Below, piece after piece: positions 1 to 64,000 of a DNA stretch of 64,000 bases. A program made the translations under genes and the position numbers. Below the pieces are notes generated by a model. It did no database searches, was not told where the DNA came from, and saw only the letters and a list, made by a program, of their open reading frames with translations. Positions within the stretch are counted from its first letter, which is position 1. Each line of letters opens with the position of its first letter. Origin of the DNA: an uncultured Candidatus Saccharibacteria bacterium (GTDB lineage Bacteria > Patescibacteriota > WWE3 > UBA101185 > 2-01-FULL-41-18); the NCBI GenBank assembly GCA_964636285.1, contig CAZWQF010000002.1:9669-73668 (forward strand), given 5' to 3'.

Positions 1-200
1 GCAACTTCATTTGGTAAAAGCGATCTTGGTTGACCAACAAAACCATGAGTATAACTCTTCTGAGGTGACAAAGTGAATATTAATGAGGATATAAAAACCA
101 AAATGCTTTTAAAAACAGTCATATATTAACCTTCTGATTATAGCAAAGACTCAGAAATATGCTCTAACCTATACCTTTGTTTTTGCCTAGTCTAGAGCAT

Positions 201-228
201 TTTGCAAGCATTGAATTCATGATATAAT
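201..228 (+). promoter_or_regulatory. Candidate sigma70-like promoter (TTTGCA-16nt-TATAAT) about 20 nt upstream of the first ORF
   Basis: A TTTGCA hexamer at 201-206 and a TATAAT hexamer at 223-228, read directly from the sequence. Spacing is acceptable. No experimental support. Confidence 0.3.
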
Positions 229-247
229 TCTCGCGGTTTTTAAATGC

Positions 248-718
248 ATGGTAAAATGTGCACTTGTGATGAAATATAAAAAGGCATTAATTACTGTTCT
301 CCTGCTTGTCTTAGTTCTTTCAGGTTTAAATATTTACGCCGGTAGAGAAAGTATCAAAGCTTTTCTAGCTAAAGGCAAACTTATTAAACAAGAAGAACCT
401 TTTACAGAGCTGTATTTTATAGATCCTGATTCCCTTAATCATGAACTAACAGAGGATGAGTCTGTAGAGTTTAAATTTAGGGTGTACAACATGGAAAATA
501 AGCCGACTAGATACTCTTGGAAAGCAACACTAATTCCAATGGAGGAATTTGGTCAGGAATTATCTATTGATTCGGGTCAATTTTTTCTAAATAACGGAGA
601 GTTTAAAGACCAACTAGTATACTTTAGACCAGGAAAGCTAATAGGTAGGCACAAGATTCTAATTGAGCTTCCTGAACTTAAGCAGTCAATTCACTATTTT
701 GTGGTAGGAAAAGAGTAA
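248..718 (+). CDS. Hypothetical N-terminally membrane-anchored/secreted protein
   Basis: ORF with a hydrophobic N-terminus (LITVLLLVLVLSGLNIYA). No recognisable catalytic motif. First gene of the co-directional glycosyltransferase cluster. Confidence 0.4.
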   Translation: MVKCALVMKYKKALITVLLLVLVLSGLNIYAGRESIKAFLAKGKLIKQEEPFTELYFIDPDSLNHELTEDESVEFKFRVYNMENKPTRYSWKATLIPMEEFGQELSIDSGQFFLNNGEFKDQLVYFRPGKLIGRHKILIELPELKQSIHYFVVGKE

Positions 719-721
719 TTT

Positions 722-1427
722 ATGAAGAAAGTAACAGTATTAATACCTTGTCATAACGAAGAAGAAGGAATTGGTAAAGTAATTAAGTCCATTCCTGTTG
801 ATTACCTCAAACAAATGGGTCTCAAGACTGAGATATATGTAATCGATAACAATTCTACAGACAAAACAGTTCAAGTAGCCAAAGCTGCAGGCGCAAATGT
901 CATCCATGAAAGAAATAAGGGTAAAGGAAATGCAATGCTTTTAGGATTTAAAAAGTTTCCTAAGGATTCTGACTACGTGGTTATGATGGACGGAGATAAC
1001 ACATACAAGGGTCAGGAGATGTATAGACTGTTAGAGCCGTTAATCAATGGATTTGGAGACGTTATCATAGGGTCAAGAATTACAGGAAAGATGCTTGATA
1101 AGTCATTTAAGGTACAAAATAGAATTGCCAACTGGGCGTACGCCTTTTTTGTCAGAACTTTTTACCACACTAATGTCACTGATGTGCTTAGTGGGTATTT
1201 TGCCTGGAAAAGAGAGGCGCTAGAAGATCTTGCACCCCATATTACATCGGCGGGTTTTACGCTTGAAATGGAGATGGTCACAAAATGTTGAAGCTTGGGC
1301 ATGAAGTATATTCTGTTCCAATTACCTATGATCGAAGAGATGGAGAATCCAAAATTGAAACAATAAAAGATGGATTAAGAATTTTAGATCAATTGTTCAG
1401 AAACATATTCTGGAGCCCAAAAAAATA
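722..1427 (+). CDS. GT2 glycosyltransferase (dolichyl-phosphate mannose synthase-like), interrupted by an apparent -1 frameshift near 1283-1290
   Basis: The N-terminus has the GT2 signature (VLIPCHNEE...VIDNNSTD...DGDNTY). The ORF stops at 1291, but the next frame continues with the expected C-terminus (LKLGHEVYSVPITYDRRDGESKIETIKDGLRIL...) to 1427. The junction lies in an A4 homopolymer (acaaaatgttg). This is a sequencing indel, a pseudogene or real slippage. Confidence 0.6.
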
Positions 1428-1434
1428 ACCTCCA

Positions 1435-2601
1435 ATGACAAAAATTGAACAACCTCACTCAAAACTAAAAATTGCCTTTGTAAGCGATGGTATTTACCAA
1501 TTTAATAAAGGTGGTAAAGAAAAAAGGCTTTACGATATTACAAAAAGGCTTGCGGAGTTGGGTTATGAAATTCATGTATATACTATGAATTGGTGGGGCG
1601 TAAAAAATGGAGAGGTGTTCACTGAAGATGGCGTGGTTTTCCATCCCATATGCCCATATTTGCCTCTGTACAGCGGCTCTAGAAGGTCTATAGCACAAGG
1701 AATTATCTTTGGCATATCCTGCTTTAAGCTTTTATTTGAAGACTTTGATGTACTTGATGTGGATCACATGCCATACTTCCCTATTTTTTCGTCAAAAATA
1801 GTTTGCATTTTAAAAAGAAAGAAGCTTGTAGGCATTTGGAATGAGGTGTGGGGGCTTGAGTATTGGAAAAGCTACCTAGGGTTTTTGGGAATAATTCCTG
1901 CAATTATGGAGCGAGTAATGGTGTATTTACCTGATAAGATCGTTTCTATTTCACAGATGACCACCAATAAACTTTTGAAGATGGATAGAAGGCTCAATGT
2001 AGAAACGATAGGTATTGGGACAGATATAGAATCAATTTCTAGAATTAAGGGCTCTAAAGATACAAGGGACATTATATTTTCAGGAAGACTTTTAAAACAT
2101 AAAAATGCCCACATGCTAATTGAGGCAGTCTCAATTTTAAAGTCGGAGTTTCCTGATATTAACTGTGCTATCACGGGAGATGGGCCTGAAAAAGAACCAT
2201 TAAATAGGCAGGTTACCAAACTTAAACTTAATAAAAATGTTAAACTTACAGGGTTCATTAAAAATCATGATGATCTTCTTTCGATGATAAAAAGTACCAA
2301 AGTTTTTGTGCTTCCATCAGAAAGAGAAGGCTTTGGAATTGCCGTTATTGAGGCAAATGCCTGCTCCACACCTGCAATAACTATTGACTCAGAGAACAAT
2401 GCTTCAAGATTTTTGATAAACCAAGGGGTTAATGGGTATGTTGCTGAGGGTAACGCAAAGGGGCTTGCCAGTACAATCAAAATGGCGTTTGTAAATGAAT
2501 CAAACCTTAGAAAAGGATCTATAAAAGAAGCTGTTAAATATAGCTGGAAAAATATAATCTTGAGTTTAGAGAAGGTTTATATTGAATATGCAGCAAAATA
2601 A
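1435..2601 (+). CDS. GT4-family glycosyltransferase
   Basis: A C-terminal EX7E-type motif region (FVLPSEREGFGIAVIEANACSTPAIT) typical of retaining GT-B (GT4) enzymes. Confidence 0.75.
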   Translation: MTKIEQPHSKLKIAFVSDGIYQFNKGGKEKRLYDITKRLAELGYEIHVYTMNWWGVKNGEVFTEDGVVFHPICPYLPLYSGSRRSIAQGIIFGISCFKLLFEDFDVLDVDHMPYFPIFSSKIVCILKRKKLVGIWNEVWGLEYWKSYLGFLGIIPAIMERVMVYLPDKIVSISQMTTNKLLKMDRRLNVETIGIGTDIESISRIKGSKDTRDIIFSGRLLKHKNAHMLIEAVSILKSEFPDINCAITGDGPEKEPLNRQVTKLKLNKNVKLTGFIKNHDDLLSMIKSTKVFVLPSEREGFGIAVIEANACSTPAITIDSENNASRFLINQGVNGYVAEGNAKGLASTIKMAFVNESNLRKGSIKEAVKYSWKNIILSLEKVYIEYAAK

Positions 2602-3694
2602 AGACGTTTTCATTATATCAACGTATCCCCCAACTCCAGGAGGTATAAGCAACTTTACAAAAAGGACTGTGTGTTCGCTTAGAGATATTGGTGTCACTGT
2701 AAACATCACACCTTTCACTGGAGTTTTAAGCGCTTTCTCTATTTTTAAAAGTATAATTAGTTTAAAGCCTTCTAATATAAGAATGGAGTATGACATCAGT
2801 ACGTACGGAGCTTCAGGACCTTTGCTTATTGCTGGTGTTTGGGCATTAAAAAAGCTACAAGGTTACAAGCTCTTTTTTAATTTTCATGAAGTTACTAGAG
2901 ACTTAGAGCACTTAAAAATGCTTGGTAGGGTTTACTACACATTGATAGCCAACTTCTGCGATTATATAACTGTTCATACTTATGAATCTAAAAATACATT
3001 GATATCAAAATGTAGGGTTAGTGCTGACAGAATTTATGTAATTCCTTTAGGCACAATGAACAAAGATCTTTCAATCACAAATAAAGAAGAAATGTTTGCA
3101 AGATACGCTCTTGAGGGTAACTACTTTTTATTCATAGGATTTATACATCCACAAAAAGGAATTGAAAACTTTATCAAGGCTTCAAAAGAGCTTGAAAGAC
3201 TAAATAAAGAAGCTTTTGACCGAATGAGCTTTGTGATTGCAGGTGGTGTGAGGCCAAGAAAAGGAGTATTCAAGATTTTTCAAAGAGCTGATAACTTATA
3301 TTTTGAGTCATTAAAAAGGTTAGTAGTAGATCTAGGACTTCAAGAAAAAGTTAAATTTTTAGGGTACATTGAGGATAAATTTTTCTCTTCCTTAATTATT
3401 AATTCAGAAGCCGTAGTTATACCTTATGTAAAAACAGAGCAAAGCGGTGTTCTAAATCAAGTTCTCCCCTACCAAGTACCCATTATTGCTTCCAACATTG
3501 GTGGGTTAGGTGAGACACTTAGGGATTTTGGGATGCTTGTTGAAAAAGATGACTTTGAGAAGATCGCAACCTTTATGAACGAACTAATCACCGATAGGAC
3601 AAAGAAAACAGCACTACTTGAAGGTTATAAAAAGTTAAACTCTGAGCTTGAGCCAGCAAACATAGCAAAAATGTTTGAAGAAAGGCTTGTATGA
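2582..3694 (+). CDS. GT4-family glycosyltransferase
   Basis: GT-B architecture with a conserved C-terminal sugar-donor binding region (VIPYVKTEQSGVLNQVL...IASNIGGLGE). Overlaps the neighbouring genes, suggesting translational coupling. Confidence 0.65.
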   Translation: MNMQQNKDVFIISTYPPTPGGISNFTKRTVCSLRDIGVTVNITPFTGVLSAFSIFKSIISLKPSNIRMEYDISTYGASGPLLIAGVWALKKLQGYKLFFNFHEVTRDLEHLKMLGRVYYTLIANFCDYITVHTYESKNTLISKCRVSADRIYVIPLGTMNKDLSITNKEEMFARYALEGNYFLFIGFIHPQKGIENFIKASKELERLNKEAFDRMSFVIAGGVRPRKGVFKIFQRADNLYFESLKRLVVDLGLQEKVKFLGYIEDKFFSSLIINSEAVVIPYVKTEQSGVLNQVLPYQVPIIASNIGGLGETLRDFGMLVEKDDFEKIATFMNELITDRTKKTALLEGYKKLNSELEPANIAKMFEERLV

Positions 3695-4593
3695 TTTCAA
3701 TTGTAATAATTGTTAAAAATGACCCTAAGCTTGAGGATACACTTTATGCATTACAAAAAATTACCAAACCAGAGGAAACTGAAATTATTGTAATAGATGC
3801 ATCAACAAAAGACTTTGGAATCAGAGAAAAATTCCAAGATGTAAAATATATTCCTTTTAAAGGAGACGGAGTAAAAAGATACACTATTCCAGAGCAAAGG
3901 AATGCAGGAATCAACTCTGCAAAAGGTGACATTATTGTCTTTATTGATTCAAGTTGTATTCCAACAGACGAATGGCTTGTAGAACTTGTTAAACCAATCA
4001 GAGAAGAATCTGAAGAGATTGTTTCAGGCTCGACGTTCTCTACAAATAAGCAGACATTAAATGACCTGGATCATATTAAAAAGGCAGGACTTAAGTACAT
4101 TGAAGAGTGTGCAACTATCAATTTAGCTTTCAAAAAATCCTTAACTGAAAAGATAGGGATGTTTGATGAGAGATTTGATTATGGGTCGGATGTAGATTTT
4201 TCTTGGAGAGTAAGAGACGCCGGAGTTAATATTAGGTATGCTCCTTCAGCAAAAATAACTCACGATTGGGGTGATGTTAACCAAGAGTTTAAAAGAACAT
4301 TAGTTTATGGTCAGGCAAGAGCAAGGCTTTACCTTAAACACAGAAATAGGATACAAAGCATTCCATCCATAGATCCAGTCATGTTTGTATACCCAATCCT
4401 AATAGTTTCTTCTCCAGGGATTCTGCTAATCCCCTGGTTCTGGCTTGCATTCATCTTGATTAATATTCTACTTGTAATTAAAAACATAAAGGATCCAAAA
4501 CCTGTGTATATTATTGTTAAGCACTACATTTACGGTTTTGGGGTGTTGAAAGAGATTGTTAGGCATATATTCAAGCAAGGTTATGGGTCATAA
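3691..4593 (+). CDS. GT2-family glycosyltransferase
   Basis: An N-terminal GT-A motif (ISIVIIVKN...IIVIDASTKD...DSSC) with DxD-like acidic residues. Confidence 0.65.
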   Translation: MISIVIIVKNDPKLEDTLYALQKITKPEETEIIVIDASTKDFGIREKFQDVKYIPFKGDGVKRYTIPEQRNAGINSAKGDIIVFIDSSCIPTDEWLVELVKPIREESEEIVSGSTFSTNKQTLNDLDHIKKAGLKYIEECATINLAFKKSLTEKIGMFDERFDYGSDVDFSWRVRDAGVNIRYAPSAKITHDWGDVNQEFKRTLVYGQARARLYLKHRNRIQSIPSIDPVMFVYPILIVSSPGILLIPWFWLAFILINILLVIKNIKDPKPVYIIVKHYIYGFGVLKEIVRHIFKQGYGS

Positions 4594-6820
4594 AATTAAA
4601 CACTTTTTGACAATAATGTTACTCCCTCTGGCATTGGTACTGTTTAATGTTGCAGTTTTAAAATCATGGATTTCACCAATTCTTAGAATTCCATTCTCAT
4701 TTTTATTTTTATTTTTTCTCCCTGGATACCTAATTTTAAGAATAATAAATATTCAGCATGAAGAAAAACAGGAAAAGTTTTTCCTTTCAGTAATTTTAAG
4801 TATTAGCTTTGTCACAATCGTAGGTCTTATATTTAATACCGCGCTTCCTTATCTTGGTATAAAACGCCCTCTTGATGTTGAAAATATATTGCCTTGGTTT
4901 ACTGGAGTTTTAATCGTCATGTATTTTTACTTAGTTAAAGCTAAACTTTTAAATTTTGAGCTCAAGGGAAGATTCCAAAGGTTTAACCCAATAGATTTGC
5001 TAGGTTATTTTTTGCCCATGCTCGCTTTAGGTTTTTCAATTGCTGGGGCTACAATAATTAACAATGGGGGCGGAAATTTACTTTCCTATGCTGTTGTTGT
5101 TTCAATTTTTATTCTTGTTGTTTCAACAATTATTGCGCCTCGTCTATATTTAAATGCCTTCACTGTTTACGCAATTTCGCTTAGTCTTCAATATCTCTAC
5201 TCCCTTAGAAGTTGGTATGTGCTAGGTTACGATATAAATCAGGAGCTCAGGATTTTTAATTTAACTAAGGCGTACGGTCACTGGGATCTTGGGATTTTAA
5301 AGGAGGCTTACAATACTTGTTTGAGCATAAATCTTCTTCCCGCAATTCTCACAGATGTTGCGGGTATTAGCGAAAACACCTTTTTCAAACTAGTAATCCC
5401 TGCTATTAGCTGTCTTACGGTGGCTTTAATTTATCTAATGGGGAAGAAATTTATTAAGCCTCAAGCCGCATTTTTAGGGGCTTTTTTCTTTTCGGTTCAA
5501 AATCAGTTTCTTCAGCAGATGCCTGCATTAGGAAGGCAAAGTGTTGCAATCACATTTTTTACACTTGCTATTTATTCGCTATTTATTGGTAAACCTCTAA
5601 ACAGAAAAAGAGACATAATTTACATACTAGCTATTATTTCAATGGTTCTGTCTCACTACTCAACAACATATGTAGGCACCGTATCAATCATTGCTGCATA
5701 CTTTGTTCTACTCCTACTTAAAGTTTTAACAAAGGACTACTCTGCTCAAAGGCTCACACTAAGTCTTGTTGTTATAACATTTACAATTGCGTTTTTATGG
5801 AACACTCTTTTAACCGAAAATGTAAAGGGACTTGAGGCAACTCTTAGAAAGTCTGTACACAACATTAGTACTTCTTTTACGAGTGACATGAAAAGCGAAA
5901 CCGTAAAGAAGGCCTTATTTATATCTGAAGAAAACAAAGATGAGATACTTCAAGAATTCTATTCAAAAACTAAAGAAAAATATGCTCCACTTCCTGAGAG
6001 AGTAGTTGATGGGTATGAACCTTATATAATTGACACTGACTCGCTTTTGCCAATATTTGATTATCCAATGGTAACAAGGTATTTTGGCATGGCGTTACCT
6101 ATATTCTTTAGGCTTGCATTGCTTGCAGGCGTTTTAATCATGGGTATCCTTTTAATTAAGGGAAAGCTAGAACGTGAATACTCTGCTTTCAGTATTGTCT
6201 TTTTAGGTTTAGTAATTTTGATGCTTGTTCTTCCTAGTGTTTCGGTAGATTACAACTTAGAGAGGCTTTACCAGCAAGGTTTAATTTTACTGTCTATGCC
6301 TATTGTCATTGGAGCTTTGTTCTTTTTTAAATCTCTTGGTGAAAGATTTTCCATGGTGTTAGTCTCGTTCGTAATATTCTCATATTTACTTCTTAACATT
6401 GGAATTATCGAAAGAGTTTTTAACGGTACCCCTTCGGTGATATTTGAAAATATGGGAGGACATTATGATAGATACTATGTTTCTGCACCTGAAGTGGCAG
6501 GAGCAAAGAGGCTTCAAAAATTTATTAATTCTTACGATTTGAGCATAACAAGATCTGATAGGTACGGGTTTTTGAGAGTACTTGGATATACAAACCTTAG
6601 CTTAACTAGTTTTAGTTCGGATGTATTTCCTGAAACCCTTCAAGATGGAAGTTATGTTTATTTGTCAAAAACAAATGTACAAAAAAGCACAGCGTACGGT
6701 CTCTATAAGGATTACGTATTTAGCTATAATTACCCAATCAAGTACTTAGATTTGCAGAAAGACTTGCTTTATAGCAATAACAGTTCGCGAATTTATAGAG
6801 GAGCTCCAAGTGAAAATTAA
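4556..6820 (+). CDS. Large polytopic membrane protein; putative GT-C-type glycosyltransferase/polymerase with a C-terminal extracytoplasmic domain
   Basis: 754 aa with more than 12 predicted TM helices, then a roughly 250-aa soluble tail. Embedded among glycosyltransferases. Fold assignment is inference. Confidence 0.4.
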   Translation: MLGIYSSKVMGHKIKHFLTIMLLPLALVLFNVAVLKSWISPILRIPFSFLFLFFLPGYLILRIINIQHEEKQEKFFLSVILSISFVTIVGLIFNTALPYLGIKRPLDVENILPWFTGVLIVMYFYLVKAKLLNFELKGRFQRFNPIDLLGYFLPMLALGFSIAGATIINNGGGNLLSYAVVVSIFILVVSTIIAPRLYLNAFTVYAISLSLQYLYSLRSWYVLGYDINQELRIFNLTKAYGHWDLGILKEAYNTCLSINLLPAILTDVAGISENTFFKLVIPAISCLTVALIYLMGKKFIKPQAAFLGAFFFSVQNQFLQQMPALGRQSVAITFFTLAIYSLFIGKPLNRKRDIIYILAIISMVLSHYSTTYVGTVSIIAAYFVLLLLKVLTKDYSAQRLTLSLVVITFTIAFLWNTLLTENVKGLEATLRKSVHNISTSFTSDMKSETVKKALFISEENKDEILQEFYSKTKEKYAPLPERVVDGYEPYIIDTDSLLPIFDYPMVTRYFGMALPIFFRLALLAGVLIMGILLIKGKLEREYSAFSIVFLGLVILMLVLPSVSVDYNLERLYQQGLILLSMPIVIGALFFFKSLGERFSMVLVSFVIFSYLLLNIGIIERVFNGTPSVIFENMGGHYDRYYVSAPEVAGAKRLQKFINSYDLSITRSDRYGFLRVLGYTNLSLTSFSSDVFPETLQDGSYVYLSKTNVQKSTAYGLYKDYVFSYNYPIKYLDLQKDLLYSNNSSRIYRGAPSEN

Positions 6821-7898
6821 AGTACTAATTTATCCTAAAGAGCCAAACCCATATCAAGAACTGCTATATAGGCGTATACGAGAAAAAGGAATTCCCTGTA
6901 AATACTTCACAAGTTCGTTTGTTGAAAAGCATGGCTTCATTTATGGAATCCCCTCTATGCCATTTAGACTTCTATTTAAAAGACTTACTGGTTCAAACAT
7001 ATTTCACTTGCATTGGGCATATCACTTTTTGATTCCAATTCCAGGCAAAATTGGGAGATATTTGTCATCCCTGTATGCAATTTATTTTTTATTTTTTGTT
7101 AAGCTTTTTGGATTTAAGCTAGTGTGGACAGTTCACAATATAATGCCTCACGAGAATCAATTTCATAATGACAAATTAATCTATAACTTATTTTATGCTT
7201 TAGCTGACGCGAAAATTGTTCATACGGAGGAGACTATTAAAAGACTTGCGGATAAAGGATTTGATTCAAAAAACACATATGTTATTGAAATTGGAAATTA
7301 TCTAGGGTTATATCAAAACACAATATCTAAGGAAGAAGCAAGAAAAAAACTTGAAATTGATGCAAAAGATTACGTTTTTTTGTTTATTGGAATGGTAAAA
7401 AAGTACAAAGGAATTCAAGACCTATTAAAAACCTATTCGTATTTACTAGGTAAAAAGCATTTAAAGGATACAAAACTGATAATTGCTGGAAAGCCTTTTG
7501 ATACTGAAACTACAGAGTTCATTAGCAACTTTGCAAAGGAGGAACCAAGTATACTACCTACTTTAAAATATATTCCAGATAATGAACTACAAGTCTATCT
7601 CAATGCATGTAATTCTGTTGTACTTCCATTTAAAGATATAACAACAACCAGCTCTGCACTTCTTGCCTTTGGATTTAAGAGAGCCGTTGTAGCTCCTCTA
7701 ATAGGTGCTATTACAACATTTCCACAAGACACAGGATACTACTATGATAAGTCTGAAGGCTTAATCAAAGGCTTGCAAGACGCATACAAGAACGGTACTT
7801 CAAACAAAGGTGAAAATGCATTTGAGTATGTTAAAACTCTAAAATGGGAGAACTCTGCAGAAAAAACAATAAATCTTTACAATCTAATTATCAAATAA
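6810..7898 (+). CDS. GT-B (GT4-like) glycosyltransferase
   Basis: C-terminal half resembles the GT4 donor-binding domain (LIIAGKPFDTETTEF...VVLPFKDITTTSSALLAFGF). Confidence 0.55.
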   Translation: MKIKVLIYPKEPNPYQELLYRRIREKGIPCKYFTSSFVEKHGFIYGIPSMPFRLLFKRLTGSNIFHLHWAYHFLIPIPGKIGRYLSSLYAIYFLFFVKLFGFKLVWTVHNIMPHENQFHNDKLIYNLFYALADAKIVHTEETIKRLADKGFDSKNTYVIEIGNYLGLYQNTISKEEARKKLEIDAKDYVFLFIGMVKKYKGIQDLLKTYSYLLGKKHLKDTKLIIAGKPFDTETTEFISNFAKEEPSILPTLKYIPDNELQVYLNACNSVVLPFKDITTTSSALLAFGFKRAVVAPLIGAITTFPQDTGYYYDKSEGLIKGLQDAYKNGTSNKGENAFEYVKTLKWENSAEKTINLYNLIIK

Positions 7899-9122
7899 GT
7901 TTTTATTAGTAATAAAGTAGTACACATAGAACGCGTTAACAACTAAATGGGCACTTACATACGCAAGTCCGATTCCCGTAAGGCCTAATTTAATAAGCAA
8001 ATACGAACCGGTGAGGAGTACTGTGGCATAAAGAATACTAATTTTTGTTACCAAAAACGATCTCTTCTTATAATTTAGGAATGCAGCTGACAAGGAGTTT
8101 AATGATGAAAATATTGTAGAAACTGCCAAAAGTGCAAGAAGTGGGTAGGCATTTAAAGCGTATTCCTTACCAAACGCGAGCAGAATGAATTTTCCAAATA
8201 CAATAAGTAGCAAAGCAGCGGGAATTACTAAGGTACCAATAAATTTTAAGGTCTTAGTAAATAGGAACTTAATATCAACCTTTCCACCAGAGCTTACTGC
8301 AAGAAACGAACTGGAAGATGAACTTGGAATGGACGCAAGGGCGGTGTTTACCATTGTAGAAAAATAAAAGTAGGCAGCATATTTTGCCCCAAGAAAATTA
8401 ATAATTATTAAAGGCAAGATCGAGCCTATTGTTGTACCTGCTATACCGGAAATATAGTTATGAAACGAATATTTTGACATTCGTAAGAGAGCTTCAAGTG
8501 AAAATGCTGGTTTTGGCTTGATCTGGAAGTATAAAATTAAAAAAATAAATCCAGCTAGCGTAATGAAGACTGCCGGTAGTATAAACGAATACATTAACCC
8601 CACAAAACCAAGTGAATAAAAAGCAAAAATTAGAGCTATTTTGAGAATACCAAAGGTAAATCCTCTAATAAAAACAAACTGAGATGATTTAAAGGCTGTA
8701 AAAGTTGCGTCTAGAATATTATTTAATGAAGTAAATACTGCAATTAAGGTGAAAATTAGAACTAATTGAGCGCTGTTTATTACCACATGAAGTTTTGGAG
8801 AAAAAAACTCTAAAAATTGAACATATATTAGACAGGTAATAACAGTAGATATAAGGCTTAAAATTACTACGCTATTTATTTTCCTTTCTTTCTGAGTTGA
8901 ATCAGGCAAAAATCTAAGTAAACCACTCTCTGTCCCTAATAACCCAAGGTTTGCCATAAGGTTTGCAGCGCCTAGAAGAGCCGTTGCATTTCCAATTGTA
9001 GTGGAGTCAAAAAACCTGGTAGCAATTATCCAAAACAAAAAACCAAAGCCGCTTAATGCAGCAGTGTTTAGCATCAGAAACAATGAATTTCTATATATTG
9101 GATCTTTGAAAAATTTATTCAT
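7884..9122 (-). CDS. Wzx-like oligosaccharide/polysaccharide flippase (MOP/PST family)
   Basis: 412 aa with about 12 TM helices. The N-terminal motif (SLFLMLNTAALSGFGFLFWIIATRF) is typical of polysaccharide-biosynthesis (PST) transporters. Confidence 0.65.
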   Translation of the reverse strand: MNKFFKDPIYRNSLFLMLNTAALSGFGFLFWIIATRFFDSTTIGNATALLGAANLMANLGLLGTESGLLRFLPDSTQKERKINSVVILSLISTVITCLIYVQFLEFFSPKLHVVINSAQLVLIFTLIAVFTSLNNILDATFTAFKSSQFVFIRGFTFGILKIALIFAFYSLGFVGLMYSFILPAVFITLAGFIFLILYFQIKPKPAFSLEALLRMSKYSFHNYISGIAGTTIGSILPLIIINFLGAKYAAYFYFSTMVNTALASIPSSSSSSFLAVSSGGKVDIKFLFTKTLKFIGTLVIPAALLLIVFGKFILLAFGKEYALNAYPLLALLAVSTIFSSLNSLSAAFLNYKKRSFLVTKISILYATVLLTGSYLLIKLGLTGIGLAYVSAHLVVNAFYVYYFITNKNLFDN

Positions 9123-10049
9123 TTACCTAGCGACTGGAACCTTTATGTACTTATAGAAGTATGACACAAATATGAAAAAATAAATTAAAAACAAAACCAT
9201 CCCAGCATATGTATGAAACATACCAATAGCTAGGTCTTCAGAATACAGCGCTCCTATTACCACTAGAAGGCTAACTCTCAGAATATTTAGCATAAACACC
9301 CCAATAAATGCGGGTATAAAGAGCAAAAATGCCTTTGTTTTATTAATAAGCTCTATTTCGCTTAGTATCATAAAAATGTATAAAAATGTAAACATAAGCA
9401 TAGAATCAAGGCCTGAGCACGCTTCCCCAACAATAATTGAGAAGTTATTAGCTGTTAGATATAGAGGAGCCTCAATTTCGGCATAGTCTACAAACGGCTT
9501 AATAGCAACAAAAACTATGTTTAGAACAAGTCTGCTTAAAAGTGGCCAAAGCTTCCAAACCTGAAAAATTGCAAAGTATGTAAGTATTGAAAATAATAGG
9601 GAGGTGACTACCTGTTGTCTATAAACATTAAGCACTGATTGGATTGTAAAAAAACCAAAACACCCTAAGAAAATCAAAGTAACAAGTAGCACTAACAGCG
9701 AATGGGAGGCCACAAGTAAAAGAAGTGATTGGTTTGCTTCCTGATACCCTAAAAGTGACATATGAAGCGTGTATACAATGGGAAGCAACATAACCCCAGC
9801 AACAATTAGTATAGAATCAATCCAATCTCTTGGGTAAACCTTAAGGTCTGAAAGCTTTGATTTTGTGAGCATTGATAGGGCAACAATGAAGACAATTAGT
9901 GCCTTTCCCATGTTCCCGTATGTATAAAAATAGCTTCCGTAAAGAAGCCTTGTAGGAATTACCCATGAGCCAATTAAGGCTGAAACAAAGAGAAAAACAG
10001 CAACAAAAACAATTGATCTAAATATAATAGGTTTTAGGCTGCTCTTCAT
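9123..10049 (-). CDS. Exosortase/archaeosortase-family transpeptidase (EpsH-like)
   Basis: About 8 TM helices. Conserved active-site-like motifs are present: EACSG (the Cys of the CSG motif), a downstream NILRVS (Asn...Arg) and HTYAG (His). Sits next to a PEP/PEF-CTERM-like target gene. Confidence 0.6.
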   Translation of the reverse strand: MKSSLKPIIFRSIVFVAVFLFVSALIGSWVIPTRLLYGSYFYTYGNMGKALIVFIVALSMLTKSKLSDLKVYPRDWIDSILIVAGVMLLPIVYTLHMSLLGYQEANQSLLLLVASHSLLVLLVTLIFLGCFGFFTIQSVLNVYRQQVVTSLLFSILTYFAIFQVWKLWPLLSRLVLNIVFVAIKPFVDYAEIEAPLYLTANNFSIIVGEACSGLDSMLMFTFLYIFMILSEIELINKTKAFLLFIPAFIGVFMLNILRVSLLVVIGALYSEDLAIGMFHTYAGMVLFLIYFFIFVSYFYKYIKVPVAR

Positions 10050-10066
10050 GTTAAATCCTTGAAAAA

Positions 10067-10420
10067 TTAGAAAGGTCTTTTCTTTAAGAAAAGGAAACTA
10101 CCAGTTGAAAGCCCGGCAGTTAGTAGGCCTGTAATAGTGGAAAATTCAGGTACTTCTTTTGCTTTGCACTTATCTTTATGCTCACCATTTCTTTTGCATC
10201 TTTTGTTACCCTTTTCATCTCTATCTTCTCTTTCATTGTCTCTATCACCCTCTTCATGATTGTCTCTGTCATCATTTCTTGATTCCCTACCCTGCTCTTC
10301 TCTGCCTCTGTTGTCTTCAGCCTTTGCAAGTGAAGGTACTGAAATAAACACAGTAAAGGCTACAAAAAGTGCAAATGCGAATTTAAATTTTGATATCCTA
10401 GAGTAATCGCTGTGAACCAT
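10067..10420 (-). CDS. Small secreted Asp/Glu/Arg-rich protein with a C-terminal PEF-CTERM-like sorting signal
   Basis: Signal peptide (FAFALFVAFTVFISVPSLAKA). About 60 aa of extreme charged low complexity follow, with two Cys. The tail is VPEF + hydrophobic helix (STITGLLTAGLSTGSFLFL) + KKRPF. Confidence 0.55.
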   Translation of the reverse strand: MVHSDYSRISKFKFAFALFVAFTVFISVPSLAKAEDNRGREEQGRESRNDDRDNHEEGDRDNEREDRDEKGNKRCKRNGEHKDKCKAKEVPEFSTITGLLTAGLSTGSFLFLKKRPF

Positions 10421-10442
10421 AAGGTGGACTATACACTATGCC

Positions 10443-11591
10443 TTATTTATTATCAAGTGTTTTTGTAAAAATTGAAGCCTGAGCAGCTTGTCTTGAAGCA
10501 AGTAGAACTTCAAAAGATGGAACTGGGCTAGTGTTATTCCTCAACTTTTGAATTATAGGAAGTATTGACTGATCAAAGTAGAAATAAGTCTCAAGAAGTT
10601 CCAGACTATTCTGAGGGTCGTAGTTTTTATTGGTTTTTGATGCTGAAGCCGTTTTGTCCCATGCAGCCGTAGAGTTAACAAACTCTGCATGCTTTTTTTG
10701 ACCGTTTACATATGGAATTAAAAAGTCTACAGATTTCTTAATTGAGGCACCTGAAGAGGATGTGTAAGTAAACAAATCAACACCTTTATTTCTTGCCTCT
10801 CTAGCTAGAGAAACAAGGGGCATGAGATTGTATACATGATAATGAAGTGCATCTCTTTCTACAAAATCAAGGCTTGTTCCGTCAGTTTTTAAATTTTGAT
10901 CAATCTGCTTCTTGAATTCAACTATACCTTTTGATGCAAGTTCAGCATTATCTGTAGTTAGGCCTATGAGAGTAATGAGCTGTACTCTATGCGAATTCCA
11001 GTTATTTAAGTCTCTCCCATCGTTATATTTTATTGCCAACTCTTTCTGCCCAATTGAAATAAGCCAGTTATCAATTCTGGATCTGGACGCTGAGTCTAGC
11101 GAAGGTCTAAACCAAGTGTAACCCTTTATCATGGGTACTAGGTGACTTTCGTCTATTGAGTTTCCTGTAGTTTTATATACAGGTACCCAGGCATTCATAA
11201 AAGCATAGGCTTTTGAGGAGTATTTAGAGTCTTTAGTTTGATTATATGCAAAACCTAGTGTGTAAACTTTCCAAACATCTTTTAGTGATTCAACTGTTTT
11301 AAGTCTATCTGGATCGTTTCCTAATTTACCCTCCATACTAATTTTTGAAATGGGTCTTGGATTTTCTAGAAGGTATTTATCAGCCTCCGCAAGCTTTGAC
11401 GCAATAACCTTTGCTTCGAGCTGCTGCTGGGTAATTTCAATTCCTAGAACATTTGAAAGGCTTAAATTAAAAGAGGCTAACACAAAACCTATAATTCCTA
11501 TTGTTAAGACTAAAATACTGGATAGAAGCACAAAAACCGTGCTGAATCTTAGGTTCCCTTGTTTTTTAACTGTCTTTTTGGTCTTCTTCAT
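10443..11591 (-). CDS. Membrane-anchored polysaccharide lyase-like protein (alginate-lyase/PL5-like)
   Basis: N-terminal TM anchor. NNWNSHR resembles the alginate-lyase NNHSYW motif. Predicted alpha/alpha-toroid-type sequence. Family assignment is tentative. Confidence 0.4.
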   Translation of the reverse strand: MKKTKKTVKKQGNLRFSTVFVLLSSILVLTIGIIGFVLASFNLSLSNVLGIEITQQQLEAKVIASKLAEADKYLLENPRPISKISMEGKLGNDPDRLKTVESLKDVWKVYTLGFAYNQTKDSKYSSKAYAFMNAWVPVYKTTGNSIDESHLVPMIKGYTWFRPSLDSASRSRIDNWLISIGQKELAIKYNDGRDLNNWNSHRVQLITLIGLTTDNAELASKGIVEFKKQIDQNLKTDGTSLDFVERDALHYHVYNLMPLVSLAREARNKGVDLFTYTSSSGASIKKSVDFLIPYVNGQKKHAEFVNSTAAWDKTASASKTNKNYDPQNSLELLETYFYFDQSILPIIQKLRNNTSPVPSFEVLLASRQAAQASIFTKTLDNK

Positions 11592-11701
11592 CTTTGATAA
11601 CTAATTGTATCCTTTTTTAAATAATAAGTCTCGCTGAATTTTGGCAAAAAATAGTGTATTCTGGTACAATCTGAGTGGTCAAAAATTGACTTTTTGAGCT
11701 T

Positions 11702-11777
11702 GGCCCCGTCGTCTAGCGGTTAGGACGCCACCTTTTCAAGGTGGATATCGAGGGTTCGAACCCCTCCGGGGTCACCA
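11702..11777 (+). tRNA. tRNA-Glu (anticodon UUC), CCA encoded
   Basis: Cloverleaf read directly from the sequence: acceptor GGCCCCG/CGGGGTC, anticodon stem CCACC/GGTGG with loop TTTTCAA, T-loop GGTTCGAAC, terminal CCA. Confidence 0.85.
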
Positions 11778-11803
11778 AGTCACATTAAAATTCAAACTTA
11801 TGT

Positions 11804-12586
11804 TTAAAAAGGTTTTTTTGCCAGCACTGTAGTATACGCACTGTGGAGGGGATCAATTTTAGTACACAACTTCCCAAGCGAGTAAGGAAGTGGGTAGTAA
11901 CCAATGTTATCTACTTGTGAAACTTCAAATTTGTGAAACTTTAGAAATTCAACTAGTGCTTTCATAGTAAAAATTCTTAAATGTGACCACGAGCCCCCAT
12001 CACCATCAAAGAGCTTGAACATTTTGCCGATACCCGTTGTATTACTCACATCTGATGGAAATGGCTGAAACCCTAGGAAAAGAGCAAAAATATTATGCCA
12101 ACTACTCAAATTGTTTGTGGAGATAACAAAATAACCTCCAGGCTTCAAAACTCTGTAGACTTCATCAACAAATCGGTCTGTATCCTTTAAGTGTTCAATT
12201 ACTTGATTTGCTGTAACCAGGCTAAAAATACCATCTTTAAAAGGCAAAGGATTATTTAGATCGCCCACTGAAGCTTTAATGCCCAGTTTTTTGGCTTTCT
12301 TTACCGCAACATTTGAGATTTCAATACCATAAGAACTTGAAGGCATTACTTTGGAGGCAACTTTTTTTGTTAATTTACCATCATCGCATCCACAGTCTAG
12401 ATACTCTCCTGTATCCAACCTTGGAGAAAGTCTTATGACACTTTCAAAAGTTCCAAGATAGGATTTACTGTACTCAGAAATGAATAATTTTTTTAGCATA
12501 CCACCCCAACAATAAAATAGGCTTCTTAGATCAGATACTATCACTAAATGGATATAGTATCTCAATAACTCCAATTTAAGCGTCAC
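11804..12586 (-). CDS. Class I SAM-dependent methyltransferase
   Basis: Methyltransf_11-like motifs (LDCGCDDGKL...VLKPGGYFVIST). Confidence 0.7.
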   Translation of the reverse strand: MTLKLELLRYYIHLVIVSDLRSLFYCWGGMLKKLFISEYSKSYLGTFESVIRLSPRLDTGEYLDCGCDDGKLTKKVASKVMPSSSYGIEISNVAVKKAKKLGIKASVGDLNNPLPFKDGIFSLVTANQVIEHLKDTDRFVDEVYRVLKPGGYFVISTNNLSSWHNIFALFLGFQPFPSDVSNTTGIGKMFKLFDGDGGSWSHLRIFTMKALVEFLKFHKFEVSQVDNIGYYPLPYSLGKLCTKIDPLHSAYTTVLAKKPF

Positions 12587-12670
12587 TCAAACCGGCGTAT
12601 AACTTTGCAACACTTTTTGCACCTTCTTCAAAAACAAGAACTGCTGGGAAAATGACATCCATATTGTCTG

Positions 12671-13156
12671 TTAAATATCATTTTCTAGCGAGTCTTCTAT
12701 CTTTTCTAAATTAATTGGAGCCATCATTTTCTTTAATTCCTTGTCCTCCGATAGATTAGCCCCCTCTTTTGTTAATTTATCCGCCATGAGCCTAATAACC
12801 TTAGTTAGTTCCTGCTCAATTATCACATCAATTTTTAGTGTAAGCTCCTCCCTCAGTTCAGCCACTCTTGAAGCTCTATTTTGCGAAATAAGAACAACAA
12901 TAGCCAAAATAATTGCTTCAAGGGACACTATCATTGTTAAAAGGCCAAAAGGAAATGGGTCAAAGGGGACAATTCCTGGAAGAATTCCAAGATTCCAGAG
13001 TACCCATGCGCAAAACCAAACTACATTAACCAACAGGAAGGTAACACTTCCAAACTTTTGTGTCATCAGATCAGCAAACTTCTCATAAGAACTTCTTTTG
13101 CTGTCTTCTCTTGCCTTAAAGCTTTGGAAAATTGTCTTGTGCTGCTCTTTATTCAT
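12671..13156 (-). CDS. DUF1003-family small membrane protein
   Basis: Two TM helices and a VSLEAIILAIVVLISQNR motif characteristic of DUF1003. Confidence 0.55.
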   Translation of the reverse strand: MNKEQHKTIFQSFKAREDSKRSSYEKFADLMTQKFGSVTFLLVNVVWFCAWVLWNLGILPGIVPFDPFPFGLLTMIVSLEAIILAIVVLISQNRASRVAELREELTLKIDVIIEQELTKVIRLMADKLTKEGANLSEDKELKKMMAPINLEKIEDSLENDI

Positions 13157-13232
13157 ACCTTTAGCTTAGAGTAAATAATATATCCGTGCACATTCTTCAG
13201 CAATGTTTTATTTGTAATAGTAGAATATTGAT

Positions 13233-14795
13233 ATGTTACGTGAGGTTGAGACACAGCACCATGGGGACTTACCAGGTGAAAAGCGATTTGAGCTTGGGAA
13301 TGAAAATCTTGCCGAAAGAGGAAAAATTAATTCTGAGCTTAAAAGGCTAGGGCTTGTGGTTATTGAAATGGATAATGTGGATCTGGATTCTGGCCGACCT
13401 GTACAAAGGTTGTTCCTTCTAGCAGAGGAAAGCAAACCTATTGCTACAAGGTTTGCTAGACCAGACTTAAATACCGAAGACACCTCATCGCTTCAGCATA
13501 GTGACAAAACAAGGTTTCAGGAAATATTAGCCGGTTTATCTCCATTTATCCTAACTATTCCAAAAGATGTTCAAAAAGAAATTGAATCTGGATTCGAGCA
13601 AAATGTTCTTAAGCCAGGTTTTAGAGCCCATATTCAGGGAGTTGTACCTCAAGAAGACTATGACTCATCTTTAATTCCAATTCGAGACATACTTGGAGCC
13701 GGAAAAGAATCTCTCACGCATCCAAGACTTCAGATTGATGTGTATGACGATAAAGGAGTATTTGTAGAGAGTATAGTTCTGCAACATATCACAAAAGATG
13801 AGGAAAAAAGAGTTGGCAGACTTAAGGCTAAGTTTGGAACTAACACAAGCCTTGAGTATAAAGAAGAGCTTGGAAAGAAAACAAGAGACCTATACAACTT
13901 TTTCCAGAACGATGGCATTGCTGATAAACCTGTAGAAGATCAGGCATCAAAAGGTCACATGGCAACTAGAAGAGGTTTAACTATGCTTGATTGCCTAGAG
14001 ATCTGTATGGACAATGATAGGCCTCAGGACTGGCTTGCAAAGGTTGATCCATACTCCCGTGATCTAAATCTTTCGGCAAGACAAAGAGAAACTCTGGACT
14101 TGATGAAACTTAGGCAGTCAGAGAAATTACAGGCAGGTCAAAACATTGAGCTTGAGAATATTTACCCAAGTGAGATGGATGTGATTAATGAGGCCCTAGC
14201 TTTAGCAGTTCAAGCATTCAGCATGGAAACAAGCACAGACCCGTCAGTTTTAGCTACACATAAAGCAACAATTGAGAGCTTAACCCACTATAGAGATACT
14301 ATTGAAAAAGGTCAGAGAAGAAACTATCACAATATAATCAGGTACGATCAATGGGAATTTAATAGGCTAAAAAACTCAAATTTTCAGGAAAAGTTAACCG
14401 AGATTCTCGGGTCTGGTCAGATTAAGTCTAGAGAGGGTACGTTTGTTAAAGGGCACTACCTAGCAAATTGCGATATTGGAAAAGACGAAGTAGGAAAGCT
14501 CCCCGCTCTGTTCATGGAAGGAAATGGATCCCCAACCTCAGAAACTCCTGTATGTATCCTTGAAACCGAAATGGTTATAACCCCTCATTTTAAACATGAA
14601 GGTTGCTCAGTAGCCTATGAAAATACAAGTTTGACTTTACTCAAAAGAATCATAGTTGCAGATGGGGATATAGAAAGCACAAAAGAGTTACTAAAGAACG
14701 AAGGGTTTGCTGACGTAGAAGTTGTTGGGTACAGCAATTGGCAGGTAGAAATGGCTTGCATAAGTGCAGCACAATTCAATCTTAAAAAATGGTAG
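13233..14795 (+). CDS. Hypothetical cytoplasmic protein (520 aa), no recognisable domain
   Basis: Long acidic ORF. Local composition looks somewhat GC-richer than the flanks. No motif recognised. Confidence 0.4.
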   Translation: MLREVETQHHGDLPGEKRFELGNENLAERGKINSELKRLGLVVIEMDNVDLDSGRPVQRLFLLAEESKPIATRFARPDLNTEDTSSLQHSDKTRFQEILAGLSPFILTIPKDVQKEIESGFEQNVLKPGFRAHIQGVVPQEDYDSSLIPIRDILGAGKESLTHPRLQIDVYDDKGVFVESIVLQHITKDEEKRVGRLKAKFGTNTSLEYKEELGKKTRDLYNFFQNDGIADKPVEDQASKGHMATRRGLTMLDCLEICMDNDRPQDWLAKVDPYSRDLNLSARQRETLDLMKLRQSEKLQAGQNIELENIYPSEMDVINEALALAVQAFSMETSTDPSVLATHKATIESLTHYRDTIEKGQRRNYHNIIRYDQWEFNRLKNSNFQEKLTEILGSGQIKSREGTFVKGHYLANCDIGKDEVGKLPALFMEGNGSPTSETPVCILETEMVITPHFKHEGCSVAYENTSLTLLKRIIVADGDIESTKELLKNEGFADVEVVGYSNWQVEMACISAAQFNLKKW

Positions 14796-16238
14796 TTAGC
14801 TCTCAATCAATCTTCCCTCTGTAAGATTTAATACTTTGTTTACTCCAACTTCCTCAACAAAATACCTATCATGTGATACCAGCAGAAGCGTACCTTCAAA
14901 TTCGCTCAGAGATTTTTCAAGTACTTCTTTTGTCTCTATATCAAGGTGGTTGTCTGGTTCATCCAAAATCAAAAGATCATAATCTTTATATGCAAATATT
15001 GAAAAAGCAAACCTTGCCCTCTCCCCTGGACTTAAAAACTTAACTTTCTTTTGCGAAGAATCCTTATCAAAAAGAAACTTTTTAAGATACCCGTGAGCTA
15101 GGCCTATGGAGCATCCAGTTTTTTCAATAAATTCCTCAAAAACCGAATTTTTTGTGTTCAGCTCTGCCTGAACTTGAGAGTAGTAGCCAATTTTAATATT
15201 CTCCCCTACTTTTATGTTCCCACTTGTTACTTCAGTATCCCCCATGATCATTTTAATAATTGATGATTTTCCAGCCCCATTCGGCCCAAATAACCAGACT
15301 TTTTCTTTCCCTCTAACTTCAAAATTTAAATCGGAAAAGAGACTCTTCTGCCCATATGATTTACCTACATTATCAAATCTCAAAACTAGCTTGCCTGAAT
15401 GAATATCAGTATCAAACTCCAAAGCTTTAATTTTCTTTGATTCATATTTTGTTTTTTCATTTGCAGTAATTTCTCTATCAATTCTCTTCTTGGCAGCCTG
15501 AACTGCCTTTCCTCTTTTTGTCCCGTCTTTAATCTTTCTTACATTCTCAAGAAGTTTTTCTAGCTGACTCTTTCGTTTTAAAAATAGTGTGTATTCTTGA
15601 TCCCACTTTTCAATCAGTTTATTTTTCTCAAGTTTGTAATTATCGTAATCACCTACAAATCTTAATAATTTTTGATTTTCAAGCTCCCAAATTTCGTCAA
15701 CAGTATTATTTAAAAAAACTCTGTCATGCGAAATCATGATTACCGTTAAGGGAAGCTTTCTGATGTAATCCTCAAGCCAAATTATTCCTTCAATATCTAA
15801 ATGGTTTGTAGGCTCATCAATAAATAGCGTTGTAGGATTTGATAGTAGAATTTCAATGAGCTTAACTTTCATTTTCTGGCCTTCACTGAGGGTATCAAGC
15901 ATTTGGTATTGGTCAAAATTATGAAATTTAAGCTGGCTTGCTAGAGTCTCAATTCTGTGAGCTTCCCATTGATTATCAAGAAAGGACTCAAGATACACGC
16001 CAACCATTTCATTCGGGAAGTGAAATTCTTGTGGGATATATCCTAAAACCTCATTCTGAATGTTTAAAACACCTGATGTAATGTCCTCCACTCCGTTCAA
16101 AAGTTTAAATAATGTAGATTTTCCACACCCGTTTCTTCCTACAAGGCCAATCTTCTTTTTATTCCCCACAGAAAACTCAATCTTTGAGAAGATTTCCGTA
16201 CCCACGTAACTTTTTGTAAGATTTCTGGCCATTATCAC
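14796..16238 (-). CDS. ABC-F family ATPase (tandem ABC domains, no TMD; translation-factor type)
   Basis: Two Walker A motifs (GRNGCGKST, GPNGAGKSS) and two ABC signature motifs (LSEGQK, LSPGER) with an inter-domain linker. Confidence 0.8.
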   Translation of the reverse strand: MIMARNLTKSYVGTEIFSKIEFSVGNKKKIGLVGRNGCGKSTLFKLLNGVEDITSGVLNIQNEVLGYIPQEFHFPNEMVGVYLESFLDNQWEAHRIETLASQLKFHNFDQYQMLDTLSEGQKMKVKLIEILLSNPTTLFIDEPTNHLDIEGIIWLEDYIRKLPLTVIMISHDRVFLNNTVDEIWELENQKLLRFVGDYDNYKLEKNKLIEKWDQEYTLFLKRKSQLEKLLENVRKIKDGTKRGKAVQAAKKRIDREITANEKTKYESKKIKALEFDTDIHSGKLVLRFDNVGKSYGQKSLFSDLNFEVRGKEKVWLFGPNGAGKSSIIKMIMGDTEVTSGNIKVGENIKIGYYSQVQAELNTKNSVFEEFIEKTGCSIGLAHGYLKKFLFDKDSSQKKVKFLSPGERARFAFSIFAYKDYDLLILDEPDNHLDIETKEVLEKSLSEFEGTLLLVSHDRYFVEEVGVNKVLNLTEGRLIES

Positions 16239-16268
16239 AATGTAAATATACCATCAGATGCTGTAGAA

Positions 16269-17456
16269 TTGGTGACTGTTATGTTTAAAGACAATAAAAA
16301 TTTACTGGTGATAGCTGTAATCGCAGTTGTTAATGCACTTGGATATGGAATTGTAATACCTATTTTGTACTCGTATTCCAAGCATTTTGGCCTCACGGAT
16401 TGGCAGAATGGGCTTTTATTTTCCACGTTTTCATTCTGCGCCTTTATATCTACACCTATAATAGGTAAATTATCTGATAAGTACGGGAGAAGACCGTTAC
16501 TTCTTATTTCTGTAGCAGGAACGGCAATATCATTTTTCATGCAGGCGTTTGCTCCTAATGCTATCTTTTTATTCTTAGCTAGGGCACTTGATGGCCTTAC
16601 TGCAGGAAATATATCTGTAGCTTCAGCAATTATTGCAGATACAACTAAGCCCCAGGACAGAGCAAAAGGCTTTGGAATTATTGGAGCGGCATTTGGATTT
16701 GGATTTGTTGCTGGCCCTGCTATTTCAGCTTCAACGGTTGGGATTTGGATGCCTTTACCTTTTGTAATTGCCGGCGTTGTGACTACAATTTCTTGGATAC
16801 TTACATACTTTGTTCTTCCAGAAACTAATGCACATAAGGGGCAGATTGCTCACGACAACACATTTGACCTTACTCATCTTTGGCACGGACTTTTTGACTC
16901 AAAGCTGGGAAATACCTTTAAAATAACGATTTTATATTCAATAGCATTCTCCTGCGCTATGATGTACGGTTTTCAGCCTTTTGCAAAAAATATACTTAAG
17001 CTTTCCGACTCCTCTATTTCTATGGCTTTTGTTTTCATAGGGGTTGTAGGACTGATTATGCAAAGCTTTTTTGTTCAAAAAATCAGCAAGTCACTTGGAA
17101 CTATGAGGGCGTTTAAGATTTCGGTGTTAATTGTTGCTTCCGCATTTCTTTTATACTGCTTAGTTAACAGCTACTTTAGCTTGATTTTGGTTATGATTGT
17201 TATGGCAAGTGCAAATTCGCTTGCCCAGCCACTCATTAACACAATTTTATCGCTTGAAACCGAACCAAAAAACCAAGGGCATGTAATGGGAATGAACACT
17301 TCGTACATGAATGCAGGTCAAATATTCGGGCCAATTATAGGAGGATTAATTGCTTCCTATTACATCAGAGGTGTTTTTGTTTTTGGAGCTTCGTTATTGC
17401 TAGTTTGTATATTTCTTGCAAGAAAAATCTCAATTCAAAACAATGGAGCGCATTAA
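16269..17456 (+). CDS. MFS transporter
   Basis: 12 TM helices and the MFS loop motif GKLSDKYGRRPLL. Confidence 0.75.
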   Translation: MVTVMFKDNKNLLVIAVIAVVNALGYGIVIPILYSYSKHFGLTDWQNGLLFSTFSFCAFISTPIIGKLSDKYGRRPLLLISVAGTAISFFMQAFAPNAIFLFLARALDGLTAGNISVASAIIADTTKPQDRAKGFGIIGAAFGFGFVAGPAISASTVGIWMPLPFVIAGVVTTISWILTYFVLPETNAHKGQIAHDNTFDLTHLWHGLFDSKLGNTFKITILYSIAFSCAMMYGFQPFAKNILKLSDSSISMAFVFIGVVGLIMQSFFVQKISKSLGTMRAFKISVLIVASAFLLYCLVNSYFSLILVMIVMASANSLAQPLINTILSLETEPKNQGHVMGMNTSYMNAGQIFGPIIGGLIASYYIRGVFVFGASLLLVCIFLARKISIQNNGAH

Positions 17457-19933
17457 TTTTTAGGGGAATGGATTAGTTTAAGTGTTGTATCCTCTGAAGT
17501 AGGAACGCCTTTAATTCCCATAAACGAAGGGGTTTTAACTCTTTTATACTCCTTGATTGCATAAGCATCCTTTGATGCAGTAATTTTCCAGTCTGAAATT
17601 ATCATTGAGACCAAATCTATAGCTTCGTCATCGTGCATATTAAACATTTCACCATACCACCCAAGCGGTACATGTAACCCAAACTCAGTGTCTGTGCCGG
17701 GAATTATGTAAGAGCAATCATATTGGTTGTAGGTTTCATCCGCAACATCCATTCGCACAATCACTTCTGATGCCCCTTTTGTTGTTAAAAAAGGAGTAGT
17801 TGGAACTTCCACAGTTGTAGTAACAGGGCCATCGCCCTTTGCAAGCCTACAGGGGGTGTTACAAACCATCAATTGCTTTGGAGTTACATCTCCCTTGCCT
17901 GATAAGGTAAAGTCCTCATCAGGGGTAAGTTCTATTGTTCCAGAGTACTCCTCATCAAATCCTGGGCAGATACTGCTTTGACCAATAAAGTGAGATGAGA
18001 TTTCTATCTTAAAGTAAGCACATTTGAGTGACATGTCTTTTATGTGATCAACATCAAGTCCAGACACACCATCAAGCCCTAGGCTTTCTGCAAGTGCATA
18101 GTACCTTAATAAGATGGATGCTTGCGAAGGGTCTTTTTCTTGAACACATGCTTTATGCGATCTTTCTGAAGCTGATTTTATAGCTTTGGCTAAAAGCTCT
18201 CTTCCCATCTTTATATTTCCACCCTGTTTGTCGTCAAGATCTAATGATTGAACGGCCTGAAGCCAAATTAGATACTCTTTTGCTGCAGGAACAATGTCTT
18301 CATCTTTTGTTTGTGCAGAATCTAGGTAAGGTTTTACACCTTCTTTCCACCAATTTGAAAGTATGTCTGAGAATCCATTTTTCTGGACTTCCGTAAAAGT
18401 ATCATTCATGCCAAAACCTTGTAGTGTTTGAATCCAGCTTAAAATGCTGAGTATATCCTGCTGAGCTTGAACCCTTACATTGTTATTTATCTCTTTTTCT
18501 TTAAATGTGTCAGGTACTGTTATAAGTCCAAATCCTGAAAAGTGCATTACAGGAACTCTGACAGTATTCCCTTCAGCTGAGGCCGGGAAATATATCATGT
18601 TTTCCCCACCATTTTCATAAGCAAAAGCAAGTAATTTTCCTTTTGGCTCTTGATTCAGATTTATTGTAAGCACGGCCGTTTTGCTAAGAACTGCATCAGG
18701 AGCTTTAAAATCTACACCTCCAATAAAATTTGCCTCTTTAGGAAGGCCTGAAACACCGTAAATAGGAGCTGCCTTGATTTCCGCTCCCCAAACAATAGAA
18801 TTTTTGCCAACTGAAAGTTCGTATGTATTTGTGGAATCGGAGACCTGAATGTTCCCTCCCTTAAGACCAACCTTGGCAGATTTTCCGAAAGAACTAACTG
18901 CTACAACCCCACTCTTATTCTTTGCAAACCTTCCAAAAACAGGCAGTTTAGATGCGTTTGGAGAAACAAACAAATAGGCGCTGGTAAAAAGAACTAACGC
19001 TACGGCAACAACAATTGCATTTCTTTTTAATGTCGCAGGAGAAGGTTTAAAATCTGCAAACGAAATAACAACAAGCACAATACCTAGTAGTACAAGAAGC
19101 TCAAAAATAGAATTACTTGTCTGCTGGTAGAGTACAAAGGGCTTGAATGTAATTGCCTGAATAACCAGTGTTGCAATATCAGAAAATTGCTTTGGAAGAA
19201 ATTTAGCTAGAAAGAACGAAATCTTAGTGGGGTCACCTGCAAAGGTTGTGATTAGAAATAACCCTAAAGCTCCATAGAGTGACGTTAAACCAGTCCAGAA
19301 TAAAATACCTGAAATGCCCTTCCCAAGGCTCAGCAATATTACTAGCGCAAATAAAACGGCGCTTACTGCTATAGCTACAGTCAAGCCGTACTTTTGAATC
19401 CAAACTAAAGATTTTACCCAAAAGAGGTAGTTTCCGAGTTTAATGGTAGGCGTGTCCTTAATCAATTTGGAAAAATCAGGCATGGATTCCACGGAATCTT
19501 CGCCACCCTCCTCTTTTATTTGGTCTTTAAACTGCTCAAGATACGCTGAAACTTCCTCAACATTTATGTCAGTTTGGCTAACTAGCTTGTCCTTAATATC
19601 TAAAAATGATATTTCAGGCTCTTTTTCCGATTTTCCGGTTGCCCAAGCTTCGGTTTGATCTACAACCAACTCTACCTTCCCTTGAATGTATTCGGGCGTG
19701 AGAAAGGAGTTGTTTGCAAAGGGATTTTCTTCGCCCTCACTTGAGCTTTTAATTGTAGATATAATGGATTCGTAAAGATTCGAACCTGACAATGCTCTTT
19801 TTATGGAATTTGCGTCAAAGGAGCTTTGCTTTACTGAATAGAGCCCCACTAACAACGGAGTTAAAATAACAAATGCAGGCAATATAAATAGTTTAAATAT
19901 GTTTTTGAACATGTGAGCAGGCTGTCCACACAA
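17453..19933 (-). CDS. Large membrane/surface protein of unknown function (826 aa)
   Basis: N-terminal TM/signal, a mid-protein cluster of TM helices, and a long predicted extracytoplasmic C-terminal region. No catalytic motif recognised. Confidence 0.4.
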   Translation of the reverse strand: MCGQPAHMFKNIFKLFILPAFVILTPLLVGLYSVKQSSFDANSIKRALSGSNLYESIISTIKSSSEGEENPFANNSFLTPEYIQGKVELVVDQTEAWATGKSEKEPEISFLDIKDKLVSQTDINVEEVSAYLEQFKDQIKEEGGEDSVESMPDFSKLIKDTPTIKLGNYLFWVKSLVWIQKYGLTVAIAVSAVLFALVILLSLGKGISGILFWTGLTSLYGALGLFLITTFAGDPTKISFFLAKFLPKQFSDIATLVIQAITFKPFVLYQQTSNSIFELLVLLGIVLVVISFADFKPSPATLKRNAIVVAVALVLFTSAYLFVSPNASKLPVFGRFAKNKSGVVAVSSFGKSAKVGLKGGNIQVSDSTNTYELSVGKNSIVWGAEIKAAPIYGVSGLPKEANFIGGVDFKAPDAVLSKTAVLTINLNQEPKGKLLAFAYENGGENMIYFPASAEGNTVRVPVMHFSGFGLITVPDTFKEKEINNNVRVQAQQDILSILSWIQTLQGFGMNDTFTEVQKNGFSDILSNWWKEGVKPYLDSAQTKDEDIVPAAKEYLIWLQAVQSLDLDDKQGGNIKMGRELLAKAIKSASERSHKACVQEKDPSQASILLRYYALAESLGLDGVSGLDVDHIKDMSLKCAYFKIEISSHFIGQSSICPGFDEEYSGTIELTPDEDFTLSGKGDVTPKQLMVCNTPCRLAKGDGPVTTTVEVPTTPFLTTKGASEVIVRMDVADETYNQYDCSYIIPGTDTEFGLHVPLGWYGEMFNMHDDEAIDLVSMIISDWKITASKDAYAIKEYKRVKTPSFMGIKGVPTSEDTTLKLIHSPKN

Positions 19934-19971
19934 ATAATAAGCCTACAGAATTGTAGTTGTAAAGGTTTTAG

Positions 19972-20304
19972 CTAACCCTTAACTTCTTCTTCCTGATGAG
20001 CTTCTTTCTGAATTGTTTTCCAGTGATAGAGGTATAAAGGAGCACCTATGAGAATCATAGAAACTGCTTCAGAAAATTCTCTTTCTTTCTGCCTTTTTTG
20101 ATCCCTTTTTTGCCTATCTTCCATCTCCTGAGGTGAAAGTAAACTGCTCTCATCTTTGATTGGGTATGTTTCATAGGAGTCGGCGTCCTTAAATACAAAG
20201 GTTTTAAGTGCAAGGTTAGAAAGCCTTATGCCTCCAATAACAATTATCAATAAACCTACAAACGAGAACAAGTAAAGATATAAAAGACGAACGTTAATTT
20301 TCAT
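19972..20304 (-). CDS. Small membrane protein
   Basis: 110-aa ORF with an N-terminal TM helix and a charged C-terminus. Co-directional and abutting the 826-aa gene. Confidence 0.35.
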   Translation of the reverse strand: MKINVRLLYLYLFSFVGLLIIVIGGIRLSNLALKTFVFKDADSYETYPIKDESSLLSPQEMEDRQKRDQKRQKEREFSEAVSMILIGAPLYLYHWKTIQKEAHQEEEVKG

Positions 20305-20807
20305 TCTCTTATTGTATCAATTACACCTTTTGTTTGCAGCAGTACTCTGTTGAACAGGTCTCCTACATAATCATCGGTAGTAACATTAATAACATCAATA
20401 TTAATTGAAGTAAGGCCCGCAATTGACATGCTACATTCATCTATCTGGTGCAAATCCTGATGGATAAAGTGGATTTCAGGGTAAACTAAAAGGCTTCCAT
20501 TTGCGTCAGTTGAATCTGTAACAACTTTTACCTCGGCAATCCTCACTTCACCAAAGTTTTGTACTTCCCCTCTTAGTATTCCAACTAGCTGTCTCATTAT
20601 CTCAGGTGCTCGGTCCCCAAACTTCGCACACATGTACTCTGCGGAAGCTGGAACACAGCAAGCCAAGGCGGAAAGCTCTTCAGACTTATAGATTTCAAGC
20701 ATTTTATCAAAAGAGCCTAAGTTTATAGATGGAGTTTTGACGATTTCAACTAACGAATCTTTATGTGTTGCATGCTCTATAGTTGAAGGGCCAAAGTTTA
20801 CAGCCAT
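20301..20807 (-). CDS. Hypothetical protein with a Cys cluster (ACCVPASAEYMC)
   Basis: 168-aa ORF that overlaps the next gene by 4 nt. No assignable family. Confidence 0.35.
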   Translation of the reverse strand: MAVNFGPSTIEHATHKDSLVEIVKTPSINLGSFDKMLEIYKSEELSALACCVPASAEYMCAKFGDRAPEIMRQLVGILRGEVQNFGEVRIAEVKVVTDSTDANGSLLVYPEIHFIHQDLHQIDECSMSIAGLTSINIDVINVTTDDYVGDLFNRVLLQTKGVIDTIRE

Positions 20808-20842
20808 ACGCTACATAGTATGTACACGACTTGCAATTTTTT

Positions 20843-21742
20843 TCAAGAGAGAATCCATTTCTTAAACTCCACCAATTTCACAAGAAGATTCTTTGTCCAA
20901 ATTCGGTTAAATAAAAAGACAGAAAATGAGGAATATATACTACCCATACACATCCTTTTCTCTAGAAAATCTTTATGTTTATGTAAAAAGTACCAGTTGT
21001 TAAGAATAATTTGCCAGTTATACCTCAAAATACTTCCAGTTCTAGAGCCCCCTCTATCATTTACTTTAGGCAGATGAAAGCTAGCAGTGTGAGGACAAAA
21101 CACAAGCTTTAAACCCTTTTCTGCACAAGATATCTGAAAGTCAGTTTCTTCTCTCCAGAAAAAGGTTTTTGATCTTTCTTCCTCATACTCTACCATCTCA
21201 AAAACAGATTTTTTAACCAGTATTGAAGCGTCAAGCATAAAAACTTCAGTATCATCAGGTAATTTTAATTCGCAATTTGTTAGGGCTAGAAATGTATCGT
21301 TCACTTTACCTTTTGTGTTATCGGCTCTAGCTAATGAGGTTTCATAGGATTCCCCTGGCCTCATCCATATTCGCCTGCCTGAGATTAAGTCAGCTCCAGA
21401 TGACTTGAAGTGGTCAACAAGCACAGCTATATGGTTTGTGGGTAGAACAAGGTCATCTTCGCCATAAAAAACAAATTCTCCTTTAGCAATCTTGGCTCCA
21501 ATATTTCTTGTGGAAGGGGTACCCCGGTTTTCAGCATTCCTATGAAGCACAAGTTCAATTTCTGGGTAGTTAGATTTAAAAGTAGAGTATTCATGAGTCA
21601 ATCTTTCAAACGAACCATCAGTGCTTCCGTCATCTACAATAACTACTTCAAGAACACTCTCCTGCTCAAAATAGCTTGGTAGAACTTTTAACAAAGTCTC
21701 AATTCTATTTCTTGTTGGAATTACTACACTCACATTTCTCAT
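20843..21742 (-). CDS. GT2-family glycosyltransferase
   Basis: GT-A N-terminal motif (VSVVIPTRNR...VVIVDDGSTDGS) and DxD-like (GEDD). Confidence 0.75.
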   Translation of the reverse strand: MRNVSVVIPTRNRIETLLKVLPSYFEQESVLEVVIVDDGSTDGSFERLTHEYSTFKSNYPEIELVLHRNAENRGTPSTRNIGAKIAKGEFVFYGEDDLVLPTNHIAVLVDHFKSSGADLISGRRIWMRPGESYETSLARADNTKGKVNDTFLALTNCELKLPDDTEVFMLDASILVKKSVFEMVEYEEERSKTFFWREETDFQISCAEKGLKLVFCPHTASFHLPKVNDRGGSRTGSILRYNWQIILNNWYFLHKHKDFLEKRMCMGSIYSSFSVFLFNRIWTKNLLVKLVEFKKWILS

Positions 21743-21764
21743 AGACCCGTAGATTCTATATTAA

Positions 21765-22733
21765 TTGTACAATTCAATCTATACGACCATAATGGAAATA
21801 CATGATAAAATCATTTGCCAAGTTATGAGAAAAATTACAATATTTTTTGATTACGAAGGGAAATGGGGCATGCCTAAAAAGCACCCATATAACCTATCAA
21901 CTACAACCGATGCCATCCTTGCTGTGCTTAAAAAGCACAATGTTAAAGCAGTCTTTAATTCCTGCGGGATTATCAGTAAAGAGCATCCAGAAATCATGAA
22001 AAAAATTTCAAACGGTGGGCATGAGATTAGTGCGCATGGATTTGAACATGAAAATTTTTATCAGATGGATAACAATAAGTTTGCACAAATATTAAAGAAA
22101 ATTGAAAGCCATAGTTTAAATACAATTGGCAAAAAGCCATTGGGTTTTAGGTTTCCTTACTTATTAAATCCACAGTTTTATTCTGAATCTAAATACAAAG
22201 TTTTATCCGATTTTGGGTACAAATGGACATCAAATAGGCAAATCAGGTTTATCCCTGAACTAATGAGAGTTCAAAATCAAACTGATGCGGTAACAAAGTA
22301 TTTATATAAAATGAATGCTGGTAAATTTTTATTTTTATATTTAAATAAGTCAGTGTTTTTTGATGATTATTTAAGTAAGAATTGGGGAATTCCAAAAATT
22401 GCAAATTGGCTTATTCAGGATAAAAATCCATTTGAGAGAGAAGGGATTTTAGAAATTCCAGTTTTATCAACGTTAGACTGCTTTCTTTTTGGATTACCGG
22501 TACCAAATGAATCGTCATCAGATGCTGAGCTCAAAACGGCATTTGAAATTTTAAAAGACGAATTTGACCTGAGCCAAAACTACTTCAACTTAAATTTTCA
22601 CGACTGGATTGTAGGCACATCAAACAGAATTGATGTAATGGACAAAATCATAGGATACATAAAAAAGAAAAAGGACATAAAATTTGTAACATCTGAGGAC
22701 ATTATGGTTAAAACAGGGCCTCACGCACTATGA
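21765..22733 (+). CDS. Polysaccharide deacetylase (CE4/NodB homology domain)
   Basis: NodB-like motifs (FFDYEG...HGFEHENF). Confidence 0.6.
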   Translation: MYNSIYTTIMEIHDKIICQVMRKITIFFDYEGKWGMPKKHPYNLSTTTDAILAVLKKHNVKAVFNSCGIISKEHPEIMKKISNGGHEISAHGFEHENFYQMDNNKFAQILKKIESHSLNTIGKKPLGFRFPYLLNPQFYSESKYKVLSDFGYKWTSNRQIRFIPELMRVQNQTDAVTKYLYKMNAGKFLFLYLNKSVFFDDYLSKNWGIPKIANWLIQDKNPFEREGILEIPVLSTLDCFLFGLPVPNESSSDAELKTAFEILKDEFDLSQNYFNLNFHDWIVGTSNRIDVMDKIIGYIKKKKDIKFVTSEDIMVKTGPHAL

Positions 22734-23809
22734 ACACAGAGAGTAAAAAGTTTTTTTATAGCATAGTAATAAGCTCCTACAACGGCTCAGGTAAAATTGG
22801 AGCAGCTATTAATTCGCTGAAATTGCAAGATTACACAGGAAAATTTGAAATATTGGTTGTTGACGATAGATCTACAGATAACACTTCCGCTATTGCTTTG
22901 GCGTTAGGGATAAAGGTTATAAGTACAAAGGAAAGCAGAGGCTTATCAGGTGCAAGAAACGCGGGTCTGGATGTAGCTCAAGGAGACGTCTATGTTTGCT
23001 TTGATGACGATTGTATTGCAGAAAAAAACTGGCTTACAGAACTTGATAATGCATACACTTTAAAACCAAATGCACTTGGTATGGGAAGCGTGATAGTAAG
23101 CTCAAAAAATCAAAGTTTTACAGATAAATACATTGAAGAGAGCGGCTACACCAAGCCAATACTACCTGGAGTTGGAGGAAATAAAAGCGCGCTTGGAAGG
23201 TTTTTGGCCTACTACAAATCAATGTTTGGAACGTGGGATGTTCCAGAGAACTCAATGATAAAAGTACACGAAATTGCCGGTGGCTTATCATCCTTTTTTA
23301 TTAAGGATCTCAAGGCTATTGGAGGTTGGAATACAGAAGTGAGTGGTTATGAGGATGTGGATATATGCAAAAGGCTCTCCCAAAAATTCCCTGGTCGAGA
23401 GTTCTTTGTTACCTCCTCTGCCAAGATGGTTCACGATCATAAACTTGAGCTTCACGATTATCTTAGGAAGCACTATATAAGATCAGGGGTTAGACTTAAG
23501 TACTACCTTGCAAACAAAATGACCCCACCAATCTACCCATTCCCCTTTGTTTATATAGCCACGATTTTAGGAATACAATGTACAATATTATTTATATCAA
23601 ATAGTATTAGTGTAAGCTTAGCTTTGAATTTGAGTATTTTGCTACTAAGCGCAATTTTTCTACCAAGCCTCATATACCCTTGGTGGATCTACAAGGCTAT
23701 TAAAAAGCAGGACTTGGGTATGTTAGCATTCTCGTGGGTTCAGATGGTTTATGAGAGCCTAGTGATGGTTGGTATGCTTAAAGCTCATTTAATTGCCCTC
23801 CCCTCCTAA
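22730..23809 (+). CDS. GT2-family glycosyltransferase with C-terminal TM helices
   Basis: SIVISSYNGSG...ILVVDDRSTDNT...FDDDC (GT-A motifs), then 3-4 TM helices. Confidence 0.7.
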   Translation: MNTESKKFFYSIVISSYNGSGKIGAAINSLKLQDYTGKFEILVVDDRSTDNTSAIALALGIKVISTKESRGLSGARNAGLDVAQGDVYVCFDDDCIAEKNWLTELDNAYTLKPNALGMGSVIVSSKNQSFTDKYIEESGYTKPILPGVGGNKSALGRFLAYYKSMFGTWDVPENSMIKVHEIAGGLSSFFIKDLKAIGGWNTEVSGYEDVDICKRLSQKFPGREFFVTSSAKMVHDHKLELHDYLRKHYIRSGVRLKYYLANKMTPPIYPFPFVYIATILGIQCTILFISNSISVSLALNLSILLLSAIFLPSLIYPWWIYKAIKKQDLGMLAFSWVQMVYESLVMVGMLKAHLIALPS

Positions 23810-23829
23810 CTGCGTTTATACTTTAATTA

Positions 23830-24570
23830 ATGCTCAGAATTCTAAAATTTCTTTGTAAGGCGCTGACTGCATTTTCGCTAGCTGGATTTGTGGCACTTTT
23901 ATTTATTCGCCCACCTCTTCCAGCAAAAAATAAGCTTGAACTAAGTAAAATGTACCACGAACCAACTCAGCAAGAGATGTCCCCTACTACAGAAGTAAAA
24001 GAAATAAAGGGTTACAAATATCAAATTGAAAAAGTGGCAAAGTATAAAATTACTGGTCTTGTTGTAGAGCAGTATTCAAGCGATCACTGGCTTGATCTTA
24101 CGCATAAAAACGATCCTGCAAATACCAGAGATCTGTGCATTATCTGGGGCTCCAACTTAGATCCAAACATATATAACAGTGTTAAGTTTGACCATGGGGA
24201 GTTTACTTGTTATGTCTCTTGGTCAAATCAAGACAGTCTTTTTAACATGAATGCTCTATCAAACAACCACCTAATCCCAGAAAGCATATCAGTTGCGGAC
24301 AAAATAAAGGGGGTTAGGGTTGGGGATCAAATAACTATCACAGGCTATTTGTCCAATTACAAAGTTTGGGATAAAGATGGCAAACAGGCAGGTGAGAGAC
24401 GAACAAGTACGGTTAGGGAAGACACCGGAAATGGGGCTTGTGAAGTTTTATACACCACAGATATAGAGGTGGTGAAAAGTTCTGCATATTGGTACTTCTT
24501 ACTTAAAGACCTATCTCCATTCGTTTTCCTAATAAGTGCCTTTTTAAATCTTGTTCTAATAGCTTTTTAA
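23830..24570 (+). CDS. Hypothetical bitopic membrane protein
   Basis: TM helices at both termini with an extracytoplasmic middle. No motif recognised. Confidence 0.35.
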   Translation: MLRILKFLCKALTAFSLAGFVALLFIRPPLPAKNKLELSKMYHEPTQQEMSPTTEVKEIKGYKYQIEKVAKYKITGLVVEQYSSDHWLDLTHKNDPANTRDLCIIWGSNLDPNIYNSVKFDHGEFTCYVSWSNQDSLFNMNALSNNHLIPESISVADKIKGVRVGDQITITGYLSNYKVWDKDGKQAGERRTSTVREDTGNGACEVLYTTDIEVVKSSAYWYFLLKDLSPFVFLISAFLNLVLIAF

Positions 24571-24580
24571 TCTGACGGAG

Positions 24581-25645
24581 CTAGTCCACAATATAAGACC
24601 GAACATCTGCAAGAATGTCCTTGATTCTGTTTATACCTTTTCGTTCATGCAGAATTGCATTAACAATTAACTGGGCTAGTTTATTTGAGTCGTGCCTTAC
24701 AATGCTTCTTAATGCTGTATCTGCTTTTGATTGACCGTGAATTACATTCGATACAATCTCGCCTCTTAAAGCCTTAGCTGAGTTTTTAAGGTCATCCTCA
24801 ACAGGAATCTCACCATCTGCCTGGTAGTGCAAAACGACGGTATCTGGCAAGACTGAATTATTTATAACAGCGTAATCAACAGGCTTGCTCAAATATTTTT
24901 CTATATCCTTAATGTGATGCGAGGCTTTATAGTCTGTAGACTGCCCTGCCTTTGTCATTAGATTAACAACATAAAATACCTTTGCTTTTGAATTTGCTAT
25001 GGCTTCAGGTACACCAGACACCAAAAGATTTGGAATTAAGCTTGTATAAAGATCACCTGGCCCTATGACAATATAGTCAGCTTCTTCAATAGCTTTCTTT
25101 GCCACATGGTTAATCTTGGCCTTTGGTTCAAGATACGCTTTTTTAATCTTTGATTTCTTGTAGCCTGATTTATCTATGGAGTCTTCGGTTACAATTTTCT
25201 TACCGTCTTCAAACTCAACAACAAGATGGGATTTATCAAGTGTTACAGGAATTACTTTTCCACTGGTTTGTAAAAGAGCCTCTGCTGTCTTTGTGACTTC
25301 GTTATAATCTGGTTCAATGCTTTCAAGCGCTGCAAAAAATACGTTACCAAAATTGTGGCCTTTGAAGTCTCCTGACTCGAATCTATATGTAAAAAGCTTT
25401 CGCCAAATATGATTTGACGTTGAAAGGGCAACCATGGATTGTCTTAAATCACCTGGAGGAAGTACGCCGTATGCATCCCTAAGCTTTCCAGAACTACCTC
25501 CACTATCCATCATTGATATAATTGCTGAGAGCTTAAGCTGGTAATTTTTGAGTCCCATCAGTGTTGTGTATGCGCCTGACCCACCGCCTATAACAACTAC
25601 CTTTTTCATACTCGGTGTATTATACTGTATCCTGTGCTGTTGCAA
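24581..25645 (-). CDS. yvcK: YvcK/CofD-like (UPF0052) gluconeogenesis-factor family protein
   Basis: Hallmark motifs VVIGGGSGA and MMDSGGSSGKLR...GVLPPGDLRQ. Confidence 0.75.
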   Translation of the reverse strand: MQQHRIQYNTPSMKKVVVIGGGSGAYTTLMGLKNYQLKLSAIISMMDSGGSSGKLRDAYGVLPPGDLRQSMVALSTSNHIWRKLFTYRFESGDFKGHNFGNVFFAALESIEPDYNEVTKTAEALLQTSGKVIPVTLDKSHLVVEFEDGKKIVTEDSIDKSGYKKSKIKKAYLEPKAKINHVAKKAIEEADYIVIGPGDLYTSLIPNLLVSGVPEAIANSKAKVFYVVNLMTKAGQSTDYKASHHIKDIEKYLSKPVDYAVINNSVLPDTVVLHYQADGEIPVEDDLKNSAKALRGEIVSNVIHGQSKADTALRSIVRHDSNKLAQLIVNAILHERKGINRIKDILADVRSYIVD

Positions 25646-25718
25646 AGGTCTTTTGAGGCCTTTTTTGTTGCCTTTTCTATTTTTGGCTAATATAGGCTAA
25701 AATATAGAGGTATTTTGA

Positions 25719-25793
25719 GGGGGCGTAGCTCAGTGGTAGAGCAGCGGCCTTTTAAGCCGCGTGTCGTGAGTCCGATTCTCACCGCCCTCACCA
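25719..25793 (+). tRNA. tRNA-Lys (anticodon UUU), CCA encoded
   Basis: Acceptor GGGGGCG/CGCCCTC, anticodon stem GCGGC/GCCGC with loop CTTTTAA, T-loop AGTCCGATTCT..., terminal CCA. Confidence 0.85.
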
Positions 25794-25799
25794 AAAAAA

Positions 25800-26288
25800 A
25801 TGACATCAAGTCTTAGAAACTCCACACTCTGTTTTCTTATTAAAAAATCAACAAATACGAATGAGGCATGCCTTGCATTAAAAAAGCGAGGTTTTGGCGT
25901 TGGGAGGTGGAATGGGGTTGGAGGCAAGGTAGAATTGGGCGAAAGTATTGAGGATGCGGTTAAAAGAGAAGCGTTTGAAGAAATCGGTGTAAGAGTTATT
26001 GAAATTAAGAAATTTGCAGAACTTACCTTTTTATTCCCTGATAATCCTGGCTGGAACCAATTAGTTCATGTTTATATCTGCTCTAAATGGGAAGATGAAC
26101 CTGTAGAAAGCGAAGAGATGAAGCCGGAGTGGTATGAAGTTTCCAAAATTCCGTACAAAGAAATGTGGGTAGATGATGAATTATGGCTCCCAAAGGTTCT
26201 TGAGGGTAAAGAAATAACCGGAACATTTTGCTTTGGCCCTAATGATGTATTATTGGAACATTGTATAGTTGAGGTACTCGAACTATGA
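25800..26288 (+). CDS. Nudix hydrolase (MutT-like)
   Basis: Nudix box GGKVELGESIEDAVKREAFEEIGV. Confidence 0.75.
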   Translation: MTSSLRNSTLCFLIKKSTNTNEACLALKKRGFGVGRWNGVGGKVELGESIEDAVKREAFEEIGVRVIEIKKFAELTFLFPDNPGWNQLVHVYICSKWEDEPVESEEMKPEWYEVSKIPYKEMWVDDELWLPKVLEGKEITGTFCFGPNDVLLEHCIVEVLEL

Positions 26289-26357
26289 AATAGGGTGTGG
26301 TGTATTTTGATTGGCTTTCATCCAATGTGGCATTAATAAACTACAGAGAAAATTCAA

Positions 26358-26717
26358 ATGTACCCTGTTGAACTCATAGAAATTCAAATTAAGTTTGCTA
26401 AAAAAGCTCAAGAATTTGAGAACGTCTCATTTTCAAATGCCCTACTTAGATTTACTCCTGTTGCTAGGTTTTTAGGCATTAAATACTCTGAAATGTCGGT
26501 TGAAAATCCAGTGTGGGTTGGGCTGATTAGCAAACTTGCTGAAACGATCAGTACTAAGGATCAAGCACGCATTATTACAGACTTCAAGAAAATTCAGAAC
26601 ATCAGCGATGAAGAAAGCTTAGATATCAAAGGCAACCCTAGAGCAGAATTTGAATTCCAGCAACCAAAAGTCCTAGCAAACATTGAACACTTCTATACAT
26701 TCTATAAAATTAGTTAG
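26358..26717 (+). CDS. Hypothetical protein
   Basis: 119-aa ORF with no recognisable motif. Confidence 0.3.
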   Translation: MYPVELIEIQIKFAKKAQEFENVSFSNALLRFTPVARFLGIKYSEMSVENPVWVGLISKLAETISTKDQARIITDFKKIQNISDEESLDIKGNPRAEFEFQQPKVLANIEHFYTFYKIS

Positions 26718-27117
26718 ATTAATCATTCTTTCTCAAACAATTATCTGATATAACATTAAGACCAAAAAGGAGAAATTACCCATGAGCCTAGTTCAACAAG
26801 ACATCAGAGAAATGCTTGCTTCAGCAGCTCTATTAGTATCAGTTGGATCCAGATATAGAAGGTACGATGGCATGGAAATATTTGTGGTTTTGGGTCTCCA
26901 ATATAACCAAATGCTTATGTGCGTGGTTGTAACTGCAAAGCCCACTACCTCAAATAAGGAAATTGAAGTGCCCATTCAGGAGTGGACTTCTCTGATCGAG
27001 TCAGGATATGGAAGCTGCCCAAAATACATTCTGCTCTAATACTCGGCAGGGGTTGACCCAAAACCCCTGCCATCCCCTTTCGTTTCAAAAAATAACTGAC
27101 AATGCTATCATTCCCTT

Positions 27118-27789
27118 ATGCAATTAACACCAGAACAAGCAAAAGAACTTATGCAAAAAGCCGTGATTGAACGAGAGAGCTTCAATTTTGATACGGCTGA
27201 ACAAATGCTTAATACGGCAAAAATCGCGTTTACTGAACAGAATGATTTATATAATGTTTCAGAATGTTTAAATCACCTTGCCTATTCAAAAAAACTTAGA
27301 GCAAAACAAATTCTTTCTGAAGGCCATGCTTTAGCAAAAGAATCTTTTGAACTAACCTCAAATAATAATCTAAAACAGCAAAGCTCCTTAAGGTGTTTGA
27401 TATCACTTTTAACCCCTCAGGAAAGGTACGAAGAAGAATTAAAGGTCTGTAACAAACTGCTAGAGCTCACTTCCAGGCCCGCAAATAAAGGGGACGTTCT
27501 ACAACACATAGCCTATTCACTTCTAAGAACCGGAAAAATAACCGAGGCCAATCTGACAATTGCTCAATCCCTCAAAATGATTGAGGAAGGAGCTAAGTCC
27601 GAACCTGAATCAGCAATCAATGTATGGAAATCATCCTCACTAATTACAAAAGCTCTAATCGAGTACAATCTTGGGGAAATTGAAAATGCCAAGAAATCAG
27701 CTGAGGAAGCATTAAAGGTTGCAAAATCTTCAGTTTCAAAAATGAGAGTTAAGCAGGCGGAAGCAGTTCTAAAACTTTTAAACTCATAA
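27118..27789 (+). CDS. Hypothetical helical-repeat (TPR-like) protein
   Basis: 223 aa, predicted all-alpha, with repeated amphipathic helices. Confidence 0.35.
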   Translation: MQLTPEQAKELMQKAVIERESFNFDTAEQMLNTAKIAFTEQNDLYNVSECLNHLAYSKKLRAKQILSEGHALAKESFELTSNNNLKQQSSLRCLISLLTPQERYEEELKVCNKLLELTSRPANKGDVLQHIAYSLLRTGKITEANLTIAQSLKMIEEGAKSEPESAINVWKSSSLITKALIEYNLGEIENAKKSAEEALKVAKSSVSKMRVKQAEAVLKLLNS

Positions 27790-27883
27790 ACTAGTATATC
27801 CTATAGTTTTGCATAGATTTCAATAACATGCTAAAGTGCTGCAAATAAGTGCGGTAGGCAAATAACCCATAAAGAGGTAACTA

Positions 27884-28180
27884 ATGGAACTAACACAGGT
27901 AAAGCAGGATACGCAGGCTAGCACACAGAGGGATAGGCGGGTTGAGAGGATTCTCATCCTACTTGGGTTTTCCCTGGGATTGGTGTTTCCAATCTTTGTG
28001 GTACAGCATGGTTGTTACACCGAACTGCTCACACTAGGGATCCTCATGGTCTGCACGGGACTAATTGCTGAGGTTAAACTTCAGCACAGACGGTTTTGGA
28101 TCAACCGTCACCCAGCGTTACTTTCGGTGATTGCAGTGCTAGCAGGATGGGCACTCAACACTGCGCTCAGGTCACTCTAG
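27884..28180 (+). CDS. Small two-TM membrane protein
   Basis: 98-aa ORF that looks locally GC-richer than the flanks and is followed by a strong terminator. Confidence 0.35.
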   Translation: MELTQVKQDTQASTQRDRRVERILILLGFSLGLVFPIFVVQHGCYTELLTLGILMVCTGLIAEVKLQHRRFWINRHPALLSVIAVLAGWALNTALRSL

Positions 28181-28207
28181 CCCCAACCATCAAGATCCAA
28201 ACAAGAA

Positions 28208-28257
28208 ATCAGGCACCCATGGAACACTGATTTCTTGGGTGCCTGATCGTTTTTTAT
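28208..28257 (+). terminator. Rho-independent terminator between convergent genes
   Basis: Perfect 12-bp stem ATCAGGCACCCA/TGGGTGCCTGAT with a 16-nt loop, followed by CGTTTTTTAT. Confidence 0.7.
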
Positions 28258-29003
28258 TCGTGAACAAAGCTTCCTAAAATTAAAATTAAAAATATACCTA
28301 AAACAAAAGGGATGCTCTGTAGCCAACCATCAAACTTGTGGGAGTCTTTATGCATTTCAGGAATTAAATCCGAACAGGCAATGTAGATAAACATCCCCGC
28401 TCCAAATCCTAGTAACATGTATTCGTAATTTTTATACGAATTAAGAAACAGGTAACCGATAAGTCCCCCTGCTACAGAAGAGAGTGACGAGTAAAAGTTG
28501 TAAAGTAAGGCTTTGGACTTTTTCATACCCGAATCCATTAAAACTCCAAAGTCTGCGATTTCCTGTGGGATCTCATGAAGCGCAATTGCTAATGTTGCAG
28601 ATACACCAAGTGAAAAATCAGCCATAAATGCAGAAGCAATAGCTACTCCATCAACAAAATTATGAAGACCATCCCCAATTAAAACCAAAAATGAGGTAGG
28701 TTTACTGTGATGACATTCATCGTGATGGTGGTGCCAAAGCAAAAATCTTTCCATAAAAAAGAACGAGACAAGACCCATCAGAATAAAAGTCATTACGCCC
28801 ATAACGTTTCCCACCTCAATCGCTTCGGGAATTAAGTCCAAAAATGCGGCCGAAAGCATGACCCCCGCGGCAAAGCTCACTACATACCTGTTTGCAAAGT
28901 TAATGCCAACCCTATGCCCAAACAGCAAAAAGCCTCCAGTTAATGATAAAAGGCTAATAAACACGGTTGCGCAAAGAATGTAAATAATCTGCATTGATTC
29001 CAT
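28254..29003 (-). CDS. ZIP-family metal (zinc) transporter (ZupT-like)
   Basis: His-rich loop (WHHHHDECHH) and the ZIP signature HEIPQEIADFGVL. Confidence 0.75.
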   Translation of the reverse strand: MESMQIIYILCATVFISLLSLTGGFLLFGHRVGINFANRYVVSFAAGVMLSAAFLDLIPEAIEVGNVMGVMTFILMGLVSFFFMERFLLWHHHHDECHHSKPTSFLVLIGDGLHNFVDGVAIASAFMADFSLGVSATLAIALHEIPQEIADFGVLMDSGMKKSKALLYNFYSSLSSVAGGLIGYLFLNSYKNYEYMLLGFGAGMFIYIACSDLIPEMHKDSHKFDGWLQSIPFVLGIFLILILGSFVHE

Positions 29004-29009
29004 AAGAAC

Positions 29010-29630
29010 CTACTCTACTACAAATTCTTTTCTGTACAAATACGGATAAATAACACCTGATAAAACCATTATTATTGCCGAAGAGATGAATAGAACGTTG
29101 TAACCAAACTCTACCGCAATGTATCCGCTTGCAAAGAGAGTAATAACCTTTCCAAGAGAGATAAAAATGTCTTTAAATCCCCATTCGGAAGACTCGTAGC
29201 CTTGGTCAATATGTTTAGAAAATACTTTTGTGAATGCAGGGTACTCCACTGCGTGAACAATTCCAAGTAAAAAGTAGACGGCATAAAACATATTCACACT
29301 TGATATGAATATAAACAGAATCCTAAAGACAGACTTGAGTAAATTGCCTATCAAGAAGCCATAAAAAGATGTGGCTGGATTTTTTGCCGCGTCAAAGAAC
29401 TTTGAGAAAAGGGGCTCAGCAACTAACACCCCAAGCATAAAAATGGCATTACCTACTCCAATATCTATGACGCCAGCGCCTTTAATCTGACTTACAATAA
29501 ACACGCTAAAAATAGCGTCAACAAGGGCCATTCCTGAAAAGAATATAGTATCAGAAACAATGAGTATTTTAATTGCTTTGTTTGAGTATTTGAATCTGTG
29601 GATTGGGAAAAACCTATGAATAAAATTCAT
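29010..29630 (-). CDS. Hypothetical 6-TM membrane protein
   Basis: Hydrophobicity pattern only. No family assigned. Confidence 0.35.
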   Translation of the reverse strand: MNFIHRFFPIHRFKYSNKAIKILIVSDTIFFSGMALVDAIFSVFIVSQIKGAGVIDIGVGNAIFMLGVLVAEPLFSKFFDAAKNPATSFYGFLIGNLLKSVFRILFIFISSVNMFYAVYFLLGIVHAVEYPAFTKVFSKHIDQGYESSEWGFKDIFISLGKVITLFASGYIAVEFGYNVLFISSAIIMVLSGVIYPYLYRKEFVVE

Positions 29631-29647
29631 AGATAAAGTTTACCAGA

Positions 29648-29974
29648 TTACTTGGTTGGTTTTTCAACTCTGGCTTTAAGCCTTGTTGCAGCCTTACCAA
29701 TTCTATCTCTTAAGAAGAATAGTTTTGCTCTTCTAACTACGCTCTTCTTCAAGATCTCTATCTTATTAATGTTTGGCGAAAAAGCTGGGAATATTCTCTC
29801 TACACCAATATTTTCAGCTCCAATATGCCTTACGGTAAAAGTCTTGGAAATCCCTTCTCCTCTTTTTGATATTACAATACCTTGAAATGGCTGAATTCTG
29901 GATTTATCGCCTTCAACAATCTTGTAGTGAATTTTAATTGTATCTCCAACTTCGAACTGAAATTTTTCTTCCAT
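29648..29974 (-). CDS. rplS: 50S ribosomal protein L19 (bL19)
   Basis: Typical L19 sequence (KIHYKIVEGDKSRIQPFQGIVI...GVERIFP). Confidence 0.85.
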   Translation of the reverse strand: MEEKFQFEVGDTIKIHYKIVEGDKSRIQPFQGIVISKRGEGISKTFTVRHIGAENIGVERIFPAFSPNINKIEILKKSVVRRAKLFFLRDRIGKAATRLKARVEKPTK

Positions 29975-30046
29975 ATATCTTTCTGAACAATGAATAAATT
30001 AGCAAAAATAAGGCTTTTTGGCAACAGCTACCTAAAAGACCCGATT

Positions 30047-32134
30047 TTAAGCCTCAACTACAACCTTTGTGGCTAGCTTGACCTTTTCCTTGTCAGCATC
30101 AACTACAACGGTCATGCCTTCTCTAAACTCGCCAGATATTATTTTATTCGAGATAAAGTTTTCAACTTCTTTCTGAATATATCTTCTTAAAGGCCTTGCG
30201 CCAAAGTTGGCATCGTAGCCTTTTTCGGCAATTAGAGACACTGCTTTATCTGTTGTCTCAAGCTTTATTCCAAGGTCGGAAAGAAGCTTTTCTGTCTTTT
30301 TAAGCTGAATGGCGGTTATAGCCTTAATCTGCTCTTTGGTAAGGGCATGGAAAAGAACTATCTCATCAAGTCTGTTCAGGAATTCGGGTTTAAATGTATC
30401 TTTGAGAGCCTTTGTAACTTTTTCTTTGAGCTCTTCTGAAGCATCTGCTACAACGGCCTCCTCCGCACCACCAAAGCCAATAGATGACTGATATATTGTA
30501 TCTGAACCCACATTTGAAGTCATGATAATAATGACGTTTTTAAAGTCAACTGTTCTTCCATGGCTATCCGTGAGCCTACCGTCTTCCATAACCTGTAATA
30601 ATGAGTTGAACACATCAGGATGAGCTTTTTCTATTTCATCAAGAAGCACAATTGAAAATGGTTTTCTTCTTACAATCTCGGTAAGTTGGCCACCATCGTC
30701 AAATCCTACATACCCTGGAGGAGCCCCAATCATCTTGCTTACTGTGTGCTTTTCCATGTACTCGCTCATATCAAGTCTCACAACCATATCTTCACTTCCA
30801 TATAGCACCTCTGCAAGAGCCCTAGAGAGCTCTGTTTTTCCTGTTCCTGTAGGCCCTAAAAATAGGAAGGATGCAATTGGTCTTTTTGGGTCTTTAAGTC
30901 CGCTTCTGGCCCTTCTAATAGCCTCGCTGACAACTTTAACAGCCTCATCTTGACCTACAATTCTTGAGTGCAGTTTTTCTTCAAGGTTTAAGAGCCTTTC
31001 CTTTTCTTCTACAGAAAGATCCTCAAGTGGAATTCCAGTCATCCTGGATATCACATTTACAATATCTGCTTTTCCAACCTCAGGAATCTCTTCCAGCTTG
31101 GTTTTCATCCAAATTTCAGTTAAATCGGTTTTAACCTTGTTAAGCTCTTCTATCTGAGCATCAAGCTTTGCTTTGTTGGCTTGAGTTCTTTCTTGAGTTC
31201 TTTGAAGTTTGAGCTTTGTGAGCTCTTCTTCTACCTGTTTTAAGTTTTGAGGCTCTTTTACTGCTGCAAGCCTTACTTGTGCAGACCCTTCGTCCACCAG
31301 GTCAATTGCCTTGTCTGGCAAAAACCTATCGCTTATGTACCTGTTTGATAAAGTTGCGGCCGACTCAAGTGCTTCATCTGAGATCTTTACCTGATGATGC
31401 TTCTCATATTGAGGCCTAATTCCTTTTAGAATCTCAACTGTTTCCTCAACTGTTGGCTGTGGAACAACAATTGGCTGGAACCTTCGTTCAAGAGCGCCAT
31501 CTTTTTCAATATGCTTTCTGTATTCATCTAGTGTTGTTGCTCCAACCATCTGAAGTTCACCTCTAGCAAGTGCCGGCTTTAACATGTTTGCTGCGTCAAT
31601 GGCTCCTTCAGCAGCTCCTGCACCTACAACTGTATGAAGCTCATCTACAAATAAAATAACGTGGCCTTGCGCCTTAACAACCTCTTCAACAATTTTTTTA
31701 ACTCTTTCTTCAAACTGACCCCTATGAGATGTACCAGCAAGAACACCTGCAATATCAAGGGAAACAACTCGCTTGCCCCTTAGTGTTTCTGGAACTTGCC
31801 CATCCACAATCCTTTGAGCAAGGCCTTCAACAATTGCTGTCTTTCCAACTCCCGGCTCACCAATTAAAACGGGGTTATTCTTTGTTCTTCTTGAAAGGAT
31901 ATGAACTACTCTTTCAATCTCTTTTTTTCTACCAATAACAGGATCAAGTTTTCCGTCTTTTGCAAGCTGAGTTAAGTCTCTTCCGAATTTATCAAGGTTA
32001 GAGGTTGCTCCAGCTTCTTTCTGAATTTCCTGAAAACAAACCTCACATAAGGAGACATATACCTGCCTACCGTCAATATTTCTTGTTGTTTGAATAACTG
32101 CGGGCCTTTGGCCGCATCTATGACAAATTACCAT
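30047..32134 (-). CDS. clpC: ClpC/ClpB-family AAA+ chaperone-ATPase (two AAA domains, N-terminal Cys4 zinc ribbon, no canonical N-domain)
   Basis: Walker A motifs GEPGVGKTA and GPTGTGKTE, the ClpB/ClpC D2 signature, and N-terminal CHRCG...CEVC. Confidence 0.8.
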   Translation of the reverse strand: MVICHRCGQRPAVIQTTRNIDGRQVYVSLCEVCFQEIQKEAGATSNLDKFGRDLTQLAKDGKLDPVIGRKKEIERVVHILSRRTKNNPVLIGEPGVGKTAIVEGLAQRIVDGQVPETLRGKRVVSLDIAGVLAGTSHRGQFEERVKKIVEEVVKAQGHVILFVDELHTVVGAGAAEGAIDAANMLKPALARGELQMVGATTLDEYRKHIEKDGALERRFQPIVVPQPTVEETVEILKGIRPQYEKHHQVKISDEALESAATLSNRYISDRFLPDKAIDLVDEGSAQVRLAAVKEPQNLKQVEEELTKLKLQRTQERTQANKAKLDAQIEELNKVKTDLTEIWMKTKLEEIPEVGKADIVNVISRMTGIPLEDLSVEEKERLLNLEEKLHSRIVGQDEAVKVVSEAIRRARSGLKDPKRPIASFLFLGPTGTGKTELSRALAEVLYGSEDMVVRLDMSEYMEKHTVSKMIGAPPGYVGFDDGGQLTEIVRRKPFSIVLLDEIEKAHPDVFNSLLQVMEDGRLTDSHGRTVDFKNVIIIMTSNVGSDTIYQSSIGFGGAEEAVVADASEELKEKVTKALKDTFKPEFLNRLDEIVLFHALTKEQIKAITAIQLKKTEKLLSDLGIKLETTDKAVSLIAEKGYDANFGARPLRRYIQKEVENFISNKIISGEFREGMTVVVDADKEKVKLATKVVVEA

Positions 32135-32534
32135 AGCCTCATTTTACTATATTTAGTTGGCAATATGAAGTCCAAAGTGCGATAAATTAAAAAAGCTGTG
32201 GCCTACCCTTGTCAATAAAAACACGGGCAAGGATAGGCCAAAGTGTTGGTGAAAACTAGTACCCAGGAATGTTCTCAATTGTCAGGGGTTTAAGGACAAT
32301 GTCGAACTTAATGTCATCATCGCCGTCCCAATTATCCCTTTGATAGACTTGCACAACTCTGAAGCGAGAGGCTCCTATGAGGTAAACACTTCCCTCGGAT
32401 GGCAGACCCGACTCGTTCATTGTTATAGGGTCTCCATAAGCCTTAAAGTGAATGAAACGTTGTACTAGCATGTGTATATCCTTTCTTGTCTAAAACGGAT
32501 TTATTGCGAATTTACCACTTTATGGCTAATAGGT

Positions 32535-34349
32535 CTAATGCTCCCACTGGTGACTTACAACAGCCTCAGCCTTAGCGGGACAGTTTTTCATAAACAAAGA
32601 AGCGGCTCTTTCCATCTGTTCTTGCTGTACCTTTGCCCACTCTTCAGCTTGATCAGCTCTTACCTCGGAAACAATTTCATCATGTACGGTATGCGTAATA
32701 GCCCCATCAATTTTAAGCTCCCTGAACTTTTCGTTTAAAAATATAAGTGCATATTTAGTGGCGTCTGCATTAGCGCCCTGAATAGGGTGGTTTTTCCCCT
32801 GCCTTTCAATCCCAGCAATCATTTTGTCAAAGTTTGGATCCGACTTATCAGGCATTGGATAGTATCTTTTTCTGCCAATCGGAGTCTCACTGTACCCTCT
32901 TTGAACGGCCAATTTTGCAGCTCTATCAAGCCAACCCTTAACTTTTTTGAAAGTCCTAAAGTATTTTTCCATGTATTCTTTTGCGGTTGTAACATCCACT
33001 CCAATTTGAGCCGCCAGTCTTCCAGGACCCATACCATAAACCAATCCAAAGTTAATAGTCTTTGCAGCCTGTCTTAAATCAGGAAACTCTTTTTTAAACG
33101 AAGGGGTATACGTCTTATTAAACATCAAAGCAGCGGTAGCCGAATGCACATCCCACCCTTCTGCAAAGGCTTTAGCAAGGTACTCATCTCCAGAAAAATC
33201 AGCAACAATCCTCATTTCCATGCTTGAGTAGTCTGCAACAACATACATATATCCTTCCTGCGGAATAAAACATGATCTGAAAGGAGCAACCTCTGACTCT
33301 CTTGGAATCTGCTGAAGGTTTGGATTTGAGCATGAAAACCTTCCTGTATCAGCACCAATTTGTTGAAAATCAGGATGAATCCTCCCTGTTTTTTTATTGA
33401 TTTTTTCAAGAATTGACTCTCCAAATGCTGAAATAAGCTTTTCGTAGCCTCTGTATTCTCTTAAAAGTGCTGCTACTGGGTGATTTACAGTTTCAAGAAC
33501 TGCGTCCCCTGTGGATGGAATATCTATTCGTAATTTATTGTTAAATAAATCTAAAAGCTGAGGTTGACTGTTAAGGTTTATTACATCAGCAGAACCTCCA
33601 AAAAGGGCCATCTGTTGAATTTTATACATAGGCCTGATAGTTTCCTGGATTTTTGACGCAAGTTCATCTCGCTTTACTCCAAGGCCTTTAATGACCGTTC
33701 CCCACCTCTTAGCATCAATCGAAATTCCCTTTAGTTCCATTTCGGCCACAGATCTCACAACAGAAAACTCAAGCTTTGCAACTTTAATCAAATCTTGATC
33801 CTGAAGCTTTATAGATTGACGATCAAATATTGGGAAAAGCACCAGTACATCTACTGCCCCGTATTTGATCTGCTGTTCGTTTACAACAGTAATCAACCCT
33901 TCAAATGTTTTTCTAACATCCTTGTCAAGAGTTAGGCCTAGATATTTGCCTACAATAGCCTGTAGTGAGTTCATTCTTTCAATACCACAAGTGATCAACC
34001 TTTCAGCAAGCATTGTGTCAAAAATGTTGTTTAAGCTTATGTTGTAATGTGCTTTAAGCTGTTGGTAATCAAATTTTGAGTTTTGAAGAAGTTTAATTTT
34101 TGAAGGATCCTCAAGGAGTGGCTTTAGCTTAACCATATCCAAAGAAGTGCAGTCAAAAACGTAGGCAAAATCTCTTTTGGCCACCTGAACTAAAATCATT
34201 TTTGCAGTGTATGGATCAAGATCCGTACACTCAACGTCAACCGCAATAATTTTTTCACCCATCAAATCTGAAATGGCTTTTTCCATTTCTGTAGGAGTGG
34301 TTATAAACTTAACGGGCGGGTTTTTTGGGTCAAAAGTTAATTGTTCCAT
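32535..34349 (-). CDS. polA: DNA polymerase I lacking the 5'-3' exonuclease domain (3'-5' exo + family-A polymerase, Klenow-like)
   Basis: Exo motif (IIAVDVECTDLD) and polymerase motifs A, B and C (RQAAKTINFGLVYGMGP, VHDEIV). Confidence 0.8.
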   Translation of the reverse strand: MEQLTFDPKNPPVKFITTPTEMEKAISDLMGEKIIAVDVECTDLDPYTAKMILVQVAKRDFAYVFDCTSLDMVKLKPLLEDPSKIKLLQNSKFDYQQLKAHYNISLNNIFDTMLAERLITCGIERMNSLQAIVGKYLGLTLDKDVRKTFEGLITVVNEQQIKYGAVDVLVLFPIFDRQSIKLQDQDLIKVAKLEFSVVRSVAEMELKGISIDAKRWGTVIKGLGVKRDELASKIQETIRPMYKIQQMALFGGSADVINLNSQPQLLDLFNNKLRIDIPSTGDAVLETVNHPVAALLREYRGYEKLISAFGESILEKINKKTGRIHPDFQQIGADTGRFSCSNPNLQQIPRESEVAPFRSCFIPQEGYMYVVADYSSMEMRIVADFSGDEYLAKAFAEGWDVHSATAALMFNKTYTPSFKKEFPDLRQAAKTINFGLVYGMGPGRLAAQIGVDVTTAKEYMEKYFRTFKKVKGWLDRAAKLAVQRGYSETPIGRKRYYPMPDKSDPNFDKMIAGIERQGKNHPIQGANADATKYALIFLNEKFRELKIDGAITHTVHDEIVSEVRADQAEEWAKVQQEQMERAASLFMKNCPAKAEAVVSHQWEH

Positions 34350-35656
34350 TAAGATTTAAGTTCTTTCTCAAATAGGTCTTTAAGCTTTACAGCGTCACCC
34401 TGGCCTTTTGAAGCCTTCATTCCTTGACCTACTAAAAAGGCAATTGCAGAAGTTTTACCTGATCTGTAATCCTCAACTGCTTTTGGATTTTGAGAAAGTA
34501 CATCTTTTACAATGGGCAAAAGAGCACCATCCCCAAGCACTACTCTGCTTTTTTCTGCTTCAACAGCCTTAATAATTTCTGAGGGCTCCATTTCCCTATA
34601 CTGTGGTTTGTTAACAATAAGGTTTGCTACTGTCTTAGGATCCGCTTTCTTTGCAGATAGTTCAAATTTTTCTGCAAGCTCAGGAGTATCACATAAAACA
34701 TTAACAACTTCCTTATTAAGTCCAAACTCTGTATAAAATCTTTCTCTTTTTTGGTATGGAAGTTCACAAAGAGATTTTTTAAGGTTCTCAATGTATGCCT
34801 CAGAAAACTCCATTGGAGGTATGTCGGGTTCTGGAAAATATCTATAATCATGCGCTTCTTCTTTATCTCTCTGAGAAACTGTTATCTGTTTAACATCATC
34901 CCAACCTCTATTTTCTTGAGTTGGCGTCTCACCCTTATTTAAAATCTCAGACTGCCTTTTGATTTCGTAATTAACTGCTTTTTCCAAAAACCTAAACGAA
35001 TTGATGTTTTTAACTTCAACCTTATATTTAGGAAGTTTTGTCTCTCCTGTTTTTCTTAATGAGATATTTGCTTCAAGCCTTAGCTGACCTTTTTCCATGT
35101 CTGCTTCGGAGATTTTTAAGTATCGTGCAATTCTCTGGATTTCTTTTCCAAATTCAACTGCTTCTTCGGGCTTTCTAAAATCAGGCTCAGTCACAATTTC
35201 AACAAGAGGCATGCCAGCTTTGTTAAAATCAAGAAGCGTTTTTCCATGTTCGTGAAGAGATTTTCCTGTGTCCTCTTCAAGGTGAACTCTTGTTATTTGA
35301 AAAGTCTTCTCACCAATTTTAAGTGACCCCTCATAGCAGAAAGGCTGGTCATACTGGCTTATCTGATAACCTTTTGTTAAGTCTGGATAAAAATAATTTT
35401 TTCTATCAAACTTTGAGACTTTTGCTAGTTTTGAGCCTAGTGCTAACCCAAGAAGCTGTGCGTACTCAATTGCCTTCTTGTTGGGAACTGGGAGAGCTCC
35501 TGGAAGGCCAAGACAGGACGGACAAACATGCGAATTTGGCCTTGCTCCGTACATATCAGCAGAGCATCTACAAAAAACTTTTGTGTTTAGTTTTAAGTGC
35601 ATGTGAATTTCCATTCCTAGCACTAGTTCGTATGTATTTTCTAAGCTTTCTTTCAT
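34349..35656 (-). CDS. gatB: Asp/Glu-tRNA(Asn/Gln) amidotransferase subunit B
   Basis: GatB N-terminus (YELVLGMEIHMHL...KVFCRC) and overall length. Confidence 0.85.
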   Translation of the reverse strand: MKESLENTYELVLGMEIHMHLKLNTKVFCRCSADMYGARPNSHVCPSCLGLPGALPVPNKKAIEYAQLLGLALGSKLAKVSKFDRKNYFYPDLTKGYQISQYDQPFCYEGSLKIGEKTFQITRVHLEEDTGKSLHEHGKTLLDFNKAGMPLVEIVTEPDFRKPEEAVEFGKEIQRIARYLKISEADMEKGQLRLEANISLRKTGETKLPKYKVEVKNINSFRFLEKAVNYEIKRQSEILNKGETPTQENRGWDDVKQITVSQRDKEEAHDYRYFPEPDIPPMEFSEAYIENLKKSLCELPYQKRERFYTEFGLNKEVVNVLCDTPELAEKFELSAKKADPKTVANLIVNKPQYREMEPSEIIKAVEAEKSRVVLGDGALLPIVKDVLSQNPKAVEDYRSGKTSAIAFLVGQGMKASKGQGDAVKLKDLFEKELKS

Positions 35657-36087
35657 ACATTTACCCCAAGCAAACCTAACGCTTTCTTTAAATCTTCAAT
35701 TGCCTGTAAAACCGAATAGTAAGGAGGTTCAAATCCTGCTTCGTGTACAACTGAATTTCTAAGCTTGTGTGCTTCCCAAATCGCGTTGTAAACAGGTCTA
35801 TCGAATTTGTCCTTTGCTTCCTTTAACCTCTCCCCCATCGTTTCTCCTGGAAAAATATCTCTTAACGCAGTATCAAGTGACCTATCCGCAAATATTAATG
35901 CCTGCCTTAAATTGCTAGGACCTCCAAGTTTGATAAGATCTTTGATCTTAAGCCAGTCTTTTTTGATTTTATCCTCAGACTCGCTTCCAACTGTTGTTCG
36001 TCCAAAAATTGCCCCTTTTCCAAAGAAAATATCAAGAATTCCCATTTTCCAAAGCCTTCTCAAGCTGATGTGCAAGAGACAGAACAT
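35653..36087 (-). CDS. HEPN-like protein (Rx4H motif) inserted between gatA and gatB
   Basis: A C-terminal AHKLRNSVVHE matches the HEPN R-x4-6-H motif. The start is likely at MGILDIFF (about 36045). Overlaps gatA at the 3' end and gatB by 4 nt. Confidence 0.4.
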   Translation of the reverse strand: MFCLLHISLRRLWKMGILDIFFGKGAIFGRTTVGSESEDKIKKDWLKIKDLIKLGGPSNLRQALIFADRSLDTALRDIFPGETMGERLKEAKDKFDRPVYNAIWEAHKLRNSVVHEAGFEPPYYSVLQAIEDLKKALGLLGVNV

Positions 36088-37444
36088 TCCCTTCTTTAAA
36101 CTTATCTGCCATTATTCCAAACCCAATCGGCATATTATGTGAGTCGTACCCACAATTAATTGAAATACCTGTTATTCCGGCAATCGAACTTGGCTCAACC
36201 AGCACATCCTGAAGTTCACCAAACATTGCATTGTCTTTGGATGCGCCTATTGTTAGTGCTGTACACGGGGAAATTGGCCCCACAATAACATCCACTTTGG
36301 AAAAAGCCTTTTTAAAATCGTCAACAATTAGTGTTCTTACTTTCTGAGCTGTTCCATAATATTTGTCATAATAACCTGCAGATAATGTATATGTGCCCAT
36401 CATTATTCTTTTTCGTGCCTCAAAACCAAAGTGTTCCCTGTCAAAGCCATACCTGATACCATCAAACCTAGCAAGATTCGAAGAAACTTCTGACCTCTGA
36501 AGAATTGTGTAAACGGCAATGGAGTATTTTGGATCCATCAGATCAACTTCTTTTACCGTGTAACCTAGCTTTTTTATTAGCTCAATGGTTTCAAGAGTTT
36601 TTGACTTGACCTCTGGCTCCATACCCTCCACAAAATACGAAGGAGCAATTCCTACAACAAGATCTTTCTTATGATTTGTAAGAGTTACGTAGTCTTCAAG
36701 AGGCAAATCCGATGAAGTAGCGTCATGATCATCTTTGCCTGCAATTACAGTTAAAATTAGAGCCGCATCTTTTACGGTTTTAGTCATTGGACCGGGCGAA
36801 TCGGTTGATGAGGCCATGGCTATAGCTCCATATCTGCTCACTCTTCCATATGTTGGCTTAAGTCCTGTAATTCCGCACCAACTTGCTGGTTGCCTAATAG
36901 AACCCGCTGTCTCAGAACCTATTGCAAAAATGCACATATCAAGAGCTACAGCTGCAGCCGATCCTCCAGATGAGCCTCCGGGAAGTTTTGATTTATCATG
37001 TGGGTTTTTTGTAACAAAAAAGTCTGAGGATTCAGTTGAGGATCCGTGTGCAAAAGCATCCATGTTAGTTTTGCCAAGCAATACAGCTCCCGCGTCTTTA
37101 AGCCTCTGAGAGACAGTGGATTCATATGGCGGTATAAAATTTTTTATCACATTGGAAGACGCAGTTGTCAAAATACCCTTAGAGCAAAAGTTATCCTTTA
37201 ATGCATAAGGAACTCCAAGAAGTGGCTTCTCATTAAATATCTTCTCTCCATGCTTCTCAATTTCAGCATCTGCTTTTTTTGCCTCTTCAAGCGCATGTTC
37301 CCTTGTAACAGTAATGAAAGCATTTATCTCCGAATCAAGTTCGTCAATCTGATTTAAACACGCTGTAGTGACCTCCAAGGAAGTAAAATTTTTTGCTTTC
37401 AGACCGTGTATTACTTCAAATAGGTTTAATTTATTGAGTTTCAT
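36032..37444 (-). CDS. gatA: Glutamyl-tRNA(Gln) amidotransferase subunit A (amidase signature family)
   Basis: Amidase signature GGSSGGSAAAVA and the Ser-cisSer-Lys triad context. Confidence 0.85.
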   Translation of the reverse strand: MKLNKLNLFEVIHGLKAKNFTSLEVTTACLNQIDELDSEINAFITVTREHALEEAKKADAEIEKHGEKIFNEKPLLGVPYALKDNFCSKGILTTASSNVIKNFIPPYESTVSQRLKDAGAVLLGKTNMDAFAHGSSTESSDFFVTKNPHDKSKLPGGSSGGSAAAVALDMCIFAIGSETAGSIRQPASWCGITGLKPTYGRVSRYGAIAMASSTDSPGPMTKTVKDAALILTVIAGKDDHDATSSDLPLEDYVTLTNHKKDLVVGIAPSYFVEGMEPEVKSKTLETIELIKKLGYTVKEVDLMDPKYSIAVYTILQRSEVSSNLARFDGIRYGFDREHFGFEARKRIMMGTYTLSAGYYDKYYGTAQKVRTLIVDDFKKAFSKVDVIVGPISPCTALTIGASKDNAMFGELQDVLVEPSSIAGITGISINCGYDSHNMPIGFGIMADKFKEGNVLSLAHQLEKALENGNS

Positions 37445-37740
37445 GCCGACGAGCCTTTCTTAAGAACTGCGTCCGTAGCAAAGTAATCACCATCTCTTAT
37501 TCGAGCATTCTGCAAAACTTCTTCAACAGATAAACTTGGCCTTATTACATCCTCATCAAGTACATTTGTTACACCTGTGACCTGTGATGTTGGCTCTACA
37601 TTTTTTGTATCTAGCTCCTCCAGAACCTTTATGTACTCCAAAGCCTCAGATAAAAGACTCTGAAACTTTGTCTCCTCATCTCCGGAAAGCTTAAACTTAG
37701 CCAATTTAGCAACTTTTTTTACATCATCAATAGATAACAT
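37441..37740 (-). CDS. gatC: Asp/Glu-tRNA amidotransferase subunit C
   Basis: 99 aa, GatC-like, immediately upstream of and overlapping gatA. Confidence 0.7.
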   Translation of the reverse strand: MLSIDDVKKVAKLAKFKLSGDEETKFQSLLSEALEYIKVLEELDTKNVEPTSQVTGVTNVLDEDVIRPSLSVEEVLQNARIRDGDYFATDAVLKKGSSA

Positions 37741-37766
37741 ATGTTTCCTAAAGCTTTAATGGGGCG

Positions 37767-38330
37767 TTAAAACTTGACTTGAACGTCTTGTCTCTCTTCT
37801 TCGGTTGCTTTAAAGAACTCAAATGGAACAAACCTCAAGAACTGTGCAACAAGAACATTCGGGAAAACTGCAATCGAGTTATTAAACTCAAGAACATTTG
37901 CATTATAGAACTGCCTTGAATACGCTACTTTGCTTTCAGTATCACCAAGCTCAGTCTGAAGCTGTAGAAAGTTAGTATTTGCTTTAAGCTCTGGATAAGC
38001 TTCAGCAACAGCAAACAAACTTTTTAGTGCGCCAGCCATCATACCTTCTGCCTGTGCAGCCATTCCTGGAGTAGTTGCAGACATCATTGCAGCTCTTGCA
38101 TTTGTTACTGCCTCAAATGTACCCTTTTCATGCGAAGCATAACCTTTTACAGTCTCAACAAGATTTGGAATCAAAGCAATTCTTCTTTTAAGTTGAACAT
38201 CTATGCCACTCCATGCCTCATTCACCTTATTTTTAAGAACGATGAGCGAGTTATAAGTTGAAATTAAGTAAACTATTAAAAGACCGATAGCTCCTAAAAT
38301 TGCTAAGAAAATAAACATAATTCCTTTCAT
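37767..38330 (-). CDS. LemA-family membrane protein
   Basis: N-terminal TM followed by a LemA motif (YNSLIVLKNKVNEAWSGIDVQLKRR). Confidence 0.75.
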   Translation of the reverse strand: MKGIMFIFLAILGAIGLLIVYLISTYNSLIVLKNKVNEAWSGIDVQLKRRIALIPNLVETVKGYASHEKGTFEAVTNARAAMMSATTPGMAAQAEGMMAGALKSLFAVAEAYPELKANTNFLQLQTELGDTESKVAYSRQFYNANVLEFNNSIAVFPNVLVAQFLRFVPFEFFKATEEERQDVQVKF

Positions 38331-38344
38331 TACAGCTTCACAGA

Positions 38345-40102
38345 TTAGTGAAGCAAAAATTCCTTTAAAAAGTCTTTTAGAGGTAGAGTATTAACCACAT
38401 TTTTTGGCTCAGCCCAACCTCTTCTGGCAATATCAATACCATACCTCATCAGGCTAAAATCTTCAATACTGTGTGCATCAGTATTTATAATTAGCCTCAC
38501 CCCCTTTTTAATAGCCTCTCTAACCAAAACATCAGGCAAATCAAGCCTTTCTGGATGCGAATTTATCTCAATAATTTTATTTTTCTCAAGGCAGGCTTTA
38601 AATACTTCTTCCCAATCAACTTCATACGCGTCCCTTTGGTTTAAGAGTCTTCCTGAAGGATGTGCAATAAAATTAATGTATGGGTTGTTAATTGCATTCA
38701 CAAGTCTTCTAGTAATAGTTTTTTTATCCTGATCAAAACTTGTGTGAATAGAACCGATAGCATAATCTAGATGCTTTAAAACTTCATCAGGCAATGATAT
38801 TGTTTCATCAGCAAGAATGTTAACTTCGTATCCATACAGTACTCTGATTGAGTCATCTGAACTATTCTGTTGTTCAATTATCTTTTTTGTGTCTTTAACT
38901 ATTCGTAAAACCTCATCAAGCCCTCTTGTTTTAACACTAGGTGCATGATCAGAAATGCCTAGGTAAGAATATCCTAGAGTCTTAGCTTCTTTAATCATTT
39001 GTTCCAAAGTATTCTGTCCATCAGAGAAATCGGTATGAGAATGAAGATCGCCCTTAATGTCCGACTGCAAGATAAAATTGGGGTAAGTCTTTTTTCCTTT
39101 CTCAAAGAGTTCTAGCTCTCCAGTGTCTTCTCTTATTTCTGGGGGTATAAATTTAAGACCAATATGATTGTAAAAAGATTCTTCATCAGGAAATTCAAGT
39201 AGCTTTCCATTTTCTTTAATTCCATGTTCTGAAAGTGACATGCCTTTTGATAAGGCAACTTTTCTTAGCGCCACGTTATGCATTTTTGAACCAGTAAAGT
39301 GCTGCAGAAGCGAACCGAATGCCTTTTCTTCTTCGGTCATCAAATCCACTCGCACACCATTAACAAGAAGAACACTAGCCTTTATATCTCCTTGATTCAA
39401 AACCTCAGCTACTTCAGAAAAAGAAGTAAAGTGGTTTAAGACAACTTCCGCATTACTTGTAACAACAGCAAAATCTATATCTCCTATTGTTGAAAGTCTT
39501 CTTCTAAGCGAGCCAAGGGGCTCAATTCTTTTGACCTCTTTGCACTTGAGCATATGCTTTGTATACCTCTGAGCTATCTCTGTTGCATCTGATAATAAAA
39601 TTCTGGGCCTTGTTTCTTTATTGGGTTTTAATTTATCAATTGCCTCAAGAAGTTCGCTCTCTTTCTTCTCTCCAAATCCCTCCAAAGCCCTAATTTTGCC
39701 CTCCTCTGCTGCTTTTTTTACAATTGCGAGCGGATTATCATTCTCTTTAATTTTTAGATCCTGAGCCAATTTAAAGGCTGTCTTTGCCCCTATCCCTTGA
39801 ATTCCAAAAAGCCCAAACATTCCTGGAGGCATTTGGGATAAAACTTTTTCAAAGTAAGTCACTTTTCCCGTCTTAAAATACTCATCAAGATGGCCTGCAA
39901 TACTGGCCCCAACTCCAGGAATTTCTTTAAGTTTGCCTTCGTCCCACATATCTTTTATTTCAGATGTTGCGTGTTCTATTGAGGATGCGGCGTTTTGATA
40001 AGCTCTAATTCTAAATTTGTCCTCGCCAAGGACTTCGTAAGAGGCTGCAACCCATTTTAGAAGATTTGAGATATAATGGTTTGAGTATTTTGTGTCTGAC
40101 AC
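38345..40102 (-). CDS. polX: Family X DNA polymerase with C-terminal PHP phosphoesterase domain (PolX)
   Basis: HhH motifs, a Pol-beta NTase motif (GSLRRRLSTIGDIDFAV) and PHP motifs (HSHTDFSDG...GISDHAP). Confidence 0.8.
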   Translation of the reverse strand: MSDTKYSNHYISNLLKWVAASYEVLGEDKFRIRAYQNAASSIEHATSEIKDMWDEGKLKEIPGVGASIAGHLDEYFKTGKVTYFEKVLSQMPPGMFGLFGIQGIGAKTAFKLAQDLKIKENDNPLAIVKKAAEEGKIRALEGFGEKKESELLEAIDKLKPNKETRPRILLSDATEIAQRYTKHMLKCKEVKRIEPLGSLRRRLSTIGDIDFAVVTSNAEVVLNHFTSFSEVAEVLNQGDIKASVLLVNGVRVDLMTEEEKAFGSLLQHFTGSKMHNVALRKVALSKGMSLSEHGIKENGKLLEFPDEESFYNHIGLKFIPPEIREDTGELELFEKGKKTYPNFILQSDIKGDLHSHTDFSDGQNTLEQMIKEAKTLGYSYLGISDHAPSVKTRGLDEVLRIVKDTKKIIEQQNSSDDSIRVLYGYEVNILADETISLPDEVLKHLDYAIGSIHTSFDQDKKTITRRLVNAINNPYINFIAHPSGRLLNQRDAYEVDWEEVFKACLEKNKIIEINSHPERLDLPDVLVREAIKKGVRLIINTDAHSIEDFSLMRYGIDIARRGWAEPKNVVNTLPLKDFLKEFLLH

Positions 40103-40159
40103 ACTCAGAATATAGCATCATTGACTTGTTAAAATCCATCTGTTATTAAAGATGTGCCG

Positions 40160-40236
40160 GGTCCCGTGGTGTAGAGGCCAAACACGCTTCCCTGTCACGG
40201 AAGAGAACGAGGGTTCGAATCCCTTCGGGACCGCCA
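40160..40236 (+). tRNA. tRNA-Asp (anticodon GUC), CCA encoded
   Basis: Acceptor GGTCCCG/CGGGACC, anticodon stem CTTCC/GGAAG with loop CTGTCAC, T-loop GGTTCGAAT, discriminator G + CCA. Confidence 0.85.
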
Positions 40237-40328
40237 TTAAAAGGCTTTTTGACCATGGCAGGCATTAAGCAAGGAGAGAGAAGGACCACCCATAAAGAAA
40301 TTAGGAGCAGAACCAAAAGTTTATTTAT

Positions 40329-40880
40329 TTGGTTAAAACTGCTTTATTGCCCCATAAAGCCCGTAAAATTTATATGCCAGAACAAAATCAGGATGTTGAA
40401 TATGTGATTAGGCCAACAAAAAGTGCCGTTTTTGCTGTTGCGCTTGGAATTGGATTAATTTTATTAGCTTTTTTTACTTACAGATATTTTAATAATGTAC
40501 AAAGTCCAGAGCTTGGAAGTGGCGTCAGTACAATAAATGACGGGATTCCGGACATGGCATATAAAAGAGGTGATGCCTTAGACGCTAACAATCCAAACGA
40601 TAGCCAGTCAGGTAATACACTTGGAGCACAGATTGGGGGGCAAGACACATCAGGTCCAAGAAATATAGTTTGGACTGCAAACGATCTTAAAAAAGGCGAG
40701 ATTGTTGGAGGAACCTACACTGTTAAGTCGGGAGATACTCTTTGGGAAATTGCCGAAGCAAGATATGGAAATGGTGCTGAATGGACAAAGATTGTGTCAG
40801 CAAACTCAGGTAAAATTGGTTACCTTGCGAACGGAAGACAAGCCCTGATCACAACCGGACAAAACCTTATATTGCCTTGA
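40329..40880 (+). CDS. LysM-domain secreted/membrane-anchored protein
   Basis: N-terminal TM and a C-terminal LysM (YTVKSGDTLWEIAEARYGNGAEWTKIV). Confidence 0.7.
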   Translation: MVKTALLPHKARKIYMPEQNQDVEYVIRPTKSAVFAVALGIGLILLAFFTYRYFNNVQSPELGSGVSTINDGIPDMAYKRGDALDANNPNDSQSGNTLGAQIGGQDTSGPRNIVWTANDLKKGEIVGGTYTVKSGDTLWEIAEARYGNGAEWTKIVSANSGKIGYLANGRQALITTGQNLILP

Positions 40881-40937
40881 TAAAGTAAAGTGTTACACTA
40901 CTTGTAAGCCTTACGTACGCAGTGCGTAGCTGAATGT

Positions 40938-42519
<1,582 letters not shown>

Positions 42520-42523
<4 letters not shown>

Positions 42524-42864
42524 AAAACACCTCCTCTTTCATGTAAGGCCTCGGCTAAGGTTTGATTGTCAAAAATAGACCTCTCAAAGTCATCAAGCCA
42601 TGTAGTAACTAAGAAATCTATATCAGTTGTTATTGCTTTTAATTCAGCCACAGTAAATTCTTTAAAAAGCTCACCTAAAGCTTCTTTCACCTTGGCAAGA
42701 TCTTTATCTTGTCTTTTTTGATCAGGAAACATTACATCAAGTGTTTCATTGATGTTGAATTGGGATTTAAATTTTGAGGCAGATTGATCAAAAACCTGAA
42801 TGAAAGGTGCTATTAACAGTTCTCTTTGCTCTTGGTATATATCTATTCCTAAACTCATGGGCAT
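42520..42864 (-). CDS. Hypothetical small protein co-transcribed with the integrase (possible recombination directionality factor)
   Basis: 114-aa acidic ORF that overlaps the integrase start by 4 nt. The RDF role is speculation. Confidence 0.3.
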
Positions 42865-42871
42865 TATTTAA

Positions 42872-42889
42872 CTATAAATATATTTATAG
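42872..42889. promoter_or_regulatory. Perfect 18-bp palindrome CTATAAATATATTTATAG in the divergent promoter region between integrase operon and T4CP gene
   Basis: Read directly from the sequence. Partially re-iterated downstream (TATATAAATATA). Confidence 0.4.
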
Positions 42890-42982
42890 TGTATATAAAT
42901 ATAATGATAGAGTCAAGTAGTTTTCCTTATAGGTGTACTAAAAAACTAAATAAGGGTATACTTCAATAAATTTTCCTGCCTA

Positions 42983-45565
42983 GTGAAAATAGGCATGACT
43001 GACATTAATCAACTTAAAATTAGTAATGTCATTGAATGGGTATTAAAACACCCATTTTTAGGGTCTTCAAAACTTCCGATTGGTCTTGAAATAGCACTCG
43101 TTTGTCTACTTTCAATATTAGTTTTAATTTTTCTTATTAAATTATTTGGTTTACTCCTAAGTCTTAAGTCTCAGTTAAGCTCAAGTTACGACCTGTTACT
43201 CTTAACTCCACCTAAAGAGATTGAAAAACTCCCAGAATCTACAAAAGAGTTATTTAAGCTTTTACATTCTTTAGGTAAAAACCAACCACTGCTCAATAGA
43301 ATACTCAATGTATTTTCTTGTTATTCATTAGAAATAGTATCTACAAAAGAAAAGGGAATATATTTTCTTTTAAGATGCCCTCAAAGAGATACAGGCACAA
43401 TAAAACGAAGCTTAGTAGCTTACTCTCCTGACATTTTAATTTCAGAAACTAATGACTATTTGAATGACCTAGCTAGTTCAAAAGTCACCGAATTAAAGCT
43501 ATCAGGACACAAATTTTTACCACTAGAGTCACAGGCTAACTTAAAGGCAAGTGACCCAATCGCATATTTAACTGGCATGATGACAAAACTATCTGAAAAT
43601 GAATTAATTGCGTTGCAGTTTGTTATAACTCCTTTTCAAGAAAATAAAGAATTTTTTGAATTAAAGCAAAAGCTAAATTCCAATATTAATGTTGTTGAAT
43701 TACTTAAGCATTCTAGATTTAATCTAGTTAAATTTCTCCCAAAAGTCTTGTATTCAATTATTTCAATTCCTTTTTGGATTATTGAGAACCTTGCAACCAA
43801 TGGGAACTCAAGCTTCCCAAATGTATTTAATGAAGGGACTAGAAAAATCGATTCCTTAAGTCCTAATAATGAAGTTCAGGCAAGAATTCAATCGAAAGTA
43901 ACCCAACCACTTTTTACAACCAATATTAGAGTCCTTGTTAAATCTGATCGCACACTAACGCTTTCAGAGAGAACTCGTGGTTTACTATCTTCATTTAATG
44001 GCTTTACCTATGCCAGTTACCAATCAGTAAAGCCTGTAAGGGTGCTTAAGTTTGAGTTTGTTAAACAAATACTTCTTAAACTTTTCTCAAAAAGAATTGT
44101 AGGAGTATTTAACTCGTCAATTTTATCTGTGTCTGAAGTTTCAGATTTATTTCATTTTCCATTTACACGATCGGCTAAAACAGAAAACTTAGTAAAGCTT
44201 CACTATAAAGAGCTTCCTGCTCCGATATCACTTAAAGGCCAAAAGAAGCTTGATATTGTCTTTGCTAAAAACACTTTTAACCAATCAGAAACCCCTATTG
44301 GACTTACTACTGACGAGCGAAGACGACACATGTACATTATTGGTGCAACAGGGACTGGAAAATCCACAATCCTACTTTCAATGCTTAAACAAGATATTAT
44401 GAATGGTAAAGGAGTTTGTTTAATCGACCCACATGGAGATTTATCTGAGCAAGTTTTATCACTCATACCAGAAAATAGAGTTAAAGATGTTATTTACTTT
44501 AATCCAGATGATACTGAGTACCCAATTGGTATAAATCTACTTGAACAAACACCAGGACTAACGCCTGCTGAATCAATTAGAGAAAAAGAATTTATAGCAG
44601 AAAGCATTATCTCGGTCTTTCACAAAATCTATTCTGATAAATACTCAGGTCCTCGAATGGAGTACATCTTAAGAAATACTATTCATACAGCTTTTACTGT
44701 TCCTGATGCAACGCTTTTTACAGTCCAAAAACTGTTAATTAATACCAACTACAGAAAATCTGTTACAAACAATCTAACTGACGAAAACCTTAAAGAATTT
44801 TGGAAGTATGAGTTTAATAAAGCTGGTGATTACCAGAAGGTTAAGATGATTAGCCCGATTACAAATAAGATTGGACGGTTTTTATTTAGCTCAACTGCTA
44901 AACAAATTCTAGAACAGCCCAAATCAACCATAAACTTTGATGCAATCTTAAACGACGGCAAAATATTAATTTGTAATCTTTCCAAAGGAAAAATCGGTGA
45001 GGATAACTCAAGCATCTTTGGTGTACTTCTCATGGCAAAAATCCAGCTAGCTTCTTTAAAACGAGCGAGAATTAAAGAATCAGAGCGAAAAGACTTTTAT
45101 TTGTACGTCGATGAATTTCAAAACTTTGCTACTTCAGCCTTTGCTCAAATACTTTCTGAAGCGAGAAAATACAGGCTTAACGCAATTCTTGCTCACCAGA
45201 CTACTTCACAACTTGAAGACTCATCCCTAGTTAATGTGACACTGGCTAACACTGGTACCGTTATATGTTTCAGAACTGCTAACCCAGAAGATGAAAGAGT
45301 TGTATTGCCTCAGTTTAGACCTTATGTAGAACAAGGGGAGATAGTTAATTTACCTTCATATCATTTTTATATGAAGCTTGGAGCAATGAACCCTGAAGAG
45401 CCGTTCTCAGGTGTGACTATACCTATCACTGTAAGTAACGGTAGTAATACAAACATGGTAATCGAAAGTTCAAGAAAAAATTATGCAAAAACTTTAAAAC
45501 CAAAAGAAGTTGGGAGTGAGACTAAAACAAACAAATCTACGGTATATAAGCCAAAGAACTTATAA
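42983..45565 (+). CDS. Type IV coupling protein (TrwB/TraD/VirD4-like P-loop ATPase) with N-terminal TM anchor
   Basis: N-terminal TM helices, Walker A (MYIIGATGTGKST) and Walker B (FYLYVDEFQNF), 860 aa. Confidence 0.6.
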   Translation: MKIGMTDINQLKISNVIEWVLKHPFLGSSKLPIGLEIALVCLLSILVLIFLIKLFGLLLSLKSQLSSSYDLLLLTPPKEIEKLPESTKELFKLLHSLGKNQPLLNRILNVFSCYSLEIVSTKEKGIYFLLRCPQRDTGTIKRSLVAYSPDILISETNDYLNDLASSKVTELKLSGHKFLPLESQANLKASDPIAYLTGMMTKLSENELIALQFVITPFQENKEFFELKQKLNSNINVVELLKHSRFNLVKFLPKVLYSIISIPFWIIENLATNGNSSFPNVFNEGTRKIDSLSPNNEVQARIQSKVTQPLFTTNIRVLVKSDRTLTLSERTRGLLSSFNGFTYASYQSVKPVRVLKFEFVKQILLKLFSKRIVGVFNSSILSVSEVSDLFHFPFTRSAKTENLVKLHYKELPAPISLKGQKKLDIVFAKNTFNQSETPIGLTTDERRRHMYIIGATGTGKSTILLSMLKQDIMNGKGVCLIDPHGDLSEQVLSLIPENRVKDVIYFNPDDTEYPIGINLLEQTPGLTPAESIREKEFIAESIISVFHKIYSDKYSGPRMEYILRNTIHTAFTVPDATLFTVQKLLINTNYRKSVTNNLTDENLKEFWKYEFNKAGDYQKVKMISPITNKIGRFLFSSTAKQILEQPKSTINFDAILNDGKILICNLSKGKIGEDNSSIFGVLLMAKIQLASLKRARIKESERKDFYLYVDEFQNFATSAFAQILSEARKYRLNAILAHQTTSQLEDSSLVNVTLANTGTVICFRTANPEDERVVLPQFRPYVEQGEIVNLPSYHFYMKLGAMNPEEPFSGVTIPITVSNGSNTNMVIESSRKNYAKTLKPKEVGSETKTNKSTVYKPKNL

Positions 45566-46027
45566 CGAAGAAAGTTTTCTTATTAACTCATCATTATTTA
45601 TATATTTGTAAGTTGTTAGCCCAGCATGTGACGCGGCTATTAAATTCTCATTTGAATCGTCGATAAATAATATTTCCGAGGGAGAAGCACCTAACTTTAT
45701 TGAAATTTCAGTATAAGCTCCTGGATCCTTCTTGCCTTTACCAAGATCTATAGCAGATATAACGGTGTCAAATACCTCATGAACTTTATCCTTAATCTCT
45801 GGTGCATCTTGTATAGTTTCCGAGGTGAATATAACTAACCTTCGATCTGAATGTTTTTTCAGATCTATCAGTATCTCATCGTTCAGCTTGAAGTAATTAG
45901 TAAAAATAAACCCTGATTCATTCTTTTTTTCTTTATACAAGTTATTTAGTGAGCCAGTATATAGATCATCCGTAGGAAACAAGAGCACTCTTGAAAAATC
46001 GAATAAAAGAATTTTGACCATGTTCAA
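45560..46027 (-). CDS. HAD-superfamily hydrolase-like protein
   Basis: Motif I-like LLFDFSRVL, conserved K in motif III (GKGKKDP) and motif IV (FIDDSNEN). Confidence 0.45.
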   Translation of the reverse strand: MNMVKILLFDFSRVLLFPTDDLYTGSLNNLYKEKKNESGFIFTNYFKLNDEILIDLKKHSDRRLVIFTSETIQDAPEIKDKVHEVFDTVISAIDLGKGKKDPGAYTEISIKLGASPSEILFIDDSNENLIAASHAGLTTYKYINNDELIRKLSSL

Positions 46028-46145
46028 ATTATACTCTAGATTATATATTTTGCCTTATTATCAGATATTGCCAACGGTAGGCAATCTATATACATAAAAT
46101 ACATTGATATTAAGCCATAATTAAAATAGAGTGTCCCTTCTATAC

Positions 46146-46163
46146 TCATATATATATATGAGG
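46146..46163. promoter_or_regulatory. Perfect 18-bp palindrome CTCATATATATATATGAG upstream of the Replic_Relax-like gene (candidate operator or oriT nick-region repeat)
   Basis: Read directly from the sequence. A second dyad (TTGCCAACGGTAGGCAA) lies about 70 bp upstream. Confidence 0.35.
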
Positions 46164-46204
46164 GAGGAAATGTTACAATAACCAAAACTGCCCAAGAAAA
46201 ACAT

Positions 46205-46975
46205 ATGGACAGTACTAAACTATCTCAAAAACAAATTGACCTAATCAAAACTATCTATCGATTCAGATTCCTAACCAGTATCCAGCTACAACAACTCTTT
46301 ACTAATATTCCTCAAAGAACACTCAACTACAATCTCAAACACTTATATTCAAACAACTACATAAACAGACACTATTCAAGAAGTGACAAAGATACATTCA
46401 ATCCAGCTATCTACTTTCTAAATACCCAAAGCATAAATGTATTAAAATCTTTAAACCCAAAAGACTCTGGGATTAATAAAAGGGTATATAATGAAAAATA
46501 TCGCTCACAAACCTTTGTTTCTGGTCAGATTGAGTTAGCAAATTATTTTTTATACCTCTCTCAAAAAGTTAAAGACCAAAAAGCTAGCCTAGATTACTTT
46601 ACTGAAATTGATCTGATTGGAAGTACTCTCTTTATAAAACCATACCCACATGTGTACTTTAAAAGAGTAGATAGCTTAGGTGAAGAGTCTCACTTTATTT
46701 TTGAATATCTTCATGGGGACACTACAAGAGCAGCAATAATTACTCTTATTCAAAGACTGGGTAGACAATTTGAATCAGAGAGATTTCAAAAGAAGCTTCA
46801 AATACAGTTCCCAAGTATTTTGATCATGTGTGAAACCCAAAGAGTTAAAAAAAGGTTAAATACAGAGCTTGTCAAGCGAAATGACTCACTTCAAATAAGC
46901 ACCGAGACTATTTTTATGGCTACAAAAGACGAAGCTTATAAGGGTGAATGGTCTCCTGTTGTTGATAAAGACTAG
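46205..46975 (+). CDS. Replication-relaxation (Replic_Relax)-like winged-helix protein
   Basis: The N-terminal wHTH-like segment (IKTIYRFRFLTSIQLQQLF) resembles PF13814 proteins of Gram-positive plasmids/ICEs. Low certainty. Confidence 0.35.
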   Translation: MDSTKLSQKQIDLIKTIYRFRFLTSIQLQQLFTNIPQRTLNYNLKHLYSNNYINRHYSRSDKDTFNPAIYFLNTQSINVLKSLNPKDSGINKRVYNEKYRSQTFVSGQIELANYFLYLSQKVKDQKASLDYFTEIDLIGSTLFIKPYPHVYFKRVDSLGEESHFIFEYLHGDTTRAAIITLIQRLGRQFESERFQKKLQIQFPSILIMCETQRVKKRLNTELVKRNDSLQISTETIFMATKDEAYKGEWSPVVDKD

Positions 46976-47000
46976 CCCGCAGTTTTTTAGGCTACGGGCT
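46970..47000. terminator. Hairpin (TAGCCCG...CGGGCTA) between convergent genes; candidate bidirectional terminator
   Basis: Inverted repeat TAGCCCG/CGGGCTA with a T-rich loop (CAGTTTTTTAGGC). Confidence 0.4.
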
Positions 47001-47007
47001 AAATGCT

Positions 47008-47298
47008 TTACTGTTTTACTTCTGAAAGCTTCACAGGCTTAAAATACATATCTCGTTCTACTTTTACACCAAGCGGACCAGTTAGGGATTCAAGCTCGCT
47101 CAGTGAAAAATATCCGAGTTCTGGGAAGTTTCCCACCACACACCCAAAGAATGAATCATTACCATCAAACTCAAGCACATACCAAGTCCAACCAGTTCCA
47201 GGTAGAAAAAACTTGACCTTAACTTCTGGATCGTTGATCTTCTCGCAGGAATAGATCTTGGGTAAGCTTTCTCTTAACTCTTTAGTTAATAATTTCAT
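47008..47298 (-). CDS. DUF2958-family protein (common on conjugative elements)
   Basis: MKLLTKE...KVKFFLPGTGWTWYVLEFDGND..FFGCVVGNFPELGYFSLSELESLTGPLG..VERDMYFKPVKLSEV matches the DUF2958 consensus. Confidence 0.75.
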   Translation of the reverse strand: MKLLTKELRESLPKIYSCEKINDPEVKVKFFLPGTGWTWYVLEFDGNDSFFGCVVGNFPELGYFSLSELESLTGPLGVKVERDMYFKPVKLSEVKQ

Positions 47299-47495
47299 CT
47301 AGATTCACCTCCTTTGTTTCAGCCTTTTAAAATTTATTGATCGAAGGCTGCCTGCCTTCGATACCTGTGAAACAAAAAGCGGGGTGAATGTTTGCAAGGG
47401 CGAACTTTAGTGAGTTCATTGAAGCGAAGCGGAAACCCTTGCAAATAGAGGGGTAAGACCCCTGAATAACTTTATGATTGTGATAAACTGCGAAT
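47299..47495. promoter_or_regulatory. Highly structured 197-bp divergent intergenic region (several nested dyad symmetries); candidate multi-operator region or structured leader/ncRNA
   Basis: A 9-bp perfect hairpin ATCGAAGGC/GCCTTCGAT (47340-47362). A 9-bp long-range pair TTGCAAGGG/CCCTTGCAA (47392-47400/47436-47444) encloses hairpin GAACT/AGTTC and a GAAGCG tandem repeat. Hairpin AGGGGT/ACCCCT (47449-47463). A TGTGATAAA extended -10-like box sits just before the ATG at 47496. Confidence 0.4.
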
Positions 47496-48104
47496 ATGAA
47501 AAATGGAATTATTTATATCATGACAACTGCAGTTTCAGGTCTTATAAAAATAGGCCAATCAGGGAATGTTAACTATCAGGAGCGAATGCGTTTTTTGGAA
47601 GCAAATGGTTACTATAATGTATCTGGCTTAAAACGATTTTTTGCTATTGAGCTAGAAGACTACATCGAAAAAGAGAGATTACTTCATGAAATATTTAGTA
47701 AACAACAAATTGGTGATAGTGAGTTATTTGCACTCGATTACGACTTAGTAAGACAGTTGCTTCTTTCGTTTGAAGGTAAGGTAATCTACCCAAAGGATAT
47801 AAAGCAAGAAACCGAGTTTGATGAGGTTGCAAAAGCACGAAGACAAGGACAACTATTTAGTTTTTATAAAAAGGGTCTAAAAATTGGTGACGAAATTGTC
47901 TTTATCGAAGATTCAGAAATAAAAGTTAAAATTGTTGGTGAGCGGGAAGTTGAGTATGGAGGTCAAGTTTGGAAACTATCACCATTAACCTACAAATTAT
48001 TTGAACAAAAAGGCAAACTTAACAACTCAGGAGCGTATCAAGGTGCTAATTACTTCTTGTACAATGGAAAAAAGCTAAAAGATCTTCCTGACATAAACAA
48101 ATAA
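47496..48104 (+). CDS. GIY-YIG-like (T5orf172/MUG113-type) domain protein
   Basis: N-terminal GIIYIMTTAVSGLIKIGQS...RMRFLEANGYYNV...ELFALD matches the T5orf172/GIY-YIG-like domain. C-terminal about 100 aa unassigned. Confidence 0.6.
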   Translation: MKNGIIYIMTTAVSGLIKIGQSGNVNYQERMRFLEANGYYNVSGLKRFFAIELEDYIEKERLLHEIFSKQQIGDSELFALDYDLVRQLLLSFEGKVIYPKDIKQETEFDEVAKARRQGQLFSFYKKGLKIGDEIVFIEDSEIKVKIVGEREVEYGGQVWKLSPLTYKLFEQKGKLNNSGAYQGANYFLYNGKKLKDLPDINK

Positions 48105-48184
48105 CAATTCATTCGATGTGGTTATAGGAATACCTTTATTAAAGCTTGTTGTGAATAAAGTAAAAGTTGATTAATCTATAACTA

Positions 48185-48703
48185 ATGCCAATTACACTTA
48201 TACTGTTATCATTGCTAGTTTTTGCAAGTTTGCTTGCAATCCTGTTTTATATCAAGTTTATTGATGAAAGAAACAAAAATTTAAACCTTCAAGGTAAGCT
48301 TAACCCGTATCAGAAGAAAACACATTTTTTAACTAATCCTGAGCTTGAGCTATTCAAACTTTTAACTACAAGCATTAATGAACGCAAGTTCCATATATGC
48401 CCACAACTTCACCTTTCTACACTACTTAAAGTTAAAGATGACGCTAACGATATCAAGGGTAAATTCGAATGGTTAAATAGCTTATATGTTGATTTTGTTA
48501 TATTCGAAAAAGAAAATATGAATCCAATATTAGTTATAGAACTTAACGATTCCACACACAAATGGGGGAGCAGGCATGCACGGGATCAGTTTGTAGCTAA
48601 AGCGCTAATGGAAAATGATATAAAGCTAGTTACAATTGCTGGCATTAATGCAGATGAAATAAGTATACAAAATATCCTAAATGAATATAATTTAGTAAAT
48701 TAA
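48185..48703 (+). CDS. DUF2726 (restriction-endonuclease-like fold) protein with N-terminal TM helix
   Basis: VDFVIFEKENMNPILVIELNDSTH...RDQFV matches the DUF2726 core (PD-(D/E)xK-like). Confidence 0.55.
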   Translation: MPITLILLSLLVFASLLAILFYIKFIDERNKNLNLQGKLNPYQKKTHFLTNPELELFKLLTTSINERKFHICPQLHLSTLLKVKDDANDIKGKFEWLNSLYVDFVIFEKENMNPILVIELNDSTHKWGSRHARDQFVAKALMENDIKLVTIAGINADEISIQNILNEYNLVN

Positions 48704-48708
48704 CAAAT

Positions 48709-49032
48709 ATGAAAGTCAAAATTGTTGTTTTTGTACCTAAAACTCATACAGATATAGTTAGAAAAGCCATGGGTGATGCAGGAGCTGGAAAAATAGGCTT
48801 ATACAGCCACTGCAGTTACTCTTCAGATGGAGTAGGTAGATACATACCAATGGCTGGCGCAGACCCATTTATTGGACAAGTTGGTAAGTTTGAAGAAGTG
48901 GTTGAAGAAAAAGTCGAGTGTATCTGTGACAAAAGTATTGCAAAAGAAGTTATTACTTCAATGAAAAAGGTACACCCGTATCAAGAGGTGGCATTCGATA
49001 TTTACCCTCTTATCACAGAAGAAGATCTATGA
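48709..49032 (+). CDS. PII-like small protein homologous to the NIF3/YqfO insert domain (COG3323-like; HPYxE motif)
   Basis: MKVKIVVFVP..H.D.VRKAMGDAGAGKIGLYSHCSYSS.G.G.Y.P..GADPFIGQVG..E.V.E.K.E...........V..SMKKVHPYQEVAFDIYPL resembles the NIF3 insert/CutA-like PII fold family. Confidence 0.5.
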   Translation: MKVKIVVFVPKTHTDIVRKAMGDAGAGKIGLYSHCSYSSDGVGRYIPMAGADPFIGQVGKFEEVVEEKVECICDKSIAKEVITSMKKVHPYQEVAFDIYPLITEEDL

Positions 49033-49532
49033 TGTTTGTTAAACATTATGTAAAAGAGTTACCGAATAAGGGGACAGGTGTTTTTTCCTCAGAATTTATT
49101 CCTAAAGGTACTTTAATTTGGAAACTCACAAAGTCAAAGTCATACAATAGATTTGAGTGGGAACAACTTCCAGAAGATCTTAAGAAAGAAGCCTATCCTG
49201 ATTCAGACGGAAACTTCATTGTTGCAGAAGGTAAAGAAGAATCATGGAATCATAGTTGCAATGCAAACACTTGGTGGAAATCAGATAATGAGCTATCTGC
49301 GAGATTTGATATTAATAAAGATGAAGAAATTACTTATGACTATGCAACAACAGATATAGATGAAAATCCTTTAAATAATGAGGAATACCCGTGGATATGT
49401 GTATGTGGTCAACCAAACTGTAGAAAAATTTTACATTGGAACGATATTTTAAAACCAGAAATATATAAGCTATATGAAGGACATTTACCATCCTGGGTAG
49501 AGAAATTTGTCAGTCAAAATATAAAAATATGA
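49029..49532 (+). CDS. SET-domain protein (putative lysine methyltransferase)
   Basis: The NHSCNAN (NHSCxPN-like) motif, EITYDY (ELxxDY-like) and a post-SET Cys cluster (CVCGQPNCRK). Overlaps the flanking genes by 4 nt each. Confidence 0.7.
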   Translation: MMFVKHYVKELPNKGTGVFSSEFIPKGTLIWKLTKSKSYNRFEWEQLPEDLKKEAYPDSDGNFIVAEGKEESWNHSCNANTWWKSDNELSARFDINKDEEITYDYATTDIDENPLNNEEYPWICVCGQPNCRKILHWNDILKPEIYKLYEGHLPSWVEKFVSQNIKI

Positions 49533-50200
49533 AGCTAGCAATTTTAATTCCAGGTTATCTTGATTCACCTGAGTACACACATTTAATAACACTTGATAAA
49601 GAACTAACAAAATTTGGTTATTCAGTTAAACGATTAGATATATGTAATCTTTGGAGTGGTGGCAAGATTGAAGATTACACACTTTCAAACGCGTTAACTC
49701 AATTAAGTAATACTATTCAACAATCTTTGTCCGACAAACCAGAAGAAATTATATTAGTCGGCCATAGTATGGGTGGGCTACTTTCAATAGTTGCAGGCGA
49801 CAAGTTTGAAGAAGTAACTAAAGTAATTGCAATCTGCCCGCCACCTGACACTTTAGGAATGGCGGGTAAATGGGTGGGTGAAATAAGAAAATCTAAAAGA
49901 GACTTACCCGAAGATAGTTCTAAATTTAGAGAATTTGAAGTTCCTATAAATTATTTATCTGATTCATTAAAATACTCTGCAGTTGATTCAGTTAAAACCC
50001 TAAAGCATCCGCTAATGATTTTAATCTGTATGAGTGATACTTCAGTACCACCAGCTGAAAGTGAAAAAATAGTTAAATTAGCAAAAGAACCACATGTTGT
50101 GAGACTTGAAGGAATTGGGCATGATTTTAGACATTCAATAAAAGATAGTAATGAAGTTTGTAATGAGGTTTTGAAATACCTTCAATCACATGTTCGATAA
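49529..50200 (+). CDS. Alpha/beta-hydrolase (esterase/lipase-type, GHSMGG nucleophile elbow)
   Basis: VGHSMGG motif, with catalytic Asp/His candidates downstream (GIGHDF). Confidence 0.65.
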   Translation: MKLAILIPGYLDSPEYTHLITLDKELTKFGYSVKRLDICNLWSGGKIEDYTLSNALTQLSNTIQQSLSDKPEEIILVGHSMGGLLSIVAGDKFEEVTKVIAICPPPDTLGMAGKWVGEIRKSKRDLPEDSSKFREFEVPINYLSDSLKYSAVDSVKTLKHPLMILICMSDTSVPPAESEKIVKLAKEPHVVRLEGIGHDFRHSIKDSNEVCNEVLKYLQSHVR

Positions 50201-50777
50201 TACAGAGTATTTAGAGCTAAAAGCTAAGTATGGAGGCTTTTCAAGCTGGGCTATATGGGACAAGCTCAATGAAAGTGATACTACAATAATCGATAGGCAT
50301 ATTGAATCTTTAAATTCAAACTCAGTATTTTTAGGACTAAATGTATCGTCAAAGCTAATAAATAAACCATGGAGTAACTTTCATGGAGGCAAGCATGATA
50401 GAAAGATTAAATACGCGTGTAATGATACTGAGTTAAGAGGATCTTATATAACAGATATATTTAAAGACTTAGATGAATTACATTCAGAGAATGTTAAGTT
50501 AAAACTGACACCGGATGTACTTATAAATAGCATTAATCAGTTTAACAATGAAATGAAGGATATAAAACTAACTAGTAACTCAACGTTCGTGATCTTTGGA
50601 ACTCCAAACTCTCTAATAGCAAGGTGTTTTAACGAATATTTTAAACAAGATTATAGGAATCCAATCGTGTTTCACTATCACTACTCCTATTACAGCTTGA
50701 CTGATCGACAGTGGGTAGAAGGTTTATGGGATAAGCTAAATATAAACGCTGATTTTAATAACATTAAATCAAACTAA
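50190..50777 (+). CDS. Hypothetical protein, last gene of the overlapping 4-gene module
   Basis: 195-aa ORF that overlaps the hydrolase gene by 11 nt. No family recognised. Confidence 0.4.
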   Translation: MFDNTEYLELKAKYGGFSSWAIWDKLNESDTTIIDRHIESLNSNSVFLGLNVSSKLINKPWSNFHGGKHDRKIKYACNDTELRGSYITDIFKDLDELHSENVKLKLTPDVLINSINQFNNEMKDIKLTSNSTFVIFGTPNSLIARCFNEYFKQDYRNPIVFHYHYSYYSLTDRQWVEGLWDKLNINADFNNIKSN

Positions 50778-50866
50778 TAGAAAAAAATAACTAAGAAGTC
50801 TTGCAACTAAATTATAACTTCGTCTCAATTTCCGAAACCTCTATGCTTAAAAATTCAAAAATGAAA

Positions 50867-51718
50867 TCATACGATTTTATCAAGGTGACAGCGTTTATAC
50901 TTCAACCCTGAACCACACCAACATGGATCGTTTCTCCCAATATGCAGATTTGGCTCAATATATCTGTTATAGGGATTACCAACTAATCTAAATCCACCTT
51001 TTTTTGAATCTATCTCTATAATTCCCCCAACAATCTTAAAATTTCCGATAATTTGCGCATTACCAATTTTCATTTTGGATTTCTGAAGTGTTATCAATTG
51101 GTTATTAAACCAAAGCTTCCCCAAAATTTCGATAGGAAAAACGCTCGCATTAATTTTTAATGAAATCTTGTACAAAGCGCTACGAATAATTAATAAATTG
51201 TACGAGTATTCCAGATCCCAAATTACATTTGTTCTTGCAACCCACTCGTTATCTACAATTTCTGCAACTAGCTCATTCTTGGCATCATATAACTTCACGT
51301 TTAACAATAACGTGCCGTGAGATGTTTGCCTTACGCTTAATAAGTGCTCGTTATCTATTTTGATTATTGTTCCTGGGCCAGAGGAAAAAGTTGAATTCCC
51401 CAACTTAAGATCACAATTATCCTGTTTTACATGTAAATTTCCATTTACTAAATTACGTGTGAAATTGAATGGTTTTTCTTTGAATGCTCTTTGATCACCT
51501 TCACTCATTACCTTAACCTCATCATGATGATTTGGACATAAAATCATCATATCTTCTGGGCGAAAATGAGGATCTATATTGTAAGGGATGATGTGATGGT
51601 ACTGAAATATTGGATGACCACAAACACAACACCCATAACCTGCTTCGACACGTAATATGCGTTTAACAACCTCTGGAACTGGAGGTCTATTGATAAAATC
51701 GTTGGACATAGTGTGCAT
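50867..51718 (-). CDS. HNH endonuclease-like protein with C-terminal SEC-C zinc-binding motif
   Basis: N-terminal CCVCGHP...YHHIIPY...LCPNHHDE (HNH/His-Me finger). C-terminal NDPCWCGSGLKYKRCH (SEC-C motif). Confidence 0.6.
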   Translation of the reverse strand: MHTMSNDFINRPPVPEVVKRILRVEAGYGCCVCGHPIFQYHHIIPYNIDPHFRPEDMMILCPNHHDEVKVMSEGDQRAFKEKPFNFTRNLVNGNLHVKQDNCDLKLGNSTFSSGPGTIIKIDNEHLLSVRQTSHGTLLLNVKLYDAKNELVAEIVDNEWVARTNVIWDLEYSYNLLIIRSALYKISLKINASVFPIEILGKLWFNNQLITLQKSKMKIGNAQIIGNFKIVGGIIEIDSKKGGFRLVGNPYNRYIEPNLHIGRNDPCWCGSGLKYKRCHLDKIV

Positions 51719-51857
51719 ATATACTCACAATTTATTTAAATTTACAATCTGCTCTAGAGAATTCTTCAAAACTAATTGCAATTATTCTGTAGTTCTGGTA
51801 TATATCAGGCTAATTAAATAGATCATTCCTGACTGACTGCCCATAAAGCAGTCATTT

Positions 51858-52211
51858 TTGTTTGAAAGGGGGTGTTTTATGAAAAAGTTCATAACTTTCC
51901 AAGCAGTTGCATTAACGCTACTTCTAACAGCGACCCCTGTTTTTGCTCAATCTTCCGATGTCACTAAAATCCAAACATTCATTCAAAGTATCATTCAAGT
52001 TCTAGTTACCATTGCAGGTTTAACCTCAGCTGGCTTTTTTGTTTGGGGTGGATTTGGTTACATCACAAGTTCTGGTAATCCTGAAAATCTCGATAAATCA
52101 AAGAAAACGATATTTTATTCAGCGATTGGGTTAACAGTAGTTTTAGCTGCATTTGTTTTATCTAATATCGTTACTCAGCTTGCTACCTCTGCCTTTGGTG
52201 CTAGTCAGTAG
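51858..52211 (+). CDS. VirB2/TrbC-like conjugative pilin
   Basis: Signal peptide (ALTLLLTATPVFAQ) followed by two hydrophobic segments separated by GGFGYITSSGNPENLDKSKK. About 100-aa mature protein. Confidence 0.55.
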   Translation: MFERGCFMKKFITFQAVALTLLLTATPVFAQSSDVTKIQTFIQSIIQVLVTIAGLTSAGFFVWGGFGYITSSGNPENLDKSKKTIFYSAIGLTVVLAAFVLSNIVTQLATSAFGASQ

Positions 52212-52236
52212 TAATTAGTTTCCTGCTTGAAACTGT

Positions 52237-53529
52237 ATGCGTAAATTGACCCTAATATTAGGGGTACTATTATGCTTAATACTCACTCCATCAACCGCAT
52301 TTGCGGCTGATTCAGCTTCGGCTATTACTGACTTCACTAAAAATACCGTAAATATAATAAGCTCTATAGCATCGGTTGCGTGTGTCTTTTTTCTAATTAA
52401 AGGTGGTTTTACCTACATCACTTCAACAGGGAAGCCTGAAATACTGGAAGACGCTAAAAAGACAATTAAAAATGCGCTTATTGGTTTAATCCTAGTGCTT
52501 GGCGCAAGTTTATTAGTCTCTCTCATGCACGGAGCACTAAACCCCCAAGTAACTGATACAAGTCAAGCAACACTCAACCTTGAACAAATAAAATCAACAA
52601 CTCCAAGTGACGGGCTTACTCAGGTTCTTATTGATGCAGTCTCAGCCTTTGTTCAAAACCTTGTAGAAAGCGCTACAAAGCCTCTGCTTGATGGAATATT
52701 GTCTTACCTGACAACTACACCCTCTGTTCTAAATAACACGGTAATTAGAAACTTTTGGTTTGTCATGGTTGGTATTGTTGATTCACTCTTTATTGTTGTA
52801 GTGGCACTCTTGGGACTTAACTTTATGAGTGCTTCAAGTTTTGGTTTTGAAGAGATGGAGTTAAAACAGCTCCTGCCCCGAATTGGTATTGCCTTTCTTG
52901 GAGCTAATGTATCTTTGTTTCTAGCTGACTATGTAATTCTTACGAGTAACACTCTAATTAATGCTGTAATCACCTCAACTGGAGGGCTTAATAAAGCGTG
53001 GATCACTCAGGCTATTAATCCTGAAACTTTTATTACGGGTAATACTCCACTAATCACCCTAGTTTTCTTACTTTTGTTTTTGATTGTGAGCATAGTTTTA
53101 CTTTTTATGTATATCTCGCGCTTAATTATGGTTTGCCTTGGAGCAGTTTTATCTCCCTTTATATTTTTAATGTGGGCAATGCCTAAACTCTCAGATATAG
53201 CGGAAATTGCTATAAAATCATACGTTGCTACTGTTTTTGTCACTTTTGTCCATGTAGTTGTGATCCAGCTTGCTTCTGCCTTTTTAACTCTTCCAGAAAA
53301 TTCAAATAACGCCCTTTTATCGATTGCCATCGCCATTGGTCTTTTTATGTCGCTACTTAAAATCCCACCCATGTTATTTCACATGATGATGTATCAAACA
53401 AGAAGTTCAGGTATTAAAAAACTTGGAAGCCAAATAATCAATGTAATGACAACAGACAACGCTTCAGCAGTAAGCAGGGAAACAGCTAAGCAAGCTTCAA
53501 GAATACCAAGAAAGGTGGTTAAGCTATGA
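52237..53529 (+). CDS. VirB6/TrbL-like polytopic membrane protein with an N-terminal pilin-like module paralogous to the upstream VirB2-like gene
   Basis: N-terminal 100 aa align with the VirB2-like ORF (GGFTYITSTGKPEILEDAKKTI vs GGFGYITSSGNPENLDKSKKTI). At least 6 TM helices follow. Confidence 0.5.
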   Translation: MRKLTLILGVLLCLILTPSTAFAADSASAITDFTKNTVNIISSIASVACVFFLIKGGFTYITSTGKPEILEDAKKTIKNALIGLILVLGASLLVSLMHGALNPQVTDTSQATLNLEQIKSTTPSDGLTQVLIDAVSAFVQNLVESATKPLLDGILSYLTTTPSVLNNTVIRNFWFVMVGIVDSLFIVVVALLGLNFMSASSFGFEEMELKQLLPRIGIAFLGANVSLFLADYVILTSNTLINAVITSTGGLNKAWITQAINPETFITGNTPLITLVFLLLFLIVSIVLLFMYISRLIMVCLGAVLSPFIFLMWAMPKLSDIAEIAIKSYVATVFVTFVHVVVIQLASAFLTLPENSNNALLSIAIAIGLFMSLLKIPPMLFHMMMYQTRSSGIKKLGSQIINVMTTDNASAVSRETAKQASRIPRKVVKL

Positions 53530-54044
53530 GAACTACAGTAATCCCAGCACAAATCACAACCGTGGAAGACACTATTGCCGGAAACTTAAACCTCACTCAA
53601 ATTCTCATTCTCATGTTTCCCGTAATCTTTACGACGCTTTTATACGCACTGTTCCCTGAACCCATGAAAATAACCATTTATAAAATTGCACTTTCACTTG
53701 CTTCAGCGATGGTCTGCATAATTTTAGCTATCCGAGTTAAAGGCAAGGTTATTTTAAATTGGCTTCTTATTTTGACGACTTACTATGCCAGACCAAAAAC
53801 CTTTGTCTTTAATAAAAATGATGATTATTTAAGGTCTATGGATATGCCTATCGAGGTTAATGAAAAACCGCTCCCTGCAATTGAAATAAAAAAAGCAAGC
53901 GCACATACAAAGGGAAATCTTTCTCAAAATGACTCAGATATTGCCAAAGCTGAAAGCTTTGTTTTAAGTAAAAATATTTCCATTAGATTTAAGTTAAACA
54001 GGAAAGGAGGATTCAATGTCGCTTTTGAACCAGCTTCTTCATAA
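53526..54044 (+). CDS. VirB3-like small membrane protein (ConD/PrgI-type)
   Basis: Two TM helices near the N-terminus. Directly precedes and overlaps the VirB4-like gene, as in Gram-positive T4SS loci. Confidence 0.45.
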   Translation: MRTTVIPAQITTVEDTIAGNLNLTQILILMFPVIFTTLLYALFPEPMKITIYKIALSLASAMVCIILAIRVKGKVILNWLLILTTYYARPKTFVFNKNDDYLRSMDMPIEVNEKPLPAIEIKKASAHTKGNLSQNDSDIAKAESFVLSKNISIRFKLNRKGGFNVAFEPASS

Positions 54045-56428
54045 AGTCTCAACAAGAAGACAAATCAAAATAAAAGAAGTCAGAGACGGAATTCTGATTT
54101 TGCCTAACAATGAATACCGCAGTATTCTTGAAACCTCATCAGTTAATTTTGAATTAAAAAGTGAAGCTGAGCAGGAAGTACTTATTGATAACTTTCAAAA
54201 CTTTTTAAACTCACTGCCTCAAAAGTTACAAATAATAATTAGAGTCAGAGAACTTGATATTGATCGGTATGTTGATCGTATTACGCAAAGCAGATTTACA
54301 GAAAAAGATTCCACCTACAAAGAGCAATTAGAAAGTTATGGGAACTTCATGAAGGTATTAGTTTCAGGAAATAAAATACTTTCTCGCAGGTTTTTTATTG
54401 TTATTCCATATAAACCAGAGGATAAAGCCCATGACTTTCAGATTATTAAAGAACAACTTAATCTAAACAGGGATTTAGTGCTTCGAGGTATTGAAAAGCT
54501 TAGCATGAGAGCCAAACAACTTGATAGTCTTGAACTCCTTGATCTTTTTTATACGTTTTATAACCCACGTGAATCAAAAGTTATGGAGTTAAAAGGTCAC
54601 ACTATAGAAATGTTATTAAAAAACCAATATGCATAAACTATTCATAAATCTTCAAAAATTTAATATTTTAGATATTAAAAAAAGGAAAGCTAAAAAGCGA
54701 CTGGAACACAAAAAGGCACTTCAGTTTAACTTTGGCGAACAGGATCAAATTGACCTCATTTCCTATTCTGGGCTTAAAGAAGAAGCAAGCTATCTGCAAA
54801 TGGGAGAAAAAGTTGTTCGAACACTTTTTATCTCGGGTTACCCATATATTGCAAATACTGGTTGGCTTAATTTGCTTATTAACTTTAATCACAACATTGA
54901 TATTAGCTATCACATTGAGCAAGTTGACCCACAACTTGCACTCCCAAAACTAAATCGAAAAATCACAGAGCTGGAATCAACCAAACGAAACATGCTCAAA
55001 GAAGGCAGAGTGATTGGTTCTGAAGTAACCGATCCACTTGAGTCTGCCATAGAACTTAAAGACAAGATTCAAAGGGGTCAGGAAAAACTGTTTCAAGTTT
55101 CAATCTACATGACGATCATGTCAGACACTTTAAGTGAGCTTTATAAACTCACCACAATTTTAGAAACGATTATGTCCTCAAGACTTTTCTATATTAAAAC
55201 TGCCACTTTCCAACAGACGGAAGGGCTTCAATCAATTCTTCCAAGAGGTGAAAACATTTTAAAACAAAAACGAAACCTTGATAGTAGCTCAACAGCCTTA
55301 ACTTTCCCATTTGTATCATCTGAGCTTGTTCAAGAATCAGGCATTTTGTATGGGATTAACAAATCCAATAATTCGCTCGTTATTGTTGATCGGTTTTCTT
55401 TAAATAATGCTAACTCAATTATATTTGCTCAGTCGGGTAGTGGTAAAAGTTATACCGCTAAAGTTGAAATCTTAAGACAACTCATGCAGGGAACTAAAGT
55501 TATTGTTATTGACCCTGAGCGAGAGTACCAACAACTTGCAGCTTCTGTTAATGGAACTTACATCAAGCTTTCATCAAACTCCAAAGAGAAAATAAATCCT
55601 TTTGATTTTTCACAAAACACCATTGATGATTCAAATGATCTTTCCGAACACATTCAGGACTTAATGGAAATTATTTCACTTATGGTTGGATCACTGAGTC
55701 CTGAAGAAAGAGCCATCATTGATAAGGCAATTATTGAAACCTACAAACAAAACGGATTTTCCTTGCGTAGTGTGAAAAAAAATCAAAACAAAAAGTTTCC
55801 ACTTTTAAAAGATTTATACAAAACCTTAAAAAAACTTAACCAAACTGATCTTTGTAACAGACTTGAGCGGTATATAGAAGGCTCACTCTCTGAAGTGTTT
55901 AACTCCCAAACAAATATTGAGCTAAACAATAGACTCGTTGTATTTGATATCAAGGATTTAAACGACTCCATCAGGCAAATCATGATGATGGTGGTAGCCA
56001 ACTTTGTTCACGCTCAAGTAAAAACCCATCCACAAAAAAGAATTCTGGTTATTGATGAAGGCTGGATGCTTTTAGAACATCAAGAAAGCGCCAGGTTTGT
56101 TTCAAACCTCGTTCGAAGAGCGAGAAAATACTATCTAGGGGTTACCATCATCTCCCAACAAGCCAATGACTTTTTAAATAATGAGTATGGCCGGGCTATA
56201 GCCTCACAATCAGCTCTACGAGTACTTATGAGGCAAGACACTACAACCATCAAAAAAGTAGCTCAGGAATTTCACTTAAGTGAGTATGAAGAGCATTTTC
56301 TTTTAACTTGTGAACGAGGTGAAGCTTTAATTATTGCTGACCAAAATCACGTGGCTTTAAAAGTAGTCGCCTCAGAAAAAGAACACCCACTTCTTACCAC
56401 AGACCCGAAAGAGGTTTACGGACAATGA
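54016..56428 (+). CDS. VirB4/TraC/ConE-like T4SS ATPase, split into two ORFs (54016-54636 and 54629-56428) by an apparent +1 frameshift in an A-run (54616-54623)
   Basis: ORF1 has the VirB4 N-terminal domain (KEVRDGILILPNNEYRSILETSSVNFELKSEAEQEVLIDNFQNFL). ORF2 carries Walker A (FAQSGSGKSY) and Walker B (RILVIDEGWMLL). The combined length is about 805 aa, as expected for VirB4. Confidence 0.7.
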
Positions 56429-57021
56429 ACTATTTAGGTCTGGGTTTTACACTCTGGTTATTTAAAAATGAGCTTAAGTATGTAGCACTCGCTTTCCTGA
56501 TCATTCTTCTAATCCCAGTCTTTGCTGTATTTGTACTCACCCACGCAGGAATAAATCTTGTTTCAGATACACTTGTAAAAATTGATAAAACAACGCAAAA
56601 AATAGAGCTTCTTAATCCCAAGGGTGAACTATATAAAGAGCTTGATGTAACAACCTCATGGCCACTCAAAGGCTATGTCACTTTAGAATTTGGAGAATCT
56701 TCTGCCTTTCAGTTATTTCATACTGGCCTTGATATAGCTACATTCAAAGGCGATAAAATCATCCCCCTTATGCCTGGAAAAGTTATTTATGCTGGTGAAA
56801 TATCTTGGGGGTACGGAAAACATGTCATTATTGATCATGGTGACAACATCACAACCATATATGCACACCTTGATAAAATCTATGTCGTAAAAGGCCAACA
56901 AGTAGGAGCAGGTGAGGTAATCGGTACAGAAGGAGAGACAGGATGGGCAACAGGGCCTCACCTACACTTTGAGGTGAGAGTGTTTGGAATACCGGTTAAT
57001 CCTCTGAGTCTTTTAAGATAA
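56425..57021 (+). CDS. M23-family peptidoglycan metallo-endopeptidase (T4SS-associated cell-wall hydrolase)
   Basis: N-terminal TM. M23 motifs HTGLDIA and GPHLHFEV. Confidence 0.75.
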   Translation: MNYLGLGFTLWLFKNELKYVALAFLIILLIPVFAVFVLTHAGINLVSDTLVKIDKTTQKIELLNPKGELYKELDVTTSWPLKGYVTLEFGESSAFQLFHTGLDIATFKGDKIIPLMPGKVIYAGEISWGYGKHVIIDHGDNITTIYAHLDKIYVVKGQQVGAGEVIGTEGETGWATGPHLHFEVRVFGIPVNPLSLLR

Positions 57022-57069
57022 CAATATTCCATTTTGGCATATTACAAAATGGAATATATCATTTAAGTT

Positions 57070-57291
57070 ATGAGTAAGAGCATATATTCTCCAGATCAGA
57101 AAAATATTGCAAAGAAGCTAAAAGACGCGAGGCTAGAGGCAGGTATAGATCAAACCCTTGTCGCTAAAATAATGGGTAAATCTCAATCATATGTTTCAAA
57201 AATAGAGGCAGGACAAAGAAGGATAGATGTAGTTCAACTTAAAGAGTTTGCAAAGGTTTACGACAAATCCCTCGATTATTTTATTAAATAA
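57070..57291 (+). CDS. XRE-family HTH transcriptional regulator (candidate RM controller C protein)
   Basis: HTH (QTLVAKIMGKSQSYVSKIEAG). 73 aa, immediately upstream of the HNH REase candidate. Confidence 0.65.
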   Translation: MSKSIYSPDQKNIAKKLKDARLEAGIDQTLVAKIMGKSQSYVSKIEAGQRRIDVVQLKEFAKVYDKSLDYFIK

Positions 57292-57292
57292 T

Positions 57293-58387
57293 ATGACTAA
57301 AGATACTTCAATACAAAACGAGTTATTCAGTATTCAACAATTGGAAAATAAAGTAAGCCTTAACTTTGAATCCTCAACTACTGCAAATGAGTTCGGGAGA
57401 ATGGACTTTTACTCTAGACTCCTTCATTCTTTAAAGCCCGATGAAATGAGAATATGGAGGGAAGCAGACCGACTCGATTTAGAGATTAGAGGCTGGCCTA
57501 AAAATATTAAATGGAATCGAACTTCCGAAAAAGAGTTCGAAGGGAAGATTGCGGATCAAGGGAGCTTTGTCCTATCCAAATACTCTGGAACTCTTGAAAA
57601 GGCCTTACAAGGAACTTTACAAGGGATTGCTGCTGGAAACGGTACTCGTTTAAATGTGATTGAGATAGGTAATGTTTCAAATTGGAAAGAATATAAGTTT
57701 TATTCTAAGGCACGTACAATTGCCGCGTTATGTGTTCTCTATGATCTCGAGCCACATCCCAGAAATGATTTAGAAATAAATGTTCCAAATAATCTTCAAC
57801 CCCACTGGATTTGGCCTATTAACCAAGCTCAGGAGTCTGTTATAAGGGTTTATGGGGATCCCAGCAAAACAGCTGATGTTTTAAGGAATGAGGGTTGGAC
57901 TAGAGAAGGTAATTCAGCTGGTATGAAAGTTTTTAATCAAATAGTTGGTGGCGCACGTCAACAAATGTATCAATTGTTAAGGCAAGAGCAGGATATTAGC
58001 CAACAGGTTATGCGAACTAATATTCCAACCAGATGGAAAATGGAGTTATTCAGAAGTCAAGATTACACTTGTAGAATTTGTGGACTTAAGTATGACTATT
58101 CTTTATTATCCCCTGATCATAGAGTTCCAGTAATTTACCAAGCAGATGAACTAAATGAAGAAAACTATAAAATTAAACTTATGACACTCTGTAGATTCTG
58201 TAACCAGCAAAAACGAGAGGTTTGCAAGAGATTCCCACCAAACTATGTGTGGGATACAAGTCCCTGGGCTTATCCAGAGAAATTTGCTATTAAGAAAATT
58301 AAAAGTGAGATAAATCAGTTTGCTAAAGTCAACAAACTCTCTGTAGAAGAAATACTTAAACTAATTCAAGAAGAAGAAAACTACTAA
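57293..58387 (+). CDS. HNH-type putative Type II restriction endonuclease
   Basis: C-terminal HNH (CRICGLKY...SPDHRVPV...LCRFCNQQK) and a large N-terminal putative recognition domain. Convergent with two m5C MTase genes. The ORF track starts at 57248; Met at 57293 is the more plausible start. Confidence 0.55.
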   Translation: MTKDTSIQNELFSIQQLENKVSLNFESSTTANEFGRMDFYSRLLHSLKPDEMRIWREADRLDLEIRGWPKNIKWNRTSEKEFEGKIADQGSFVLSKYSGTLEKALQGTLQGIAAGNGTRLNVIEIGNVSNWKEYKFYSKARTIAALCVLYDLEPHPRNDLEINVPNNLQPHWIWPINQAQESVIRVYGDPSKTADVLRNEGWTREGNSAGMKVFNQIVGGARQQMYQLLRQEQDISQQVMRTNIPTRWKMELFRSQDYTCRICGLKYDYSLLSPDHRVPVIYQADELNEENYKIKLMTLCRFCNQQKREVCKRFPPNYVWDTSPWAYPEKFAIKKIKSEINQFAKVNKLSVEEILKLIQEEENY

Positions 58388-58426
58388 GCTATCAGATTCA
58401 ATTGGGAATGTTGTTCAACTGTTGAT

Positions 58427-59398
58427 TTAATTATGTAGTTCATCATAGTTACTAAAGTAGTCGTATATTACGCTAGCAATTGCTTGGGCTAGCCCGACTG
58501 GAACAGCATTACCTATTTGACGGTAAACCGAGGTCATTGCCCCATAGAATTCGAAATCAAGTGGAAAGTCTTGTATAACTGCTGTTTCACGACAAGATAA
58601 TCTTCTCTGATTGTTTGGATGATGATTTATCATCGCCCCACCCTTTTTATCACCTCTCGCAGTAATTGTTGGGGACGGCTTTGTTGGATCTATATAACGA
58701 TTGCTCAAGTAACCATTAAATTTAAGTTTAAATTTAGAATATTCATGGTTTTTTAAATTATGTGTCGAATTTGGTTCAGGTATCAAATCCAGAGCTTTCC
58801 CTACCGACACCCATTCAAGTGTCGTAGAATTGGGATTTTTACTATGGGTGGGTTTTGGAGGGAATTGAATGTTTGGATTTAAATCTTTTCTAATTCCCAA
58901 AATTAGAACTCTTTGTCTGGTTTGAGGCACACCATAGTCTGCAGCATTTACTAGTGCATATCGACAATTGTAACCGATCTCGGAAAAATCTTTCAAAATC
59001 ATTTTGAACACATCTCCCTTATTTAAACTCAGTATTCCCTTAACGTTTTCGGCAAGAAATAATTTAGGTCTTTTGTCTTTTATTATTCTTTTCATTTCCA
59101 AATAAAGTTTGTTCCTGCTATCGCTAGTGGAACGATTCATATTCGCGAGAGAAAACCCTTGGCAAGGAAAGCCTCCAATAATTATGTCTGTTTCTGGAAT
59201 ATCAGTAGAGCTAATATTCTCTATTCCATTCAGTACAATATGTTTTCCTAAATTCATCTCATAAGTCTTTACTGAGTCCGATTCATTGTCGTTAGCCCAA
59301 ATTATATTGAAACCAGCATTTTTAAAACCTAAATCCATACCTCCAGCTCCAGAAAAGAGCGACACAACAGTTGGTTTATTTTTGTGAAAGTTATTCAT
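58427..59398 (-). CDS. DNA (cytosine-5)-methyltransferase
   Basis: Motif I (LFSGAGGMDLGF), motif IV (GGFPCQGFS), ENV and the C-terminal QIGNAVPV. Confidence 0.85.
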   Translation of the reverse strand: MNNFHKNKPTVVSLFSGAGGMDLGFKNAGFNIIWANDNESDSVKTYEMNLGKHIVLNGIENISSTDIPETDIIIGGFPCQGFSLANMNRSTSDSRNKLYLEMKRIIKDKRPKLFLAENVKGILSLNKGDVFKMILKDFSEIGYNCRYALVNAADYGVPQTRQRVLILGIRKDLNPNIQFPPKPTHSKNPNSTTLEWVSVGKALDLIPEPNSTHNLKNHEYSKFKLKFNGYLSNRYIDPTKPSPTITARGDKKGGAMINHHPNNQRRLSCRETAVIQDFPLDFEFYGAMTSVYRQIGNAVPVGLAQAIASVIYDYFSNYDELHN

Positions 59399-60360
59399 AC
59401 GCTATCTATACTTCTCAAATACTTATTGTAAACTTCTATAACCTTCGCCCCAAGCAGCTTGGAATATTTTACTGGTACTGCATTACCTATTTGTCTATAC
59501 TTAGAGTTAACAGAGCCATAGAATTTAAAATTGTGAGGGAATGTCTGAATCCATGCAGACTCTCTTACAGTCATTCTTCTGATACCGTTGGGATGTGGTG
59601 TTGCATTTACCCCACCTTTGCCATTGCCTCTTGCCAATATAGTTGGACTAGGTTTGGAACCGTCGGTTGCTCTATGCCCCGTGAAGTTTCTGATCTCCAG
59701 TTTGTATTTAGTCCCCACATCTTTATCTGCTAACTCTCCAAACTTTTCAAGATTAATAAAGGCCTCGTTTACCGAAACCCACTTTTTAGTATTCATGTCT
59801 CCGTTTTCGGAATGTGTTTCGTTTGGATAACAAAGTTCAAAATTAGGCATTAGATCTTTTCGAGTGCCAAGGATTATCACTCTTTTTCTCATTTGAGGAA
59901 CACCATAATTAGCCATGTTAATTAATTGATATTTAACTGAATAACCTGCATTTGCAAAGTCATCAACTATTTTTTCTATCACCTTACCATTTTCTATATT
60001 CAGAATACCCCTAACGTTTTCAGCAACGAACCATTTTGGTTGTTTATCATTCACAATTCTTAGCATCTCCAGATAAAGGATATTCCTACTATCGTTTATT
60101 GATCTAAATTTATTAGCAACAGAAAATCCTTGGCAAGGAAATCCACCTACTATCAAATCTGGATCAGGAATATTTTCAGACCGAACATCGAGAATATCAG
60201 AGAGTATTATTGTATTGGTTTTGAGATTGGCTTTATACGTATCAAGCGAATCTTTATCATTGTCATTTGCCCATACTATCTCTAAACCCGCTTTTTCGAG
60301 GCCTAAATCCATACCACCGGCTCCACTAAATAGTGATACAACTTTTGGTGTCTTCCTCAT
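59395..60360 (-). CDS. DNA (cytosine-5)-methyltransferase (second, paralogous)
   Basis: Motif I (LFSGAGGMDLGL), PCQGFS, ENV and QIGNAVPV. Overlaps the downstream MTase by 4 nt. Confidence 0.85.
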   Translation of the reverse strand: MRKTPKVVSLFSGAGGMDLGLEKAGLEIVWANDNDKDSLDTYKANLKTNTIILSDILDVRSENIPDPDLIVGGFPCQGFSVANKFRSINDSRNILYLEMLRIVNDKQPKWFVAENVRGILNIENGKVIEKIVDDFANAGYSVKYQLINMANYGVPQMRKRVIILGTRKDLMPNFELCYPNETHSENGDMNTKKWVSVNEAFINLEKFGELADKDVGTKYKLEIRNFTGHRATDGSKPSPTILARGNGKGGVNATPHPNGIRRMTVRESAWIQTFPHNFKFYGSVNSKYRQIGNAVPVKYSKLLGAKVIEVYNKYLRSIDSV

Positions 60361-60399
60361 TTAATTCAACCTCCTAATAAAATCTTTACACATTTTGAA

Positions 60400-61023
60400 T
60401 TACAAAGCCCTTCTAATTAAGCCACAAAACTTTCCCCTAATTTCTATTTCGCCAACCTCAAATTGTCTTGGCCAATCTTTTAATCTAGAATTTGCTGCTC
60501 GAAGTTCTATCTTGTCGTTTAACATATAAAACTTCTTAAGAGTAGCTAATTCATTTCCATTATTCATAATGGCAACTACTGTATCCCCGTTTTGAGCAAT
60601 ACTTTGTGATCTAATGACTACAACATCACCGTCGTGAATTCCATCGTCGACCATGCTGTCACCTGAAACTTTTAATGCAAAATGACTTCCTGTCCCAGGT
60701 AAGAGGTCTATTGAAACTTTTATTGGCTCTGGGTTCTCAATGGGTTCTATTCCTGCTCCAGCAGAAATTTTACCAACAAGGGGTATTTCTTTAAAACCTC
60801 CATTTTCTTCGAAAACGGATATGCTTCTAGTGGACTTGGGCTCATATTTCAAAACACCCTTCTCTTTTAAAGCAACAACGTGCTTATGTACAGCCGATAT
60901 CGAATCAATCATCATCAACTTTCCTAACTCATCAAGTCTTGGAGGATATCCATGAAGTTTTATGTAAGCTTGGATGTGTGTGAATGCTTCTTTCTGCCTT
61001 TTGCTTAGGTTAGATATTGACAT
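60400..61023 (-). CDS. lexA: LexA-family repressor (wHTH + S24 peptidase)
   Basis: N-terminal wHTH, an Ala-Gly-like cleavage region (ISAGAG), the catalytic Ser (GDSM) and a downstream Lys (LKKF) typical of S24. Confidence 0.75.
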   Translation of the reverse strand: MSISNLSKRQKEAFTHIQAYIKLHGYPPRLDELGKLMMIDSISAVHKHVVALKEKGVLKYEPKSTRSISVFEENGGFKEIPLVGKISAGAGIEPIENPEPIKVSIDLLPGTGSHFALKVSGDSMVDDGIHDGDVVVIRSQSIAQNGDTVVAIMNNGNELATLKKFYMLNDKIELRAANSRLKDWPRQFEVGEIEIRGKFCGLIRRAL

Positions 61024-61055
61024 AACATGATTTCCTGATTTATATTAGGTGAAAC

Positions 61056-61078
61056 TGTTTCTCTATTATGGAGGAACA
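61056..61078. promoter_or_regulatory. Imperfect 23-bp palindrome TGTTTCTCTATTATGGAGGAACA between lexA and the CBASS-like operon (candidate LexA-type operator)
   Basis: 18 of 23 positions are self-complementary, with TGTT...AACA ends. Located in the short divergent intergenic region. Confidence 0.35.
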
Positions 61079-61105
61079 ATATTTATATGTCAAGAAAGAA
61101 TAACA

Positions 61106-62476
61106 ATGCACTACTTACTACCAAAACTGAAAAACGAGCATGATTTCGAAGAACTAGTCCGTGACCTATATCGCATCAGATATAAAAACCCAAATCTGCA
61201 GTTATATGGTCGAAAAGGCCAAAAGCAACATGGCATTGATATTATTGGAGTCGCTGGCAAAGATAGGGCTACCGATAAGGATGGAGTGATTCAATGCAAA
61301 AACCACACTGCAAACATCTCAGATGCAAAATTATGCTCAGAAATTGACGATGAACTCGCAGCTTTCGACAAATCTAGTTTCAAAGGTGGTGCTTTTACCT
61401 TCGCCACAAGTGCCTTTAGTTCGGCACCAGTCCAGGATCACGTTATAAAGATTAATGCATCCAGATCCAGGAATAAGCAAAATTCTGTCTCACTTATTTT
61501 CTGGGAAGAAATAAGCCAAGAGACTGTGAGCAATCAAGCTCTTCTTCACAAGTACTATGGCGATCAACTGTCGGTTGCACCACCTGTAAAATTTATTGTT
61601 CCTGACGCTGGTGGAACGACGCGCACAACACACATGGTCAAATTGAGCGACCTCGAAGACCAAACAAAGACGCCAATGCTTTTGACAGACCTCAAAGCGA
61701 CATGCCTAGCCAATATCGGCAATATTCGTAAAACGGACCCTTACAACTTGTACCTGGGAATATCAACGCATAGCGATGTGAATTTTAACTCACGGGTTGA
61801 TTTGCATGTTGACGCTTCAGAATTCTTTTCTGACATGGATGATTTGGATATTAAGTACAAACACATTGTTGCAGGACTTGTAAGTCTTTCCTCAGTCTTG
61901 GGAGACCCCTTCTTTTCCAAAAGAATTGTCATTACCTCAGATATTGAATCTAACCTTGCACTAATGGTTGGTAAAGTTTTTAGAAAACATCGATTTGAGA
62001 TCGACATACTATTCAAAGAGGTTTATCTAACCTCGAAAAAGGATGAATTGGCCTATTACCCATCACTAATCGATGAAACTTTCTTACTCACCCAAACATC
62101 AGTCGATGTCGTTCCCGAAGACCTTGTTTTCGTTGTAAATATGGCGCTACGAACAGACATTACAAAAGATGTTATGGGGTATGCGAAAACTTACATACCT
62201 AACGCAGTATTTCGGTTTTATGGACTTAGTAATGGAAATGCTGTGGTGCATTCAGCGCATGCAAGCTCAATCGCAGAAGATATTGGAGCGAAACTGCACA
62301 ACTTTCAGGGCCTGGGGCTAAAACGTATACATATCTTCATGGCAACTCCCAAACCACTCGCAATGTTGATTGGACATAAGATCAATACCCTTAACACAGA
62401 ATTGCATTTGTACTTTAGAAGTTCTGATAGGAGTACCTATCTTAAAACGGGAGTATTGAAAAACAATACTTTTTGA
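61106..62476 (+). CDS. Mrr-type PD-(D/E)xK nuclease fused to a long C-terminal domain (putative SAVED sensor; Cap4-like CBASS effector)
   Basis: N-terminal 150 aa match the Mrr_cat pattern (FEELVRDLY...HGIDIIGV...DGVIQCKNH...FATSAFSS). About 300 aa unassigned C-terminal. The ORF track gives a GTG start at 61049; the ATG at 61106 is preferred. Directly followed by the NTase gene. Confidence 0.5.
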   Translation: MHYLLPKLKNEHDFEELVRDLYRIRYKNPNLQLYGRKGQKQHGIDIIGVAGKDRATDKDGVIQCKNHTANISDAKLCSEIDDELAAFDKSSFKGGAFTFATSAFSSAPVQDHVIKINASRSRNKQNSVSLIFWEEISQETVSNQALLHKYYGDQLSVAPPVKFIVPDAGGTTRTTHMVKLSDLEDQTKTPMLLTDLKATCLANIGNIRKTDPYNLYLGISTHSDVNFNSRVDLHVDASEFFSDMDDLDIKYKHIVAGLVSLSSVLGDPFFSKRIVITSDIESNLALMVGKVFRKHRFEIDILFKEVYLTSKKDELAYYPSLIDETFLLTQTSVDVVPEDLVFVVNMALRTDITKDVMGYAKTYIPNAVFRFYGLSNGNAVVHSAHASSIAEDIGAKLHNFQGLGLKRIHIFMATPKPLAMLIGHKINTLNTELHLYFRSSDRSTYLKTGVLKNNTF

Positions 62477-62488
62477 AGAGAAAACCTT

Positions 62489-63856
62489 ATGACAATAAAT
62501 AATTACTTTGATAAGTTTTTGGAAAACATCGAACCTAATAAGAAATATAAGGATTATGCTATAGCGGCGCATACGAAAGTTAGGGAATACCTTGAGAGTG
62601 AGGACTCACAATTTTCTGCATTCGTAAATACCAGTTTTCTATACGGCTCCTACGCAAGGTTTACCGCAGAAGGAAACATAAAAGATGTCGATATCTGCTT
62701 GATAGTAAATTTCGATCACACGAAAGCAGAAAATAGCCCAAGCAAGGTTTTGCCAAAGTTAAAAGCTGCACTTACTCGGCTTTACAAAGATCCAGGAGCT
62801 ACAGATTATCAACGGAAATCAATACAAGTCCTCGAACCATTGCCTGAGGACAAAGAAACGGAACTTACATTAGATATTATCCCGGCCATTCTTACTGGAT
62901 CTGATCAAGAAAAGCTCCTTGTACCTGACACTGAAAACGACACTTGGGTCTATACCCACCCGAAGGCGCACCTAGAATATACATCCACCATGAACGACGA
63001 CAAACATGGAAAAGGCATGTTCGTTCCACTTGTGAAAATAATGAAACACTGGTGGAAATTTCAATCAGAAGATGAAAAAGCAAAACCAAAGGGTTTTTGG
63101 TTAGAGATGCTTACAGGAGATGTATTTGACCCTAGTAAAAAAACCTATGCTGAGCATTTCGTGACTGTGCTACAAGGAATAAGTAAGAAGTTTTTCAATT
63201 ACGAAAACATGACTGAAGTTCCGGCTATAGACGATGTTGGATTACCTGGGGAAACACTAAAAACTAGTATGACACTGGGAGAGTTTGTGCATTTTATGGA
63301 TGCAGTGAACGATACCTTAGCAATTGCTCAAGAGGCACTTGGATCAACAAACATAGATGCATCGATACATTTATGGAATGCCGTATTCGGTGACGAATTT
63401 CCGAAGTCTGAAAAAAGTACGACGTTTGATCTTTCCAAAATTGTCGAGTTCATTGGTCTATTCATTGCCCCAAATGAACAATATTTAAAAAGAGATTTTG
63501 GAATTTCTTTTGAAGACCACGATTACACTGTAAAGATAGACGCAACAGCCACTCAGAACGGATTCCGGCCTACTCTTATAAGCAGAGTGCCCCTGATTAA
63601 GAAAAAGGCTGAATTAGTTTTTGGGATTACCAAGTGTAATGTGCCGGAACCATATTCGGTAATGTGGAAAGTAAAGAATACTGGAAAAGAAGCGACGAGA
63701 ATCGGTCAACAAAGAGGAGAGATTACACATGACCGTGGCAAACGGAAAAAAGTTGAATCAACTTTATATACAGGTACACATTTTGTGGAATGCTACATTA
63801 TAGATAGCCGAAAAGTGTGCGTGGGGTGGGATAGGGTAAAAGTCCGAATTCCTTAG
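62489..63856 (+). CDS. cGAS/DncV-like nucleotidyltransferase (CD-NTase/SMODS-type)
   Basis: Pol-beta NTase core GS...DxD (FLYGSYARFTAEGNIKDVDICLIV) and a third acidic residue about 65 aa downstream (ELTLDIIPA). The N-terminal helical lead-in is typical of CD-NTases. 455 aa. Confidence 0.55.
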   Translation: MTINNYFDKFLENIEPNKKYKDYAIAAHTKVREYLESEDSQFSAFVNTSFLYGSYARFTAEGNIKDVDICLIVNFDHTKAENSPSKVLPKLKAALTRLYKDPGATDYQRKSIQVLEPLPEDKETELTLDIIPAILTGSDQEKLLVPDTENDTWVYTHPKAHLEYTSTMNDDKHGKGMFVPLVKIMKHWWKFQSEDEKAKPKGFWLEMLTGDVFDPSKKTYAEHFVTVLQGISKKFFNYENMTEVPAIDDVGLPGETLKTSMTLGEFVHFMDAVNDTLAIAQEALGSTNIDASIHLWNAVFGDEFPKSEKSTTFDLSKIVEFIGLFIAPNEQYLKRDFGISFEDHDYTVKIDATATQNGFRPTLISRVPLIKKKAELVFGITKCNVPEPYSVMWKVKNTGKEATRIGQQRGEITHDRGKRKKVESTLYTGTHFVECYIIDSRKVCVGWDRVKVRIP

Positions 63857-64000
63857 TTTTTCCATTTTCGATCTATGTTTCAAGCTATGTAATTTCACTA
63901 TAAGTACGCCTATTGATATATCCAATGTTACAACCAAGTTTGGGGGAGATCACGCTCCCAAAGACTAAATGCTTATCTAACTGCAAAAAAAGGCAAATTT

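Follow-up and report, generated by a model that had tools for sequence, protein, structure and literature searches.

The archaeosortase ArtA of Haloferax volcanii, with its PGF-CTERM substrates, offers the closest experimental comparison for the system described here. Experiments show that ArtA cleaves its substrates and needs the active-site residues that had been predicted, with processing tied to lipid anchoring; the cargos named in a 2018 review include the S-layer glycoprotein (PMC6098224). As of the same review the exosortases were without experimental analysis (PMC6098224), and in the parts of the literature available to us ArtA is the only superfamily member with experimental data. For the exosortase EpsH (XrtA), Haft et al. 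in 2006 listed three invariant motifs, Cys-x-Gly, Asn-x-x-Arg and His-x-x-x-Gly; the hosts of PEP-CTERM proteins all have an outer membrane and carry a median of eight substrates (PMC1569441). The nucleophile that resolves the exosortase acyl-enzyme intermediate has been unknown since that first description of the family (PMC1569441). The ArtC/PEF-CTERM system is known from methanogen and ANME-type Euryarchaeota (PMC5244752). Sortases, which act on LPXTG signals, are analogous but not homologous, being Cys/His/Arg transpeptidases that work on a signal made of a motif, a transmembrane (TM) helix and a basic tail (PMC1569441). The sortase fold and family are unrelated to the enzyme clade described below.

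Members of the bacterial CPR and of the archaeal DPANN are ultra-small, mostly host-attached organisms with poorly understood surfaces, and they are commonly considered to have no outer membrane. The archaeal envelope of the ArtA host likewise has none. In the literature available to us we found no link between exosortases and CPR bacteria or Patescibacteria, and the available portions of the literature that name archaeosortases and DPANN together draw no connection between them.

The window analysed here is a 64-kb stretch of DNA from a contig of 139,961 bp; it contains no rRNA. Its relevant features are listed below.

248..7898, plus strand: convergent glycan-assembly block encoding DUF1616-like (match under the Pfam cut-off), GT2, GT4, GT4, GT2, DUF2206 (a membrane protein) and GT4-like products, assigned with Pfam
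7884..9122, minus strand: MOP-superfamily (Wzx-like) polysaccharide flippase, 412 aa (PF13440, 35.1 bits, cut-off 23)
9123..10049, minus strand: exosortase/archaeosortase-family polytopic membrane enzyme, 308 aa (HMMs, motifs, predicted structure)
9417-9419, 9285-9287, 9276-9278 and 9213-9215, minus strand: putative catalytic residues Cys211, Asn255, Arg258 and His279, respectively
10067..10420, minus strand: cargo gene, 117 aa, encoding a signal peptide, a hyper-charged body and a VPEF sorting signal
10322..10420, minus strand: aa 1-33, a predicted Sec signal peptide with AKA at its end (basic n-region, modelled hydrophobic helix over aa 6-27, small-x-small)
10154..10321, minus strand: charged body, aa 34-89 (composition, charge)
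10070..10153, minus strand: C-terminal sorting signal of VPEF, TM helix and KKRPF, which fits the consensus of 62 related tails
10428..10456, minus strand: match to a sigma-70-like promoter (TTGATA-17-TATAGT; 10/12 consensus) directly upstream of the cargo ATG, weak evidence because such sites number 18 in the region where 13 are expected
10443..11591, minus strand: membrane-anchored alginate-lyase-family protein (PF05426, 124.5 bits)

The first-pass annotation had picked out a 308-aa polytopic protein with an EACSG cysteine motif and downstream N..R and His motifs and had proposed an exosortase/archaeosortase. The ORF and its motifs are present at the coordinates listed above, and profile searches bear out the identity: the protein scores 47.3 bits against TIGR04178 (cut-off 23) and 48.9 bits against the Pfam model PF09721 (cut-off 25.7). 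All three EpsH motifs of Haft et al. are found, as VGEACSGLDS with C211-S-G213, N255-I-L-R258 and H279-T-Y-A-G283. In an alignment with homologs, C211, N255, R258, H279 and W168 were invariant (43/43). An AlphaFold model (pLDDT 88.9, pTM 0.81) has eight long helices, in keeping with the roughly eight TM helices of the superfamily; its residues 190-206 make a small beta sheet. From the positive-inside rule, we infer that the Cys211/Arg258/His279 triad lies at the outer membrane face. A Shine-Dalgarno-like AAGGA stands 7 nt before the ATG. Sequence comparison found no relative with a solved structure, and the best Foldseek match had E=0.84. Could the protein instead be a CAAX protease or an O-antigen ligase? 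Neither family matched at E<=1 in Pfam or NCBIfam, and hence we reject both identities.

Placement within the superfamily is a different matter. The best-scoring named subfamily is XrtE (TIGR04162), at 39.6 bits against a cut-off of 150 for the window enzyme and 36.6-57.6 bits for five homolog enzymes. The VPEID-CTERM signal of XrtE, to judge by its name, starts with the same V-P-E as the signal seen here. However, the XrtE model spans 516 positions and carries the description exosortase E/protease, against 308 aa and no extra domain in the window enzyme; a CAAX/Rce1-like protease gene beside the cargo of one related locus (L048) echoes the fused protease of XrtE. Scores for XrtA (24.2 bits vs 208), 8TM_EpsH (28.6 vs 105.55) and ArtC (TIGR03762; 27.3 vs 100) were far below their cut-offs, as were those for XrtB, XrtD, XrtV and XrtX. 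Of the five homolog enzymes, three gave 23-36 bits with ArtC; for the homologs, subfamilies N, O and T also fell far short. The ArtA model was absent from the HMM matches of the window enzyme. What the enzyme shares with ArtA is the superfamily signature and the Cys/Arg/His catalytic-type residues; with XrtA/EpsH it shares the three invariant motifs and a location in a polysaccharide-biosynthesis locus.

The neighbouring gene encodes what the first-pass annotation had described, namely a signal peptide, a charged body with two cysteines, and VPEF ahead of a TM helix and KKRPF (10067-10420, minus strand). The signal peptide is predicted to be cleaved after AKA. VPEF occupies aa 90-93 (nt 10142-10153), the hydrophobic helix aa 94-112 and KKRPF aa 113-117. 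Of the 56 residues in the body, 70% are D/E/R/K/H and 91% are D/E/R/K/H/N/G/Q; just two are hydrophobic, both Ala, and the two cysteines form a C-x9-C. Charge is split along the chain: the N-terminal 36 residues have a net charge of -9, and the C-terminal 20, which contain the C-x9-C, a net charge of +6. The body was modelled as coil (block-mean pLDDT 51-64), weak evidence because this was a single-sequence model, and it is probably a disordered polyampholyte peptide. We found no DNA tandem repeat behind the charged region. A search of 5.8 billion proteins for homologs of the body returned only itself, and any function assigned to the cargo is therefore a guess; in the clustered proteins the cargo forms a singleton.

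The sorting signal resembles several described ones in layout. As in ArtA substrates, a motif is followed by a TM helix and a basic tail; the motif is VPEF here and PGF there. PEF-CTERM (TIGR03024) also has P-E-F ahead of a TM helix and basic residues, and PEFG-CTERM (TIGR04296) has an identical VPEFG core but a different host lineage, the ammonia-oxidising Thaumarchaeota. In PEP-CTERM proteins the motif is PEP rather than PEF. We compared the tails with the corresponding models. The closest for the window tail was PEP-CTERM (TIGR02595), whose cut-off of 16 bits compares with 11 for the whole protein and 15.7 for its isolated tail. PEF-CTERM gave no match at E<=10 with whole cargos or isolated tails, in a search whose HMMER filters drop very weak matches. 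PEFG-CTERM did not match the window tail; its best score, 8.4 bits against a cut-off of 25, came from an archaeal-type tail, in which the alignment covered model positions 1-9 and neither the helix nor the tail portion matched. Tails of the clade were borderline for LPXTG_anchor (15.5-16.5 bits, cut-off 15.9). Assignment to PEP-, PEF-, PEFG- or PExPT-CTERM or to LPXTG was rejected, all being under the cut-off or borderline. The proposed tripartite layout of a PEP/PEF-CTERM-type signal stands, and the tail fails the curated PEP-, PEF- and PEFG-CTERM models. We conclude that the VPEF system is a variant of an already known kind of sorting system that fits none of the named subfamilies.

Is the tail a peculiarity of this window? 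We gathered 48 related loci and counted tails in the first 44 sources. Near the enzyme gene, 33 of these 44 carried C-terminal [V/I]PEF[G/S]-TM-basic tails, 62 in all, while the motif occurred internally once in 535,470 ORF residues. When neighbours were picked by signal peptide, C-terminal TM helix and basic end alone, 50 of 73 had PE[FYL][GS]. The 62 tails follow the consensus V-P-E-F-[GS]-x-[IV]-[TP]-G...[SA]-x-G-x-[FY]...[RK][KR][KR], with a constant 22 residues from the Pro to the first basic residue, a spacing that the window tail fits. G+7, [SA]+14, G+16 and [FY]+18 are conserved too, at positions that the search pattern left free. Cargo genes lie mostly <=2 kb upstream of the enzyme on the same strand, and a locus may hold up to four or five. 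The PE[FYL][GS] tail was absent from 11 of the 44 sources; several of those contigs are incomplete, and two (L042 and L043, with more distant archaeal homologs) have plainer PEF tails. Like other members of the superfamily, then, the enzyme clade co-occurs with a cognate motif-TM-basic signal, and the pairing of enzyme and tail is not due to chance. Within the window, the cargo is the only ORF with a motif-TM-basic tail. A 35-tail profile run against the 5.8-billion-protein database returned 5 short fragments among 1,042 candidates, through a word index that makes the result uninformative on the tail's spread.

The enzyme belongs to a distinct and rare clade, present in bacteria labelled CPR and in archaea labelled DPANN. 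At E<=1e-30, a set of 1.84 billion proteins held 141 representative clusters of it, found in MAGs with CPR or DPANN labels, some of which are plainly unreliable. The putative CPR origin of the window follows from such labels on the MAGs of its nearest relatives. The VPEF-type tail is the standard signal of this whole clade, in the CPR-labelled and the DPANN-labelled members alike. The first-pass annotation had considered both the charged body and the tail unusual; the body is indeed unusual, but the tail is not. Most cargos (45 of 63) have a two-Cys body with weak Ig-like or CarboxypepD_reg-like Pfam matches, and others include a subtilase. An HMM of 38 cargo bodies found no such domain elsewhere in the window at E<=10; an orphan charged peptide fills the slot held elsewhere by the two-Cys domain. 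Only one other cargo is comparably charged (65% charged residues): that of L016, which is D/H/R-rich, has a C-x10-C and is encoded directly upstream of its enzyme. It aligns weakly with the window cargo over the full length (28.7% over 122 aa). One cargo of L039 has a similarly charged N-terminal part, and that of L001 is N/H/D-rich. A short cargo of L047 has a weak YxzE-like bacteriocin match (E=0.09, far under the cut-off).

The glycan-locus setting noted at the first pass was confirmed: GT2 and GT4 genes, DUF2206, the MOP flippase and the alginate-lyase-like gene flank the pair. The minus-strand genes form a tight operon, with 22 nt between the alginate-lyase-like gene and the cargo, 17 nt between cargo and enzyme, and 0 nt between enzyme and flippase, whose ATG directly follows the enzyme stop codon. 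The alginate-lyase family recurs in L003 and L044, and L001, L003, L005 and L047 likewise have DUF2206 and GT genes next to the enzyme. A flippase homolog lies <=5 kb from the enzyme in 29 of 47 loci; it is downstream and in the same orientation in each of them except L039, which has it on the opposite strand. Enzyme and flippase are fused in a single ORF in L028, L030, L032, L037 and L048 and also in P0068 and P0074. Enzyme fusions occur in both domain orders, and the partners also include a pyruvyl transferase and a priming sugar transferase. In the parts of the literature available, we found no gene link between ArtA and a flippase.

On the whole, we think it likely that enzyme and cargo are a pair dedicated to protein sorting, of the exosortase/archaeosortase kind. 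The 117-aa precursor would be exported by Sec and lose its signal peptide. Its C-terminal helix would then hold it in the membrane, with KKRPF in the cytoplasm and VPEF at the outer membrane face, where the enzyme would present Cys211, Arg258 and His279 and recognise VPEF. Attack by Cys211 within or beside VPEF would free the helix and basic tail and leave a thioester between Cys211 and the charged peptide of ~56-60 residues. Transfer to a cell-surface acceptor would resolve the thioester. By analogy with ArtA (PMC6098224), the likely outcome would be C-terminal cleavage and covalent anchoring, and the acceptor might, as in ArtA, be the head group of a membrane lipid. Alternatively, it might be a lipid-linked glycan, the one on which the translationally abutting flippase acts. 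The repeated fusions to the flippase, the priming sugar transferase and the pyruvyl transferase point at such a glycan.

A bolder proposal is that the clade consists of protein-to-glycan ligases. The thioester would be resolved onto a lipid-linked oligosaccharide newly delivered by the adjacent or fused MOP flippase, and the cargo, here the 56-residue polyampholyte, would become the covalent head of a surface polysaccharide. CPR and DPANN would then have in common a machine for a proteoglycan-like coat, probably through inter-domain transfer. We put this forward tentatively and regard it as less likely than not. If true, the question of what exosortase substrates become joined to would have its first concrete answer.

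Might the enzyme simply hydrolyse its substrate? A cut at VPEF would then release a small disulfide-looped peptide into the medium, as a secreted effector, signal or antimicrobial-like molecule, and nothing would be anchored. Such a product would suit a tiny cargo with a cationic C-terminal half and a C-x9-C loop; the bacteriocin-like match of the short L047 cargo leans the same way, and the transfer step of the sorting-pair reading is itself one that we infer. However, the dominant cargos, with their folded two-Cys domains, suit a surface protein, a subtilase is among the other cargos, and in the relative ArtA cleavage is coupled to lipid anchoring (PMC6098224). Linkage and fusion to the flippase and priming transferase also suggest a reaction coupled to an acceptor. 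We therefore consider simple release unlikely.

Still less probable, in our estimate, is that the C-terminal helix is a plain permanent anchor and that the EpsH-like protein serves to export or polymerise glycan and does not act on its neighbour. An early proposal did cast EpsH as a flippase or polymerase (quoted in PMC1569441), and fusions to flippases and sugar transferases would also fit a purely glycan role. Yet an anchor has no need of a near-invariant VPEF[GS], a fixed spacing and conserved Gly and Ser positions across bacteria and archaea, nor would it co-localise so consistently with the enzyme gene. Moreover, the Cys/Arg/His residues that are invariant here are required for catalysis in ArtA (PMC6098224). 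That ORF 10067-10420 is a decayed cargo remnant, with signal peptide and tail kept around a low-complexity body and no functional product, we hold to be very improbable: the orphan body is of low complexity and rich in purines, overlapping ORFs exist in other frames and the window has no canonical cargo domain, but the frame is intact, the signal peptide complete, the conserved tail positions kept and the operon spacing tight, and the L016 cargo is an independent analogue.

The clade offers three handles on the exosortase acceptor question. Its recognition signal is very sharp, and its enzyme genes are repeatedly fused to those of a flippase, a priming sugar transferase or a pyruvyl transferase. 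Third, the window substrate, at ~56 residues once processed, is small enough for intact-mass analysis of its C-terminal attachment. CPR-labelled bacteria and DPANN-labelled archaea have the enzyme clade, its sorting signal and the dominant cargo domain in common. Related genomes (those of L003, L010 and L044) also encode true sortases (PF04203), with xAxTGx-type substrates of their own, in addition to the VPEF system.

The two ORFs singled out in the first-pass annotation are present as described, on the minus strand beside a flippase gene:

10067-10420, minus strand: cargo, a 117-aa protein with a signal peptide, a charged body and a VPEF-TM-KKRPF tail
9123-10049, minus strand: enzyme, a 308-aa exosortase/archaeosortase-family protein
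7884-9122, minus strand: MOP-superfamily (Wzx-like) flippase

Family membership of the enzyme, which that annotation had proposed, is confirmed: it scores above the curated cut-offs of both general models (TIGR04178, 47.3 bits, cut-off 23; PF09721, 48.9 bits, cut-off 25.7), and all three family motifs are found. The alternative identity, a CAAX protease or O-antigen ligase, is rejected, as no such family matched even at E<=1. More specific models all leave the enzyme far below their cut-offs: XrtE (39.6 bits; cut-off 150), 8TM_EpsH (28.6; 105.55), XrtV (27.3; 313), ArtC (27.3; 100), XrtA (24.2; 208) and XrtX (23.8; 170). The general signature alone was likewise passed by the enzymes of four archaeal-labelled homolog loci (L020, L029, L034 and L036) and one WWE3-labelled locus (L013).

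The family's invariant features are Cys-x-Gly, Asn-x-x-Arg and His-x-x-x-Gly, and its Cys, Arg and His have been likened to the sortase triad (Haft et al. 2006, PMC1569441). The enzyme carries VGEACSGLDS, N255-I-L-R258 and H279-T-Y-A-G283; Cys211, Asn255, Arg258, His279 and also Trp168 are invariant across 43 homologs from bacterial- and archaeal-type loci. A confident AlphaFold model with 23 homologs as input (pLDDT 88.9, pTM 0.81) has eight long helices, with a small beta sheet directly before Cys211. Basic residues lie at both termini and in loops 61-75, 132-143 and 231-236, a placement that, by the positive-inside rule, would put Cys211, Arg258 and His279 towards the outer face. No solved structure resembling the enzyme was found by sequence or by fold (best Foldseek E=0.84).

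Does the tail travel with the enzyme? A word index of a large protein database yielded only 25 homologs, at 32-43% identity. We compared the contexts of ten of these and 36 further loci from species-representative genomes. When small upstream genes were translated, the same tail recurred (L001, for example, ends ...TSVPEFGMIPGAIALLSSGGTFLYMKKRYSK), and L007 has four tail-bearing genes in tandem. Scanning the first 44 sources for a C-terminal [VIMALT]PE[FYL][GS]-hydrophobic-basic pattern gave 62 tails in 33 sources, while the core motif occurred internally once in 535,470 residues of six-frame ORFs. Because this pattern itself imposed the motif, we also selected ORFs on three features alone: signal peptide, hydrophobic C-terminal helix and basic terminus. 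PE[FYL][GS] was present in 50 of these 73 ORFs, with near variants in two more; among the others, at least three resemble sortase substrates (xAxTGx), five are a small PWPREDTFG membrane protein and the rest are noise-like. No PE[FYL][GS] tail was seen in 11 of the first 44 sources, several of them contigs ending close to the enzyme gene, and two distant archaeal loci (L042, L043) have plainer PEF tails.

Aligning the 62 tails showed conservation at positions that the pattern had not imposed, counted from the Pro of the PEF motif: Val at -1 (51/62), Gly at +7 (53/62), Ser/Ala at +14 (61/62), Gly at +16 (37/62), Phe/Tyr at +18 (56/62) and Arg/Lys at +22 (61/62). Pro and the basic cluster are thus a constant distance apart. 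In the window, the tail VPEFSTITGLLTAGLSTGSFLFLKKRPF matches this consensus. Most cargo genes lie upstream of the enzyme on the same strand, no more than 2 kb away. The earlier reading of the two genes as a sorting pair is supported by the family HMMs, the invariant motifs and the conserved co-occurrence of the tail.

NCBIfam models were run at E<=10 on the complete cargos and on the tails alone. PEP-CTERM (TIGR02595; cut-off 16) gave 11 bits on the window's cargo and 15.7 on its tail alone, PEFG-CTERM (TIGR04296; cut-off 25) gave 8.4 bits on one archaeal-type tail, and PEF-CTERM (TIGR03024) matched none of them. LPXTG_anchor scores on the tails were borderline and at noise level (15.5-16.5 bits against a cut-off of 15.9), as expected for such tails (Haft 2006, PMC1569441). 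We conclude that the enzyme-tail pair belongs to the superfamily and lies outside every named enzyme subfamily and signal class tested: it represents an exosortase/archaeosortase clade that is not catalogued and has a VPEF[G/S] signal of its own.

This clade is common to CPR-labelled bacteria and DPANN-labelled archaea. Among species-representative genomes, the carriers are labelled Woesebacteria, WWE3, Daviesbacteria, Levyibacteriota and Saccharibacteria (CPR) or Woesearchaeota, Pacearchaeota, Nanoarchaeota and Nanoarchaeia (DPANN). When 1.84 billion representative proteins were searched exhaustively with a profile, 141 clusters matched at E<=1e-30, with 784 at E<=1e-10 and 2,594 at E<=0.001, counts that make the clade rare. 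In a neighbour-joining tree, which is indicative only, archaeal-labelled enzymes form one clade and the window's enzyme has its own long branch. The window encodes bacterial housekeeping genes, among them those for a family A DNA polymerase, GatA/GatB and a ClpB-like ATPase, and its relatives suggest a CPR bacterium. Taxonomic labels need caution, since several third-party assemblies are improbably labelled. Many carrier MAGs (L008-L043) have implausible labels, such as 'uncultured Gammaproteobacteria' over CPR-type loci, and a 'Flavobacterium sp.' contig (L030) encodes an enzyme that falls in the DPANN clade, with an archaeal-type tail and a fusion. These odd labels probably reflect mis-binning or placeholder taxonomy. 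In our literature search, no paper tied exosortases to CPR or Patescibacteria. The only archaeosortases described in the main review are from a subset of Euryarchaeota (PMC6098224); in the literature searched, PEF-CTERM is mentioned for methanogen/ANME archaea only (PMC5244752), and PEFG-CTERM for ammonia-oxidising archaea only.

A MOP flippase is tightly coupled, and at times fused, to the enzyme of this clade. The window's same-strand order is alginate-lyase-like gene, cargo, enzyme, flippase, successive genes being 22, 17 and 0 nt apart; the enzyme stop codon abuts the flippase ATG. A convergent block encodes GT2, GT4, GT4, GT2, a DUF2206 membrane protein and a GT4-like gene. In 29 of 47 loci a flippase homolog is encoded no more than 5 kb from the enzyme, downstream and on the same strand except at L039 (opposite strand). 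Fusions also occur:

Fusions of the enzyme in homolog loci (L) and representative proteins (P)
L028, 4592-6817: enzyme-flippase single ORF
L030, 9986-12154: enzyme-flippase single ORF
L032, 9926-12133: enzyme-flippase single ORF
L037, 6132-7766: enzyme-flippase single ORF
L048, 4977-7199: enzyme-flippase single ORF
P0068: enzyme + flippase
P0074: flippase + enzyme, the opposite domain order
P0053: enzyme + polysaccharide pyruvyl transferase
P0177: enzyme + Bac_transf priming sugar transferase

The L048 fusion locus keeps a VPEFG-tailed cargo directly upstream. EPS loci are a known exosortase setting (PMC1569441); beyond such location, the fusions argue for physical coupling of the enzyme to lipid-linked glycan handling. 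A limited literature search found no description of enzyme-flippase or enzyme-transferase fusions. Also at L048, an Rce1/CAAX-like protease gene (PF02517; 3358-4044) upstream of the fusion overlaps the start of the cargo gene. This arrangement recalls exosortase E, for which the model description reads exosortase E/protease.

The window's cargo begins with a basic, then hydrophobic segment ending in AKA, continues with a 56-residue body, AEDNRGREEQGRESRNDDRDNHEEGDRDNEREDRDEKGNKRCKRNGEHKDKCKAKE, and closes with VPEF, a 19-residue hydrophobic stretch and KKRPF. D/E/R/K/H make up 70% of the body (91% with N, G and Q), and its only hydrophobic residues are two Ala. Net charge is about -9 over the first 36 residues and about +6 over the last 20, which contain both Cys (C-x9-C). 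A single-sequence AlphaFold model places helices only at the signal peptide and C-terminal anchor, with low-confidence coil between; it is compatible with, and weakly suggests, a disordered body. We found no DNA tandem repeat in the charged stretch, no second ORF with such a tail in the 64-kb window and no homolog of the charged peptide. The sole good promoter-like match upstream of the cargo gene (10420-10456, minus strand) has a -10 hexamer that ends 8 nt short of the ATG, and we saw no Shine-Dalgarno sequence there; unless this match arose by chance, the transcript would be leaderless or nearly so.

Such a hyper-charged cargo is indeed odd, as first noted, uncommon yet not unique. Its nearest analogue, at L016, has a D/H/R-rich body (65% charged) and C-x10-C directly before APEFG; the two align weakly over their full length (28.7% over 122 aa, E=6e-9, low-complexity filtering off). 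At L001 the cargo body is N/H/D-rich and holds a C-x8-C pair, and in one L039 cargo the N-terminus is extended by a charged stretch. When 63 cargos were grouped by BLAST (E<=1e-4, signal peptides and tails removed), one group took in 45, from bacterial- and archaeal-type loci. Its consensus is a two-Cys domain of ~100-120 residues with weak Big_1 and CarboxypepD_reg matches, all under Pfam cut-offs; the window has no copy. Other cargos include a subtilase (L020, L023) and Cys-rich DUF4215/myxo-type repeat proteins (L036, L007). A short, His-rich, four-Cys family (L045 135-545; L046 1884-2270 and 2339-2689; L047 478-867) shares CFCHN.N..P...C, then F.H.KHV..GKDSFG.C, with only a sub-threshold YxzE-like match in Pfam; the motif ICH...AHLAHGD..G.C of an L006 cargo (3801-4172) resembles it. 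These CFCH cargos may be small metal- or disulfide-stabilised domains.

How might the pair work? For ArtA, the archaeosortase of PGF-CTERM proteins, experiments have established that it cleaves its substrates, that its conserved active-site residues are needed and that processing is coupled to lipid anchoring (PMC6098224). By homology, the cargo precursor would be exported through Sec and would stay anchored by its C-terminal helix, Cys211 would cleave at or near VPEF, and the new C-terminus would pass to an acceptor. A lipid head group, as in ArtA, and a flipped lipid-linked glycan are about equally likely acceptors; simple release of the cleaved cargo is less likely. With cleavage and transfer, the mature window product would be a polyampholyte of ~56-60 residues whose disulfide-closed basic end lies beside the attachment point. 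At the surface, we would guess that such a peptide modulates charge, binds cations or makes contact with a host cell. The finding is not categorically new; it offers a concrete experimental route to the exosortase acceptor question.

The small PWPREDTFG membrane protein is conserved in at least 10 distinct loci of both bacterial and archaeal type (L001 5329-5439; L005 2579-2698; L010 9204-9323; L021 5982-6095; L022 4299-4415; L026 5452-5568; L028 1616-1729; L045 1488-1607; L046 3634-3753; L047 1852-1971). Full ORFs seen encode ~71-85 aa, ending LTH..PWPREDTFG....VSF.SFF.WN. In most cases the gene adjoins that of the exosortase-like enzyme, frequently on the other strand (at L028 it lies ~2.9 kb away), and it is absent from the 64-kb window (best tblastn E=6). 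The protein is a possible third component of the sorting system. Sortase genes or sortase-type substrates also occur near the exosortase-like gene (L003 2036-3216; L004 480-1660; L044 832-1995; L010 1487-2032). L003, L004 and L044 have genuine sortase genes (PF04203) and substrates with xAxTGx-type signals, the L003 substrate (2596-3216) including a poly-Asp/Ser stretch; at L010 we identified an xAxTGx-type substrate and no sortase gene. Sortases with their own substrates beside the exosortase-like gene apparently mean two independent C-terminal sorting systems per genome.

Elsewhere in the window, a large serine recombinase gene (40991-42523, minus strand) overlaps the end of tRNA-Gly(ccc) (40938-41012) and is followed by genes for a HerA/TrwB-like ATPase (42983-45565) and a TraG/VirB4-like P-loop ATPase (54629-56428). 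GC falls to 0.33-0.35 over 42-56 kb, and the stretch 40938-57021 probably represents a conjugative or mobile element integrated at tRNA-Gly. Finally, a 475-aa protein (61049-62476, plus strand) with a C-terminal SAVED domain (PF18145, 36.9 bits) may be a CBASS-type defence effector.

Follow-up and report, generated by a model that had tools for sequence, protein, structure and literature searches.

We analyzed a 64-kb stretch of DNA (the window), at the end of which two ORFs encoding a nuclease-SAVED effector and a CD-NTase lie one after the other on the forward strand (Table 1). Both ORFs were found where a preliminary description had placed them, at 61106-62476 and 62489-63856. The gene upstream of the effector encodes LexA and is transcribed divergently from the CBASS genes. 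Neither this neighbor nor the promoter/operator region that it shares with the effector appeared in the preliminary description; the AGS-C domain and the clade-D-like character of the cyclase were likewise absent from it. The CPR-like host that it suggested, here taken as a probable ultra-small patescibacterium, has indirect support.

Table 1. Features of the locus and its surroundings (positions are those of the window)
Feature	Position	Strand	Evidence
tRNA-Gly	40938-41012		
Large serine recombinase gene, abutting tRNA-Gly	40991-42523		
TrwB/VirD4-like ATPase, then T4SS genes	42983-45565		
Two C5 cytosine DNA methyltransferase genes	58427-60360	-	Pfam DNA_methylase (5.5e-79, 2.1e-81)
LexA-type repressor, 207 aa	60400-61023	-	Pfam, match to solved LexA, invariant residues
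Promoter toward CBASS	TTGACA 61017-61022, 18-nt spacer, TATATT 61041-61046	+	Promoter scan
Promoter toward lexA	TTGACA 61093-61088, 17-nt spacer, CATAAT 61070-61065	-	Promoter scan
Putative operator palindrome, GAAAC-T-GTTTC	61051-61061		Palindrome search, conservation
Second inverted repeat, overlapping putative operator	61056-61078		Also flagged as terminator-like
CBASS effector, 456 aa	61106-62476	+	Pfam, NCBIfam, PADLOC, AF2/Foldseek, PDB profile
N-terminal Mrr-type PD-(D/E)xK nuclease, residues ~1-160	61106-61585	+	Mrr_cat, PADLOC LmuA module
C-terminal two-lobed SAVED sensor, residues ~175-456	61628-62473	+	Pfam/NCBIfam, PDB profile, Foldseek
CD-NTase, 455 aa	62489-63856	+	SMODS, AGS_C, PADLOC, PDB profile, AF2/Foldseek
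Cyclase catalytic domain, residues 1-312	62489-63424	+	SMODS
AGS-C beta-sandwich domain, residues ~330-454	63476-63850	+	AGS_C

The ATG at 61106 is the true start of the effector, as the starts of all 13 homologues align with it. In the nuclease domain, the Mrr-core motifs noted earlier are present as HGIDIIG (residues 42-48) and DGVIQCKNH (residues 59-67), and G43, I44, D45, I46, G48, I62, Q63, C64, K65, and N66 are invariant in 14 effector sequences. Candidate catalytic residues are E15, D45, and Q63-x-K65. The Mrr_cat match scored 21.5 bits, a margin of 0.5 bit over the Pfam threshold of 21 bits. The only PADLOC model to match the N-terminal domain was LmuA (2.8e-5), and no Pfam match to DUF4297 was obtained at E ≤ 1. 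The suggestion that the C-terminal ~280 residues form a SAVED domain was borne out by matches to PF18145 (Pfam, 3.8e-9) and NF033611 (NCBIfam, 2.2e-13), and by a profile match to the SAVED domain of Cap4 in the PDB (6vm5, 2.2e-7). PADLOC SAVED-effector models also matched. The AlphaFold (AF2) model (pLDDT 80.7) contains two alpha/beta lobes (residues ~175-309 and ~322-451), and in Foldseek searches its top matches were full-length Cap4 structures (E ~1e-13), followed by TIR-SAVED and Cap5. The effector family is small: it has 14 close homologues, and 42 cluster representatives out of 1.84 billion passed a cutoff of E ≤ 1e-30.

The second ORF carries the motifs of a cyclase: an XGSX motif that reads YGSY (residues 52-55), KDVDI (65-69), and LDI (128-130). 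The nucleotidyltransferase signature described previously (GS...DxD...D) corresponds to G53-S54, D66-x-D68, and D129, all of which are invariant in 39 cyclase sequences. Domain scores were 8.9e-23 for SMODS, 1.3e-32 for AGS_C, and 2.3e-66 for the PADLOC cyclase model; like the SAVED assignment of the effector, these lie far beyond chance. In the AF2 model (pLDDT 87.3), the AGS-C region shows seven beta strands. The nearest solved relatives, BcCdnD, EcCdnD/SeCdnD, and PaCdnD, identify the protein as a signaling CD-NTase rather than an enzyme of the MNT/AbiEii type, the grouping that the preliminary description had named as the alternative. BcCdnD matched at 1.5e-45 with the single sequence and at 260 bits with the family profile. 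Foldseek ordered the matches CdnD, CdnC, CdnB, CdnG, CdnE, and DncV, and in the profile search clade D led C, B, G, E, and A by a wide margin; this is a ranking of solved structures only, which include few or no members of clades F and H, and not a reference-clade phylogeny. Among solved structures, then, both sequence and predicted fold place the cyclase closest to the clade-D cyclic-trinucleotide synthases, and we call it clade-D-like.

BcCdnD makes cA3, which activates a Cap4 nuclease-SAVED effector, and a Lid 1 Thr together with a Lid 2 His has been tied to production of cAAA rather than cAAG (PMC13424991). The window cyclase has, as do the cA3 makers, a Lid 1 Thr (T156) and an invariant Lid 2 His (H161). 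Judging from these sequence features, we give a cyclic trinucleotide an even chance of being the signal; the narrower assignment to cA3 is more doubtful.

We compared the window with six homologous loci (L002-L007). In all seven, the effector and then the cyclase adjoin one another, separated by 8-12 bp or overlapping by 4 bp. The genes downstream of the cyclase in the six homologous loci differ from locus to locus and are mutually unrelated, and none encodes Cap2, Cap3, or a HORMA protein, which argues for a type I CBASS. Domain searches, folds, and gene linkage all agree with the earlier proposal of a minimal CBASS composed of a nuclease-SAVED effector and a cyclase, and we conclude from sequence and modeled structure that the two-gene module is very probably a type I CBASS with a nuclease-SAVED effector. 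A cyclase identical to that of the window is recorded only on a 2.3-kb Logan contig, which reaches roughly the same point downstream of the gene as the window. The window proteins that we looked up all formed singleton clusters.

A LexA-type gene adjoins the CBASS in seven of seven loci. The window LexA consists of a winged-helix DNA-binding domain and an S24 self-cleaving domain (LexA_DNA_bind, 4.9e-14; Peptidase_S24, 2.5e-23), with no other domains, and matches solved LexA proteins over its full length (3k2z, 1.1e-29; also E. coli 1jhh). The cleavage site is A88-G89, and G89 and the catalytic residues S123 and K163 are invariant. The seven loci have two architectures, with two LexA lineages that share ~30% identity. 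The lexA gene is divergent in the window and in L007. The five loci L002-L006 have lexA, effector, and cyclase on a single strand, with gaps of at most 5 bp or overlaps. We found no second LexA within the window, and a genome scan with the LexA alignment returned, among its best 80 loci in other genomes, only ordinary LexA proteins (32-43% identity), none of them with the effector or cyclase (0/80). Directly downstream of the window lexA, on the same strand, are the two methyltransferase genes. The 39-bp gap that precedes them holds a ribosome-binding site (AGGAGG), which makes it probable that lexA-dcm-dcm form one operon; the dcm genes are context, outside the CBASS.

The spacer between lexA and the effector is 82 bp (61024-61105), and two face-to-face promoters flank a palindrome within this region. 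Each promoter matches at 11 of 12 positions, the best matches of the region, where promoter-like matches are not enriched overall (8 found versus 10.1 expected). The putative operator coincides with the point where transcription from the CBASS-side promoter is predicted to start, and the -35 and -10 boxes of this promoter are kept in L007 and in a further LexA locus, L088. The window and L007 share a nearly identical block of ~33 nt spanning operator and promoter, despite protein identities of just 44-65%, and L088 carries a near-identical block. In L003-L006, a conserved palindrome, ACACAT-R-ATGTGT, lies at the -10 box, and L002 has a different one. Each LexA lineage has palindromes of its own. 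The exact palindrome of the window occurs once in 64 kb; elsewhere in the window the operator is neither enriched nor intergenic, and no operator-like site occurs in the other intergenic regions of 41-64 kb, so that an SOS regulon is not definable from 64 kb. We also considered a short out-of-frame ORF starting at 61087, after GGAGGA, and rejected it as a uORF, as its "ATGTCAA" is the conserved minus-strand -35 box.

Other defense genes occupy the same position beside LexA relatives that were found by LexA homology alone. LexA precedes a Cap5-like CBASS unrelated to that of the window in two cases (P0028, P0021) and PDC-M48B in two others (P0029, P0017), and it lies beside a type III-like restriction-modification (R-M) system in one (P0050). 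All five relatives sampled without reference to CBASS had defense genes in this slot. The LexA of L088, which is 70% identical to that of the window, has PDC-S16/DUF2188 and a Schlafen-like gene beside it; the operator block is the same, but a CBASS is absent. The window type of LexA is therefore not dedicated to CBASS, and its adjacency could reflect a hotspot. The cargoes observed in the slot comprise two unrelated CBASS families, PDC-M48B, the PDC-S16/Schlafen module, and R-M methyltransferases, including LexA-methyltransferase fusions found in related Patescibacteria loci.

The account of the locus that we consider probable combines a type I CBASS, a cyclic-trinucleotide signal, and LexA derepression after DNA damage. 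Infection would activate the CD-NTase, possibly through its Ig-like AGS-C domain, leading to synthesis of a cyclic oligonucleotide; the most likely product is a cyclic trinucleotide, for example 3'3'3'-cA3. This signal would bind the two-lobed SAVED domain, whereupon the effector would oligomerize and its Mrr-type PD-(D/E)xK nuclease would turn on, degrade DNA, and abort the infection; by its gene content, the effector/cyclase pair is expected to function in phage defense. Intact LexA would bind the palindrome and, from this one operator, keep both promoters repressed, that of the CBASS and the divergent one of lexA. Upon DNA damage or phage replication, LexA would cleave itself, presumably stimulated by RecA, and derepress the CBASS together with lexA and the two methyltransferase genes on the other strand. 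As to the regulatory part of this account, gene order and the promoter sequences lead us to favor LexA control of CBASS transcription, if by a modest degree.

We weighed this account against one in which a functional type I CBASS is expressed from a constitutive promoter of its own and lexA is the resident chromosomal SOS repressor, located by a conserved Patescibacteria T4SS cluster whose flanks are a defense hotspot, such that the adjacency has no regulatory meaning. The T4SS cluster belongs to the chromosomal core of Patescibacteria (10.1101/2025.01.22.634366), and the L088 LexA is syntenic, following VirB4 and an M23 peptidase, with the operator block kept and the CBASS absent. The cargo beside LexA varies, the co-operonic LexA lineage comprises ~55 clusters at ≥50% identity compared to 14 effectors, and one LexA of this lineage is annotated as the LexA of a Patescibacteria bacterium. 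However, co-operonic loci have only 1-11 bp, or an overlap, between lexA and cargo, leaving no space for a separate promoter; wherever LexA came from, transcription of this cargo must therefore start at the autoregulated lexA promoter. The position of the window palindrome at the CBASS promoter, the conservation of the promoter boxes, and the defense genes beside every independently sampled LexA relative also argue against a neighbor without regulatory meaning, and we consider this explanation unlikely.

Integrated mobile elements have master repressors, such as SetR and CI. The LexA-like protein could similarly be the master repressor of an element integrated at tRNA-Gly, carrying a serine recombinase and a coupling protein, with R-M and CBASS as passive cargo at its far end. 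In the window, the serine recombinase gene abuts tRNA-Gly, and the TrwB/VirD4-like ATPase and T4SS genes then follow; IS110, Replic_Relax, and DUF2958 genes lie near the trio in L005 and L002, and another LexA (L094) is flanked by a tyrosine integrase on one side and a serine recombinase on the other. But nearly all Patescibacteria have a T4SS of this type, which is chromosomal and mostly lacks a relaxase (10.1101/2025.01.22.634366), the other intergenic regions of 41-64 kb lack the operator, and scanned viral contigs contained no relatives of the cyclase family or the co-operonic LexA. The preliminary description had put the module at the edge of an element, a placement that we could not sustain: the window simply stops 144 bp after the cyclase stop codon, and the tRNA-Gly attachment site has no repeat in 41-64 kb. 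A hairpin-like similarity to tRNA-Gly at 63943-63969 was rejected as an attachment repeat, since 2% of background windows score as well. A master repressor of this kind, which would in any case be compatible with co-regulation of the CBASS, seems quite improbable. A locus without signaling, in which the nucleotidyltransferase would be one of the minimal toxin-antitoxin enzymes of the MNT/AbiEii type and the first ORF would encode an Mrr-like restriction enzyme acting on its own, is effectively refuted. An NTP_transf_2 match is weak and below threshold (0.0054), as is a match to an anti-phage nucleotidyltransferase model weak, and Mrr_cat is marginal; set against these are SMODS, AGS_C, and PADLOC cyclase matches of 1e-23 to 2e-66, full-length sequence and structural likeness to CdnD cyclases, and a bona fide SAVED domain in the first ORF.

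CBASS kills or arrests its own cell, and the means by which cells keep it silent are under active study. Since 2022, three classes of DNA-damage-sensing regulators have been described: CapW, CapH/CapP, and CapK/CapS. A LexA-type regulator, if the assignment is true, would join CBASS directly to the classical RecA/SOS pathway, and LexA control is immediately testable, since the putative operator, the two promoters, and the cleavage residues have all been located to the nucleotide. More broadly, and short of what we would call probable, LexA-family self-cleaving repressors may form a fourth, RecA-dependent class of DNA-damage-responsive immune-operon regulators. The lexA unit in Patescibacteria would then be a swappable slot that puts abortive-infection and restriction systems under SOS control, and DNA cutting by the effector could amplify its own expression via RecA. 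A lexA-anchored cargo slot could also guide the search for new defense genes in CPR genomes. In the literature searched, of which coverage is incomplete, we found no paper linking LexA and CBASS in its title or abstract; the CBASS itself is of a known kind. If the LexA link is only positional, a divergent but otherwise ordinary type I CBASS remains. As predicted from sequence and modeled folds, the locus documents complete cyclic-oligonucleotide immunity in a probable member of the reduced-genome Patescibacteria.

A DUF4297 endonuclease domain is a defining feature of Cap4. The nuclease of the window effector instead scores as Mrr_cat in Pfam and as a Lamassu LmuA-type module in PADLOC. Otherwise the Cap4 effectors of Acinetobacter baumannii, Moraxella osloensis, Enterobacter cloacae, and Bacillus cereus (PDB 6vm6, 6wam, 6vm5, 7yib) have the same combination of a PD-(D/E)xK-type nuclease and a two-lobed SAVED domain of ~280 residues, with an identity of only 12-15% to the window effector. 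Cap4 proteins bind cyclic trinucleotides (PDB entry titles; PMC13424991). The B. cereus Cap4 is part of a type II operon (PMC13424991), whereas the window effector is part of a type I operon.

The clade-D synthases BcCdnD (9SA4/9SA5/9SAX), EcCdnD02 (7ljl, 7d48), SeCdnD (7ljm), and PaCdnD (6p82) score 260, 166, 160, and 100 bits, respectively, against the family profile and align with the catalytic domain of the window cyclase at a TM score of 0.75-0.79 on target. In addition to the two Lid residues, the xDVDI and LDx motifs are common to the window cyclase and the cA3 makers. BcCdnD works with Cap2/Cap3, and by their PDB titles EcCdnD02 forms a complex with Cap2 and PaCdnD one with HORMA, whereas the window cyclase has an AGS-C domain and no accessory genes at the homologous loci. 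AGS-C is an Ig-like domain that is present in ~40% of type I operons, with a suggested role in phage sensing, and is almost always found with clades B and H and partly with F and G; no AGS-C fusions of type I clade A, C, D, or E cyclases were seen in that survey (10.1101/2023.05.21.541620). A clade-D-like cyclase with AGS-C is thus a combination reported absent. Such AGS-C type I operons have the same two-gene layout, including a ~125-residue C-terminal AGS-C domain on the cyclase, but the window differs in its clade-D-like catalytic domain and in its host, probably a patescibacterium rather than a proteobacterium.

CapW/BrxR (WYL), CapH+CapP, and CapK+CapS are encoded upstream of or divergently from diverse immune operons, act at palindromic promoter operators, and have shown or proposed DNA-damage induction; the papers describing them make no mention of LexA or S24 repressors of CBASS (PMC9122588, PMC11662680, 10.1101/2022.04.27.489752, PMC13373217). 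The window locus likewise has a repressor gene upstream of and divergent from the immune genes and a palindromic putative operator at the promoter. The window LexA has no WYL domain, M78-type metallopeptidase, or kinase, and no PADLOC model matches it. It is a single protein that would self-cleave on RecA filaments, rather than a WYL ssDNA sensor or a repressor with a separate metallopeptidase or kinase. The window LexA resembles canonical LexA of the SOS response from end to end, keeping the cleavage Gly and the catalytic Ser and Lys, and its promoter, with its palindrome, is apparently autoregulated. It differs from canonical LexA in its lineage-specific palindromes and in its coupling to defense cargo, which takes the form of an operon, a divergent promoter, or, in relatives, a methyltransferase fusion.

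The ORFs at 61106-62476 and 62489-63856 had been described in preliminary form as a two-gene CBASS-like module with the effector first. This reading was correct, as judged from domains, folds, invariant motifs and the adjacency of the two genes, effector first, in 7/7 loci (the window and six homologous loci, L002-L007). In the window, the effector and cyclase are 12 nt apart on the same strand. Genes 3′ of the cyclase vary by locus (a methyltransferase with HpaII, a 105-aa ORF, a histidine phosphatase and others); the window sequence ends 144 bp past the cyclase stop codon. Since no Cap2, Cap3 or HORMA gene follows the cyclase in L002-L007, the pair is probably of type I; overall, we consider it very likely to be a type I CBASS with a nuclease-SAVED effector.

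The Mrr-type motifs of the effector are real: G43-I-D45-I-x-G48 and I62-Q-C-K65-N do not vary across 14 sequences, nor do E15 and D20, which lie in the first helix. Pfam searches matched Mrr_cat (21.5 bits; threshold, 21) and SAVED (37 bits; threshold, 26.2), and NCBIfam SAVED spans residues 201-448. In PADLOC, SAVED-effector models matched the C-terminal part and the Lamassu LmuA nuclease model matched residues 10-126. An AlphaFold model made from the 14-sequence alignment (pLDDT 80.7) predicts a nuclease core with the order alpha-beta-beta-beta-alpha-beta and, after it, two alpha/beta lobes. Full-length Cap4 proteins were its top fold matches (6vm6, 6wam, 6vm5, 7yib; E ~1e-13), confirming the suspicion that the C-terminal domain is SAVED; solved structures of TIR-SAVED, a viral SAVED protein and Cap5 came next. 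The family profile also matched Cap4 SAVED domains at the sequence level (2.2e-7). From these matches, the effector is predicted to work like Cap4. We did not file it as a member of the Cap4 family because a Pfam search found no DUF4297 match in it.

The effector family is small: searching 5.8 billion clusters yielded 14 close homologues, and a profile run exhaustively against 1.84 billion representatives yielded 42 matches at E<=1e-30, of which ~35 were full-length. In the exhaustive search, the N-terminal module (~155 aa) was present in many other architectures. It seems to have been reused widely as an effector module, outside SAVED fusions too. A longer effector ORF starting at GTG 61049 is unlikely, since 13/13 homologues begin at the alignment column of the ATG at 61106.

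The nucleotidyltransferase signature reported for the cyclase also held, with G53-S54, D66-x-D68 and D129 invariant in 39 sequences at identities down to 36%. The cyclase matched SMODS (8.9e-23), AGS_C at residues 330-454 (1.3e-32) and PADLOC cyclase models (best, 2.3e-66). Compared with solved CD-NTases, its family profile scored 260 bits against BcCdnD (9SA4), 166 and 160 bits against EcCdnD and SeCdnD, 100 bits against PaCdnD, and 40 bits or less against CdnB, CdnE and CdnC. Fold comparison of the AlphaFold model (pLDDT 87.3) ranked CdnD ahead of CdnC, CdnB, CdnG, CdnE and DncV, in that order, and the profile order was the same. BcCdnD, which makes 3'3'3'-cA3, activates a Cap4 effector; cAAA synthesis has been tied to a His at Lid 2, and cAAG synthesis to a Gln (PMC13424991). 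By HMMER alignment, the lid residues of the window cyclase are T156 (Lid 1) and an invariant H161 (Lid 2). Because of these residues and the likeness to BcCdnD, the product may be a cyclic trinucleotide, to which we give an even chance, with cA3 the most likely, though more tentative, candidate; the XGSX motif of this cyclase, YGSY, lies outside the scope of the published lid rule.

The AGS-C region of the cyclase is modeled as seven beta strands. In a survey of ~2,400 type I cyclases, AGS-C was described as Ig-like, occurred in ~40% of type I operons and was found in none of clades A, C, D and E (10.1101/2023.05.21.541620). If the clade-D placement holds in phylogeny, our AGS-C-bearing family would be an exception to that survey.

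A LexA-type gene adjoins the effector-cyclase pair in all seven loci. The window LexA is full-length and matches Thermotoga LexA (1.1e-29) as well as E. coli LexA. In the T1 arrangement (window and L007), lexA is divergent from the CBASS genes; between these loci the LexAs are 65% identical, the cyclases 56% and the effectors only 44%. In the T2 arrangement (L002-L006), lexA, effector and cyclase lie on one strand, and lexA and the effector overlap or are separated by 5 bp or less. T2 LexAs are ~30% identical to T1 LexAs and have Cys-Gly at the aligned cleavage position, compared to Ala-Gly in T1. Matching longest-contig values of 6,887 bp hint that there may be another T2 trio.

Features of the window and of related loci (window coordinates unless a locus is named)
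Feature	Position	Strand	Remarks
lexA	60400-61023	-	LexA_DNA_bind and Peptidase_S24 domains
Effector	61106-62476	+	456 aa
Effector nuclease module	61106-61585		residues 1-160; alone matches hundreds of proteins, 200-2165 aa long
Cyclase	62489-63856	+	455 aa
Promoter toward CBASS	TTGACA 61017-22; TATATT 61041-46	+	predicted, promoter scan; 18-nt spacer
Promoter toward lexA	TTGACA 61093-88; CATAAT 61070-65	-	predicted, promoter scan; 17-nt spacer
Perfect palindrome GAAAC-T-GTTTC	61051-61061		putative operator, between both -10 boxes
Second inverted repeat	61056-61078		overlaps the palindrome
HTH_3 controller-like gene	57070-57291	+	
379-aa gene	57248-58387	+	PADLOC REase_II (type II restriction enzyme model), 1.4e-11
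tRNA-Gly	40938-41012		overlapped by 3′ end of recombinase gene
Large serine recombinase	40991-42523	-	
TrwB/VirD4-like (coupling-protein-like) ATPase	42983-45565		after recombinase; T4SS genes follow
Large ORF	17453-19933		826 aa; no Pfam match at E<=1e-5
Large ORF	13233-14795		520 aa; no Pfam match at E<=1e-5
L088 slot, gene with DUF2188	within 3517-5916	-	PADLOC PDC-S16, 1e-35
L088 slot, Schlafen/AlbA_2 gene	within 3517-5916	-	422 aa
L088 slot, gene with Cys/His-rich motifs	within 3517-5916	-	297 aa; no family match; 27% identity to window ORF 50867-51718, which has a SEC-C motif
L090 two-gene cassette	6617-8374		right after lexA; 355-aa MBL-fold and 229-aa proteins
L093 two-gene cassette	6617-8377		right after lexA; 355-aa MBL-fold and 229-aa proteins
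L009 LexA-methyltransferase fusion	2174-3751		C5; DNA-binding and S24 domains
L010 LexA-methyltransferase fusion	5998-7539		C5; DNA-binding and S24 domains
L014 LexA-methyltransferase fusion	969-2405		N4/N6; DNA-binding and S24 domains

The 82-bp spacer between lexA and the effector in the window contains two face-to-face sigma-70-like matches, the best in the region (11/12 each). The putative operator coincides with the predicted CBASS transcription start. Its exact palindrome is unique within the 64 kb, and a search of the other intergenic regions of 41-64 kb for copies with up to two mismatches found none, bar one poor site. A ~33-nt block that includes the palindrome, as well as both -35 boxes, is almost identical in L007, and the reverse complement of this block lies upstream of lexA in L088, a CBASS-less relative found via LexA. 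In all T2 loci but L002, where the palindrome differs, TTCACATAATTTACACATRATGTGTTATAAT directly precedes the lexA start codon, whatever gene follows lexA. On the + strand, the second inverted repeat (TGTTTCTC...GAGGAACA then ATATTTATAT) also scored as terminator-like. This repeat could be an attenuator in the CBASS leader, instead of or besides a protein-binding site.

LexA is not dedicated to CBASS, as relatives have other cargo. L088 (on a 287-kb contig) carries a T1 LexA that is 70% identical, has the same operator and is in a syntenic position, after VirB4 (80% identical) and an M23 peptidase (59%). Its divergent slot contains three genes and no CBASS, and the promoter divergent from lexA would drive these genes. 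At >=50% identity, the T2 LexA has ~55 clusters, and one is annotated as a LexA from a Patescibacteria bacterium. We sampled five T2 relatives without regard to CBASS (identities are to the L003 LexA). Two, P0028 (78%; L092) and P0021 (85%; L096-L098), precede an unrelated CBASS in cyclase-first order, with a DncV-like + AGS_C cyclase and then an HNH-SAVED (Cap5-like) effector (PADLOC 4.5e-99 in L092). Two others, P0029 (77%; L090/L091) and P0017 (95%; L093), are followed by an MBL-fold protein and a 229-aa protein without a family match. The MBL-fold protein of L093 (PADLOC PDC-M48B 1e-89, LmuA-like 4e-34) resembles Lamassu LmuA-MBL, and the two genes may form an uncharacterised defence system that occupies this slot. 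After P0050 (57%; L094/L095), a ~230-bp gap leads to DUF1508, an HTH gene and a type III-like methyltransferase with a ResIII helicase, and this cargo is flanked by two recombinase genes. Thus, entirely different cargo follows even a LexA that shares 95% identity with the one in L003. Flanks upstream of lexA also vary.

As a control, we used nine other Patescibacteria loci with canonical LexA from a genome scan, one of which (L029) was unscored. Housekeeping genes lie directly 3′ of lexA in 5/9 (VTT and RsmI-like genes; PP2C-like; RsmI-like; HAD hydrolase; a 70-aa ORF without a match). In the remaining three, from Patescibacteria/Saccharibacteria genomes, a single ORF encodes LexA joined to a C5 or N4/N6 DNA methyltransferase, and among species representatives these fused LexAs are the nearest relatives of the window LexA (41-43% identity). 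We know of no descriptions of LexA-DNA methyltransferase fusions.

These arrangements are consistent with a slot for exchangeable defence cargo, formed by the transcription unit and divergent promoter of a resident LexA. T2 cargo has no room for its own promoter and would therefore have to share the autoregulated lexA promoter. The main rival explanation is that the LexA-CBASS adjacency is a purely positional hotspot; we consider such a hotspot rather improbable and lean slightly toward LexA control of CBASS transcription. From the slot, the shared T2 promoter and the operator at the predicted CBASS start, we propose a DNA-damage-inducible CBASS, in which expression would be induced via RecA/LexA; LexA binding, cleavage and induction are each steps that we infer.

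On its other side, the window lexA is followed by a 39-bp gap with an AGGAGG ribosome-binding site and then by two C5 methyltransferase genes (- strand) whose products are 50% identical to each other and which are probably co-transcribed with lexA. This order echoes the fused LexA-methyltransferase relatives. The HTH_3 gene and the REase_II-like gene, which had no Pfam match, converge on the methyltransferase genes, and 57070-60360 resembles a complete type II R-M module.

Chromosomal genes make up the left part of the window: a ClpB-like gene, Pol I, PolX, GatA and four tRNA genes. The region from tRNA-Gly through the recombinase and ATPase genes (40938-45565) may be an integrated element, whose other end was not found within the window; no tRNA-Gly att repeat was found in 41-64 kb. 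The T4SS type seen in the window (VirB2-like pilins, a PrgI/VirB3-like protein and VirB4) is a chromosomal feature of 2,417/3,035 Patescibacteria genomes, mostly without a relaxase (10.1101/2025.01.22.634366). Because this T4SS type is chromosomal and the search for an att repeat found none, the proposed location of the CBASS at the edge of the element is unproven. Hairpin-containing stretches of the form GGGAG-N6-7-CTCCCAAAG occur just after tRNA-Gly (41015-41041) and just after the cyclase stop codon (63943-63969). Their local alignment score of 22 is reached by 2% of background windows, and they may represent att remnants or terminators, or have arisen by chance. The host is likely a CPR bacterium on indirect evidence: the T4SS type, closest LexA matches that include Patescibacteria and Saccharibacteria genomes, the source names of relatives (Patescibacteria for LexA, Levyibacteriota for a cyclase) and the low G+C (~37%).

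The proposed regulation by LexA would be analogous to that by CapW, CapH/CapP and CapK/CapS, but involves a different protein family. The system is set apart from those described by the Mrr-type nuclease on its SAVED effector, by the AGS-C domain on a clade-D-like cyclase and, above all, by its constant LexA wiring.
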